A stretch of DNA of 64,000 nucleotides from Macrostomum hystrix (lineage: Eukaryota > Animalia > Platyhelminthes), in NCBI GenBank assembly GCA_950097015.1, contig CATNEN010000034.1, positions 5,456,001-5,520,000 on the forward strand, given 5' to 3'. Numbering within the stretch: the stretch's first letter is position 1; every line of letters starts with the position of its first letter. This document shows positions 1 through 64,000 of this stretch, piece by piece. A model generated the notes under the pieces. It had not been told where the DNA came from, did no database searches, and worked only from the letters and a program-made list of their open reading frames with translations. Position numbers and translations under genes: made by a program.

Positions 1-103
1 TGAATTGGGATCTGAAAGTCATGTCCCTGATCCTCGAATTGGGATCTAAAAGACCTGTCCCTGATCCTCGAATTGGGATCTGAAAGACCTGTCCCTGATC
101 CAC
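1..103. repeat. Tandem repeat, ~34-bp unit, ~3 copies (truncated by window start)
   Basis: GAATTGGGATCTGAAAGACCTGTCCCTGATCCTC repeated near-perfectly three times. Confidence 0.85.
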
Positions 104-1385
104 AAAATGGATCAAACGCTTTTACGCATTTATTTATTTGCAATTTGTTAGTCAAGCAGGCAAACAGTTAGTTAGTCCCAGTTGTTTTAAAGTCCCCTGA
201 TTCATTGTATGGTAATATCCCAGTTTGTTTTCTGTCTGACTATGAAAGAAATTACTAAGCATTTTAATGCCTCAAATACACCAAATGTGTGGCTTGCTAT
301 TTTTGTCACCAATTCATTGAAAGTTTCTTACGTCAAAATAAAATAATGTCATGTTTAAAATCATGTCGTCAATTATTTGCCTTACAGCTGTCCAGTCTAT
401 GGACTGGGTACAGGGTGCCACACCTTCAATTTCCTGCCTTAGCTTTGTCAGCCCTAGCCAGGTGTGTAATTTCCTGCCGCAACACCCGCGCTCCCCTGCA
501 AGAAGTGGATGAACTTTCCCTAGAATATACACATCCCCATCCTTCAGGATCCCCTTGAGCGGATCCCGTATGCCTGGCCCTCCCTTCTCAAATCCCCAGT
601 TCTGGTAGTGAGTCCTTTTCTTTCCACTCCCAATTCAGTAGCTACAAATAGGCCTCAAGATTTGGCCGCCTGGGTGGGCAGGGAGATTGCTTTGGGTGGG
701 ATTATAGGACAGAGTTCGGCGAAATGAAAGCTTCGCGCTATGGGTGGGGGCTGGTGGAATGAGATGAGGCGGAAAAGTGAGTACATGCAGCTCCTCATCT
801 TCCCAGTTTTCTCGCTCTCTTCCCCTCTTCTCTTCCCGTATCTCCTCCCAACGTCTTTCTCTCTCTGTCCTGTCCTCAGTCTTAACCAACTTTAAGCAAA
901 CTGCCCCCCCCCGAATGAGGAGCTGCTGGGAGAAGGGCCGGGTAGCAGTCGGGAAGAAAATCCAAACTCACTGACCAACTGCGAGAGAGAAACCCGCCTA
1001 GTCGGAAGGGAGAAAGAGAGCAGCCCGTTTCTCTCTCTATATTCTGTCCCGATCCCACACACACGTGTGGCGTGATGGGAATGGATGAGGAAAACTTTAA
1101 AAAATGCTTGGAACAGGGGCCGGTGGGAGAAGGAGGCGGGAGGGCAAGGCTGGGGTTGCTGAGCTGGGGTGGGGGTGGCAGCGCCGCCTTTATTGAGGCA
1201 GCGACGGCTTTGGCGGAGGAAAGCGGGTTGAAAACCGGTTGGCGATGCTTCTGCGAACTGAGAGTTCCCTGCTCGGACTTTTGCCCTGGCCGCAGCTCAG
1301 CTGTGCTCAACCAGTCAAGCCGTAGATTGGGCGAGCGGGCAGCGCTTGGCTGCTGTGCTGGGACATTAGTTGCCGCGGCTGCGGC

Positions 1386-4300
1386 ATGCTGCATTATCGG
1401 TCGACGCTGCCACCCCGGCGGCCGGAAAGCTGCTTGGCAGGTGAGTCTTACTCAGGTGTCAAAGGTTAGGTGTGACGGTGACGCTAGTTCATGTCGCAGG
1501 CCGCGGAGAGAGGGCTTGGGGGATCGTAATGCTACGAGCCCGTATTTACGCACTTTAAGGGCCAATAATAATTATTGCAGGAGGGCTGCTGGCAACCGAT
1601 TGGTAACACTAGACTCGCAGCTAGCGGGAAGGCATTCACCATTCTCCCATTCCGCTGACTCCTGAGCACACACGCGCACAGATACCGTACGCAGGCACAC
1701 GCTCACACGGGTGTGTACATCCGCCCTGAGTTTCTCATCGTGTGGCAGTGTACACTCTCACTGTGTATTGGAGGTTGGCCCTCAATGGCGTAAATTGCAC
1801 GACAAGCCCTCAAACCCTCGCCGCGGAATCGAACTCAGGGACCTTGGTGTGAGAGGCAAACGCGGTAACCACTTTTCCACTCACGCCCTTGAGGGCCAAC
1901 CCAATCACAAGCTAAAGTGAGAGTGTTAATCTGCGATGAGAAAGCCGGTGCAGATAATTGTGTGAGTGTGTTCCTGCTTATGGCATGCATGTGTGCTCAG
2001 GATTCAGCTGAGTAGGTAAAATAGCATCTCGCTAGTCGCAGAATCGACTCGCTAAAGTCTGCGTCAATGCTCACAGCTCCCTGTAATATTTTCATCCGCG
2101 GACAGTGTACAAGTTCACTGCGCCTTGGGGCCTGGGTCCAGGGGCGTCAAGTGCATGAGTGCAAGCAACACTCGAGTCAATGAAGGCTTTCACATCGACG
2201 TTCGCATAATTCGGCGATTAATAATCCACGAAATGGAGGTCTCATTTTACTGTCAGGAAACAAGTCATATTGGAAGTCAAAGATTCTCTCTCGTAGAGCA
2301 GCAATTCGGAATTTTACGATACCCGAGTCCAGGATCGGTGCGGAATGAAAAAGCCACCCAACGATCTTTTGAGTGCGCGAACTCAAACCGCCAGATCCCC
2401 AATGGGGATTGATTGGGTTCTTGAGAAGCGGTGCTTGAGGGCCTGTTCCTCCCGCCACGGACGCAGCGGTCGGCACACAATTCAAGGTCGATGCAAGTTG
2501 CAAGGCGCACACAATTCGCTGGCGAAATAGCCGAGTGGTTGCTGTCTGCAGCTAGCCAACTGGTCATTAATCAAAGTGCTGCTATAGTGTATGCTGCTAC
2601 CGAACCAACTCGACAGGGCCTGCAACAATTTGGGAAATCGGCTTCGTGTTCTACAGCCTGTTTGCACAGGCTTTGCGAGCTCATGTTAACCTTGCGCACT
2701 CGGAAGAATTTTTTTGGGTCAAAAGTTTCTCACTCTTAATTGTTCGAAATCAGCCTTCAAAATTCTCTTTGGCCAATCAAATTGCAAAGGCCTGAATCTA
2801 TTTCAACTGTCCTTGAAGTCCGCTTGATCAAGGACCAACCGCATGCCAGAACATGAGCTTGGCAGATGAACAACACTGTATGAATGTATCCACGTGTGCT
2901 CTGCTTGTCAGAAAATTCTCATCAAGTTAACAAAAATCACTCCAGAATCTACAAAAATAAGGCCGCCCCGGCAACACCGACTGTCTCTAACATCGCTGTT
3001 TCTGCTGCTGCTGCTGCTGGCTCCAGTGAGCGACGCTACCTCCCTAGTTGAGTCCGACTTCTCACCTGCCCAGCTGTCTAGCCGGTCCGGCCCCGGTCAT
3101 CACTCCGGCCGTCGGGTGAAAATGGCGGAGAAGAACCTCATCCAGGAGCTGCTGCGCGACTACGACAAGAAGAGCCGGCCGGTGGTGGACACCGACCCGG
3201 ATGGCGGCACGCCGAAGATCCTGCGGCCGCGCGAGAAGGGCGCCAATTCTAGTCGCATTCCGATCCAGCAGATCACTGTGCAGTTTGGCCTGCGCCTGGT
3301 GCAGATTCTGGACCTGAACGAGATGGAGCAGGTCCTCACTGTCAGCGTCATATCGCTCTACGTGAGTCGAGACCCATTCCGTCTTCACTATCTACTCAAC
3401 CTCTCCCCTGTCAACTCAATGTCCACCTTGTCTACCTGCTCAGTTTTACTATCGACCGTTCTTGTCATCACTAATAATGAAATTCAATATTATAGTTGCT
3501 GTACAGTTGCAACATTAACCGATAAAATAGAATAGCAAAAGTAGCAACCAGATTCCCAACAACTCAATCGTGAACCTGCCACAGCAATGGGTGGACTATC
3601 ACCTGCGCTGGGAGCCCGAGGAGGAGTCTGGCATCAAGTTTCTTCACATACCGACCAGCAAGCTCTGGCTGCCGGATATTGCATTGTACAACTAGTGAGT
3701 TAAGGCCTCTTTATTTCCCACAATTATCCCATTCTCCAACTAAAGACCTCGCCAACAAAAATCCGATTCCAGCGCCGACGAAAGACTTGAAGAGAGACGC
3801 GACTGCGCGGCAAAGGTTCACCACAATGGCACTGTGGAGTGGCACCCGATGGCCATCTATAAGAGTGCCTGCGAGATAAAAATCAAGTACTTCCCATTTG
3901 ATAAACAGGTCTGCTGGCTCAAATTCGGACCCTGGACTTACGATGGGTAAGCAGGGAGTATTAATTATCATCATGGAACAGTCAGGATGTGCTTCATAAG
4001 CTGACTATGTGCTCGAATCTCTTTCACCAGGTGGCGAGTAAACATCTCCTACTATCGCAACATGACAGCCTTCGACGTTGAAGGCATGGTTGACAGCCCA
4101 GAGTGGGAGATTCTTAACCACACGGCCCAGTTCAAGGAGCAGGTGTATCCCTGCTGCCCGGAGCCATACGTTGACATCACCTTCTGGCTGTGGATGCGAC
4201 GCCACACCGCATTCTCAACCCTGATCCTCATTCTACCCTGCTGTCTGCTGTCCTCCCTGACCCTGGTGCTGTTCTGGCTGCCACCGGAGACACCGGCAAA

Positions 4301-5699
4301 GATGGTGCTGGGTGAGCTGAAATATGAGATGCTGGTGAGACGGTTCACTGTGGTTTATGTGTCAACCTTATGTTGTAATGGTTGCGCCTCGGGCTAGTTA
4401 TTTTATGCCACTTGGATTGAATTTCATTTCGCATCCCACCGCTGCCACCAATGTTAGTGAATTTCGGCAAGATGAGACGAGTACTTTTATTTACGAACTA
4501 AAAATAGCTGGTGTGCAAGAGTACCATTGCTGCGACAGATAAATAGCCGTTGGTAGTAAAACAACTCACCCCACAGGGTATAGCGTATAGGTGTACGTGT
4601 ATGTCACACATATCCGTTGTTTTACGGATGCAATTAACTTTCTAGCACACCTCCTCCAGGCATGAACATCTTTGTCGCATTCTTCCTGCTCATGCTGCTG
4701 CTCGAAGGTCAGACCCCGTCTGCATCGGACTCGTTTCCACTGATTGGTGAGTTTCCAAGAAACTGAAGTGAGCAAATATTTTCTTTTTATTGATGGTCGC
4801 ACGGAGTGTTACAATCGAATTAAAGCGCGAACAATGACCCACTCTGTCTGATTTTAGGCCAATACTATTGCCTGAACATGGGCATCATCACGCTCTCCAC
4901 ATTTCTGTCAGTCATTGTGGTCAATTTTCACTTCCGTGGCGACAATCGTCAGGAGGTGCCGCGCTGGCTGAAAAAGGTGAGTCGGAGCTACGAGCTCGAA
5001 ATACTACCTTAAGATTCTCCGGGGGCCTGAGACCATGATTGTTAGTTATTAACCATAAACCAAACAAAAAAATTTTATTATTGTTACTTCTGACTCCATT
5101 TAAACATTTTCAATCTCTTCTTGCAGTTGGCAATCGAACACGGAGCTCGTCTGTTGTTTGTCACTCTGTCGGCAAAGCCGCGACTGCCGCAGCAGCAGCA
5201 AAAGCAAGATTCAGACCTCCAGATGCAGCAGCTACCGCCAATTCAACAGCAGCAGCAGCAGAAGCAGCAGCTGCTCATCACAGCGCCACCCTACAACTTA
5301 GGCCGCATCAACGGAACTTCAGGTCCACCAGATCATTCCCTGGCCTCCTTCATCCAGCCTGGCTTCTACTCCAACTGCCCGCAGCTGCAGCAGCAGCAGC
5401 TGATGGCGCCTGCCCTGTTGGCGATGGAGCCGCTAGCCAGACGCAAGTTGAATACCCTGGCCAAGGATCTACGCGACATCGTAAAAGCCCTGCGCTACAT
5501 ACAGCGACTGCACGAGAGCAAGGAGCGAGTCGGGCGCACGGTGCAGGAGTGGCGCTCGGTTGCCATGGTGCTAGACCGGCTGTTCTTCGTCATCTACTTC
5601 ATCACCATATTCATGTCCATAGTGGTCTATTATCCGAAGGAGGGCAACGAGATTGTGCCAGGCGTCATTCCGGACGACACGCACGGAAATTCGCACTGA
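1386..5699 (+). CDS. Nicotinic acetylcholine receptor alpha-type subunit, predicted anion-selective (ACh-gated chloride channel); 8 exons, ~604 aa
   Basis: Exons 1386-1440, 2946-3361, 3585-3694, 3773-3946, 4031-4311, 4660-4746, 4858-4976, 5127-5699; all GT-AG, phases match, total 1815 nt. Signal peptide ([17 protein letters not shown]), loop [10 protein letters not shown], Cys-loop [15 protein letters not shown], loop B WTYDG, loop C YPCCPEPY with vicinal Cys, M1-M4, M1-M2 linker [14 protein letters not shown]. Exon 1 is the least certain part. Confidence 0.93.
1640..1888 (-). mobile_element. tRNA-derived SINE, family A, copy 1
   Basis: Minus strand begins GGGCGTGAGTGGAAAAGTGGTTACCGCG (A-box-like) ... 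GAGTTCGATTCC (B-box). Body is shared with copies at ~39.2k, ~60.5k and ~62.5k. Confidence 0.8.
1889..2015 (+). mobile_element. 5'-truncated, diverged family A SINE body in inverted orientation next to copy 1
   Basis: TTGAGGGCCAACC...GTGAGAGTGT...GATGAGAAA...GTGTGCTCAGGATTCAGC matches the family A body in the opposite orientation to the adjacent copy. Confidence 0.6.
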
Positions 5700-7535
5700 G
5701 CAGGTTGAGCGAGCTAGGTGTTCCTGAACAGACCGGACACCAAGACTTGGACGCAGATTTTCACTTGCTGCAGAACTTGTTTATGGATGCAAATGTAGGA
5801 AAGAGATCGGGGCACTCGTATTAAGATATTGTGATGATTCGCGATGGTTCTTTGCCCTCAGAGCCAGCTTTCGGAGGAAAAGCTTAGTTTTAAAAAAATT
5901 TGGCAATGAAAATACATTCAAAAACTACATTTTTTTTAAATCTGGAGAACTCACTTGGTCCCTCGTGACGGCTAAAGTCGCAATACAGATGCGATCTGAG
6001 TAAAATAATTTTCCATCAAGGCTCACGTTGGTCATTATCCAGCTATTTTTGCTCACACTGCGCTCAGCTCAATTAATTCTTAAATCAGGTAGAGCTGCCA
6101 ATGCACTACGCTCGTAGAAATTCACGCAAATCTGACCGGAATCCTAAATCAAAAGCACCCGCACCACCTAATTTTATTGTGGCTCTAGTATTTTCTAAAA
6201 TTCGTACAATCTGTTTTTTGAACACTTCAGGTATGACGCTGGTCACAAAATGTTTAGAGTAGACTTTTAAAACACGGCATAAGTATTGTCACACATGTGA
6301 GCGTGTGATTCCAATTTCTGTTCCGATTCGTTGTATTGCATAATAACTTTCAGTTTTATTTGATTTAATCACAGGTTGTAAAGGCTTGCAGCTCAGCTCC
6401 TTGTTGTAAAAGCTGTTGTTACCTGCCCGAAACCCCTCCTTAAGTAGCGCGTTTGCACTACCCCCTCACATTTATAAACGCTCTCTCGTGAGTAGCATTG
6501 CCCGCTGGCTAGATCCAAGCAATGCACTTTTCTTTACAGCACCACAGATGACTAAGGTTGTATGTACATTCTAAGCATTCTGCCAATGGCCCCCTTAAAA
6601 TTAGCAGATCGATGTTTGTTTAATTTCTCAACTTTCAATTTTATTATCAAGTACATACTAGGGCGTCCAAAAAAGCTTAGGGATATTTTTTATAACGTTT
6701 TCCACAACCAGCAATAATTACAGCAACTGATGTATTTCACTGTGGCTTAATATCACCAACTGTTAAAATTATGTTGCGTAATCGTTTTCACTCGCGTACC
6801 TTGCACGAGAAATGTTTCTTGGCTTCTAACTACTAATAACTACGTAACTTAGTAGACAGACGATAATATAAATTAGTAAAGAACTGTTTCTCCTGTTGTC
6901 TTTTATCTCCCAAAAATAACTGCCTATTGGCCCATGTGGCTCACAGGATTTTTCCATAAGAATGCCCGCATCTTCCATAGCCGCAGTTGCGAGTGCTGAA
7001 TCTTCTTCTGAAGTTTAAAATGGGAGTCGCCGGGAGTCCTGCAGGCAAGCTAGCTAGTTTAGAAGACTTTCTTGGAAATGTAATTTTACGGCCGATGCCG
7101 AGGCCGATACAATTTTATCCCTGGTGGTACGATGGGAGCAGGAGAGAGGGCAGAAGGGAAAAATAGGATTTTATCCGAGCTAGTTGCAAGAAATAGACAC
7201 TTTAAGAATAGTCAGTTTCACAAAGTTCGCGCGAGTAAATAATGTATAACGCATGCGTTTTAAATGAATAACACTGACCTGCGCCTACTGTGAGTAGTCA
7301 GTCAGCATTTGTTAAAACATGTGAAAATCTAAACAATAATAATCGTTATGCATGAATCTGAAATAAGAAAACTTCTGCGCGATGAGTGGATTCTAAAAAA
7401 TACATAGACATCATATTGTAAAATATTGCGTGCACACGCTATATAAAGCAGGACATTGAAGAATTTTAATTGATGACACTTGAGTACAGCATGTGCGCAG
7501 TGCACCAATTTTGCACTTTGCAGTTTGTGACCAGC

Positions 7536-10500
7536 TCACTCGATAGGCGAAGCGCTCAACTGCCCAACAGAATCGGCTGGGAATAGGCCTACCTGGCCAT
7601 TCAGCTTGCGGCCCGACCACAGGCTGCCCTCCTGTGACAGCACAGCAACTATCTCGCCTATGCTGAGGCTCACGTGACCAGACGAGGGCGGCGCGCTGTA
7701 TTCGCGAATAACCGGCGCCCAGCCCAGCACAGTGCCAGATGCCTTGCGAACTGACTGCCTGGCCTGCTGCTGCTGCTGCTGCTGATGCTGCTGTTTGAAT
7801 GGAATCTCCAGTTTGCAGTCTAACTCACTGAAGCATTCGCGAAGACTGTTGGAGCTGAAAATGATTAAAAGGCTTTTAGGAGCGACACAGAACCCTAGAC
7901 TGGAGGGTTATCTGTCACACAATGAGCTCACACAGCAGGCAGTGGATGGAGGGTTATCTGTCACACAATGAGCTCACACAGCAGGCAGTGGATGGAGGGT
8001 TATCTGTCACACAATGAGCTCACACAGCAGGCAGTGGATGGATGGTTATCTGTCACGCAATGAGCTCACACAGCAGGCAGTGGATGGATGGTTATCTGTT
8101 ACACAATGAGCTCACACAGCAGGCAGTGGATGGATGGTTATCTGTCACACAATGAGCTCACACAGCAGGCAGTGGATGGATGGTTATCTGTTACACAATG
8201 AGCTCACACAGCAGGCAGTGGATGGATGGTTATCTGTCACACAATGAGCTCACACAGCAGGCAGTGGATGGATGGTTATCTGTTACACAATGAGCTCACA
8301 CAGCAGGCAGTGGATGGATGGTTATCTGTTACACAATGAGCTCACACAGCAGGCAGTGGATGGATGGTTAGCTGTTACACAATGAGCTCACACAGCAGGC
8401 AGTGGATGGATGGTTAGCTGTTACACAATGAGCTCACACAGCAGGCAGTGGATGGATGGTTAGCTGTTACACAATGAGCTCACACAGCAGGCAGTGGATG
8501 GATGGTTAGCTGTTACACAATGAGCTCACACAGCAGGCAGTGGATGGATGGTTAGCTGTTACACAATGATCTCACACAGCAGGCAGCGGTTGTCAAGATC
8601 TTACCAGTAGAATGCAATGAGTTCCGGTGCAGTTGCAAAGTTCCTGGTCTCGCCCAAGCGGTAGCCATTCGGGGACCGGAGGATGCGCATGTGCTTGACA
8701 ACATCGCCGTGCCTGAGGGACACAGCGTATTCCCCGTTGCCCTGACTCTCGCGCACCAGAAATGTTCCGGAGGGTCTGGACAGCAGGGCGTCGCGCGCGT
8801 CGTCTCGAACCATCACGCCGACGTAATAATCGCTCCAGGCAGGAGAAACGCCGGCAGCGGCCTGAATCGATGCTCGTTGGTCGTTGGGCGCGGCGACAAT
8901 TGACGATGGCATCGGCGAGCGCGGACTATTGCTGCCCGGATCCTGCGACACTGAAGGACTCGGCGCCACGTAGCTGATGGTGTCCCGCCTAGCAACCTGA
9001 GTCTGGGGACTGCGCGGCGGCGCCGGCGACATCAGCGACTGAGGCCGCGCGCCGAAGGAGAAGCCTTGAAGAAAGGTTCAGGAATTTTTACAGTAAAGCT
9101 GTGAGGATTTTCTTTCTCACTGCACTTGCCTTTGGGATTTGCGAAGTAATCTAAGATTCTGGATAGATGGCTGCCTGCTCTGCCTCCCTGTTCCAGGTGG
9201 GTTAGACATGCTGGGATGGTTTAAGGTTGCAGGGCTGCCTGTTCCATGTGGGTTAGACATGCAGGGATGGTTCAGGTTGCAGGGCTGCCTGTTCCATGTG
9301 GGTTAGACATGCAGGGATGGTTCAGGGTTGCAGGGTTGCAGGGCTGCCTGTTCCATGTGGGTTAGACATGCAGGGATGGTTCAGGGATGCAGGGCTGCCT
9401 GTTCCATGTGGGTTAGACATGCAGGGATGGTTAAGGGTTGCAGGGCTGCCTGTTCCATGTGGGTTAGACATGCAGGGATGGTTAAGGGTTGCAGGGCTGC
9501 CTGTTCCATGTGGGTTAGACATGCAGGGATGGTTCAGGTTGCAGGGCTGCCTGTTCCAGGTGGGTTAGACATGCAGGGATGGTTCAGGGTTGCAGGGCTG
9601 CCTGTTCCAGGTGGGTTAGACATGCAGGGATGGTTCAGGAATGCAGGGCTGCCTGTTCCATGTGGGTTAGACATGCAGGGATGGTTCAGGGTTGCAGGGC
9701 TGCCTGTTCCATGTGGGTTAGACATGCAGGGATGGTTCAGGGTTGCAGGGCTGCCTGTTCCAGGTGGGTTAGACATGCACAGCCAGATAAAACACGCACC
9801 CTGCTGATTGGCAAAAGATGGCGGTGAAATAGGTTTGTTGGGAATGCACTGCTTGTGCACGGTGTGGCCAGACTTGCGGCATTTGTAGCCCTGAAAGAAG
9901 CAGCCGTGAATGAGCTTGTTGCAGACTGTACACATAGCCGGCGCGTCTAGGGTGCGTCTTTCGAAAAAATAGCCGTTTGCATTGTAGTTGGCGGGCGCCA
10001 CGTCGTCTTTAGCTCGCTGAAAGGCCTCCAACCAGCGCGCCCTAGCGTCTCGAGTCTTGGCGAAGAAGAGAAAGTTCACCTTCTCGGGCTGGTCCTTGGC
10101 CGAGCCTGACTGAGGCTGCTCTGAGACTACAAATCCCCAGCTCCACTTGGCGTCACTGCCAGACGATGAAGCCGCTGTTGATGTCGAATTGGCGGACGAA
10201 GACGATGCCAGGTCCAGTTCGCGTATGAGCAAATTAGGCTTAACCGCGAATGCAGTTTTGAAGGTCAGGCCTGGCCTGGGCTTGGCAAGCATGAACATGC
10301 GGGTCCACAGGAAGCACACTCGCAGCTTGCTGCCTCCGTTAGGCTTGGCCGGGTCGTTGGCTACTCGCAGATCGTCGTCGCGTTCCAAACGTCCGTAATC
10401 GGTTAGGCGCAGATTGCCAGGCATGTCCAGGCTGCTGATCTGAGGAATTGAGGAGGAGACCGCCTGCTTCGATTCCTGCTGGAATTTTACGATTCTAGCT

Positions 10501-13500
10501 ACGGGATCCTGATACGATTCTAACTACGGGATCCTGATACGATTCTAACTACGGGTTCCTGATACGATTCTAACTACGGGATCCTGATACGATTCTAACT
10601 ACGGGTTCCTGATACGATTCTGACTACGGGTTCCTGATACGATTCTAACTACGGGTTCCTGATACGATTCTAACTACGGGATCCTGATACGATTCTAACT
10701 ACGGGTTCCTGATACGATTCTAACTACGGGTTCCTGATACGATTCTAACTACGGGTTCCTGATACGATTCTAGCTACGGGATCCTGATACGATTCTAGCT
10801 ACGGGATCCTGATACGATTCTAGCTACGGGATCCTGATACGATTCTAACTACGGGATCCTGATACGATTCTAACTACGGGTTCCTGATACGATTCTAGCT
10901 ACGGGATCCTGATACGATTCTAACTACGGGTTCCTGATACGATTCTAACTACGGGTTCCTGATACGATTCTAACTACGGGTTCCTGATACGATTCTAGCT
11001 ACGGGATCCTGATACGATTCTAGCTACGGGATCCTGATACGATTCTAACTACGGGATCCTGATACGATTCTAGCTACGGGATCCTGATACGATTCCAGCT
11101 ACGGGATCCTGATACGATTCTAGCTACGGGATCCTGATACGATTCTAGCTACGGGATCCTGATACGATTCTAACTACGGGTTCCTGATACGATTCTAGCT
11201 ACGGGATCCTGATACGATTCTAGCTACGGGATCCTGATACGATTCTAGCTACGGGATCCTGATACGATTCTAGCTACGGGATCCTGATACGATTCTAACT
11301 ACGGGATCCTGATACGATTCTAACTACGGGTTCCTGACACGATTCTAACTACGGGTTCCTGATACGATTCTAACTACGGGTTTCTGATACGATTCTAGCT
11401 ACGGGATCCTGATACGATTCTAGCTACGGGATCCTGATACGATTCTAACTACGGGATCCTGATACGATTCTAGCTACGGGATCCTGATACGATTCTTACT
11501 ACGGGTTCCTGATACGATTCTAACTACGGGATCCTGATACGATTCTAACTACGGGTTCCTGATACGATTCTAGCTACGGGATCCTGATACGATTCTAACT
11601 ACGGGTTCCTGATACGATTCTAACTACGGGTTCCTGATACGATTCTAGCTACGGGTTCCTGATACGATTCTAGCTACGGGTTCCTGATACGATTCTAACT
11701 ACGGGATCCTGATACGATTCTAGCTACGGGTTCCTGATACGATTCTAACTACGGGTTCCTGATACGATTCTAGCTACGGGTTCCTGATACGATTCTAGCT
11801 ACGGGTTCCTGATACGATTCTAACTACGGGTTCCTGATACGATTCTAGCTACGGTTGTTGCTGTGCTTCTAGCCATGGTCTTGCCGCAATTCTAGCTACG
11901 GTTGTTGCTGCGATTCCAGCTAGGGTCCAGCTGCTATATAATTTCGCATCTACCTAGCTTCGGCACGTGCCCTAGCTACGGTTCCTGATGCGATTATGTT
12001 GGGATTTTCTATTCGGTTCCTGACATGATTTTAGCTACGAGGGTAGTATTCTCGCTGTGACACATATTAGTTGTAATTGTAAATACTAAATTAAACAAAA
12101 AACTACGTACTATTAACAGTTGAGAAATTAAAAATGCTAGAACTGAACACTAAACTTTCTTTAGTTAAGAAACTTAAGAAACGGATAGGAAACGTACACA
12201 CGAGCAACCAAAAATATACCTTAATCTTGAGACGATGTCAGAGCAGATACTACTGGCCAGACTGCTGACTGGTTAGTAGCAAGTGCGGATGGGCACATAT
12301 ATTGAAGATTTTCCTTAGTGAAATTCGTGCAAAATGAGTCTATCATGTTTTTTTCTTTTATAGAGGAATGAAATCCTCTTCCATACTACTAGAAGTAGAA
12401 TGCCAATTTTCCAATTTGTTGTTAATAGGAAAAACAGTGATGCAAGACAATTATTGAATAATTTAATCCAACGTAGATAATAAACACTAATGCTGAACTC
12501 TCGCTAAGAAAATATAAGTCTGCAAAAATCGTGTACAGTGTATTAATGTGCGACACAAACAGATGACCGAACAAATATTGAGCATATTCGCAAACGATGC
12601 GTAACACAAATATATAGATGTGCTAAAAATAATTTTAGTTTGCAATTCAACCCACACTGCGCTGGCTTCTGGACCGCCGTCTGGCAATTGAAAAATCTGC
12701 GAGCGGCAGAAACTGCGACAGGAAAATGAAATATGAATGCGAACAGAAATAATAGGATTCCTCTTGGGGATATTTCGCTATGGTGGGGCTACAGTGTGAA
12801 TATCCAGGATGCTTTACAAACATTAACTGCTCCATTTCTCCCAAATAAATTAAAGCAATTATTTTTAAAAAAGATAATTCCTGCTGCCAAATGATTGCGC
12901 GAAAAAATGAAACGATACATTTTGTTGCCGGGATGCATCTAGACCGCGAAGCGAGGGATATGACTGCATCCAGTAAGAAAATTACTTGTATGAAAAAAAG
13001 AGAGCAGAGAGTACAGATCTCGAGTGGAGCAAGATGGGTACAAGAGAAATGGGAGAAAGAAGGATAGGAGAAAGGGAGAAAATGGATAGTGCAGAAGGGA
13101 ATAAACAGGGAGAGAAGAAGAGGAGAAAGAGGCAGAGGAGAAGGGGAGAAAGAACGAGGCAGAGTAGATGGGGAGAAAGAGGCAGAGTAGATGGGGAGAA
13201 AGAGGCAGAGGAGATGGGGAGAAAGAGGCAGAGGAGATGGGGAAAAAGAGCCAAAGGAGATGGGGAGAAAGAGGCAGAGGAGATGGGGATAAAGAGCCAA
13301 AGGAGATGGGGAGAAAGAGGCAGAGGAGATGGGGAGAAAGAGGCAGAGGAGATGGGGAGAAAGAGGGAGAGGAGATGGGGAAAAAGAGCCAAAGGAGATG
13401 GGGAGAAAGAGGCAGAGGAGAGGGGTATAAACAGGGAAAGGAGAAGGGGTGAAAGAGGGATAGGAGAAGGGGAGAAAGAGGGATAGGAGAAGGGGAGAAA

Positions 13501-16500
13501 GAGAGATAGGAGAAGGGGAGAAAGAGGGATAGGAGAAGGGGAGAAAGAGGATAGGAGAAGGGGAGAAAGATGGATAGGAGAAGGGGAGAAAGATGGATAG
13601 GAGAAGGGGAGAAAGATGGATAGGAGAAGGTAGAAATGAGGCACAAACGGAAATCGAGGGTTTAGTGGAAAGTTAAAAAGGAAAATGAATGATAGTCATA
13701 GTCAGGAGTGATATTCATACGAACACAGATCCATGCGCCTATAGCTGGTAAACCAGCGATGAAGAGGCGGGGTTACAGAGAGTAGGAAGGGAGATGTAGG
13801 CAGAGGGCGCGGTCCAAGGTATGACAGCTGACAGAATCGCGTGCGATATCCCAAAAAAATTCCGCGAAACTTAAATGTGTTTTAGAAGGAATTTATGCAT
13901 GTCAGGGCTAGAAATGAGGCAGGCAGGGCTTAGGGGAACATTTAATCTGGGATCAGAGGTTGGGGTTGTGCGGGGAAGGACGTTTGCAGGGCGAGGGAAA
14001 ACCATATCAAAGTAAATTTTCGTAAAATTTTACACTCGGTTGCAGCCCTACCTGACTCTGAATCTGGTTAATTAGGACTCGCATCTCCGTGTCGCGCTTT
14101 GTCTCATTAACGTAGGTGGCCACATCGCACATGGCATCGTGAGCCGACTTCAGCAGGTCTTTGTCTTTGCCGCCCTCCTTCCTATCGTAATCCATGAGGC
14201 TCTTTACAAGCAGGTGGTATCTGTGGGTCAGTTGAAATTCAGCACAATCATCTCTGTTCTCAAATGTCCTTGGGATCACATTTTCAAAATATCCCTGGGA
14301 ATATCTTTGGGAAGTCTGTTCTCAAATATCTTTGGGAAGTCTGTTCTCAAATATCTTTGGGATGTCTGTTATTAAAATATCCTTAAAATCTAAGTCTATT
14401 CTCAAAATATCCCAGAGATCTCTGTTCTCAAATATCTTCGATGGATGCCTTTTCTCAAATATCTTTGGGATGTCTGTTTTCAAATATCTTTGGGATGTCT
14501 GTTCTCAAATATCTTTGGGATGTCTGTTTTCAAATATCTTTGGGATGTCTGTTCTCAAATATATTTTCTTTGGGATCTCTGTTCTCAAATATCTTCGATG
14601 GATGCCTTTTCTCAAATATCTTTGGGATGTCTGTTTTCAAATATCTTTGGGATGTCTTTTCGCAAATATCTTTGGGATGTCTGTTTTCAAATATCTTTGG
14701 GATGTCTGTTCTCAAATATCTTTGGGATGTCTGTTCTCAAATATCTTTGGGATGTCTGTTCTCAAATATCTTTGGGATGTCTGTTCTTAAATATCTTTGG
14801 GATGTCTGTTCTCAAATATCTTCGATGGATGCCTTTTCTCAAATATCTTTGGGATGTCTGTTTTCAAATATATTTGGGATGTCTGTTCTCAAATATCTTT
14901 GGGATGACTGTTTTCAAATATCTTTGGGATGTCTGTTCTCAAATATCTTTGGGATGTCTGTTCTCAAATATCTTTGGGATGTCTGTTCTCAAATATCTTT
15001 GGGATGTCTGTTTTCAAATATCTTTGGGATGTCTGTTCTCAAATATCTTTGGGATGTCTGTTCTCAAATATCTTTGGGATGTCTGTTTTCAAATATCTTT
15101 GGGAAGTCTGTTCTCAAATATCTTTGGGATTTCTGTCATTAAAATATCCTTAAAATCTAAGTCTATTCTCAAAATATCCCAGAGATCTCTGTTCTCAAAA
15201 GATTGCAAAAATGCATAATTCTTGAACGATCTCGAGCAGCGCAGACCTCAGCACCCGCTGCATAGGCACAGCCAGGTATTCGCTGAGTTTGAACTGGCCT
15301 TTAGCCGCTGCGAGGTGGCGCTGAACTTCTTCCTGACGCCTCTTATCCGATCTGCAGGCGTCCTCCAGCAGTGAGATGGCCTCGGTCATGTGGGCGCAAT
15401 AGGAGCCGTACAGCAGCAGCTGGTCGTGATAGCCAATCAGAACGGTCGGCAGCGGCTTGGCACCGCGCAGCTGGGTGGCGACTTCCAGTTCGCGAAGCAG
15501 CTTCCGGTGCAAGCTGAGCAGCTCTGGCAGGTGCTCAAAGATAACGTCAACTTCTACCGGAGTCCACGACGACTGCGGTTCCTGGGTGGATTAGGATTGG
15601 GATCTTAGCTGGATTTTAGTTTTTGTAAGTAGGATTTGAGGATAGGGATTCACACAGGATTTGTGTTTTGTGAGTGGGATTTGAGGATTGGGATTCACAC
15701 AGGATTTGTGTTTTGTGAGTGGGATTTGAGGATTGGGATTCACACAGGATTTGTGTTTTGTGAGTGGGATTTGAGGATTGGGATTCACACAGGATTTGTG
15801 TTTTGTGAGTGGGATTTGAGGATTGGGATTCACACAGGATTTGTGTTTTGTGAGTGGGATTTGAGGATTGGGATTCACACAGGATTTGTGTTTTGTGAGT
15901 GGGATTTGAGGATTGGGATTCACACAGGATTTGTGTGTTATAGGTGGGATTTTAGGATTGGGATTTCAGCAGAATTTGTGTCTTATAGGTGGGATTCTAA
16001 ACTATCAACAGTTATGCGAAAAAAAGCGAAAACTAATTAAAGCTTGCAGCAGCACTAGCCTTGGGTGTAGCTCGTTGGCCTAGCGGCAATGTTAATCCTC
16101 CTAAAGTGCTTGCTCGCATGCTTAATTAGCTTGAAAAATGCCTGATTAATCCCTCATTTGATATTCTGAGTCGTTGAGTAAAATCTTGGCTTGCATTTTC
16201 TGTAGGAAGTCTCCATTTTTTATTGTCTATGGCCACAGATCCTAAAAGCAACATGGAACTGGGCGAGGCAAAGCTGATGTTTGTGTTATAATACACATTT
16301 AGGTTGCTAGGCAACTAAACTGGTCGATTTTCGCGTGGTTTCGAATAGTTAGACTATAATTCAGATAATTGCATTATGCACAGCTAATCGGGTTACTATT
16401 TGAATATTCTTTCTAACTAACTAATTTGCTTAGACTAGAGAAAAAAGTTGATTAAAACAAATTTGAAATCCCATCCAGGTGATTCTGTGTACACAGTCAC

Positions 16501-17882
16501 ACAATTCTACTCGTAGGCTACTGCTTAAACAATTTCCTCTAGCTATAGCTAACCATACTAGAGCTTGGTAGAGTTACTCAAACACACAGAGGGAAAATTG
16601 TAGTTCGTCAAGTTTAGTAATGATGAAATAAATTTCCTAGAAACGAAGAGTACACGCGTCAGAAGCAACTCACCTTCATCGGGCGCATAACATCTTCAAC
16701 AAGCAGTTTCAGAGTCTCAACGTAGGTCTTCTCCGTAGTGACTAGCTCCTCCATGCAGATCTCTTTGGCGGACCTTTTAGCATTGGCATCCCTGCTAGCT
16801 TGGCCATGGGTTCGATTCATGATGCTCTCGTACACTCGCTCGGCTGCAGCATCGACATAGTGGGCGGTCTCCGGAGCTGGAACCGACAGGAGTGCCGGTT
16901 GCTGCTGCTGCTGCTGCTGCTCTTGACTCTTCTTAGCAGTAGCTGTAGCCATCAGGTTACAATAATCCGACGAGAAATCTTCGCTAGCACTGGCCTCTCC
17001 GTTGCTAGTGGCAACAGTGAAGCCGGCTATGCCGCTCTGCTTAGCCCTGGGACTATTGGAGAGCAGAGACAAGGTGCGAAAAATGCGGCCGACATTCTCC
17101 TGGCTGAGCAGATCGTCCGGCGCGAACAGGTCGCTTGACGATAGGCCAAACTCTGTCTGGCAGGCTGACAGGAACAAGGACAAGTTTTGGCGGAAGGCGA
17201 ATTGCGAATTCAGCGTGGCCATTTTGAAGCCCGGCAACTGATCTGGCGTGACCTGGCAATTTCAATTCGGATGAATCTTTGCAGGTTTGTCTCAAGACTA
17301 GCACAAGCAATTACCATGAGGTGGTGGCTGTGTTGGGGTGGTGGCTGTGTTGGGGTGGTGGCTGTGTTGGGGTGGTGGCTGTGTTGGGGTGGTGGCTGTG
17401 TTGGGGTGGTGGCTGTGTTGGGGTGGTGGCTGTGTTGGGGCGGAGGCTGTGTTGGGGTGGTGGCTGTGTTGGGGTGGTGGCTGTGTTTGGGTGGTGGGTG
17501 TGTTGGGGTGGTGGCTGTGTTGGGGTGGAGGCTGTGTTGGGGTGGAGGCTGTGTTGGGGTGGAGGCTGTGTTGGGGTGGAGGATGTTTTGGAGTGGCAGC
17601 TGTGTTTGGGTGGTGGCTGTGTTGGGGTGGTGGCTGTGTTGGGGTGGTGGCTGTGCTAACCTGCTGGCAGCTGAGTGCGGGCAGGATGTGGCACAGCAGC
17701 ACGCCATCAGTGAGGCAGTTCAGCAAGTCAACAACAGTAGCGCCCGGCGTGTCGATGAGCACAGACTGCGCCTGAGCCAGAATGTCCGGGCTGGTGGACA
17801 GACAGCGGAGCAGCCAGTCGGCACACATGCGCCACTCTGCATCAGCGCCGCCGTGTTTATTATTAGCCAATAGCGACGCCAT
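7536..17882 (-). CDS. VAV: Vav-family Rho/Rac guanine nucleotide exchange factor (CH-acidic-DH-PH-C1-SH2-SH3); 7 exons, ~902 aa
   Basis: Exons (minus) 17882-17661, 17237-16674, 15581-15247, 14220-14052, 10439-9800, 9064-8605, 7854-7536; total 2709 nt, phases match. CH domain (EWRMCADWL...LTDGVLLC, QFAFRQNLSLFL), DH (ELVTTEKTYV, YLAVPMQRVLRYHLL), PH (DYGRL...FLWTRMFML), C1 (CTVCNKLIHGCFFQGYKCRKSGHTVHKQC), SH2 (GTFLVRES, SNSLRECFSELD), C-terminal SH3 (GLFPADSV). Confidence 0.95.
7897..8586. repeat. Minisatellite, 46-bp unit, ~15 copies (Vav intron 6)
   Basis: GGATGGTTATCTGTCACACAATGAGCTCACACAGCAGGCAGTGGAT in tandem. Confidence 0.95.
9190..9780. repeat. Minisatellite, ~49-bp unit, ~12 copies (Vav intron 5)
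   Basis: GCAGGGCTGCCTGTTCCATGTGGGTTAGACATGCAGGGATGGTTCAGGGTT in tandem. Confidence 0.95.
10486..11855. repeat. Minisatellite, 25-bp unit, ~54 copies (Vav intron 4)
   Basis: GATACGATTCTA(A/G)CTACGGG(A/T)TCCT with period 25. Confidence 0.97.
13110..13630. repeat. Degenerate purine-rich tandem repeat (~21-23-bp units) in Vav intron 4
   Basis: GGAGATGGGGAGAAAGAGGCAGA units grading into GGATAGGAGAAGGGGAGAAAGA units. Confidence 0.85.
14255..15200. repeat. Minisatellite, 25-bp unit, ~35 copies, with higher-order duplications (Vav intron 3)
   Basis: CAAATATCTTTGGGATGTCTGTT(C/T)T in tandem; a ~60-bp variant block recurs at ~14371 and ~15139. Confidence 0.95.
15600..15990. repeat. Minisatellite, 45-bp unit, ~8 copies (Vav intron 2)
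   Basis: GGGATTTGAGGATTGGGATTCACACAGGATTTGTGTTTTGTGAGT in tandem. Confidence 0.95.
17317..17656. repeat. G-rich minisatellite, 17-bp unit, ~20 copies (Vav intron 1)
   Basis: GGTGGCTGTGTTGGGGT in tandem, starting a few nt inside the exon 1 donor. Confidence 0.95.
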
Positions 17883-20159
17883 TCATTGATGTTTCGAAAA
17901 TAGCTAAACCAACCCTGTGCTGGCTTGCCGTAGATAGCTAAACACGAGCTGCAATGCCGCGAAAAAATGTTTGGTTTTAGCAGAAAATTCGTTTTATCCA
18001 TCAATTAATTTTCCTAATCTTCACCTAAGGACACCTGTTCTAAAGCCCTATTTTAACCAACTTGATGTGATTTATGATTGATCGCGTAAGCATTCCTACC
18101 CCGTCGAAACACCCACCTCACACCCTAGCTAATGTGATACGATTTCTGATTGGCCGGGTAAGTATTCCCACCCCTTCGGGGACACCCACCCCACGCCACC
18201 TGGTGCTCATGGGCTAAATTTAGTTTCCCACGCTTTTTAATTGTTTACCTGACGATGTGAATATATATTTGTTGATTGTCGGCTGTTCGCTAATTTATTG
18301 CAGAGGTTTGGCTAATTTAATTTATTTGCCTAATGTGCTAGCAGTTTGGGCAAATAACTGACACCTAATACACTTTTGGTCTTTCAATCAAGGACAGGTA
18401 AATGGGGCTATATTTTTTATGTTACAGGCAACATTTAGGTCGTGTACTAGTCGATACTCATTGGATATTTCTCGCTTGCTCTATACATAATCTATTGGTA
18501 TTATTCTATTATATGGATTTCTAAAGTAATTAGCTATCATAATAAGTAATTTTCTGCTCTAGCCCTTTGTATTTATTGAATGGCTAAGATATTGCAGGAA
18601 TAAATACACTTTTGCAATAATCAATTCGAATTAATTATCTAAAAGTTAAACAGCCTTCAAACACTAAGAGCTAGATATTTGATTGGCATTTAGCTAAGAT
18701 TTTTTAATTTAAGAGACTTACTTAAAATATGCTGACCTTAACCGACCGCTGCTAAAAATATTCAGAGAGAGAGAGAGCTGGAGGGAAGCAAAATAAGTTG
18801 AAGCGGAAAAACACTGGATAGCTAAGCAATGGTGATCGGTTATCAACAGTGAAATAGCGGGCATGAGAGGGAGGAGGAGGGGGAGAATGCGGAAGACGAG
18901 TTGCTAGAACCGATAGGCAGGGGGCATTGGACGAAACTGGACAGGGTGGGTGAGATGGGACGGAATGGGCAGAGGAAAATAATCCTACCCGCATGCCATT
19001 GAATATGATTATTGATCTATCTAATGCTAGAAATATTTAACCACGAAGCAGGTGTCGCAATGATTTTTTAAAATTCATTCTTTATATTGATTTGTTCTAG
19101 GAGAAAGTAAAAAGTGACTGGATTTAGAGTTGAAACAGAAACAAAAAACTGGCAGAGCTAATGAAAGCATTAGCCCGAGACGGGAAACAAGAAAACTTTG
19201 GTCGCACCCAGTTGCATCCGGTTAAAGCACCGTGGGGGAAGTCGATTCTTAAATCCTGAACAAAAAAGGTGAAATAGCATCAGCAGCAGCAGCAGCCAGT
19301 AGACTTGGCTTGAAGCATCGAAAGGGAGAGGGAGAGAGAGAAAGAGGAGGGAACAGGAACAAGCCGTGTGTAGGTGTGCAATAACAGACCCTTAAAACAC
19401 TAATGACGGTCCATGCAGAGAATCGGGTAGAGGTAGAGGTGGAGAGTTAGGGGTAGATAATTCATGCGCTTTACCAAGGCCAGCACATAAAAACACAGAA
19501 TACGGTGAGTGAAGCGGAAGCGACTGCCGCAGTTCCATCCGTACCACATTTCATGCCATAATAAGCCTTAGACCACTAATTCCCTTATCTAATTTCTCTC
19601 TGGCATGGGGCAGTTGGTAAGCACACAGTATTGGCTTATATGCACAACATTTAGATTCATACACGGAACGATAATAATAAGAGCATTAGCAGAATTATCA
19701 AGTAAAAATATAAATAGCCAACCCATTCTGTACCTGCCTTATCTATTCATTAATATAGCCTTTAAAGTACAAAGTCATCAGTTATAAAAAATTAACGAAA
19801 TAAGAACACAATTGAAGAACAGGTTGGGGAAGAACAGCTAATATGAAAAAACGAAAAATTTATATTTCGATTGTTTGCTTTCTTAACAATTTGAGAGAAA
19901 CTGTCAGCTTGCAACTGGATAAACAAAACATTCACAGCATTATCGATGCTATACTGATAGAGCAAACTAACAACAGCTGGAGTGAAGAAACATTGTTTTT
20001 TTATGAACCGAGATTTACTTATGGCGCAACCAATTCATAAAAAAAGGAACTGAAGTTAAGCTTGTATTATTTCTCATCAATAAGCAGACAAAATGATTAA
20101 GTGTCGCTCAGAAAATTTATAGTGTAAAATAATATTACATTTGATTTCACTTGCTTCAT

Positions 20160-20920
20160 AATTTAATAATCCTCGCCTGATCAGTTGATAGTTTGATAAT
20201 CCTCGCCTGATCAGGTGATAGTTTGATAATCCTCGCCTGATCAGGTGATAGTTTGATAATCCTCGCCTGATCAGTTGATAGTTTGAAAATCCCCACCTGA
20301 TTAGTTGATAGTTTGATAATCCCCACCTGAACAGTTGATAATTTGATAATCCTCGCCTGATCAGGTGATAGTTTGATAATCCCCGCCTGGTTTGATAGTT
20401 TGATAATCCTCGCCTGATCAGGTGATAGTTTGATAATCCTCGCCTGATCAGTTGATAGTTTGATAATCCCCGCCTGGTCAGTTGATAGTTTGATAATCCT
20501 CGCCTGATCAGTTGATAGTTTGATAATCCCCGCCTGGTCAGTTGATAGTTTGATAATCCTCGCCTGATCAGGTGATAGTTTGATAATCCTCGCCTGATCA
20601 GGTGATTGTTTGACAATCCCCACCTGATCAGTTGATAGTTTGATAATCCTCGCCTGATCAGTTGATAGTTTGATAATCCTCGCCTGATCAGTTGATAGTT
20701 TGATAATCCTCGCCTGGTCAGTTGATAGTTTGATAATCCTCGCCTGATCAGTTGATAGTTTGATAATCCCCGCCTGGTCAGTTGATAGTTTGATAATCCT
20801 CGCCTGATCAGTTGATAGTTTGATAATCCCCGCCTGGTCAGTTGATAGTTTGATAATCCTCGCCTGATCAGGTGATAGTTTGATAATCCTCGCCTGATCA
20901 GGTGATAGTTTGATAATCAG
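20160..20920. repeat. Minisatellite, 30-bp unit, ~25 copies (intergenic)
   Basis: TGATAATCCTCGCCTGATCAG(G/T)TGATAGTT in tandem. Confidence 0.95.
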
Positions 20921-21582
20921 ACAGTTTTAGCACAAACGGATGAAAGCATGGTGTGCATGCGTGTGAGGTGGAGAGAAAGGTATACGCTCGTATAAGCACA
21001 TAAGTACACTAGCTTGGTTAGGAATACTACACAAACATTAGTTAGTTGAATTATTAGTTTAAATTATAATCGCTTGGCAGCAATGCGCCTAGAAATGATA
21101 GTTAAAGCAGAAGTATTAAGGACACAAAATACGAGTAAAGTATGCTAAATATGTTCCCTAATTGTCCACAAATTTTATGAAAATCACAAATTCAAAAGTG
21201 AGCGAAATCTTGCAAAGATCAGATAGGCTAAAAACTGTCAGAACGATAAACCGGTTGAAACTGATGTCTAAACAGAAAGCTGTTGTTACACACGAATTAG
21301 CTACGGAATGAAATACAACAACTGCACTAATCCTATTTTTTAGGCGGATGAAAGTTAGTTTGTAACGCCACTAGCTTACAGTCCGAGATAAAGTAAGAGA
21401 GCCCCAGTGTAAACTACCAGAGGATTGATCAGGAGAGTGACGGGTCACTACCTGAGGATTAATGGGGTAGAAGTAAAGCTAGCGGCAGAAAAAAACTAAA
21501 GAATAAAGAAAAATAAACTTTGAGTTGAACATAAAAGAGTCACAGAGGCCCCATGCTACAGCAGCCAGCCTGGCACAGACAA

Positions 21583-24500
21583 TCAGCAGTTAGCTGGCAT
21601 GTAGATCGGATTGTGAAATGAGGTCCCGCCGAGGCCGCCGCGCGGAGTCAAGCCAGTCGTAGCGTCCAGATTCAGCTGCGGCCGGTAGCCGGAAGCCCAG
21701 CGACTGCGCGACCACAGACGGAAGCCGATGACGGCGAGGCCGGCTAGAGCGGCGGCGCTGCACAGGGCTAGCACGACGGCCAACGCCACGGAGACAGAGG
21801 AGTAAGCGGCCGAGGCCGAAGATGTCGGGCAAGTCGGAATTCGGCAGTCGACAATTTGCAGCTGGTGTCCCAGTGTTCCAGAAGCGAAGCAAACGTATTT
21901 TTTGCCGACGCCCGCGACATTGCGGCAGTAGGCGGCCGCTGATCCGACAGTCTCGTTATCCAGCTTAGCGAATGTGGCCGCAGTCAAGTTAACAGCTAAA
22001 TCAGCGGCAGCTGCAGTGGCAAAGGCTCCTCGTCCGCCAGCTGACTGGCTAATCGCCAAGGCGACGTCCCAGCGAGCGCAGACTTGACCGTCGGCGCCAG
22101 TCGATACAAGTTTCCGATCACGATTACAGTTGGCATCGGCTTCGTCGAGCGCCGTCGTCGTAGTGGTTTTCAACTGACTGGGGAGCTGAGCTGGCAGCTT
22201 GCAGACATAGGGAAGCAGGTCGGTGCATGCCTTTGCCGCCAGGAGGCCCCAGCCGATGCTCAAGGCGAAGCACTCGGAGGAGTCGCTGGCTAAATTCAGC
22301 CGACCGAGAGCCGATGCCGGGTAGAGAAGGTCGGAGCGGACGGGCCGGTTGGAAGATCGCCAGGTCCAGGAGCAGTCGGCTGAACGACAGCTGACAGGGC
22401 TGCGCTGAAGGCCAAGCCAGACGGAGGCATTGGCAGTGTCGGATGATTGCAGCGGTATGAGAGCGGACCGGAGGTAGTGCAACTCGGCTGCGGCCTCACC
22501 GGAGTCGGCTAGCTCAAGCAGGACAGCGCTTTTATTGCGGCACGCAATGGACGCGTCGGCATAGTTGGCGGCAGCTACGCTAGTGTAGTAGCAGTTGGCA
22601 TTGAATATTACGAAGCCTGGCGGACAGCCGACACTGGCGGCTACGGCGCCTGAGCTCTGATTTCCTTTTAGGCGACAGAGCGGAGGGAGATGGGTAGAGC
22701 ACGGACTGGTGCTCAGGTGACCGGACAGCCACCAGTAGGGACTGCTGCTCAGACGAACGCAGTCAAATCTCTGTACGAATGAGTTAGATCCGGATCGGGT
22801 TTGCTAAAAGCTAACAGGATTTGGCTATGAATGTCAGAAGGAAATGCGGCTAGTTACTAGGACCATTGGGAAGGAGAAGGAAGAGGCCAGTTTCAAGGAC
22901 CATTGGGTAGGAGTAGGAAGAGGCCAGTTTTAAGGAACATTGGGAAGGAGTAGGAAGAGGCCAGTTTCAAGGACCATTGGGAAGGAGTAGGAAGAGGCCA
23001 GTTTCAAGGACCATTGGGTAGGAGTAGGAAGAGGCCAGTTTCAAGGACCATTGGGTAGGAGTAGGAAGAGGCCAGTTTCAAGGACCATTGGGTAGGAGAA
23101 GGAAGAGGCCAGTTTCAAGGACCATTGGGAAGGAGTAGGAAGAGACCAGTTTCAAGGACCATTGGGAAGGAGTAGGAAGAGACCAGTTTCAAGGACCATT
23201 GGGTAGGAGTAGGAAGAGGCCAGTTTCAAGGACCATTGGGTAGGAGTAGGAAGAGGCCAGTTTCAAGGACCATTGGGTAGGAGAAGGAAGAGGCCAGTTT
23301 CAAGGACCATTGGGTAGGAGAAGGAAGAGGCCAGTTTCAAGGACCATTGGGAAGGAGAAGGAAGAGGCCAGTTTCAAGGACCATTGGGTAGGAGTAGGAA
23401 GAGGCCAGTTTCAAGGACCATTGGGTAGGAGAAGGAAGAGGCCAGTTTCAAGGACCATTGGGTAGGAGAAGGAAGAGGCCAGTTTCAAGGACCATTGGGT
23501 AGGAGAAGGAAGAGGCCAGTTTCAAGGACCATTGGGTAGGAGTAGGAAGAGGCCAGTTTCAAGAACCATTGGGTAGGAGTAGGAAGAGGCCAGTTTCAAG
23601 GACCATTGGGAAGGAGTAGGAAGAGGCCAGTTTCAAGGACCATTGGGAAGGAGAAGGAAGAGGCCAGTTTCAAGGACCATTGGGTAGGAGTAGGAAGAGG
23701 CCAGTTTCAAGGACCATTGGGAAGGAGTAGGAAGAGGCCAGTTTCAAGGACCATTGGGAAGGAGAAGGAAGAGGCCAGTTTCAAGGACCATTGGGTAGGA
23801 GTAGGAAGAGGCCAGTTTCAAGGACCATTGGGTAGGAGAAGGAAGAGGCCAGTTTCAAGGACCATTGGGTAGGAGTAGGAAGAGGCCAGTTTTTAAGGAC
23901 CATTGGGTAGGAGTAGGAAGAGGCCAGTTTCAAGGACCATTGGGAAGGAGTAGGAAGAGGCCAGTTTCAAGGACCATTGGGTAGGAGTAGGAAGAGGCCA
24001 GTTTCAAGGACCATTGGGAAGGAGTAGGAAGAGGCCAGTTTCAAGGACCATTGGGTAGGAGTAGGAAGAGGCCAGTTTTTAAGGACCATTGGGAAGGAGT
24101 AGGAAGAGGCCAGTTTCAAGGACCATTAGGTAGGAGTAGGAAGAGGCCAGTTTCAAGGACCATTGGGAAGGAGAAGGAAGAGGCCAGTTTCAAGGACCAT
24201 TGGAAGGAGAAGGAAGAGGCCAGTTTCAAGGACCATTGGGTAGGAGAAGGAAGAGGCCAGTTTCAAGGACCATTGGAAGGAGAAGGAAGAGGCCAGTTTC
24301 AAGGACCATTGGGTAGGAGTAGGAAGAGGCCAGTTTCAAGGACCATTGGGTAGGAGAAGGAAGAGGCCAGTTTCAAGGACCATTGGGTAGGAGTAGGAAG
24401 AGGCCAGTTTTTAAGGACCATTGGGTAGGAGTAGGAAGAGGCCAGTTTCAAGGACCATTGGGAAGGAGTAGGAAGAGGCCAGTTTCAAGGACCATTGGGT

Positions 24501-27500
24501 AGGAGTAGGAAGAGGCCAGTTTTTAAGGACCATTGGGAAGGAGTAGGAAGAGGCCAGTTTCAAGGACCATTAGGTAGGAGTAGGAAGAGGCCAGTTTCAA
24601 GGACCATTGGGTAGGAGTAGGAAGAGGCCAGTTTCAAGGACCATTGGGAAGGAGTAGGGAGATGCCAGTTGACCCTTAGGATTGGTGTAGGTAGCGCCAA
24701 ATGTTTAGGTAAGTGGCGTAGACAAATCTTATGATATGTCAACGAGTATGTCAACGAAGTCATCGAATTACATAATGATCAATAATTGCTATTTATTTAT
24801 ATAAATATAGCGAATCGGACAATTTTATTTCACTTTATGCCGCTACAGCGCGTATACAAACAAATCTCTCATTACATTAAAGTTTGTTTATGAAATCAAT
24901 TGCTTTAATTTGAATATGAAAGACGACAAAAGGTTTCCTATTTATTATATACTACTGCAACTAAGCAGACCTAAGTAGTACGAAAATTAGGCTCGTGCTA
25001 CTTAGGCGATTAGGCTAATGAGGCTAGGTATCACACATGTTTTTTGCTGCACTCAAGTCTGAAATATATAAAAAAATTAATCATAGAGTGCAACGATGTA
25101 TACATATTCATTTGTTGAACAAATTGAACAGAAAGTTGCTACTAGAAACTGGCATGAAAACATGGTACATAAGATCAGTGGTGTGGTAGATGGTATATAA
25201 CATGACAGTTGAAATAATGACGGGTGAAACAATGACAGGTGAAACTATGACAGGTGAAACTATGACAGGTGAAACTATGACAGGTGAAACTATGACAGGT
25301 GAAACTATGACAGGTGAAACTATGACAGGTGAAACTATGACAGGTGAAACTATGACAGGTGAAACCATGACAGGTGAAACTATGACAGGTGAAACTATGA
25401 CGGGTGAAACAATGACGGGTGAAACAATGACGGGTGAAACAATGACGGGTGAAACAATGACAGCTGAAACTATGACAGGTGAAACAATGACGGGTGAAAC
25501 AATGACAGGTGAAACCATGACAGGTTAAACCATGACAGGTGAAACTATGACGGGTGAAACAATGACGGGTGAAACAATGACGGGTGAAACAATGATAGGT
25601 GAAACCATGACGGGTGAAACAATGACGGGTGAAACAATGACGGGTGAAACAATGACAGGTGAAACTATGACAGGTGAAACTATCACACGTACAGAATTAT
25701 CAGTTAAAGTTGATCATGCTAAGCAGTCACCAATGTTCTAAAATCTAAAAGCAACTGATGTAAATCAGACTTACCTCAACAGCGGTAAACGTAGCCCAAT
25801 CGACGCTCTCTAATGAACTTTTATCGGACCAAATATAAGTGCCGTTATCAGCATTTTCGCTCAAGCTGAGCCCAATCCAGGCAGACGAGGCTTCGCTAAT
25901 TGACAGCAGGCTAGCCATTCGCTGCAGCTGCCGCCTAGTCTGAAAGGAAGCCAGTCTAGCTCCAGCATTGGCGCAGGCCTCTTCCGCTTTTTTAAAGGCT
26001 CCAGCACGGTCCTTCAGCAGGCGATAACACGCGGCGTCTTCTGAACTGGCAGACACCCAACCAACCGGACAGGTGTGTGTGGTTGCGGACAAAGAATTTG
26101 AAGAACTGCTAGTCTTAATGGGGATTTTGAAATTTCGAATTCTTTTGCAAAGAATCGGTAGCTGAGCATTGCAGGTCATTGTAATGAACCTGCCAGGATA
26201 CTTTGAACTGTTCCTAGCGTCCATAGAAACGCACAAAGGCCCGGCTAGGCGAACTGTTTGATCTGGCGGATTCTCCAAAGGCGCGAAGTTGACAAATCGC
26301 ATGGCGGTACCATCAGACCAGATTGAGAAGGCGTTAGCAACTGAGCTTGACTCTGTACTAGCGCCTAGCCATACCAACTCAACAAGTTTAAACTTGTATA
26401 AAAAGTTTAACGTCGCATTCAACTCAGCGAGCGAGGTAATAGAGGCTGGTTCGCTGTCGGGCAGAATAACTTGGCATTTGCTCTTGGCCTCGTGCCAAAC
26501 AGCCTCACTGGCTAAAAATGCATAGTCCACGCAGCCGCCAGGTATGGCCATAGACATGGACATATTGCCAGAAACTTCACTCAAGCTGCAGTTGCTACCA
26601 TTACTGCTGCTGGCTGTTGTCTGCGGCGACGATGTCGATGGAGCTGCGGTACTACTTGGACTAGTAGTACTAGCTGTACTAGTTTTAATAGTAGTGCTTG
26701 TAGTCGTAGTAGTAGTGGCAGTCGAAGTTTTAGTGGACGTAGTCGAAAGCACTCCAGGCACCTGGCATATGAAGGAATGCTTCTCTGTGCACACTTCCGT
26801 TGTCCATTCGCCGTATTTTTGCTTCATCAAAACGCACATTTTTTCAGTTTCAGACATGTTAAGCGGCAGCTTTGGATTGTTGTGACGGAACTGAAAGAAC
26901 TGTGCGCTAGTACTATCCGACCAGGATAAATGCTGCTGCAATTCGCTGTTCCGCACCGTCAGACCGATCCAAGCGCTGTCCGCTGATTTCAACAACTCAG
27001 CTAAGTACAGCAGCTCCTGTCTACTGTGAATACTGGCTAGGCTGCCATTTCCGTGCAGCTTCTGACAGCCGGTTAGGGCTTCCTCCCAGTCAGCATTAGC
27101 AGACACAAATTTGAAGCACTTTCCATTGATAGCGGGCGTGTTAGCATCTGGACAGAACAACTCTTGACTTTTATTGGGCGACATAGGGTGCTCCACAAGG
27201 GTGTAGCGGCAGGCCATCATTGGATTTGTGTCATAGCACAGCCTGGCCTCTAAACTGTTGGACTTGAGCACTAGCGAGGTGCATAGTTGGCCAGCATCAT
27301 CAGCAGCATCCTGGAATTATGTGAATGTAAGAACATTAGACCACAAATAAGCTTTGTTTCTGTCTTCAAATACGATGATTCGTCACCCCAGCTAAGTTGC
27401 ATGTTTTATATCTAGCACACTATCAAAATCTTTCTATTTTCTGGCCACGAGAGCTCGCGACCTTGGAACACGTGTTCATTTAATGATCGAATAAGACTGT

Positions 27501-29504
27501 TAGCGAATTAGCGATGAATGCGACGAACCAATGAGAGCTCGCGACCTTGGAACACGTGTTCATTTAATGATCGAATAAGACTGTTAGCGAATTAGCGATG
27601 AATGCGACGAACCAATGAGAGCTCGCGACCTTGGAACACGTGTTCATTTAATGATCGAATAAGACTGTTAGCGAATTAGCGATAAATGCGACGGACCAAT
27701 GAGAGCTTGCGACCTTAAAGCATGCGCTGTTTGAATGATCAGTAACGAGTAGAAATCAATGTGAGAAACAAGCCTTCGTTTTAAAATACAGATTTCTATC
27801 CAATTCTATAGCCTCAGAAAATGTAATACATGTATTACCTTAATAACCTGACTTGGCAGCTGCTTCCAAACGTAGTCATAATCTGCCGAGCTACCATCGA
27901 ACCAGGTTAGCAACGTACCGTGGTCGTCAACAGTCACATTGAGTCCAAGCCAGACTGAAGCGTCAGTGTCCGGACTGACAATGCCCAGCTGGTCGGCCAG
28001 GGCGGAAATAAAAGCCTGTTCACCGCGATGATGAAACAATGCCAGAGTGGAGCCATTGCGACTGGCGCATTCGGCCAGAATCTCGGCTCTGGTGCCGTTG
28101 ACATGGGCGTCCAGAAGCCAGCAGGCGTCTTCGAATGCGTAGAATCCGAGAGCGCAGCGGTGGCCAGAGGCGTCTTGGTTAACTCCGATCGTCAAAGGAG
28201 CGGCACCTTTGATGTCCTTGCTGGCTGGCGCTTGACACAAAACGGACGGGAATCGGTCGGCACACGGAACATTGTTCCATTCGCCTGCAGAATTGGATCG
28301 ATAGAATCAGTATGAGTATAGACTATTCAGGATTCAATATAGAGAATAGAAATGCATCTAACTATCCCACTCCACAGGTGAAACTAATTGTTGCTATGCA
28401 GATCTAGGTAGCATCACACTCAAGGGATGGAAAGATTGTTGCTGTGCTGATTTGGATATTAATGCATTCCACAGGTAGAAAATTCATTGATATACGCTTT
28501 CAATACACCTTAATAAATAAGAAATCCTATTTTGAGAACTGCTGTTATGCAAGCATCATATTGAGTCAGCCAACCATACCTAAGCTGGCCTCTCGTTGGT
28601 GTGCCACTACGCAAGCCTCCTGTTCAAACGGCCTAGACGGTTCGTTACTCTTCCAAACGCTGTGGCGCATTTCAGTGTTATTATCATGCCAGGCCCAGTA
28701 CTTTCCGTCCTGATATTCCAATCCGATCCAGGTGTGGCCCAGGGCCTCGGCGCTAATCAAGGCCGTAGCGAGGAATTCAGTATTGAAATCGTTGACAACG
28801 GCTAGGCTTGCTTCTCTGGACCAATTCCGACAGGCGGCTAGAGCGCCATCGCGATTCCATCGAGCGTTAGCTAAGTCGGGCGAGTTCAGCACCTTATAGC
28901 ATAGGTTGCCATGCAGTGTGGCATTGAAACCAGGGCAGCGCAGTTGCTTATCTAATGGTACAGACGGTTGAAATGGTGACTCCAACGGCTGCCTGGCGCA
29001 TAGAGACAACTGCTTTTCTGAGCCGTCAATAAAACTCAGTTGAAGCTGCTGATTCTCGACAGTTAACTGTAGCGAGCCGTATTTGCCATTGAAGCGACTC
29101 AGTGCAGGGGTCATGCCTGGCAACTGGGACATGGACAGATCGGTATAGTCGGCATCTAGCCAGCGAAGTCCATTATTAACAACACTAGCTCCAGTCCAGA
29201 AGCTGATTGTACCGTTGTAATTCATCTTAGTCGCAGCTGCTATAAGCGTAGCGGTTAATTTTTGATTGAATCGACTATTGCGCAATAACACCAGCTTGCT
29301 ACCGTTGCCTAGCGACAGGCAATATTGCCTGGCTTTGGTAATATTTGAAGGTGTCTCGACAATGCGCACACAGTCGGTAGGACCAACGGCCAGCCATTCA
29401 GACGGGCAGGCCAATGGTGCTCCTAATGAGACGCCTTCAGCAAATGGCAGAGGCGTACAGGAAACGAGCAGGCCGGCTAGTAAACTCAAAAGCATTGTAG
29501 ACAT
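21583..29504 (-). CDS. Type I membrane receptor with 7 C-type lectin-like domains, a Ser/Thr-rich linker, a kringle-like domain, TM and NPxY tail; 4 exons, ~1361 aa
   Basis: Exons (minus) 29504-28580, 28284-27848 (an alternative donor 9 nt further is possible), 27310-25775, 22770-21583; total 4086 nt, phases match. Signal peptide MSTMLLSLLAGLLVSC. CTLD motifs (CPSEW, WIGL x3, VWLG x3, WSDG, EWNNVPC, C-terminal C-x7-8-C). Kringle pattern CARW...YCRN...VCF...DCRIPTC. TM VALAVVLALCSAAALAGLAVIGF. Tail FHNPIY. Confidence 0.92.
22855..24660. repeat. Minisatellite, 37-bp unit, ~48 copies (lectin receptor intron 3)
   Basis: GGACCATTGGG(T/A)AGGAG(T/A)AGGAAGAGGCCAGTTTCAA in tandem. Confidence 0.97.
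25215..25685. repeat. Minisatellite, 15-bp unit, ~31 copies (lectin receptor intron 3)
   Basis: ATGAC(A/G)GGTGAAAC(T/A/C) in tandem. Confidence 0.95.
27449..27720. repeat. Tandem repeat, 84-bp unit, ~3.3 copies (lectin receptor intron 2)
   Basis: GAGAGCT-starting units at 27449, 27533, 27617 and 27701; near-identical. Confidence 0.9.
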
Positions 29505-29580
29505 AGTTATGAAGAGAGAACAACAATCAAAGCAACAAGATAAACAAAAAGCAACAGAAATTATTCTCGATTAGACGCGA

Positions 29581-31203
29581 TTAGGCGAGATCCTCGTCGT
29601 CGAAGAGATCTCCAAAGTCTGAAACATGCAGTCGGACATAAGTAACTAATTGATTGAGCTGATACTTTTATTAACTAATAAGCTCGTAGGGATAAATAAA
29701 TCGCTATTGTAGATGGCAAATGCATACTATCAGAAGTACAAAGTCTAATCAATAAGCAAGAAAGGGAATATGATGATAAATAGGGGATTGAGATGGCTAA
29801 AAAGGGAATGAACCAGAGAAAAAAGTGCACTCTCTCTAGCAAACTGCGATTCGTCTAAAATTTAAAGCTCACCATTGTTAAAGTCAGAGTGGACAATTTT
29901 CTCACTGCTAGGATAGTCGAAAGCAAGGTTTCCACTGCGGCCACCGCTGACCTGTGTAAAGACAAAATAATTTTCAGTTAATTTGGAATATTAGAGCACT
30001 AAATTAATTGCTATTTATCTAATATTTTATAACTTGGTATATATTTAGTATTTTATTCAGTCGATTTAGGAAAAAGAGCAAGTCAAAAGTTTTATTTTAG
30101 ATCTAAAAAATCTGAAAATCATTCAATATTTAAATATGTAATAAATGTGTAGCTACATGATGCCTGAATATACTCTTTTTGCTAGCTATATTAGTAATTT
30201 GTGGTCTTGATCCTCTACTAATTAAAATACTGGTCTCTTGATAATCCACATTTTACTTTTGAGGTCAACAGTTCAAAGATGGCTGTGTTTTGCAACCCTA
30301 AAAAGAAAAAAGACAATCAAAGTTTGTAGGTTTAATTTAAATTAATTTTACAACAGCAGTTTAAAAAACTTTGTTATATGAAAAAAACAATAACTAATAA
30401 CCAACAAACAACTCCAACAAGCACTGAGATGTCATAGTAATGCACTCAGATAATGAAGTCCAGTGCCGCCTAGAAAAGAATATTGACAAAGGTGTTACCC
30501 TCCTGCTGTTTCTTTTCCCTTATTGGCTTTGGCTAGTGTCATACCCACACTGCCACATTTGGTTTTACCATTTTGGCTATAGACCTACATATCAATGAAC
30601 TGCCATCATTTTTGAAACTCAAATAAGTTAATTTAATAGTAACTTTTTAAAAATAATAATGTAACAAGTGACTGATGACTAGCTAGCTATTCCAATTTCT
30701 TAAACAGACAAGTCACTAGGCCCTAGAGGAAAGTCACAAGAAACAGAACAACTGATATTGAGATAGTAACCAATTCAAAATATACATTTTAAATTCAAAT
30801 AAAAGTCTTTTTTGTTTAAGCTGTATATAGGCCCTACTACATTTAGCCAAGCTAATATATAATTAAAAAACTTAGATTAAAAACCTAGTCCTTAGCAAGC
30901 TAGCATTGCCTAGCAATAGGCCCTACCTGTATGGCAATAGCTCAGGCAAGCTGGGTCTAGTGGATAAACTGAGATTTTTTACAAAAAGTAGGCAAACAAC
31001 AAATTTCCAGGTCTATTTAAAGCATTCTTGAGAAAGTTGTTAAAGTGGTATCCAAAATAGCTTAGGCGAAAACAAGTTGAAAAGCAAACTAAGCACATCA
31101 TTGTGATGGCTCAGGCTTGTTTGTGAAAGCCTACCTCTGCAGAGTTATCAATTTCGCCCATTGGATCATCAGGAAACATTTCATCAGTTGGCTTATTAGA
31201 CAT
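29581..31203 (-). CDS. COPS9: COP9 signalosome subunit 9 (CSNAP/MYEOV2-like) acidic microprotein; 3 exons, 61 aa
   Basis: Exons (minus) 31203-31135 (MSNKPTDEMFPDDPMGEIDNSAE, donor GTAGGC), 29951-29873 (VSGGRSGNLAFDYPSSEKIVHSDFNN, acceptor TTTTGTCTTTACACAG, donor GTGAGC), 29618-29581 (DFGDLFDDEDLA*, acceptor TGTTTCAG). The product carries the family hallmarks as I recall them from human CSNAP: N-terminal DEMFP and C-terminal EK-x-VH-x-DF-x-NDF-x-DLFDD. Not in the ORF track because every exon is under 30 codons. Confidence 0.92.
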
Positions 31204-32289
31204 TTTTTTCAAAGTAATTTTATATCAGTAAAAAGTCCCTAATTTTGTTAATATCGTTTTAGTAGGCCTAGGCTACGGATATCTGGTTAGCTGTAATGTG
31301 CCTAAAATTCAATAGGTTATATGCCTAACTGATGATGTGTTAGGGCTTAGGCTACAGCGTCTGCTGCTGTATATATTGTATTTTTTACAATAAGAGGAAT
31401 ATACTACTTTGCAAAGCAATATTAACGTAATTCAGTAGGTAATACACATTTATGACGAAAAAAACTCTTGTCAAAATTACTTTTTAATTTTTACTCTTGA
31501 AATTTCTTGAAATCAAATCGATGAGATAAAATTTTTGCATCCTGTTGGGTCGGCAAAGATTAACGAAGAAAGGACACGCACTTTATGTTGTATCAAGATT
31601 CTAGTAAAAAAATTGTATACCTTAAATATTTTTTATTCACGTTTATTTAATCCATTTTTAAGTACAATAATGCTTTGTTAAAAACTTTAAGTCGACGGAT
31701 TATCTGGCTAACATAATTCATTAGTAGCGTAAATTAACTGCTACTGAAAATATAATCTTGCTTGCTTGATTGGTTGTAATTTATTTTCTCCCGAACGGCT
31801 CAACCGATTTTCACAATTTCCTCACCAAAATATGTCAAATATAGGGACACATATCACATATGCACGTATTTTATTGAGCTTAACTTCGATCATTGCTAAG
31901 GGGATTAAATATTCGAAAAATGTTTTGGATAGGATTTTTAATGCATTCAATCAGAGCCAGTTTTATCAACGTGCGAACCACTGCCAATTTTAATGATTGC
32001 GCCAGGGCCTTCTTTTTTAAAGTGAGCACACTAACAAGAATTTCACTGTGCCAAATGTACATAGCTGTGTCTGGCGAGTGGCGAGATAGTCAGTGTGAAT
32101 TTATAAATATATTACATCACAGCTTGTCTCACACGTGTGTGTTTTATTTAAATAGGGGTACAATGTGTATAGCAGACTTCAATTCATCGATATATTGCTC
32201 AATACAAGCGAGACATCTACTCCTTTCTTACTACAACATAAATAAATCAGTAACCTTGTCTCAACTTCACTAAAAAGAGTGCAGTCGAA

Positions 32290-32548
32290 CAGTTTTCTAA
32301 ATGTGCCCAATAGTTTTCTAAATGTGTCTAACAGTTTACTAAATGTGCCCAACAGTTTACTAAATGTGTCCAACAGTTTTCTAAATGTGTCCAACAGTTT
32401 ACTAAATGTGCCCAACAGTTTTCTTAATTTGTCCAACAGTTTTCTTAATTTGTCCAACAGTTTTCTTACTTTGTCCAACAGTTTTATAAATGTGTTTAAC
32501 ATGCAGTTTTCTAAATGTATCCAACAGTTTTCTAAATCTGTCTAACAG
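32290..32548. repeat. Degenerate ~21-bp tandem repeat
   Basis: TGT(C/G)CAACAGTTT(T/A)CTAAATG-like units. Confidence 0.85.
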
Positions 32549-32870
32549 TTAGAGGTTGTAGCCTTGTAGTTAGAGCGTCAGACTCACGACTTGAAGGTCG
32601 GGGGTTCGATTCCTGACTCCACTGGAACAATTTGTGTCCTTTAGCAAGACACTTAACTCTGAATTGCTTCCGTTCACCCAGCTGTTAAATGGGTACCAGT
32701 ATTAGCTGGGATAATTGAAGGTGGGTGTGGCGTCCCCCTGCAAGTCCATGGACTGATCGGCCGTACGCAGCCTTCAGATGCGCCGCGCAATAGCTGCGGC
32801 TGTGCTGTCGGCTGCACAACCCTCCCCCATCGGACAGGCGTAATCAATTATTATATTATTATTATTAATT
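32545..32870 (+). mobile_element. tRNA-derived SINE with CORE-like central domain, family B
   Basis: A-box-like TAGCCTTGTAGTTAGAG, B-box GGTTCGATTCC, then TGTGTCCTTTAGCAAGACACTTAACTCTG...CAGCTGTTAAATGGGTACC resembling the CORE domain (TGTGACCTTGGGCAAGTCACTTAAC...CTGTAAAATGG), and a (TTA)n-like tail. Confidence 0.8.
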
Positions 32871-32929
32871 GTATAATTAATGACTAACAGTTACCACTCC
32901 GCGTCTAAAAGTTGTTTTAATGTGTTGTA

Positions 32930-33070
32930 CAGTTTCTAAGGAGTCTAGCAGTTTTCTAAGGAATTCTAGCAGTTTTCTAAAGAGTCTAGCAGTTTTCTAA
33001 GGAGTCTAGCAGTTTTCTAAGCAGTCTAGCAGTTTTCTAAGGAGTCTAGAAGTTTTCTAAATGTGTCTCA
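32930..33070. repeat. Tandem repeat, ~20-bp unit, ~6 copies
   Basis: GTCTAGCAGTTTTCTAAGGA in tandem; related to the 32290-32548 array, which the SINE separates from it. Confidence 0.8.
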
Positions 33071-33339
33071 CAGTGAAGGGCATTGGCTGCCTGCTGGGGG
33101 GTAGAATTGACTTTCTGCTAAAAGAGGAAATTTTTATTTGCTTAAGGGTGCCATTAATTGCCTGCTAACGGGTTGTCATTAGTTATCTGCTACTAAAGGG
33201 AGTCATAGGTTACCTTTTAAATGTGTCAATAATTCTTTGCAAAACGGAATTCATTTATTTGTTCTTTGCTTAAGGGAGAGATTGGTTGCCTGCTTATAGA
33301 CATTCGTTGCCTCCTGAGGGACATTCATTACCTGCAGAG

Positions 33340-33750
33340 GGACTTTGGCTATTTGCTACTGAGGGGACATTTTAGTCCTCTGCTGTTTGGGAGACATTGG
33401 TTCTCTGGTGCTGGGGAGAAATTGGTTCTCTGCTGCTGGGGGGGGACTTTGGTTATTTGCTACTGAGGGGACATTCGTTCTCTGCAGTTGAGGGGACATT
33501 GGTTCTCTGCTGCTGAGGGGACATTAGTTCTCTGCTGCTGAGGGGAAATTGGTTCTCTGCTGCTGGGGGGGACTTTGGTTATTTGCTACTGAGGGGACAT
33601 TCGTTCTCTGCAGTTGAGGGGACATTGGTTCTCTGCTGCTGAGGGGACATTAGTTCTCTGCTGCTGAGGGGACATTAGTTCTCTGCTGCTGGGGGGACAT
33701 TAGTTCTCTGCTGCTGGGGGGACATTAGTTCTCTGCTGCTGGGGGGACAT
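33340..33750. repeat. Minisatellite, ~25-26-bp unit, with a higher-order duplication
   Basis: CTGAGGGGACATT(A/G)GTTCTCTGCTG in tandem. Confidence 0.9.
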
Positions 33751-33751
33751 T

Positions 33752-33970
33752 ATGCAACGACAGCGAGCCGACATCATCTTCACCATCTGGCCGCAGCACC
33801 GCCAGATCTATGCTTTCACTCATAACAAAGAGAATAACTTTAAAGTGGTCGGCGCCAGAAAGCATCGCATGAGCCGCATGACGCCAGTTAAGATGACCTT
33901 TGACTGCGAGAAACAGTACATGTACGTCTTTTGGGCCGCGAAGAGGAGGACGAAGAGAGCATTTTTGTAA
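33752..33970 (+). CDS. Orphan 72-codon ORF or isolated exon; possibly a beta-propeller-like fragment
   Basis: Codon usage resembles neighbouring exons (GCC, ATC, CAG, CGC). TPVKMTFDCEKQYMYV loosely resembles an NHL/YWTD blade. AATAAA lies ~60 nt after the stop. No partner exons identified. Confidence 0.3.
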   Translation: MQRQRADIIFTIWPQHRQIYAFTHNKENNFKVVGARKHRMSRMTPVKMTFDCEKQYMYVFWAAKRRTKRAFL

Positions 33971-35164
33971 CGAAAATCTAATCATATACTTAAAGTTTTC
34001 GATTACTTCGAAAAATACTTCGAAACGAGTAAATAAAGATTTTAATTGTCCCTTTTGAAACAAAATAATGTGCCATTTTTTCTATTCATATTTCGATTGC
34101 TATTACTATACGCTCATATAAACTAAAAATGCTTGTCATGTTTTAGTAGCAATTAATTAGAACTAAACGAGTATTTGCTTTTTGTATCTTTATGAGCAAC
34201 ACTATACTATGTAGACAATCATGTAATTCTTGGCCTCGGTTTAGTTTTTTCCGTTATAGCATAAAACTGGCTAATGAAGGAAATCAGTCAGATCTGCACT
34301 TGAATCTAATAACCATTCGTTCACTCGTCTATATTAGTTGCTTCATAATTTTAGCTCGCCATTAAAAAATGACACGACCACCCGCACCCTGCTTTGGACT
34401 GCATTTGAAAGTCAATATGCTTGCGATCTGGTGACATTTGCCGCCTTAATCTTCGACCCTCGCCCAGATTGCGTCGCACAAATTCTGTTGCGCTGTTAGT
34501 TTAAAATTATTTTTTTTAAATTTATCTATCGTATATCAATTATTTATGGTCATGGAGGGCCTGTTGACTTACACAGAGCGTTTAACTGGAACTTTCAATG
34601 GGTTCAGCACACTGCCTTAAAGACCTGCCAGCACCGTGCACAGTTCTACAGCGAACAGAAACGTGCAATGGTGCACACACCCCTGCGGGCTGCTTTTGCT
34701 TAACTGGCTTTTCTATAAATTGTCGAACTGTGGCTGCGCACTAGCTGAGATTTTGTGCAGCTGGTTTGCACGCAGTCTAACCCTTACTCAACGGCATGGC
34801 CTCTTCTCTGACTCAGCTACGAACTAAACGCGTCCACTTTAACAGAGTTGTTTAGCTTTTAGTACTTATGCTCGATATTCTATATAATTATTCTTGTGTA
34901 ATATAGCTTAATTGTTGTGAGTTATAATTCACTGACGAATTTAAAGCCAAAATAATATTGCAACTCGTACTGCTTCAGGTGATTCGCAGCTAGCTAAGTG
35001 GTTCGATATATTTTTCGTTTCTTGGAAGGTTTAATGTATTGCAAGGTAAATATTGTTCCTTTAAGTTCCAAGATCTACCTGTATAGAGGTAAGTTGGTTT
35101 TAATTGTCAAACTTCACAGAGTTATCTCAAACCCTGTCCCAGATCGTGGCCAGTCCATTTAACA

Positions 35165-38100
35165 ATGTCTTACGCCGACAAGATCCAGGCTCTTCTGCGC
35201 TGGTGCCAGCAGCAAACCGATGGTTACGCCAACGTTCGCGTTGTGAACTTCACCAGCAGCTTCCGGGATGGCCTAGCCTTCTGCGCCATCCTGCATCGCT
35301 ACCAGCCGGATCTGGTGAACTTCCACGACCTCAAGCCGGATGACTGGCTTGAAAACAATCGGCTGGCCTTCAGCATCGCGGAGTCTATGGGAATTCCTGC
35401 TCTGCTGGACGCCGAGGACATGGAGGTGCCCGAGAAGCTCAGCATCATCACTTATGTGACCTACTATAATCTGAACTTACAGGGCAAGGAAAAAGGTGAG
35501 TCTCAGTAATTGACAGCGTACTGACACAAAATGTCGGTATATCAATGTTCAATGCTCCACTTATCGTTTTCCCACAGCCGGAGGTCCACATGTTAATTTG
35601 TTTAACAAAGGCAGATCATGTGCAGCATCTGTGACAGCACTAGTGAAAGCACCGTCAGCAGCGCCAGCAGTAGCGACAGCAAAGACACCTGTAACGGCGC
35701 CCGCAGCTGCGCCAGTACCCGCATCAGTTGCGGTCTCGATGAGGACTCCAGCACTGGTTGGCGCCACTCGAGCAGCAGCACCGGGCCCTGCATCACATGG
35801 CGCAGCATCATCAGTAGATCACAAGGCGCCGGCAATGACCTTAAACACTCGCAAAGCTTCACCCCGCCGTTCTCCTCAACGACCAGCTGCTGTCTGCGTC
35901 CAGTGTGGAGATCCAGTTTTCTTCCTGGAGCGCCACATTGAAGCTGGTCAGCTCTACCATCGCCAATGTCACCTGGAAGGCCGGCGTGAACAGCTCCATC
36001 GTGCCTCGGTGGCGTACAGGCGTCGTCGGCTGGCAGAAGAGCCTGCCGCTGCCACAGAGGAGCCACCAGCGAAGACCGCTGCTTCAGCAATCTCGCATCC
36101 TCTTGCTGCATCGCCCCACCAACCGCCGACTCAGAAGCTTCCAAGCCCATCATCGCCACCTCGCTCGGTGTCACCTCTGCCGCCGAATTTACTGGCACTC
36201 CCAGAGTCGCCGTCTTTGTCGCCTCGTGGTATGGATCAGGCGAAGCAGCAGACGCCAGTCAGGCATTCGAACGTCCATGTAGCGCCTCCTTCGGAGCCAA
36301 AGTTGGCTTTGGAACCGCATCGACAATTGAAATATGCAGGGCTCTCAACTCTGGAAAATTCAGGACCTGCATCAAAGCCCATTGAGTCAAAGACACAGCA
36401 GACAAGAAAAGAACCATCTGTTCAGAAGCTGACTGAGCCGGTTCAGCCATCAACACAGTCATCTGGGCTGAAGGCGCCACCAGCCCAATCGATAGTACAC
36501 TCGTCTTCACGGCAATCGGCACAGCCTCTTACTGCTCTTTTATCGGGGTCCGACACAGATAATTTAAATCCGAAATCCAAAAATCTATGTAACAAAGAAT
36601 CAGAACCACCACCGCATAACTCAAAGGGAATGTCCGGACAGAAAGTGCAGCTAACGGGCCAATCAAACCTGCTTGCGTCGCACTTGGCGGGGCTAAAAGC
36701 ACAAACTTCTGACCAAGAATTGCGTCCACTTTCGCAACCGCAACAAAAATCAGTGCTTCAAGGATCGATTGCGCAATCAACATTTCCGAAGTCTGATAAA
36801 GCTACACAGCCTTCTTCAAAAGAGTCTCCTTCATGGCAGCAGACGCAGTTGGGATCAAAAAGACTGCCAGGCCTTAATTCAGAGATGCAATTGCACACCC
36901 AATCGCGTCTAGGCTTCACAGCACATCCCAACTCTACGGACACAGAAACAAGGACAGGCAGCGTCATTCGAGCCAGAGCCTACATGTCAAAGCTCAAGTA
37001 AAAAGCATTTGAGAACAGAGAAACAAGGAGAGGAAAAGGCATCTGGGTCTGATTTAAATTCCTCCTCGCAGTATCAGTCGATTAAAGCGGGACTGAGAAA
37101 GGTTTCCCCAGGACCGATGTCGAATCAGCCGACAGAGAAGCAAATTGGTCACAAATATTTGGCCACTGAGAAACACGGACGAGACAAGTCTTCGGAAAGC
37201 GACTCACAACCACCCTCGCAGCAATATCAATCAGTAAAAGCAGGACTGAGACAGATGTCGCCCGCTGCACGATGTCAGCCATCGTCGAAAAGTCCCTCGC
37301 AGACTGCATCGCAGCAAGTAGATCACAAATCGTTAAATAGCGACAATCATAATGAAACTAAATCTTCCGGAACTGAGGCGCACCCAACTTCGCATCACTT
37401 AAAAGCAGCTACAAATACAGAGCTGCTGCTGCTACCAGCAGCAGAACGTGCCACCAAGGTTCCAATGCAACCTGCTGTAGAGCGTCCATCCCAACCCAGT
37501 CGGAGCAAGCTTCAAAAGGATTGGCAGCCGCAACAGCCTCATGCCAAGCAGTCTATGGACCATGTGGAGTCTCCATCGACATTAACCCATTCCAGTAGTG
37601 GTTCAAGTAGTGGGGCTCCTGCGACTGCTCCGCCGCTGCGAATCCAGCCACGCCGGCAATCATCTTCAACACCTCCGCCAAAGCCTGCGCCTATTCTGAG
37701 CGACACCGAGACAGTCAGAGCAGACTTGGGCCAAAGTGCTCGCCGAGTCATCCGCACTGAGGCTCCGGACGAGTTTGAGGCTTCCGAGGACATCGAGCGG
37801 GAGCTTGCCGGTATCAATCGGCTGCAGGTGGAAGTTGAGCAGCGTGGCAGAGAACTCTACGCGCTGCTCAAGACTGGTAAGACAGGTTGGAAGTTTTTGT
37901 CCTTTGCTCATGGAACTGCTTCGCTAGTTGGATGTTCAAAAAGTAGGCATCGCTGGTAAAGAAGGGAACCAAGTTGTTAACTGCGTCGTTGTATAAGAGC
38001 TTTTAGCCTAGTGACTGGGGTATAAACTACCCCTACCCCTGTCATCGGACTAAACATCTGGAGTCAGCCTTCGGAAACGTCGCATGATGACTGTATGTCC

Positions 38101-39832
38101 TGACTTAATTTGACTTTTCTTGGATGCAGCGGTTAGGCGTGGACGCCCATTCCACCAGCCCCTGGCGACCACGGGCAACTAAAGCTGCGGTGTCGCGCAG
38201 GGGAATCCGGTGATGCCGGCGGCCGAAGTGCGGTCTTCCTTCGGAGAATCCATGAGATGTCGCTCGCCCGGTGGCCCTTAGGTATCGAACGAGCTGGCAT
38301 GTAATCTCAGGTCCTGATACCGTTGGAGAGGTCCGGGTTTGGGCCGAGGTAGGTGAGCCTGTCGTGAGTAAAGGTGGAGCAGTCGCAAATGAATTACATT
38401 GAGTCCTAGCAGGGCTTCGCGGAGGGCAGTGGGGTGGAGGGTAAGGAACAGCAGCGCGAGACTGCCGACAATCGGCGACGTTGACCCACCTTGTGCTTGT
38501 GCTTCGAGGACACCCACGCAGTCGAGGATTGTTCACGAACAGGTGTGCGTGCGTCCAAGGGCATGGATCGCCGCGACTGTATTTCTGACCCAACTGGGCT
38601 AGGTGTGATTTCTATTTTTATGCTATACCGGTGATACATTTTTAACACAGCTTGATCTATATTTATGCTTATTTTGCAACGGAAAACTTACAGCGTATTT
38701 TTGCATGAACCAAGCCTTATCCTGAAGAATAATTTGTCCACGCTTTTCCAGCCGAGACAGAAAATTCTGCAGAGGAGAAGCGCCATCTGGCCGACTGGAT
38801 CAGCCTGGTGAATGAGCGCAATCAACTCTGTCGCAAGGAGATGTACCTGCTGAGACGGTTAGAGAATGGATACAAATATTGCTACTACTAGTAATTACTT
38901 ATCGATGGTAGACACCACGCGCCGAATGGTTTTGTGGCATTACAATTACCTGTATGCGTCAACATGACTGGCATAGAGTTTCTGTGTTTATACTCGTACT
39001 AAAATATATTATTGTCTTGTTTTCACTCCTCTACCCTGCCGCAGCTACTAAAAGCATACTCACATGCCTGCACTGTGATTTTCCCGCCTGCAGATCCGAG
39101 GAGAGAGAACTGGAGCTGCGGCACTCGGTTATTGAATTCGACCTGCGCCTCGTCCTAGCCAAGCCTGGTGAGTGACCACTTCTAATGTAGAGATTTCAGT
39201 TTTGATTACAGATAATGCCCATTCCGCTGACTCCTGAGCACACAGAGGGCACACAGATACTGTACGCAGGCACATAATCACACAGGTGTGTACATCTGCC
39301 CTGACTTTCTCATCATTAGGCAGTGTACACTCTCACTGTGCCTTGGGAGTTGGAACTTGAAGGCTTAAAATTGCCCGACAAGCCTGAGCTCGATCTGAGT
39401 CTTCTCTCCTCCAACATTTGGGCTGCGCTCCAAATGAATGTGGTCTCGCCGTGGAATCGAGCTCAGAGAGCTTGGTGCCTTTTTGAGCTCCAATTTTATC
39501 GGAGTCGATAAGTTTAATCGCATGTAGCAACTCGAACATAAAAGCGCCCATCTTTTCCTGCAGATCAGCTCCGAAGCGAGGCGGATCGAGTCCTCGAGAA
39601 GCGGCTCCTAACTGAGCTGAAGTCTGTGGTTGACAGGCGAGCTTACATCACCGAACTCATCCACGAGTCTGCTCAGGAGGAAGCCGAAGCCGAGGCCGAG
39701 CTGGTTGCGGCTCTGTCTGAGAAGCTTCTCAGACTGCAGCCTGCCACGGAGGGAGCGACGGGAACCAAGGCGAACAAGAAGAAGAAACAAAAGGACAAGA
39801 AGGAGAAGAAGCAGAAACAGAAGAAGAAATGA
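35165..39832 (+). CDS. MICALL: MICAL-like protein (CH - partial LIM - low-complexity region - bMERB/DUF3585), with a frame discontinuity at ~36.9 kb
   Basis: Exons 35165-35495, 35578-37876, 38752-38857, 39094-39167, 39564-39832. CH domain ([12 protein letters not shown]...[23 protein letters not shown]), LIM half CVQC...YHRQC, bMERB ([45 protein letters not shown]), polybasic C-terminus. Summed length is 3079 nt (3n+1): the first frame stops at 36999-37001 and coding continues in the +1 frame. Confidence 0.88.
38050..38600 (-). mobile_element. Possible decayed 3' end of a non-LTR retroelement in MICAL-like intron 2
   Basis: GC-rich block unlike the flanking intron. Minus-frame [11 protein letters not shown] resembles the L-x2-F/Y-L-x2-TG ending of some LINE ORF2 proteins. 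No RT core visible. Confidence 0.25.
39215..39490 (-). mobile_element. tRNA-derived SINE, family A, copy 2 (MICAL-like intron 4)
   Basis: CATTCCGCTGACTCCTGAGCACAC...GTGTGTACATC...GGCAGTGTACACTCTCACTGTG shared with 1640-1888; degenerate B-box. Confidence 0.8.
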
Positions 39833-40019
39833 TCGTCTACAATGTTTCATATCCATTCAGTCATTGTGATATTCGCTTTTACTCATAATTAATGTAATCG
39901 TACCTAATCATTATTAGTATTTTATTACTATTGATCTTACTTAATAAATAGAAATTTAATATATAGGATAAGCGAGCTCGTTCTTATTAGGGAATTTCTA
40001 GGGAATTTCTAGGGAATTT

Positions 40020-40230
40020 CTACGAAAGCCCGATAGTTCGAATGTCAGCGTAAGAAATACGAGCATATTTATGTGCTTAAGCATGACACTTAATTCCCTA
40101 GTGCCTCAGTTTAAATCACTGCAGTATGGGTACCTGCATTAGCTGGGGTAGAAATTCGGGGTAGGTGTGCCAGACTCCCCAGTCCACGGACTACACAGCT
40201 GTACACAGCTGTAGGTTGTATACCTAGTTT
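40020..40230 (+). mobile_element. Degenerate family B (CORE-like) SINE
   Basis: GACACTTAATTCCCTAGTGCCTCAGTT...ATGGGTACCTGCATTAGCTGGG...GGTGTG...AGTCCACGGACT parallels 32640-32760; degenerate B-box AGTTCGAATG upstream. Confidence 0.6.
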
Positions 40231-41341
40231 TATACATGTCCCAATGTACTCCCAATGTCATTCATAGCTTTCTATTCAGTCCAGCCGAGTGCCGGTCAGT
40301 TTGCAATCGCGTTTTTGGCACGTCGCTGGCTTTATCTAGAAGAATTAATAGCTGTCACTAGAACTTTATGACGCCACATTGTGTCTGCGCGCGGGTGTCT
40401 TTGTAAAACTGCTTCAATTAGTCAACCTTGTTTCCTTTATTTCGTACGAGTAAAAATGTCATGCCAAAAATGCTTGCTCGTGCAATTAATAAAGGCTCTT
40501 AAGAAAATCATTAATAATGACTTGTTGTGCTCCCTGATGTAGTTACTATATTTGCGAGTACATTAATTTGCTGGCAAGCAAGTTGTTCAGTCGTTGCGCT
40601 TAAGTGCTGCATCTGCTGTACAAAAATATTAAATTTTGAGAATAGTTTGAAGGCCTAAAGAGTGGACATCAAACTGGCGCCCAATGAAACATGACATTCA
40701 TTAGCTTGAGTACAATAGGCGCAAAAATATGAGCTAGAGTCTTCAATAAGGGTTAACACAATTAAGACAATGCGTCAGATTTTGTGGAGTAACATCAAAA
40801 TGAAATCAAATTATAAACTCTGATCTATGTAATCTATTGTTACTTGAAGTACACATCCCGCTTTTTTATAGATAGCAAAAAGAAATATATTGATACGCAA
40901 ATATTATAATTCATCAAGGCAGGACGCGTTATGAGTTATTACGTAGAAAAAAAAATTAATGAGGGGTATTGGCCATAGACATTTAGTAAAAAAACCGACC
41001 ATTGAACAGTCATTGTAAGCGTGATTGCTTTCTTAACTTGTCTTTCTTGTCTTGTCCACATCATAAACTACAGAACAGAATTTATTCTACCATGTACACA
41101 ATTGTCGTTTAACGCACGCTTTCTTATCTCAAAATTGTGAGACATTGTGTCCTCAACAGATTCGATTCTTTGTACATCAAATGAAACAGGACAGGTCGAT
41201 ATATACTCATGAAAATTTTCAAATCTACTTTTCTGAATGGGCCATTTGAAGCAGAAATGCCTCCTCCCTGACTGCCTCCACCTTCTGCAGAGAGAAATTA
41301 GATTAGTGAGTAAGCTGTACTGAACTGAATCATTTTTCATT

Positions 41342-42703
41342 TTACAAGATCGGGCTACCCGAAGTCGCCCCGATTGTATGCCTTGTGACATCGGGATAAT
41401 CGGCTAGCAGAATCGAGTGCGTCTGTTGTTGCTGCTGCTGTTGTTGCTGCTGCTGCTTCTGTTTCTGTCTTTCCTTTTCATTTCCAGGGCTTGAGCCAAA
41501 AAAATCCACTGTTGAACTTGGTCCTCGAGCCGTAGCAGCCACCGCAGCAGCAGCTTCGCAGTCAAGCATGGAGTTACGATAGTACAGATGATACTGCTGT
41601 TGTTGCTGCTGCTGCTGCTGCAGAGGCCGTTGCTGGCGATGCTGCTGCCGGTGCTGGTGCTGATGCATTGGCTCCCCAGGCTGATAGTGCAGTTGGTCCC
41701 TGCGCCGAACCAGAACGATGAGCGCGGCCAGGGCGCTGAGGATCAGGCAGAGAGAGGTCACGGGCACGGCGATGAACACGGGGTGGATGAGATCGGTGTG
41801 TCCCGCGCTGCCCCCGCTGATGCTGTCGACGCCCCTGACGGCAGTTTCTTCAGGCTGAAGATGCGGTGGCGGCAGCTCTTGCTGTGGACGAATCGGACGA
41901 CGTAGCCTCCAGCCAACTGTCGGTTCTGGCGCCTGCGGTAGCTTCGGCGGCTTCCGCTCAGAGCCGGCCGAATGTGAGATGAGCCGACGGTCCGGATGGT
42001 GTGGCGGTGGAGGCGGCGGCGTAGGCAGACGAGGCGGTGGGGGTTGCTCTGCTGAGTTTGCTAGCTGTCTAGCGGGAGACTCGCCAGAATGTTGATTCCA
42101 CGGTGGTAGTCTACGCAGATGATCAGTCTCTGTGGATGCCGGTTTTTATGCATGTAAGATACAATAGAATGGAAATGCATTGAAAAGGCTTCATGAAACT
42201 ATTTTTGCTACATGCTGAGTCGACGCACAGCCGGAGTGAGACCCATTTCTTGAGTGCGCAGACCCTTTTGATAAAGGTCCTCACCGAGAAACTAGAAAAG
42301 TATCTGGCTATTTAGGGAGAGGGATGCATCCTAGCCCACTCTAACTTTCTCGGAAAACTGCGAACGCAGCTTTAATTACCTGCAGCGACAGTCGTAGTCG
42401 CGGTCCAAGCAGGCAGTGTAGCTTGTATCACACTGTTGCACCATGGAGTTGAGCAGCAGTGAACATACAGCTGGCCGCCAAGGTGAACCACGAATTCCTT
42501 CGCGTCTGAATTATCCGAAGAATCTACTGAGCAGATGTGATGATTAGCATGAGTCAGGCAGCCCTTCTCAAGTGGCACAGGAGTGTCTTGCTGCTGCTGT
42601 GGCAGACGCTTCAGCTTGATGTAGCAGAAGGTTTTCGTCCTGCACAGGTCGACGCCCGTGGCAATGCAGTCCCCGGTGGTACAAGCGCACTTGATACCGC
42701 CGC
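41342..42703 (-). CDS. BAMBI-like kinase-less TGF-beta/activin-receptor-type membrane protein (5' exon not located)
   Basis: Exons (minus) 42703-42380 and 42129-41342, phase 1/1. Ectodomain GGIKCACTTGDCIATGVDLCRTKTFCY...PLEKGCL...C...CCSTPWCN (three-finger activin-receptor pattern). Pro-rich stalk. TM IHPVFIAVPVTSLCLILSALAALIVLV (cf. BAMBI VIAVPI). Short polyQ tail with no kinase. Confidence 0.75.
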
Positions 42704-42759
42704 CTGAAAACGGTACGTTTTATAGCCCTTTTATCTTTTATAACTTGTTCACGACAGTA

Positions 42760-42850
42760 CGCGAGTACGATAGTACGTGAGTATCATAGTACGTGAGTAC
42801 CATAGTACGTGAGTACCAAAGTACGTGAGTATCATAGTACGTGAGTAGTA
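42760..42850. repeat. Tandem repeat, 16-bp unit, ~5 copies
   Basis: GTACGTGAGTA(T/C)CATA in tandem. Confidence 0.85.
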
Positions 42851-44414
42851 CTATTTGATTTAGGGCTTGTCTAAACGTGAAGCAGCTATCGGATCCAAGA
42901 TATTTTGGATAAAGATCGAAAACAGATAATAATATTTGTGCGAAAGTTGCGCTTCAATGACAGGATCAGAAGGAAGCACTTGTCTTTACGGGCTTGACTT
43001 TTTCTACAATGGGACCCCAAAATGTGCCAAATACGAGCATCGCATGCCAAACTGTTTATCGCCGCTGTATACTGAGCAATAAAGGTACTCAAGTGTGCTC
43101 AAAGACCCTATATTGGCTACTAAAATTTCACTCCTTCCATTGTTTGCGTGAGAAGGTGAGAAGAGTTGCGCGCACATTCCGTTGGTCTCACTGAGCTGAA
43201 AAAAGCTCATCAGCTTATAAAAAACAGCGTCCCCATAAAAAGCTTCCTTTGCCAGGTGTGGGGGCTGTTGCTGAGACTGGAGGACCCTCTTCTCATTCAC
43301 TAATAGTTTGGGTGGGGAGAGGGGCAGCTGGCAATGGCTGGAAGACAGATGAAAACAGAGCATCCGTTCACAGATTTCTCGCCTCATTCTAGCCGGCCCC
43401 GGGACCGCCCCCTCTTCAGCCCGCCAGGAGGGAACGTCGGTCGCGCACGACTGGCTCTAGAGCTACTCCGGCAGCTGGGAAAAAACTCCCTGGCTGTCTG
43501 GCAGCTGGAAATCGCGTCCGCTAATGACGGAAGCCGGACTCAAGAAGGATTCCAAGCCAGCTGGCAGCATGGGGAACTGCACGGAACTATTTATCCATTG
43601 TGGTCGTACGAGAGCATTAGAAGTCTTTCAGAATGTAGTTAGCAGAGGTGTGCAAGGCCAAGTTGCTAGGCCTGTGAAATGGAATTGCACACAAACCATG
43701 TGCCCGCTAGTGTGCGCTTTGAATGAAGAAAATCATGGAATTTATTTTATTTTTAAGCTTCGTTTCCGGCTGTCCCTACGGTACAAATCATGGGTCTTGT
43801 GCGTGCGTTGCCTATGGCTCGTTATTGTTATCTCCGCCAAGGGAGCCGCAATGACTTTTATATTGCAGCCACCAAGCAGGTTACAATTCTAGTTGCAAAC
43901 TCCTTAGAGTTAATCTTTCTCGCTTTCCAGTTTCTATATAACACCCCCAGAAACCGAAATGCATCTTTATGATCCCCTTTTCAGGAGGCACCTGATGTTT
44001 TATCCTTCGTTAAGAAAAAGCAGACACTGCTATTATAGCGTCGCTGATGGTTGTGGCGTGTTTCGGCCCAGAAATCGGACATGAAAATCAATTCGAAAGG
44101 CATTTTATTATAATTTTGATTCCATTTCTTCACACACATCAAACAGGGAAGGAATTTGATTAGACAAAGTGTTGATGAGATTTTTTATAATCTAGACTAC
44201 AAATTTGGAAGATTTCCTGTTTTGGACTGATACCGATAGTTAATGACAAAACATTTCCGTTTCGTTTTTTAGTAGCCAAGATGCTGGAATCAACCGAACT
44301 CAAACCACAAGACATGATCAAATTCGTCCTTTCAAAGTCACAGGTAAAGTGATCGATCATTTGATAGCCCCTTTATAAATACTGTGTACATGATGAGTTT
44401 ACTGTTTCCAATGA

Positions 44415-45130
44415 GGGGATTTAGCCTAGGGGTTAGAGCAGGGGTCGGCAAACTCCGGCCCGCGGGCCAGATGCGGCCCTCGAAGCTCCCAAATCCGGCC
44501 CGTTGCCCCTTCTGACATCTACAGTGTCCTGTTTCATCTCTCTCGTGTCTAATATCTCCCGTGTCTAATCTCTCCCGTGTCTAATCTCTTACCTGTCTTA
44601 TCTCTCCCGTGTCTAACCTCTCCCGTGTCTCATCGCTCTCGTATCTAATCTCTCCGGTGTCTAGTCTCTCCCGTGTCTAATTTCTCCCGTGTCTAATCTC
44701 TTTCGTGTCTAATCTCTCCCGTGTCTAATCTCTTCTCTGTCTCATCTCTCCCGTTTCTCATCTCTCTCGTGTCCCATCTTTCCTGTGTCTCATCTCTCTC
44801 GTGTCCCATCTTTCCTGTGTCTCATCTCTCCCGTGTCTCATCTCTCCCCTATCTCATATTTATACAGTCAATGCGGCCCGCTGTCGTCTTTTAGGCTCTC
44901 TCTTTGGCCCGCCAGCAAATAAGTTTGCCTACCCCTGGGTTAGAGGGTCAAGTAGTCGGCGGGTTGTTGTAATCGAGCTTGAAGGTCAGGAGTTCGATTA
45001 CGGACTCGACCACGGGAACAATTTGAGTTCTTTAAAAAGACACTTAACTCTGCATTGCTACTGTTCATCCAGCTGATATTTGGGTGTCAGCATTACCTGG
45101 GGTCATGGACTGAAGTGGATTTGGACTGAT
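44415..45130 (+). mobile_element. Family B (CORE-like) SINE interrupted by a hAT MITE
   Basis: Removing 44439-44945 restores TAGCCTAGGGGTTAGAG-GGTC...CTTGAAGGTCAGGAGTTCGATTAC...GGAACAATTTG...AAGACACTTAACTCTGCATTGCT, matching the 32545 copy. Confidence 0.8.
44439..44937. mobile_element. Non-autonomous hAT (Charlie-type) MITE, 499 bp, with internal 16-bp minisatellite
   Basis: 16-bp TIRs CAGGGGTCGGCAAACT / AGTTTGCCTACCCCTG (1 mismatch). Perfect 8-bp TSD GGTTAGAG at 44431-44438 and 44938-44945. Subterminal CGGCCCGC motifs. Internal ATCTCTCCCGTGTCTA array at ~44535-44850. Confidence 0.93.
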
Positions 45131-48100
45131 GTTCCTATCATACCACATTTTTTTACAAACTCAAGATTTTTTAAGTCAGCTTACCCCGGACGAAGGCTAC
45201 AGCGGCGAGGCAGTGAGCAGCGAGCAGACCAACCTGAAGCATCGCCCTGGTACTCATGTCAACCCGGGTCCAACCACGGCAAAAGCGGTACAATGGGATT
45301 GTTTGCCTTCTCTGGACTCAGGCTTGGGAGCTGTTAAGTGAAATCAGGCTTTGAATAGTGAGCTCACTTATATACAAAGCAATGACAGGTCCGCTATCGA
45401 GGTACCCTTCTAGAGGGACACAAGAGGCGTTTGGAGTGAAGAATAAGTTGGAAGAGACGCCAGCTGAGAAAAACTCCCTGCCACAGCTGCATCGAAGGCC
45501 GTCGGCGCACTGGACTTCGCAACCCCCGTCCAATAGAAGCGCGCCATCTCGGTGCAACCGCCCTCTCTCCAATCTCCACTCTCCACTCTCTTTCTGTGTA
45601 TACCCTGACGACATTCCATAGGGGGTCCTAAAACATTTCTGAACAGTTTCAAGAGGGCACGGTAGGAAAATTGCTCGCCGCACCATTAGAGTGTGCAGCG
45701 CCCGCCCCCCTTGCTCCGTGTGCGCCCAGTGTGCCAACTTCCTGACACAATGCTGCTCTTTCAGCCCTCTTTTCTCCCCCCTCAATCTCCCCTACTTTGC
45801 TCCGCCATTCTTTCCCCTGGATCGTCTGGCAGGCGGTCCGCCGGGTCTCGACTTCCATTCAGCCGGCAATTTCCCTCCCCCCCTCAGGCCCGTGTTTGCT
45901 GCTGCTTCAGCTGGCACTGGGAACAATCGGTTTGAGCAGGGCCGCGCCCCACCCCATCTGATTCCTGCTTCTTCCATGCAGCGATGCGGTGAGCAGGGCA
46001 GCATCGCTCCCTCCTTCACCCAGCTGGCCGGCCACAGTGGCCTGAGCTAGCCCCATCCGACACGGTGCAGTAGGTCGGCGGGCACACTGGCCCGCATAAA
46101 AAGCTCACTTCCGGCGGCATTTCGGAGCCAGCGGTAGGTCCAACCCCGCACCCCCTACTCCGCTGACATTCTGAGCGCCAACCCAACACCGATGCCAGCT
46201 GCCGCCACACCGCCTGCCGCCGTTGCTGCCGCCGCCGCAGCCGACGCCACCGCTAGTATTCTTCTTCTTCTTCTCCTAGCACCGCTGTCAGCGCAGGAAG
46301 GGAGTTGAAAGACGCCATCGCAGTGGGAAGGAAGCGACGGGAAGTTGTAAGGCAGCAGCGGCGACAGCCAGGTAGGAGGAGGCCGCCTGCTCAGCCAAGC
46401 GATGCCACGGCCCGCTCAGTTTGACAGGTTCAGGGCTAGGCTACTCCAGGCTCTCAGGGCTGACCTCAAACTGAAATTATCACCTGCACGGATTAGCTGC
46501 TGATTGACGCGGCCGAGGAGTTTGACAAGTTCTAGAACAACAAGAAAAACTTTTCAACAATGCTCGACTTTCACTTTTGAGAGTTGCGATGAAAATCATC
46601 GTTAGAGAAGAATAATTTTTTGACTGCATGGGCATCACAGTGAAGAATAAATCTCAGTGATTTTCAATTCATCGCGCACCCGAGCTTTTTATGCCTCAAT
46701 CTAGCTTCTTTTCCTGACAGAACTTCCCGACTGCGACTCCCAGCACATCCGAAGGAAAGTTTTGCCGAAATTTGCAATCAAAGAGAAGCGTTTTTATTTA
46801 GAAAAATAAATTTTTGGTCAAGAGTTTCTCGAAGGGAGCAGATAAGTCTCATATTTTACTAACCCTGGAGTTTGTCTCCTGTGCTTGTAGCTCCAATGCT
46901 TCGGGATTTCACAGTTTTTCAATGTAGTAGTTTTAGTCAAATACGCTTTTTCTTGTCCTACAATCCAATTTGCACTAAATACTACTGTCAGCAACAAGCA
47001 AGCAAGTATTTTCTTTCTTGAAAGTGCTCCTAACTATTCAAGTCTATATTGTTGAGCTAGAACAGAATTAAACACAGTCATGAGGATAAGTGACCGTTAG
47101 CCTCTCCCTTGCTTACCAATGACACGGGGAAACGTTTAACAAAAAATGTTGGAATTTTGATTGGAGACACTTTTGAAAGAAATTATTCTTCAAAGATTAT
47201 CAAGCGAGTCGCAATTATTATATTTTTTGCTTTTCTGCAAGGCATTATCATCTTTTCAAAGTTTTATTCAGGCTACCATTGAGATTGATTCAACAGAACA
47301 TCAACTCAAAAGCAGACTGTGCTCCACAATATATTGTCCAGCAATTCTACAGTGGAATTCACAAAGGCGCTCAAAAGAATTTATTGAAGTAAATCGCATT
47401 AATCACTGGCCTTACAGACCTATACTTGTCGACCAGTGGGCCTTCTGTATGCAAATGAGAGCTCAAGTTGTGGAGACATAATGCCCGCTGTTGGATTATC
47501 CTGGATGGGGGCAAACGAGGTTCCTTGCGTTCTTCCCAATCCCTCACTTCCCTGAAGTTCATTCTACTCATTCCACTTCAATGATTTTGCGGCTACAGGC
47601 CAGGCACTGCGGCCTCGGATACCAAGATAGGAGTGAAACTCAATTACGAATGCTCATTTGTTGGCAGTGTGGGATCAACTTAGCAGCAGGAGACTATTGG
47701 AATAGGATCTGTATGTACGATACTTCTCAGTGCTTTGATTCTGATGGCTAGGTAGCCACTGGGTATTTGTACCTTTGCACTTTTATTTTGGCCAAGCAAA
47801 ACTTTACGAAAGAGATTATATTTTATGGATAGCGGCTAAAGATTTTAAATTAGAATGTGAAAATCGTTGCTGCTACTAGTACTAACAGTAGTAGGTGAAT
47901 TAATCACAAACTTTATAAACTGATTATGACAGAAAAAGACAGACAGAGGTAATTGGAGGTCTTAAGAAAGACAGAAACGAAATAAAAGTACAACCATACA
48001 AATAAGGGGGTATAGTTAATTAGATAGGAAATAGGGTTGAGCAGAAGATCCTCAATGTATTATTAGACACGGACACACAATGGGAGTTTTTTCCCGATAA

Positions 48101-48461
48101 AGACATGTCCAAGAGCAGACGGACCGAAGACTTTGAGAGACGAAATCGCTCAGGCCACTGCCAAACGACTTGTCTCTGCTTCTCGATACGCATTCCCTGT
48201 TATATGCGTGCCTCTCCCATTCTGCAGTGGCTAGCAGTGGGCGAACCAATGGCAGCCGAGGAGAACGACCCGGAGGTTAGGCTGGGGGGGGGGGAGACAC
48301 GACGGGAGCAATCTATAAACCGCACAATCGACTGGAAATCTGTGTTGTTTCTCCCGCCAGTCCCGCCAGTCAAAACTGCGTCGTCTCAAAGCCTCGAGGC
48401 CTCGGCTCAGGCCCCGATCCGTAGCACAATAGACAGAGGCGCGCATCTGACAAGTTTATGG

Positions 48462-51400
48462 ATGACTGGCTGCCTGCCAACTCCGCTGCCGTTGAGGAAT
48501 CTCGGCACAACTGCCGCTGTCGCACTGCTGCTGGGACTGGCTTTGGCAGCGATGTCTGCGCTGCCGGTTGTTCGCGGCTTCCGATGCAACGGTGAGCACC
48601 ATTCTGACCTCAGTGAAATGCTATCTAAGGTCTTTCATGAGGTTCAGAATGCTTGGAAACTGACAGTAATTGGTCCTTAAATTTGTGAATTGTAAGACAG
48701 GGCCTCCAAGCCATCTAATCAATGTGGCTCAGGGACCCTGGTAACGCTCCGTCATCGTTTTGGGGGCCTTTAGGTGTCATTTAGTTCGCTCTTCGCTCTT
48801 GAAATGCAACTCGCAATGCCAATTGCAGCTCACCAGACAGTGTACCACAGCGATAACTCCAGCTCGGGCGAGCTGAAGTCTCCAAACTACGGCCACTCCA
48901 GCATTCCCAGGGGTATGTGCTTCTCGTTCACTCTGCTCACCGGACCGACAAAAATCATACAGCTGCGTCTCATCCAGTTTCAAATCGGACAACGCGAGGA
49001 ATCTTCTGGGTGAGTTGAAATAGTCGCACCAGTTGTTTAATCCACACCGGATTATCTTATCAGAAGATTTGTTTAAAAAATCAATTTAGAAAATGGTCAG
49101 CTGACTTAGACTCGAAGCTGCTAGCGGGATTATAAAAATAACTTACTAACCACCTGCCGTGTTTCGTCCTTTGCCAAACCGGCTTGCTTCAGCAGGAAAT
49201 GCTCATTTTAAGACTGCCGAAAAAGACAGAGTCAATACTTGAACAGGTTTGAATTTATTAAAAATTCTCCCCTCGCTGAGTCACGCGGTGAGGATCAATG
49301 AGGCGCTGATCGCGCATAAATTTTCCTTATTGTCAGAAAACTCCGATGCGGGAAACTTAGCTGAAAACTCATGTAAGGATAAATCTAAAATTACTGCGCA
49401 AATAGAATAGATACGAGTTTAGTTTAATGTTTTTTAGATTATAATGTTATTTCATAAGTGCAGTTTAGTGCAGCTTGTAGCAATGAAACCAACACCCAAG
49501 GGAAGATGTCTGTTGACTCCAGCCTCCCAATGCCCCCGTCAAAGACACTTTTGAACACAAAGACACATAGACAATTGACTACTTCAACATTGTGTCTGCG
49601 AAATCCCATTCAATGAAATCCCATTCACTGAAATCCCATTACCTGAAATCCCATTCACTGAAATCCCATTCCTGAAATCCCATTTACTGAAATCCCATTC
49701 CCTGAAATCCCATTCACTGAAACCCCATTCACTGAAATCCCATTACCTGAAATCCCATTCACTGAAATCCCATTCACTGAAATCCCATTCACTGAAATCC
49801 CATTCACTGAAATCCCATTCACTGAAATCCCAATCACTGAAATCCCAAATCACATTTCAGTAAATGGGATTTTAAGTCCGATAAATTCTTCAGCATCAGA
49901 ACAAAGCATGTGAAAATGATTGAGAATTACGAGCAGTTGGGTCAACAAAATTTTAACCATCCAAGCAGATTTTTACTGAAATTAACTGTAGTGACGAGAG
50001 CAGCCGATAATGTACTTTCCCGCTTCCTTCCAGAAGGACGGGAGTCCCTTGCTCGATCAGGCTCGCCACCACAGGTCCTGTTGCAGCACTTTCTGCTGCC
50101 GAACCAAATTTCTCTCAGACAGTTTTCCTGATGGTGTTTTCCTAACTCAGCCACCCCAAACTACCCCTCTCCAGAATGGGGAAGAGAACTTGTGCTTGGG
50201 TCACACAGGCTGGGATGTAGACAGGCTTCAATCCAGTTGGTTCAAAACGTACTTATCGCCGTCACTTCCAGGTCAGTGTCTTCAGTTATTCGTAGAATAC
50301 CAAAGACAGCATCTCAGGCTTGAGAAGGCTTGAGTAGGAATTTACTACGACAGTATGTTGCAAAATCCCTTTCTGACAGGCCGTGAGCTGCTCACCGGTT
50401 CGAATGTTGCAGGCAGGCAAAATACTGAACTCCCACTACTCAGGTCCCAAAGCCTGGCTGTTTCTATTCTAGTTTCTTCCCTGGAATAAAATATATGTTG
50501 GCAGGTTTGAAGACAGAAGGTTCTGCTAACATTGCTTCTGGAAGACAGTGTTTAGGGATCAATAATTGATTGGTGTCGCTTGCCAGAAAAATATCCCCTA
50601 ACCGCTCAGCTATGGGAATCTTCTATATTTTTTCTGTTATCTTCCCGACTCTAAATGTTATCCATCCGATGAACTTTTGGGCTACCCGCCCCCGGGATAG
50701 TTTTTCTCCCTAACAACAAGGCGATGGGCAGTTTTCCCACTTCGCGCTCCCCCAGTTGCCCTCCTAGGCGCGGCAATCAGGCCAGGCCGCAGTGAGTTCC
50801 TGTGTGTCTTGAGTAATTGAATTAATTAAGGTAAATACACCGCCGCCAATGACGCCGCGACCGGTGATTTTTGGAAGACTGGCTCTCACAGGACTCACTT
50901 TCTCTCGTTAGTTGAACTCTCCCGCTCTGTCTATTTCTCTCTAACTCAGTCATGCAACTATGCTGCTGTTTCTAGCACTGAAATACATACTAAACATTTC
51001 AGATTATGCGCGCGCTTCTGTGGGACAAGGGGGAGAGACAGTGAAAAAAGAGAAAATGCAAAAAACAATAAGAGAAGAAAGCAGTCATTGGCAGCATGAC
51101 ATTGAGTGACAATATCATCAATCAAAACCCAGTAACAGAAATCCCATTCACTGAAATCCCATTCACTGAAATCCCATTCACTGAAATCCCATTCACTGAA
51201 ATCCCATTCACTGAAATCTCATTCACTGAAATCCCATTCACTGAAATCTAATTCACTGAAATCCCATTCCCTGAAATCCCATTCACTGAAATCCCATCCA
51301 CTGAAATCCCATCCACTGAAATCCCATTCACTGAAATCCCATTCACTGAAATCCCATTCACTGAAATCCCATTCACTGAAATCCCATTCACTGAAATCCC

Positions 51401-54400
51401 ATTCACTGAAATCCCATTCACTAAAATCCCATTCACTGAAATCCCATTCACTGAAATCCCATTCACTGAAATCCAATTCACTGAAATCCCATTCACTGAA
51501 ATCCCATTCACTGAAATCCAATTCACTGAAATCCCATTCACTGAAATCCCATTCACTGAAATCCTATTCACTGAAATCCCATTCACTGAAAGGGATCCCA
51601 TTCTCTTTCATCCCAATGAAAGAGCAAAATACTAAGTCTCCCAAAAATCTCCTTAAAATGCAATAAATTTACAATAAATCCCGTAAGAATTATCCTGATC
51701 AATCGAGATCCTAATTGACTCGAATCCCAAACCCAAAATGTATTGACGTAGTGGATCCCAAGAAAAACTGTTTGAAACCAACGATCAACAAGGCAATCGC
51801 CTGTCTTATCCTCGCCGGACTCATCCCAAAGAAAGAGCCCAGCCCGCCCCTCACTCACCCACACTGTTCGCTTCTCATTAAACGGTCGTCTTCAGTAAAG
51901 AGAAATACGGAGTCCATTCCCCGAGTTCAGCTCCCAGCCCGCGTCGACAGCTCAGCTCCTCGCCCCGAGGAAACAGACCGACCGTGTGTCTGAGGGGCTG
52001 AGGTGAGGCTGCCTGACTTTTCCTTTCCTCATTACTTCCTCTCTCTCTGTGTGTTTCTCGCTAGCCGCCGCCGCCTCGAGTTTGAGTCCTTCGTCAGAGC
52101 TCTCCCTTTATCTCTATTTCTCTATTTTTCTTCGCCGCAACTCCCGCTCTGCCAGCTTTTTATTATTTCTACTTCCACCCTTCCCAAAGCCCCTTCTCTG
52201 TCTTTTAGCTTTCAGGACACGCAAGTCCATCTCAGTACTTTCCGTATCTCAGTCCATCTCCATGAAGCCTTGGCCAGCTGGTACTGGCCTTTTAATAGAG
52301 GGTTGCGTGTCACTGCGCAATGGGTCTGCTTTGCAATGTGGCTCGGCTCCATCTTTTTAGTTCTGTTTCAAATTTTCTGGCGCCCTGTTTATTGACCCGG
52401 CGGCGGGGGCGATACAGGCCTTCTCAATGCCTCAGCTCTCTGTTAAGTGGGATTTAACAAAGTCCATTGAGACGGCTCATAACATTCCCAGAGGCCTCTC
52501 ATGGCTGAGTATGCCAGCAGAGCAAACAGAACTCCTACCACTGGTGGCAGAAATTCTCACACTCCCATCTGCATAGTTCTCTTCATTTCCCACTTGTATT
52601 TCTGCACTTTTATGCTTAGGAACTGCAATGCTTGTCTATAGAACTCAACTGTTTTATTCTAGACTCGTAGATAGCATTGCGACTCGATAGTATTGGGACT
52701 CGATAGTATTGGAACTCGATAGTATTGGGACTCGATAGTATTGGGACTCGATAGTATTGGAACTCGATAGCATTGGGACTCGATAGTATTGGGACTCGAT
52801 AGTATTGGGACTCGAAAGAATTGGGACTCGATAGTATTTGGGACTCGATAGTATTGGGACTCGATAGTATTGGGACTCGATAGTATTGGGACTCGATAGT
52901 ATTGGGACTCGATAGTATTGGGACTCGATAGTATTGGGACTCGATAGTATTGGGACTCGAAAGAATTGGGACTCGAAAGAATTGGGACTCGATAGTATTG
53001 GGACTCGATAGTATTGGGACTCGAAAGAATTGGGACTCGAAAGAATTGGGACTCGATAGTATTGGAACTCGAAAGAATTGGGACTCGATAGTATTGGAAC
53101 TCGATAGTATTGGGACTCGAAAGAATTGGGACTCGATAGTATTGGGACTCGAGAGTATTGGGACTCGAGGGTATTGGGACTGGATAGTATTGGGACTCGA
53201 AAGAATTGGGACTCGATAGTATTGGAATTCGATAGCATTGGAACTCGATAGTATTGGGACTCGATAGTATTGGGACTCGAAAGAATTGGGACTCGAAAGA
53301 ATTTGGACTCGATAGTATTGGGACTCGATAGTATTGGAACTCGAAAGAATTGGGACTCGATAGTATTGGAATTCGATAGCATTGTAACTCGATAGTATTG
53401 GGACTCGAAAGAATTGGGACTCGATAGTATTGGGACTCGATAGTATTGGGACTCGATAGTATTGGGACTCGAAAGAATTGGGACTCGAAAGAATTGGGAC
53501 TCGATAGTATTGGAACTCGAAAGAATTGGGACTCGATAGTATTGGGACTCGAGAGTATTGGGACTCGAAAGAATTGGGACTCGAAAGAATTGGGACTCGA
53601 TGGTATTGGGACTCGAGAGTATTGGGACTCGAGGGTATTGGGACAGGATAGTATTGGGACTCAAGGGTATTGGAACTCGAGAGTATTGGGAATCTCGAAC
53701 CTCGGCGAACCCGCAGCTGCCAGCAGGAGTTCGTGGACATCTACGTTGAAGGCAGCTATGTGCGCCGAATTTGCGGTGACAAATCAGGCAGCGAGATTCG
53801 CGGCCTCACAAACATCACCCTGGTGCTGTACGCCGAGTACGGCAACTACAGCGCACTGCGCGACACAACCTCCCGCGGCTTCAGGATTCGATTCGAATTT
53901 CAGGAGAAAGGTTGGCCATGCCGATTGCTTACCTGTAGATTGCTGACTACTAGTACACCTGTGCATAGCTGCCTACTAGTACACCTGTGCATAGCTGTCT
54001 ACTAGTACACCTGTGCATAGCTGCCTACTAGTACACCTGTGCATAGCTGTCTACTAGTACACCTGTGCATAGCTGTCTACTAGTACACCTGTGCATAGCT
54101 GTCTACTAGTACACCTGTGCATAGCTGTCTACTAGTACACCTGTGCATAGCTGTCTACTACTACACCTGTGCATAGCTGTCTACTACTACACCTGTGCAT
54201 AGCTGCCTACTAGTACACCTGTGCATAGCTGTCTACTACTACACCTGTGCATAGCTGTCTACTAGTACACCTGTGCATAGCTGTCTACTACTACACCTGT
54301 GCATAGCTGTCTACTAGTACACCTGTGCATAGCTGTCTACTACTACACCTGTGCATAGCTGCCTACTAGTACACCTGTGCATAGCTGCCTACTAGTACAC

Positions 54401-57400
54401 CTGTGCATAGCTGCCTACTACTACACCTGTGCATAGCTGCCTACTAGTACACCTGTGCATAGCTGTCTACTAGTACACCTGTGCATAGCTGTCTACTAGT
54501 ACACCTGTGCATAGCTGTCTACTACTACACCTGTGCATAGCTGTCTACTAGTACACCTGTGCATAGCTGTCTACTAGTACACCTGTGCATAGCTGCCTAC
54601 TAGTACACCTGTGCATAGCCGTTTACTTGTGGATATACATTATCTGCATGGTATCGATTCTGTTCTCGCACTACGAGCATAACACGAGCGTGTCATCTAC
54701 TCTAGTTGCTCATCTGTCAGCCGTAATAACTTATCTCCACATAAGAACATTTATCATTTTATGATGATCAAATAAAGACAGTACTTCGACCAGGGCAGCA
54801 GGTGCTAAAATCCCGGAATGCGAACATGGGTTGTCCCGGCCCATTGCGGAAGGAAATAATTTATGATTTCCATTAGAGATTAATTTTGCATTTGAGAGGC
54901 TGGATCAGGTGAATAAGTTAAAAATGCTTTATTTCGTCTCAGAAAATCAGGTCGCTAGGGGCTCTCATTTTAAAAAAATTAGGCTGAGAGTGAAAAAGTA
55001 GGTCGTGTTGGCTCGAATATTAACAGTTATATAGACCACGGGGGTATTTAAAATAACCAATTTTTCTTTGTTCTGTATCTCTTTGGGGTGTTTGTCAGAA
55101 AAAATCAATATAAACATAAGTTTTCTGCTCAGAAAATTTCAATACTTAGCCATATCGGCTATTATTTTTGCATATATCGCACTGATTAATTAGATTGTTA
55201 GCTATTTTATTATCGAACCAATACTCGTAATAGATTCTCAGTCGCGGAAAAAACTCTACTTTGTTTTGAAAGACCCGCATGTTTTGGACTGGCTTGCCGG
55301 CTGCTCTGCATTCGCCAATGTCGTCCTAAATTGCAAGTTATTGTGAGAAGGTCCCCTCTCCCCCTGTCTCGATTCATTCCAGAGGGTTGCGGCAACACCC
55401 GCTTCGGCAGCAGCGAACAGACGCAGGGCGTCATCAAGTCTCCTGGATACGACGGGTCCGGATATTTGCCGCTTACCGATTGCACCTACGACATCATCGG
55501 CTCGCCCAATGAGCGAGTCGTGCTCAACTTTATGGACATTCATCTAGCCGAGTCTGTTCTGTGAGTTCACTTTTTTATAATCGGCTGTCCGACTGGCCAT
55601 TTGGCTGAAATGAAATGTTCTTTGGTGAAAGTTATTTCGATACATATAGCCTTCGCTTGCAGATTCCACACACTTGAGCTCCAGTTTTTTCGTTCGAAAT
55701 TGCCAATAATTTTCTCATTGAGAGGCCTTGATGGGTTTTATGCCCCAATCTGCGCATACGGGCGAGTACTAAAAAAATCTCTTCCTACAGCCCAACACGT
55801 AAGTCACGGGCTCCGGTCCATCGCTCGGTTGAGTTTTATTGCCTCTGCTCGAGCTGATTGGGGAAGCGACAGAAAGGCGGAGGAGAAAGCAATGGGAAAA
55901 TGAGAGAGAGAGAGAGAGAAGAGCGGGAGAAGCAGGACCAGAGCCGAGGGGTGTTAAACTCAGCGGATTGAGCAAATCCGAGGCTCGGGCGGGTTTCTAT
56001 ACGAGTAGGCTTCCAGCGCTTCTAACCTTCTCCTTGTGCTTCCTATAGTTTATCCCTCGGTCTTATCAGGCGTCGTCGGCGGGTTAATCCTGCAGAAAGA
56101 AATGCAGCTTGGCCAAAACCTTGGCAAATTCAATATAGCATGGTGATCGGATTTGATCTACAAATAGAAAAATGCGGGTAGCCAGGCGGTTAACATGAAA
56201 GTTGCGCCTCACTAACGATACGTCTTTTTGACGGCTGCGGCGACACGGCAAATGCCGATTGGCCTTGTCTGATTGGATCTCAACAAAAAAGAAGGAGCTG
56301 GTGGAATCCCGTCGTACTTTTATGGTTTATATTCCGGATCATTTAGTGCGCTTATTAGCATTCGAATTTCTCTTATCACAGCAACTCGGTAGCTTAACTA
56401 TTGGAACCCCATTCGCAGCTGTCACCAGGACTATATTTCGCTGAAGAACATGGTGCAGGGCAGGCCCACACTACTGATGGAGAATGCATGCGGCTCGGCT
56501 AAGATTGGCACCATCATCTCGGCTAGCAACTGGGTGCAGTTGCGATTTCACAGCTCCCTCATCAGGTGGGAAGAGTACAGGGGCTTCCAGCTGAACTACA
56601 AATTCATACGAATCGGTGAGTGAGGAGTGACATTGACTAATTTCTAGACCAGAGACAAGTGATCAGAGACCAGCGACAAGTGACCAGAGACCAGAGACAA
56701 GTGATCAGAGACCAGCGACCAGAGACCACAGACCAGAGACAAGTGATCAGAGACCATAGACCGAAGACCAGAGACAAGTGATCAGAGACCAGAGACCAGA
56801 GACAAGTGATCAGAGACCAGCGACCAGAGACCAGAGACCAGAGACAAGTGATCAGAGACCAGCGACCAGACACCGCAGACCAGAGACAAGTGATCAGAGA
56901 CCAGCGACCAGAGACCAGAGACCAGATACAAGTGATCAGAGACCAGCGACCAGAGACCACAGACCAGAGACAAGTGATCAGAGACCAGAGACCAGAGACC
57001 AGAGACAAGTGATCAGAGACCAGCGACCAGACACCGCAGACCAGAGACAAGTGATCAGAGACCAGCGACCAGTGACCAGAGACCAGAGACAAGTGATCAG
57101 AGACCATAGACCGAAGACCAGAGACAAGTGATCAGAAACCAGCGACCAGAGACCAGAGGCCAGAGACAAGTGATCAGAGACCATAGACCGAAGACCAGAG
57201 ACAAGTGACCAGAGACCAGCGACCAGCGACCAGACACCGCAGACCAGAGACAAGTGATCAGAGACCAGCGACCAGAGACCAGAGACCAGATACAAGTGAT
57301 CAGAGACCAGCGACCAGAGACCACAGACCAGAGACAAGTGATCAGAGACCAGAGACCAGAGACCAGAGACAAGTGATCAGAGACCAGCGACCAGACACCG

Positions 57401-60400
57401 CAGACCAGAGACAAGTGATCAGAGACCAGCGACCAGTGACCAGAGACCAGAGACAAGTGATCAGAGACCATAGACCGAAGACCAGAGACAAGTGATCAGA
57501 AACCAGCGACCATAGACCGAAGACCAGAGACAAGTGACCAGAGACCAGCGACCAGTGACCAGAGACCAGAGACAAGTGATCAGAGACCAGAGACAAGTGA
57601 TCAGAGACCAGAGACAAGTGATCAGAGACCAGAGACAAGTGATCAGAGACCAGAGACAAGTGTTCAGAGACCAGAGACCAGAGACCAGAGACAAGTGATC
57701 AGAGACCAGAGACAAGTGATCAGAGACCAGAGACAAGTGATCAGAGACCAGAGACAAGTGATCAGAGACCAGAGACAAGTGTTCAGTGATCAGAGACCAG
57801 AGACCAGAGACCAGAGACAAGTGATCAGAGACCAGCGACCAGTGACCAGAGACAAGTAATCAGAGACCAGACACCAGACACGAGACACAAGAGACTATAG
57901 ATCAGAAAATTAGTCAGAACACCAAACTAAGCGAAAACTTTTTCATTTCCAAATATTGCAGAGGAGCTTGCCAGGGCGGAGAACAAAGACCCCAGATGCG
58001 GTAAAGACTTCTACAGTGGGGTGTCGGGCGTCATTAACTCGCCCAGCTTCCGGGGTCTTCCGTCAACGGCGGCGGACAATGTCCGGTGCGCCTGGATCAT
58101 CCAGGTGCCGGAGGGTTGGCAGATTCTGTTGACCTTGACACGGATGAATTTTGGCAAGGCTGGTGAGTGCAAACAGCCTATCAGACGTGACAACCAACTC
58201 TTCGATATCGGATCCAAGATTCAATATTCTTATATTTTATCATTTTTTATTCATAAAGTTTCGTCGGGAAAAATCCCATTCTCTAAATTTGTACATTAGT
58301 CAAAGCCTCCAGCTTATATGGTACTAATTTTGAAAGACCTTAAACTTATCGATCTTGTGTAGGCACTCAGAAACTCAACTACGAAGCAGTAGATGGAAGG
58401 ATGGCTGTCTTAAGCATTTCTGAGCTATTCAAACGAAGCCTTGGGAGGTTTTTTATTAGGCGCTATAGAAAGATCCCTCTATAATGGGATCTGACTCTGC
58501 TTCACTGGGGGAGGGTACTGCTGTACTTCATTGGATTCTGTTGGGATATTAGTGCAGCAGATTGATAGAGTCATAATGTGGGATCTGGGCCCGCCTCAAA
58601 TGCAGTCTGGCGTACTCAGAACATTGTTAAAAAGGGGAAATTGTCGGAGGTCGTGTTTGACAGCGATAGCCCGGACAACAGCATACCGGGCGGGCCGCCT
58701 TTTGTTGAGCTCCAGGCATGGAACTGTGGGCTAATCTCTGAGCCATACTCTTCCTCATTCTGTGCGTAGCAGAATGATTAAAAGTGCTAAACCAGTGCAT
58801 GCACCTGCACTTGAATATAATCCGCATAAACAATTCATGAAAACCTAATAGCATGCTTTTTGAACCAACACCCAAAATAACAGTCAGCAGCTGTTCGGCG
58901 GCGAACATCTCCGTGTACGACGTGTTCCCCACTGCGTCTAAAACGCCAAAAGAAAGATTCTGCGCTTCTAGTCATTATCCGGAGTCCATTGTGAGCGACG
59001 ATAGAATGCTCTTCATCAGGTGAGCAGTGGATTGCTAGTCTATTCAGCAGACATTGTATTGAAGCTGGTTGGAATGGATTGCTAGTCTATTCAGCAGACA
59101 TTGTATTGAAGCTGGTTGGAATAGATTGCTAGTCTATTCAGCAGACATTGTTCTGAAGCTGGTTGGAATGGATTGCTAGTCTATTCAGCAGACATTGTAT
59201 TGAAGCTGGTTGGAATAGATTGCTAGTCTATTCAGCAGACATTGTATTGAAGCTGGTTGGAATAGATTGCTAGTCTATTCAGCAGACATTGTATTGAAGC
59301 TAGTTGTAATGGATTGCTAGTCTATTCAGCAGACATTGTATTGAAGCTAGTTGTAATGGATTGCTAGTCTATTCAGCAGACATTGTATTGAAGCTAGTTG
59401 TAATGGATTGCTAGTCTATTCAGCAGACATTGTATTGAATCTGTTTGAAATGGATTGCTAGTCTAATCCCACACAGATCTGAGATCCCAGCGTCTCAACT
59501 CAACAATGTCTTACACGAATACAAATTTGCTAGACGAATGAAAATCAGGGGAAAAAAGGGAATTTCTTCTGCCGCGTAGCCGCATTCCTTTCCTCCGCAC
59601 TTCAGTTTAGCCCCTTTCAGGATTCTAGAAGTGAAAATATATCCCCTACCCCAATGTCTAGGCAGAGCCCAGTAGATGAGATTTGGGATCTGGGATCTGT
59701 CCCGCCTGTCCTGACCCAATTGGGCTGCCCTTTTGCTGGGGGTGGGAAATGGGGCGGGTTATTTGAATCCCCTGGATAGTCTCGCGGTCCGTCTTCAAGT
59801 TGCGGCAGCTGGCCCGGTGGGGCTTAGCTGGGCTTTTGTCCTCACATTTTGAGCAGCCGGAGGGGGGTGGGGAGGAGGCAAGGGTCGCAGGGTTGGCGAG
59901 GTCGGGCGCGTTAATTAAAACCGCCGCGTCAACTCCTACCCCCCACAGGCCGAGTGGGCAATGGGGATTTTTAGCAGCAGCCGCTTCCCCAGCGACAGGC
60001 CCGGCTGATTAAGAGCTAGACCACGCAGGAGGCGCACTAGAGACTACAGAGAAGTATTTTCAACGGGAATAAATCTTCAGTTGCGGTGCGTGAGCTCTAG
60101 ATAGGCTCTGCAAACAGCTCCCCTGCCCCCCACCCACTCTCTGCTCAGCGATGCGGCTGATATTCCGTGTTTGCCTTCTCACTTGGACCGCTCCGGCAGG
60201 TGGGGCTGACATTTTGCAACACGGCTGGCAGTCACAAACTCTTAAATTTATTACCTGCGCGACTTGGTTTGCTGCTGAACTGATTCAATTCGAAGGCAGT
60301 CGAATTAGAGCGTAGGGTAGAGAGGTAGAGAGAGAGGTTGGGAGGTAGAGAGTGAAGTGTAGAGGTAAATGGTGAGGTAGAGAGGTTAGAGGTATAGAGC

Positions 60401-62358
60401 GATGTAAAGAGAGATAGAGAGCGAGTTAGAGACGTAGATGGCAAGATATTACGCGCGGGGGTGAGTGGCAGAGCGGTTAATGCGTTTGCCTCTCGTGCCT
60501 AGGTCATTGAGCTCGATTCCGCGGTGAGGCCACATTCATTTGGGGCGCAGCCGCGGAGAGAAGGTTTGGGGGCTTGTCGTGCAATTTACGCCCTTGAGGG
60601 CCAATCTCCAAGGCACAGTGATAGTGTAATCTGCGTGACGATGAGAAAGTCAGGGCAGATGTACACACCTGTGTGAGTGTAGTGCTCAGGAGTCAGCGAA
60701 ACGGGCAGAATTGCCTCCTCGCTGTCTGCGAGTGTACTGTCACCAAATGATGTGCAATTGCCTGCAGCCCCTTCTGCAATTATTATTATTACTATTAGAT
60801 ATTGAACGCAGTAGAGAGGTTGACAGATGCAAAAAGACCGTTAGGATTAAAAAACAAATATTTTAAATACATTTTAAAAATACGTATTGCTGCCACAGAA
60901 ATCATGAACGGATCGATTGTCACACAGAATTAACTTTACATATTGTAGATTCTTCGGTGAAGCGAAATCTCTGGAGTCGCAGGCTAATTTCCAGCTCACT
61001 TACTCAGCAGCGCTGAAGGATCACCAGGATCTGGGTGAGCTGCGGGCCAAATATGTTTGAATCTTCTGTGCAGCGCGCTATTTCTCTCTGCCTGTCACTC
61101 TAGCTTTGATTCTAAGTGTCAGTTTAGACTTGACTCTCCCTGTCACTCTCCCTGTCACTCTATAATATTTCATATTTCATCTATCTTTCACTCTTATTGG
61201 TACAATCTCGGTAACTCTACCTGCGACTCTACCTGTTACAAATCTCCTGTCACTACGCCTGTCACTCCACCTGTCACCGGCTCCGCAGCTAGCTGCCCCG
61301 GCTACCTGTGCCGCGGCGCTTTGCACTGCCGAGACTCGGCCGGCCTCAGCTGCACCCGGCTGCCCAGATACTGCCTGCATCCGAGTGCCAAGTGCGACGG
61401 CCGGCAGAGCTGCTCAATGGTTGAGACCTCAGATGAAGAGGATTGTAAGCACCGCTTGAAAATTTGTTGGGGTTGGGTTGACAAAAATCCAGACATTTTT
61501 TGGAAATTTAAACTCCCTCACCAATGACCGGCTCGCACAGGTGTTTCCTGGCACTACATCGCCGGCGTTGTCACCGGGGCCGTGTGCAGCGCCGTCATCG
61601 TGTGCCTCTCCGCTGTCCTCGTCTGCTTTATCTGCCGCAGCCGTCGCCGCCGTCGTCAGCGTCGTCGTCAGGCCGCTTCAGACGGCGGCGCTGGTTCGAT
61701 ATCGGGCGCCAGCAGCTCAGGTGCGGCCTCCTCCGCCCAGACTGGCTCGCCGAGGCATCGCCAGCAGCGGCACACCGCGTCCGCACTAGCCAACGTCTCC
61801 TCGAACGGATCGGCCGGACGCAGCGGCAAGAAGAACTCGGTGAAGTCCTCCTTGACCGACCTGGAGATGACGTCCGTCATCAGCGGACCCGCGGCGACGG
61901 CGGCCGCCCGCGCCGAGCCGGCCCTGAAGCCGATTCTAAAGCTGACTTTCTCCGACGACCTTGGCCACGAGCGCAGCCTCCGATTGGCCGCCTCACCAGC
62001 CGAAAGTCCAATCCTGGGAGTACCACCGCAGCCGCCGCCTCAGCAGCAGCAGCAGCAGCAGCAGCAGTCGGGCAGGTTCGCTCGGGTCTCTAATCACTAC
62101 GCCTGCTCGGTGCTGGACCCGGGCCAGACTGTGCGCTACGCACCGCCTCCGGCAGCCTCAGCGCGCACGCGGCACGCGGCCCTCAGTCCGATCGGCCCGG
62201 CGTTTCCAGCTGCCGGTGACGGCGCAACCTGTTCGACTTCGGCGGACGATGGCTGCGTCGGTGGCGGCTACACGCGAAAGAATTCCTACTGCAAGATTGT
62301 CGAAGAGGAGAGCGACCACAAGGAGAGTGACTCGGAAGGTGGTGGGTCCCTGTTCTAA
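48462..62358 (+). CDS. Type I membrane protein with 3 CUB domains, an LDLa-like domain, TM and long cytoplasmic tail (NETO/LEV-10/SOL-like architecture); 10 exons, ~758 aa
   Basis: Exons 48462(or 48249)-48591, 48829-49009, 53717-53910, 55383-55560, 56419-56615, 57962-58162, 58884-59019, 60949-61034, 61289-61444, 61541-62358; total 2277 nt, phases match. CUB motifs GELKSPNY, GVIKSPGY, GVINSPSF, RRICG, NACG, RFCAS, RGFRIRF, RGFQLNY. LDLa CDGRQSC...SDEEDC. TM IAGVVTGAVCSAVIVCLSAVLVCFIC followed by RSRRRRRQRRR. Ends -SLF. Confidence 0.92.
49598..49878. repeat. Minisatellite, 15-bp unit, ~16 copies, followed by one inverted unit
   Basis: CTGAAATCCCATTCA in tandem; ATTTCAGTAAATGGGATTT at ~49855 is its reverse complement. 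Confidence 0.93.
51138..51592. repeat. Minisatellite, same 15-bp unit, ~30 copies
   Basis: CTGAAATCCCATTCA in tandem. Confidence 0.95.
52680..53695. repeat. Minisatellite, 16-bp unit, ~63 copies
   Basis: GGGACTCGATAGTATT with GGGACTCGAAAGAATT variants, ending ~20 nt before the 53717 exon. Confidence 0.96.
53945..54620. repeat. Minisatellite, 26-bp unit, ~26 copies
   Basis: TAGTACACCTGTGCATAGCTG(T/C)CTAC in tandem. Confidence 0.96.
56645..57880. repeat. Compound minisatellite built on a 7-bp GACCAGA monomer with higher-order repeats
   Basis: GACCAGA / GACAAGT / GATCAGA / GACCAGC variants; a block recurs at 364-bp spacing. Confidence 0.95.
59028..59465. repeat. Minisatellite, 47-bp unit, ~9 copies
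   Basis: GGATTGCTAGTCTATTCAGCAGACATTGTATTGAAGCTGGTTGGAAT in tandem, starting ~8 nt after the 59019 donor. Confidence 0.96.
60456..60715 (+). mobile_element. tRNA-derived SINE, family A, copy 3
   Basis: GGGGGTGAGTGGCAGAGCGGTTAATGCGTTTGCCTCTC...GAGCTCGATTCCGCGG...GGCTTGTCGTGCAATTTACGCCCTTGAGGGCCAA...GCTCAGGAGTCAGC. Confidence 0.82.
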
Positions 62359-62545
62359 GTTTTTTGTTTTTTGTTTTGTAATATCGTAGGAACATTCTCC
62401 TGCGTTCGGCTTGCCTGATTTCATTTATTATTCCTTTCCTGCTTCGTTTCTACGAGGTTCTTTTCTGATTGTTTGCCGAACAAAAAGACATTTTGAATTA
62501 CAATATCTCTCTTGAAATTCATGGGAATCTTAAAGATTCGAAACA

Positions 62546-62785
62546 GGGCGACTGGCTTGTGCGGTCCAACGCGTTTGCCTTTCTCACCAAGGTCCCTGAG
62601 CTCGGAATCCGCGGCGTAGCCACCTTTATTTGGGCTTGGGAGGGCTTGTCTTGCAATTTGCACCCAAGAGGGCCAACCCCAAGGCACAGTGAGAGTGTAC
62701 ACTGCCTGACAAAATATAGCGCAAGGCAGATGCACATCACCTGCGTTTGTGTGCTTAGGGTCAAGCGAAATGAGCACACTTGCCT
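62546..62785 (+). mobile_element. tRNA-derived SINE, family A, copy 4 (more diverged)
   Basis: CGCGTTTGCCTTTCTCACCAAGGTCCCTGAGCTCGGAATCCGCGG...GGCTTGTCTTGCAATTT...GAGGGCCAACC...GTGAGAGTGTACACTGCC. Confidence 0.78.
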
Positions 62786-64000
62786 CCTTGCTGCGTCCAT
62801 CGTTTTCATCCTCGCTAAATAAACGTATCATAAGAGACTTTGGATTCAATGGAAAAAACGAGAAATAATATAATATTATATCTCTGTTGTTTCAGATTAC
62901 TATAGAATGCTTCCGTTTCTTGTCAGCAGCAGCAAACACATTTTCTAAATAATGTCCATTCTGCGAGCGATTTCGATAACAATCTGTCAATCAGTCATTT
63001 TTATATTCGACAAATCTAATGGCTTTTCCATGTAAATAAGTGCAACATGATAATACATCTTAGCCCCTTTTGCCGCGAGTTCAATGAGTCCAGTTGTGAT
63101 CCAATACGAGTTATTATTTCGTGATAGTGTGTTCTATTTTATCGTCTACGTCGTTACGGTGGGTTGTATTTCGTTCTGCTAAGAAATACTCAGACCAGAA
63201 CGCTGACGGCCCCGGGCTTTGAAGCGTGGCTTTTCAAAGACGCTGTATTAGAACTGACACTTGATTATGTACTTCAATTCGCCACAATAGCTAAAAATGT
63301 ATATTATAGAAAAATCGAATTTGAAATGTCGTACAGAGCATTCCTGTCAGAAAATAAGTGCAAGCAGTAACGCCCCTCTCAGAGAAGAAGTTAGTTTTAT
63401 CCAGACACTCTGGGCACTGATTTATGAGCCACTTACTGATATTGAAGAGGCTTTGCGATGGGAAACAATCCAAGCAAGGCCGCTCTAGCTGCTAAAGCAC
63501 CGTGGAAGCTGAGCGATAAGGCCTACGAACCGCCAGGCCACAAGTGCAGCTGCAGTTTAATAGCCGGCGTAGCTTTATCGGACAGGCCTTTTGCACGTTG
63601 GCTTTTTTCTTCAGTTCGCAGTGCAGATTTATCAGAGTTGATGCGATGTTCAGCCACCGAAATCGTACAAAATAACGAGGAATCTAATCTAGACAGGGTG
63701 GAAGTTTATTACGATGCTGCAGCGTATTGCATCATGTTATGGGATGTTTTATGTAGCACTTTAGTGGCAAGCATGATATGAATATTGATCCGCTTTTGTG
63801 AGAACTTTCGCAATATTAAAGATTCGACTGTCTCATGCAAATTCAGCAATCTGACTGGTAAATAACATCGTGAATTTCGCCTCTTTTCGAAACTGTTGAA
63901 ACGCTAAAAAGCTTCGCCTATTTATGAATCTATTTCCTACAAATTTTAATTTATATAACCCAGATGTAGGACATCCAATCAATGATTACTTACAAATATG

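Follow-up and report, generated by a model that had tools for sequence, protein, structure and literature searches.

COPS9 and a C-type lectin receptor probably form a conserved two-gene operon of the Macrostomum type in the window, the 64,000-nucleotide stretch of Macrostomum hystrix contig CATNEN010000034.1 that was analysed here. Co-transcription of the two genes is likely, because assembled RNA contigs span both of them and because M. lignano keeps a very short spacing between the orthologous pair; from the continuity of the contigs we infer that one RNA molecule carries both genes. Several features expected of an operon were found: the genes are same-strand neighbours less than 1 kb apart (76 nt from stop codon to ATG), the genome contains spliced-leader (SL) RNA genes, and the pair is kept in a related species (M. 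lignano loci L016 and L017). The initial annotation had offered two mechanisms for the locus, either (a) a single mRNA carrying both open reading frames (ORFs), with reinitiation or leaky scanning, or (b) a COPS9 exon 3 acceptor serving both cis-splicing of COPS9 and SL trans-splicing of the receptor. The spanning contigs and the short spacing kept in M. lignano support the shared transcription unit that underlies both proposals and leave (a) and (b) as candidate mechanisms.

Structure of the two genes

Spliced RNA contigs resolved COPS9 into three exons with GT..AG introns at 31134-29952 (the exon 1 donor being at 31134) and 29872-29619, giving a coding sequence (CDS) of 61 codons whose C-terminal end is DFGDLFDDEDLA (Table 1). 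The exon 3 acceptor, TGTTTCAG, has its AG at 29620-29619, and exon 3 begins at 29618. We take the acidic, Phe/Asp-rich C-terminus and the length of about 57-61 aa to be a resemblance to human COPS9/CSNAP. In an exon-by-exon scan, exon 2 alone scored E=0.0087 (16.9 bits) against Pfam MYEOV2 (PF15004), and the exon 1-2 part of M. lignano COPS9 scored E=3.7e-5 (24.5 bits, the cut-off being 27) against the same family; the Pfam scan of exon 1 alone gave no match. Exon 2 is present as a single copy in the genome, and a word-based protein search with it found nothing. The gene presents an annotation hazard, as it was not recovered from the protein collection searched and is fused to the receptor in the older ML2-based public gene models of M. 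lignano.

Contigs ended within COPS9 exon 1 at 31487 (X5), 31480 (X2), 31465 (X1) and 31338 (X4). A loose SL end was looked for at these contig ends and none was seen; COPS9, the first gene of the pair, therefore looks conventionally capped and not trans-spliced.

Exon 1 of the receptor is 55% identical to M. lignano PAA88097.1. The receptor had been named in part for a kringle, a designation that did not survive the Pfam scans, which found no such domain when run on the last exon and on the M. lignano orthologue; C-type lectin domains were the only domains found in the receptor parts scanned. Word-based protein searches returned nothing with receptor exon 1 and only the self-match with the M. 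lignano orthologue. P0093 may be a more distant orthologue.

Table 1. Features of the COPS9-receptor locus in window coordinates, listed in the direction of transcription
Feature	Position	Strand	Evidence and remarks
COPS9 exon 1	31135..31487	minus	5' UTR of at least 284 nt; CDS 31203-31135 (23 codons)
COPS9 exon 2	29873..29951	minus	79 nt; joints 31135/29951 and 29873/29618 in X4 and X5 contigs
COPS9 exon 3	29581..29618	minus	12 codons, DFGDLFDDEDLA, plus TAA at 29583-29581; follows acceptor TGTTTCAG
Spacer, COPS9 stop to receptor ATG (29504)	29505..29580	minus	76 nt; T 39, C 13, G 12, A 12
Lone spacer AG	29566..29567	minus	Context ATCGAG; candidate SL acceptor
AATAAT	29560..29565	minus	Putative COPS9 poly(A) signal of variant type
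U/GU-rich tract	29511..29559	minus	Candidate COPS9 3'-end downstream element or polypyrimidine tract (putative function)
Receptor exon 1	28580..29504	minus	Signal peptide and first C-type lectin domains; Lectin_C 2.3e-10; joint in RNA contigs
Receptor exon 2	27839..28284	minus	RNA contig joints; tblastn against P0001
Receptor exon 3	25760..27310 (low end approximate)	minus	RNA contigs, tblastn; Lectin_C 1.8e-30, three stretches
Receptor last exon	21583..22780 (high end approximate)	minus	Lectin domain, transmembrane segment, NPIY tail

Evidence for co-transcription and conservation of the pair

One contig from each of the two deep runs, X4 (4573 nt) and X5 (5335 nt), joined spliced COPS9 exons 1-3 to the spacer and on to the receptor exons, without a mismatch. 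Both contigs covered the spacer without a gap and were unbroken from the COPS9 5' UTR to past the receptor stop. The two runs come from the same study, and contigs can merge overlapping transcripts, so that a two-gene contig does not prove a single molecule. Contig depth was similar across the pair, with 10.1 for COPS9 exon 1 vs 2.6-5.8 for the receptor pieces in one of the two further runs, X1 and X2, and 5.1 vs 2.3-7.4 in the other.

Gene order at both M. lignano loci is as in M. hystrix: a spacer of 48 nt separates COPS9 exon 3 from the ATG of the orthologous receptor, and the exon 3 peptide is identical. Conservation of the spacing in related species had been put forward as a check on the arrangement, and the spacing is indeed kept (48 nt in M. 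lignano, 76 nt here). The short stop-to-ATG spacing is beyond chance, since in both species about 3.5 kb makes up the next intergenic distance on this strand and since the COPS9 introns are unalignable between them and have changed in length (254 vs ~980 nt and 1183 vs ~1770 nt, M. hystrix vs M. lignano). A third copy in M. lignano, L019, is limited to a C-terminal fragment; nothing of the 5' part occurs within 10 kb. A literature search for Mlig019801 found no mention of it, and the g1 gene numbering in the M. lignano annotation, considered as a further line of evidence, was not decisive.

Candidate processing signals between the genes

The initial placement of the COPS9 TAA at 29583-29581, followed by 76 nt and then by the signal-peptide ATG of the receptor at 29504, was confirmed in all its coordinates. 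The spacer does lack ATG, AATAAA and ATTAAA, and AATAAT occurs in it once. The single AG was also found as described, although it occupies nt 14-15 of the spacer and not nt 13-14. In its motifs, the AATAAT with the GU/U-rich tract after it resembles an ordinary site of COPS9 3'-end processing, a point that had been missed earlier. The length of the tract is not kept in M. lignano. In M. lignano an AATAAA overlaps the COPS9 stop and an ATTAAA lies further on; the spacer there is ATG-free, and its only AG, which has the same offset as that of M. hystrix, stands in the context TTTGAG and 9 nt past the AATAAA.

The spacer AG is predicted to be a poor acceptor because in both species its -3 position is a G and it lacks a preceding pyrimidine tract; in M. 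hystrix, pyrimidines make up 60% of the 20 nt ahead of it. The apparent lack of a good acceptor in the spacer is the odd detail of the locus. In both species the exon 3 acceptor conforms to [T/C]TNCAG, the motif of SL acceptors in Macrostomum, and the spacer itself contains no such acceptor. A leader starting at 29618 would, as originally calculated, be 114 nt long and ATG-free, and the SL AUG joined at the exon 3 acceptor would open a 16-codon frame.

Composition-preserving shuffles were ATG-free in 35% of cases for the spacer and in 16% for the 114-nt leader, and 39% of the spacer shuffles had one AG or none. Selection as the cause of an ATG-free, AG-poor spacer was thus rejected as being within chance, and the argument that had been built on this feature is weakened both by the shuffles and by the ATG present within COPS9 exon 3 of M. 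lignano. RNA structure in the spacer did not differ significantly from that of shuffles (z=+0.59), and Rfam gave no match near the locus.

The SL RNA genes of M. hystrix are real. The 35-nt SL of M. lignano occurs 23 times in the genome without a mismatch, and the one of these copies that was inspected carries a GTAAGA donor, an Sm-like site and a 3' hairpin. SL-bearing contig ends were sought at 29618 and across 26000-31600 in four runs and none was found; contigs drop minority forms. A variant SL family was located on C39.

Proposed expression of the pair and alternatives

We consider the chances that the operon is resolved by the SL to be evenly balanced. Transcription would start upstream of COPS9, near 31490, with COPS9 not trans-spliced, and the primary transcript would continue through the spacer into the receptor. 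The COPS9 mRNA would be cleaved and polyadenylated at a putative site within the spacer, the likely signals being the AAUAAU and the GU/U-rich tract here and the AAUAAA overlapping the stop in M. lignano. The receptor mRNA may be released from the shared precursor when the SL is trans-spliced to an AG that precedes the receptor ATG, the candidates being the lone spacer AG (29567/6) and the COPS9 exon 3 acceptor (29620/19). Because the spacer leaves little room, COPS9 3'-end formation and receptor trans-splicing would compete on each precursor. Several points weigh against an SL operon: the contigs of four runs had no SL-bearing end across 26000-31600, the spacer AG is a poor acceptor, the exon 3 acceptor has an upstream cis donor, which according to the literature favours cis-splicing, contigs can merge overlapping transcripts, and M. 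hystrix has no canonical AATAAA in the spacer. Trans-splicing at the first AGs past the U-rich tract in M. hystrix (29486/5 and 29478/7) was rejected, as the resulting mRNA would lack both receptor ATGs and have the SL AUG in the wrong frame. The CCCCAG of M. lignano that is homologous to the AG after the U-rich tract is in frame with the SL AUG, an observation that we record as a lead only.

It is somewhat unlikely that a mature, capped and polyadenylated mRNA carries both ORFs, with reinitiation at the receptor ATG 76 nt (48 nt in M. lignano) past the 61-codon COPS9 ORF and with no trans-splicing. Such an mRNA would agree with the continuity of the X4 and X5 contigs from the COPS9 5' UTR to beyond the receptor stop, with the absence of an SL branch and with the similar depths of the two genes in X1 and X2. 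The short upstream ORF, the apparent want of a good acceptor and the absence of ATG from the spacer in both species also fit, although an ATG-free spacer is within chance (35% of shuffles) and reinitiation is usually efficient only after ORFs shorter than the 61 codons of COPS9. Against such an mRNA, poly(A)-signal-like hexamers lie at or just past the COPS9 stop in both species, and cleavage there would split the ORFs; the spacer holds no structured element; and the SL, an abundant mechanism in this organism, makes dicistronic translation unnecessary. Leaky scanning to the receptor ATG was ruled out by the several ATGs in the COPS9 CDS. We regard it as unlikely that a conserved, capped dicistronic mRNA gives rise to the receptor without the SL, by reinitiation after the ORF of a functional CSN subunit, in a species whose other operons are resolved by trans-splicing.

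Two independent, overlapping transcripts are an improbable source of the spanning contigs. The receptor would then start in the spacer, in COPS9 exon 3 or in intron 2, COPS9 would be polyadenylated slightly downstream, and the k-mer assembler would have merged the two. A contig across two genes does not show a single transcript, the spacers of both species contain TATA-like A/T hexamers, and the SL was not seen in the contigs of the four runs. Against this, a spacer so short that is kept between species with unalignable introns suggests a constraint tied to co-transcription, the promoter would need to lie within the COPS9 coding sequence, and neither an alternative 5' exon nor an unspliced intron 2 running into exon 3 was present in the contigs. 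It is highly improbable that COPS9 and the receptor are made as a fusion protein, with the exon 2 donor cis-spliced to an AG within the first receptor exon: three UniRef M. lignano models carry the fusion junction ...DFNN/GAISLL and an in-frame AG is found in M. hystrix too (29478/7, with the phase worked out by hand), but the fusion joint is absent from the contigs of all four runs, the fusion acceptors are weak, the fusion in M. hystrix would delete most of the hydrophobic core of the signal peptide, and the fused models are most simply explained by a gene predictor having joined two ORFs across which RNA coverage was continuous.

Comparison with known operons and dicistronic mRNAs

The operon proposed here belongs to a genus in which SL operons are already known to be common. 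M. lignano operons consist of same-strand genes less than 1 kb apart, with an intergenic mode of about 100 bp, and 18% of operon-assigned genes sit in operons headed by a non-trans-spliced gene (PMC8629364). The COPS9-receptor pair resembles these SL operons (Ustyantsev & Berezikov 2021, PMC8629364; Wudarski et al. 2017, PMC5730564) in genus, in the identical 35-nt SL, in same-strand neighbours well under 1 kb apart with RNA continuous across the pair and, as in some of their head genes, in a first gene that is apparently not trans-spliced. It differs from them in that the full span from stop codon to ATG (76 nt here and 48 nt in M. lignano) is shorter than the usual ~100 bp from the upstream 3' end to the downstream SL site, the spacer has no [T/C]TNCAG acceptor, and the SL of the downstream gene was not seen in the contigs of four runs. 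If resolved by the SL, the pair would be one more among the thousands of M. lignano operon genes reported and would matter little in that respect; it would also be a clean case of 3'-end formation and trans-splicing sharing less than 80 nt.

Operons without an intercistronic region reportedly occur in C. elegans (the SL1-type), Ciona and Oikopleura. The present locus is like them in having the candidate upstream poly(A) signal within a few bases of the candidate downstream acceptor, so that 3'-end formation and trans-splicing would compete, and is unlike them in that the candidate acceptor is a weak GAG and both sites are predicted from sequence. Drosophila stoned and Adh-Adhr and mammalian SNURF-SNRPN are dicistronic mRNAs of animals in which a small protein is encoded first. 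These share with the locus a short, conserved, protein-coding upstream ORF, a long ORF close behind it and continuous RNA; unlike those systems, Macrostomum has SL trans-splicing, and the RNA here is known from contigs and not from single molecules.

The shared cis/trans acceptor of mechanism (b) had been called unusual, which in itself it is not: such acceptors are widespread in flatworms, and in parasitic species 66% of SL acceptor sites on average also undergo cis-splicing, least so the operon-resolving sites (Mol Biol Evol 2025, PMC12582326). Mechanism (b), if true, would add one more example, albeit one that differs from the acceptors surveyed there in that the candidate site is the acceptor of the last coding exon of the upstream gene and this exon would become 5' UTR of the downstream gene. 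If the receptor were translated from a dicistronic RNA, or if its leader were added at the COPS9 last-exon acceptor, the locus would provide a compact, conserved test case, which is genetically tractable because M. lignano has transgenesis. Either alternative, if true, could reveal how flatworms choose among cis-splicing, trans-splicing and polyadenylation, and could serve as a test of reinitiation after a real protein-coding ORF.

Gene models and the spacer

COPS9 is a single-copy gene in the 220-Mb assembly searched, and its spliced coding sequence comprises 61 codons with the C-terminal end DFGDLFDDEDLA. Spliced protein models were submitted to database searches exon by exon, and the joined COPS9 translation was compared in scripts only; Pfam MYEOV2 (the COPS9 family) was matched by exon 2 alone (E=0.0087, 16.9 bits) and by the exon 1-2 part of Macrostomum lignano COPS9 (E=3.7e-5, 24.5 bits), against a cut-off of 27 bits. 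The receptor is encoded in four exons and combines repeated C-type lectin domains with a transmembrane segment and an NPIY tail. When we re-read the gene models, the coordinates and sequence details of the initial annotation for COPS9, spacer and receptor proved right; the kringle it had placed in the receptor is absent from the Pfam results.

Features of the COPS9-receptor pair in the M. hystrix window and at the M. lignano locus L016
Feature	Position	Strand	Remarks
COPS9 CDS, 3 exons	31203-31135, 29951-29873, 29618-29584	minus	TAA 29583-29581
COPS9 introns	31134-29952, 29872-29619	minus	both GT..AG
COPS9-receptor spacer	29580-29505	minus	76 nt, 51% T
AATAAT in spacer	29565-29560	minus	
Receptor start ATG	29504	minus	opens signal peptide
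M. lignano COPS9	L016: exon 1 3018-~3086; exon 2 ~4853-4931; exon 3 5915-5949		directly 5' of receptor
M. lignano COPS9 TAA	L016:5950-5952		AATAAA (L016:5952-5957) overlaps stop
M. lignano spacer	to receptor ATG at L016:6001		48 nt
Fused M. lignano models	P0153, P0154, P0155		UniRef A0A1I8J6P7, A0A1I8HJW9, A0A1I8J8B0

The spacer contains no ATG and a single AG (29567/6, context ATCGAG). ATG was absent from 35% of shuffled spacers, at most one AG remained in 39%, and the 114-nt leader starting at 29618 was ATG-free in 16% of shuffles. These fine details are no more than chance; it is the distance between the two genes that is informative. RNA structure in the spacer did not exceed background (z=+0.59), and an Rfam search gave no match near it.

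Repeats lie within the receptor gene and beyond it. A minisatellite of 15-nt period (25108-25528; minus-strand reading VSPVI...) occupies the receptor's 3-kb third intron, and a tandem repeat of ~30-nt period (20077-20950) starts ~650 nt past the receptor stop. A distant receptor paralogue (30% identity) is located elsewhere in the genome (G000:C11:2779961-2783155; L015:3962-7156, minus strand) as one intronless ORF of 1064 codons, with a TTTCAG acceptor ~100 nt 5' of its ATG.

RNA across the gene pair

We compared assembled contigs from four RNA runs, X4 and X5 from one study with the same organism label, and X1 and X2 from another study, on close relatives. X4 and X5 each yielded one contig (4573 and 5335 nt, zero mismatches) that passes from COPS9 exons 1, 2 and 3 through the unbroken spacer into receptor exon 1 and the spliced receptor. 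Judged from length, both contigs extend beyond the receptor stop, and that of X5 stops near the start of the ~30-nt repeat. X1 and X2 gave fragments only; per-contig depth was 10.1 and 5.1 over COPS9 exon 1, and the receptor pieces were near these values (2.6-5.8 in X1, 2.3-7.4 in X2). RNA thus covers the whole stretch from COPS9 into the receptor without a gap, and contigs cannot prove one molecule.

Four contigs have 5' ends at 31338-31487, so that the 5' UTR of COPS9 is long and conventional; the contigs show no leader on it. Over 26000-31600, no loose ends resembling the spliced leader (SL) were found in any of the four runs, and contigs can drop minority SL-joined forms.

Conservation in M. 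lignano

When receptor exon 3 was searched exhaustively against proteins, a single collinear orthologue was found in M. lignano, PAA88097.1 (Mlig019801.g1), which is 42% identical over that exon and 55% identical over exon 1. COPS9 precedes it there as well, and the close spacing is kept in this related species (76 nt here versus 48 nt). The shorter spacer also lacks ATG and has exactly one AG, again at spacer nucleotides 14-15 (TTTGAG). L017, a further M. lignano copy, shows no difference in this stretch. The COPS9 introns are unalignable between the species (254 versus ~980 nt; 1183 versus ~1770 nt).

In both species the next same-strand gene, a Vav-like (CH-RhoGEF) gene following the receptor, is ~3.5 kb distant. 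In the window, this gene contains or adjoins further minisatellites and a proline/histidine-rich coding repeat (14332-16040 and 17187-17882).

Spliced-leader genes

The exact 35-nt M. lignano SL (PMC8629364) has 23 mismatch-free copies in the genome; the sequence after the one copy read contains a GTAAGA donor together with an Sm-like site and a hairpin. Canonical SL RNA genes form arrays of ~11.6-kb period on contigs C15, C17 and C42 (e.g. L006:1400-1535, minus strand). A second family is a tandem array of at least 20 copies with a ~927-nt period (G000:C39:12667884-12685526; L020:87-205). The leader of this family, also 35 nt long and ending in ATG, departs from the canonical SL at three positions close to its 3' end; after it come a GTAAGA donor, the Sm-like sequence ATTTTTG and a 3' hairpin. 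Dozens of dispersed copies with 2-3 mismatches, one family of which has a leader ending in ...GCATA, may be SL-derived pseudogenes or repeats.

Origin of the receptor message

Taking all variants together, COPS9 and the receptor are likely co-transcribed. The shared transcription unit of the initial annotation is well supported to this extent; neither of its specific mechanisms is singled out, and SL was unseen in the contigs of all four runs. We give about an even chance to an SL-resolved operon as the source of the receptor message, this being the commonest solution in the genus. In M. lignano, the operon intergenic distance has a mode of ~100 bp, and operons headed by a non-trans-spliced gene hold 18% of operon-assigned genes (PMC8629364). 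The COPS9-receptor pair is probably a conserved addition to Macrostomum operons, but its spacer is too short and acceptor-poor for their usual layout.

Only two AG sites 5' of the receptor ATG are common to both species. The spacer AG is a weak GAG without a pyrimidine tract; the COPS9 exon-3 acceptor (29620/19) is strong, has a cis donor upstream and fits, in both species, the M. lignano SL acceptor motif [T/C]TNCAG (PMC8629364). In both species, a frame opened by the SL AUG at either site would be short and would close ahead of the receptor ATG; for the exon-3 acceptor of this species, the initial annotation had predicted as much. It had also called a shared cis/trans acceptor unusual. That view is weakened by parasitic flatworms, where cis-splicing occurs at an average 66% of SL acceptor sites, yet operon-resolving sites are the least cis-spliced there (PMC12582326).

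Under SL resolution, COPS9 3'-end formation and receptor trans-splicing would fall within a few dozen bases and compete, the candidate 3'-end signals being AATAAT with a GU/U-rich tract here and, in M. lignano, the AATAAA that overlaps the stop. A like competition of 3'-end formation with trans-splicing operates in SL1-type and tunicate operons.

A true dicistronic mRNA is rather unlikely: the unbroken contigs, the unseen SL and the similar depths of the two genes agree with it, whereas a first ORF as long as 61 codons and poly(A)-like signals within the spacer argue against it. It is doubtful that the receptor has a start site of its own and that the assembler joined two overlapping transcripts. 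A COPS9-receptor fusion protein is highly improbable: in three older public M. lignano models, COPS9 exons 1-2 run on into the receptor in one reading frame (...DFNN|GAISLL), and no separate COPS9 protein was found in the protein collection searched, but the joint is absent from contigs of this species and the models are probably an annotation artefact of co-transcription, the predictor having bridged two ORFs under continuous RNA coverage.

For this species, SL joining at AGs just 3' of the receptor ATG was ruled out: it would remove the ATGs and leave the SL AUG in the wrong frame. M. lignano has two sites with a pyrimidine tract plus CAG, TTCAG then CCCCAG, in phase 0 just past the annotated ATG (L016:6001-6040), and the CCCCAG site is the homologue of a post-ATG AG of M. 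hystrix. As a lead from sequence for M. lignano only, the SL AUG joined at CCCCAG would give MTPRGAISLL..., a predicted signal peptide more typical than the annotated one of 39 residues.
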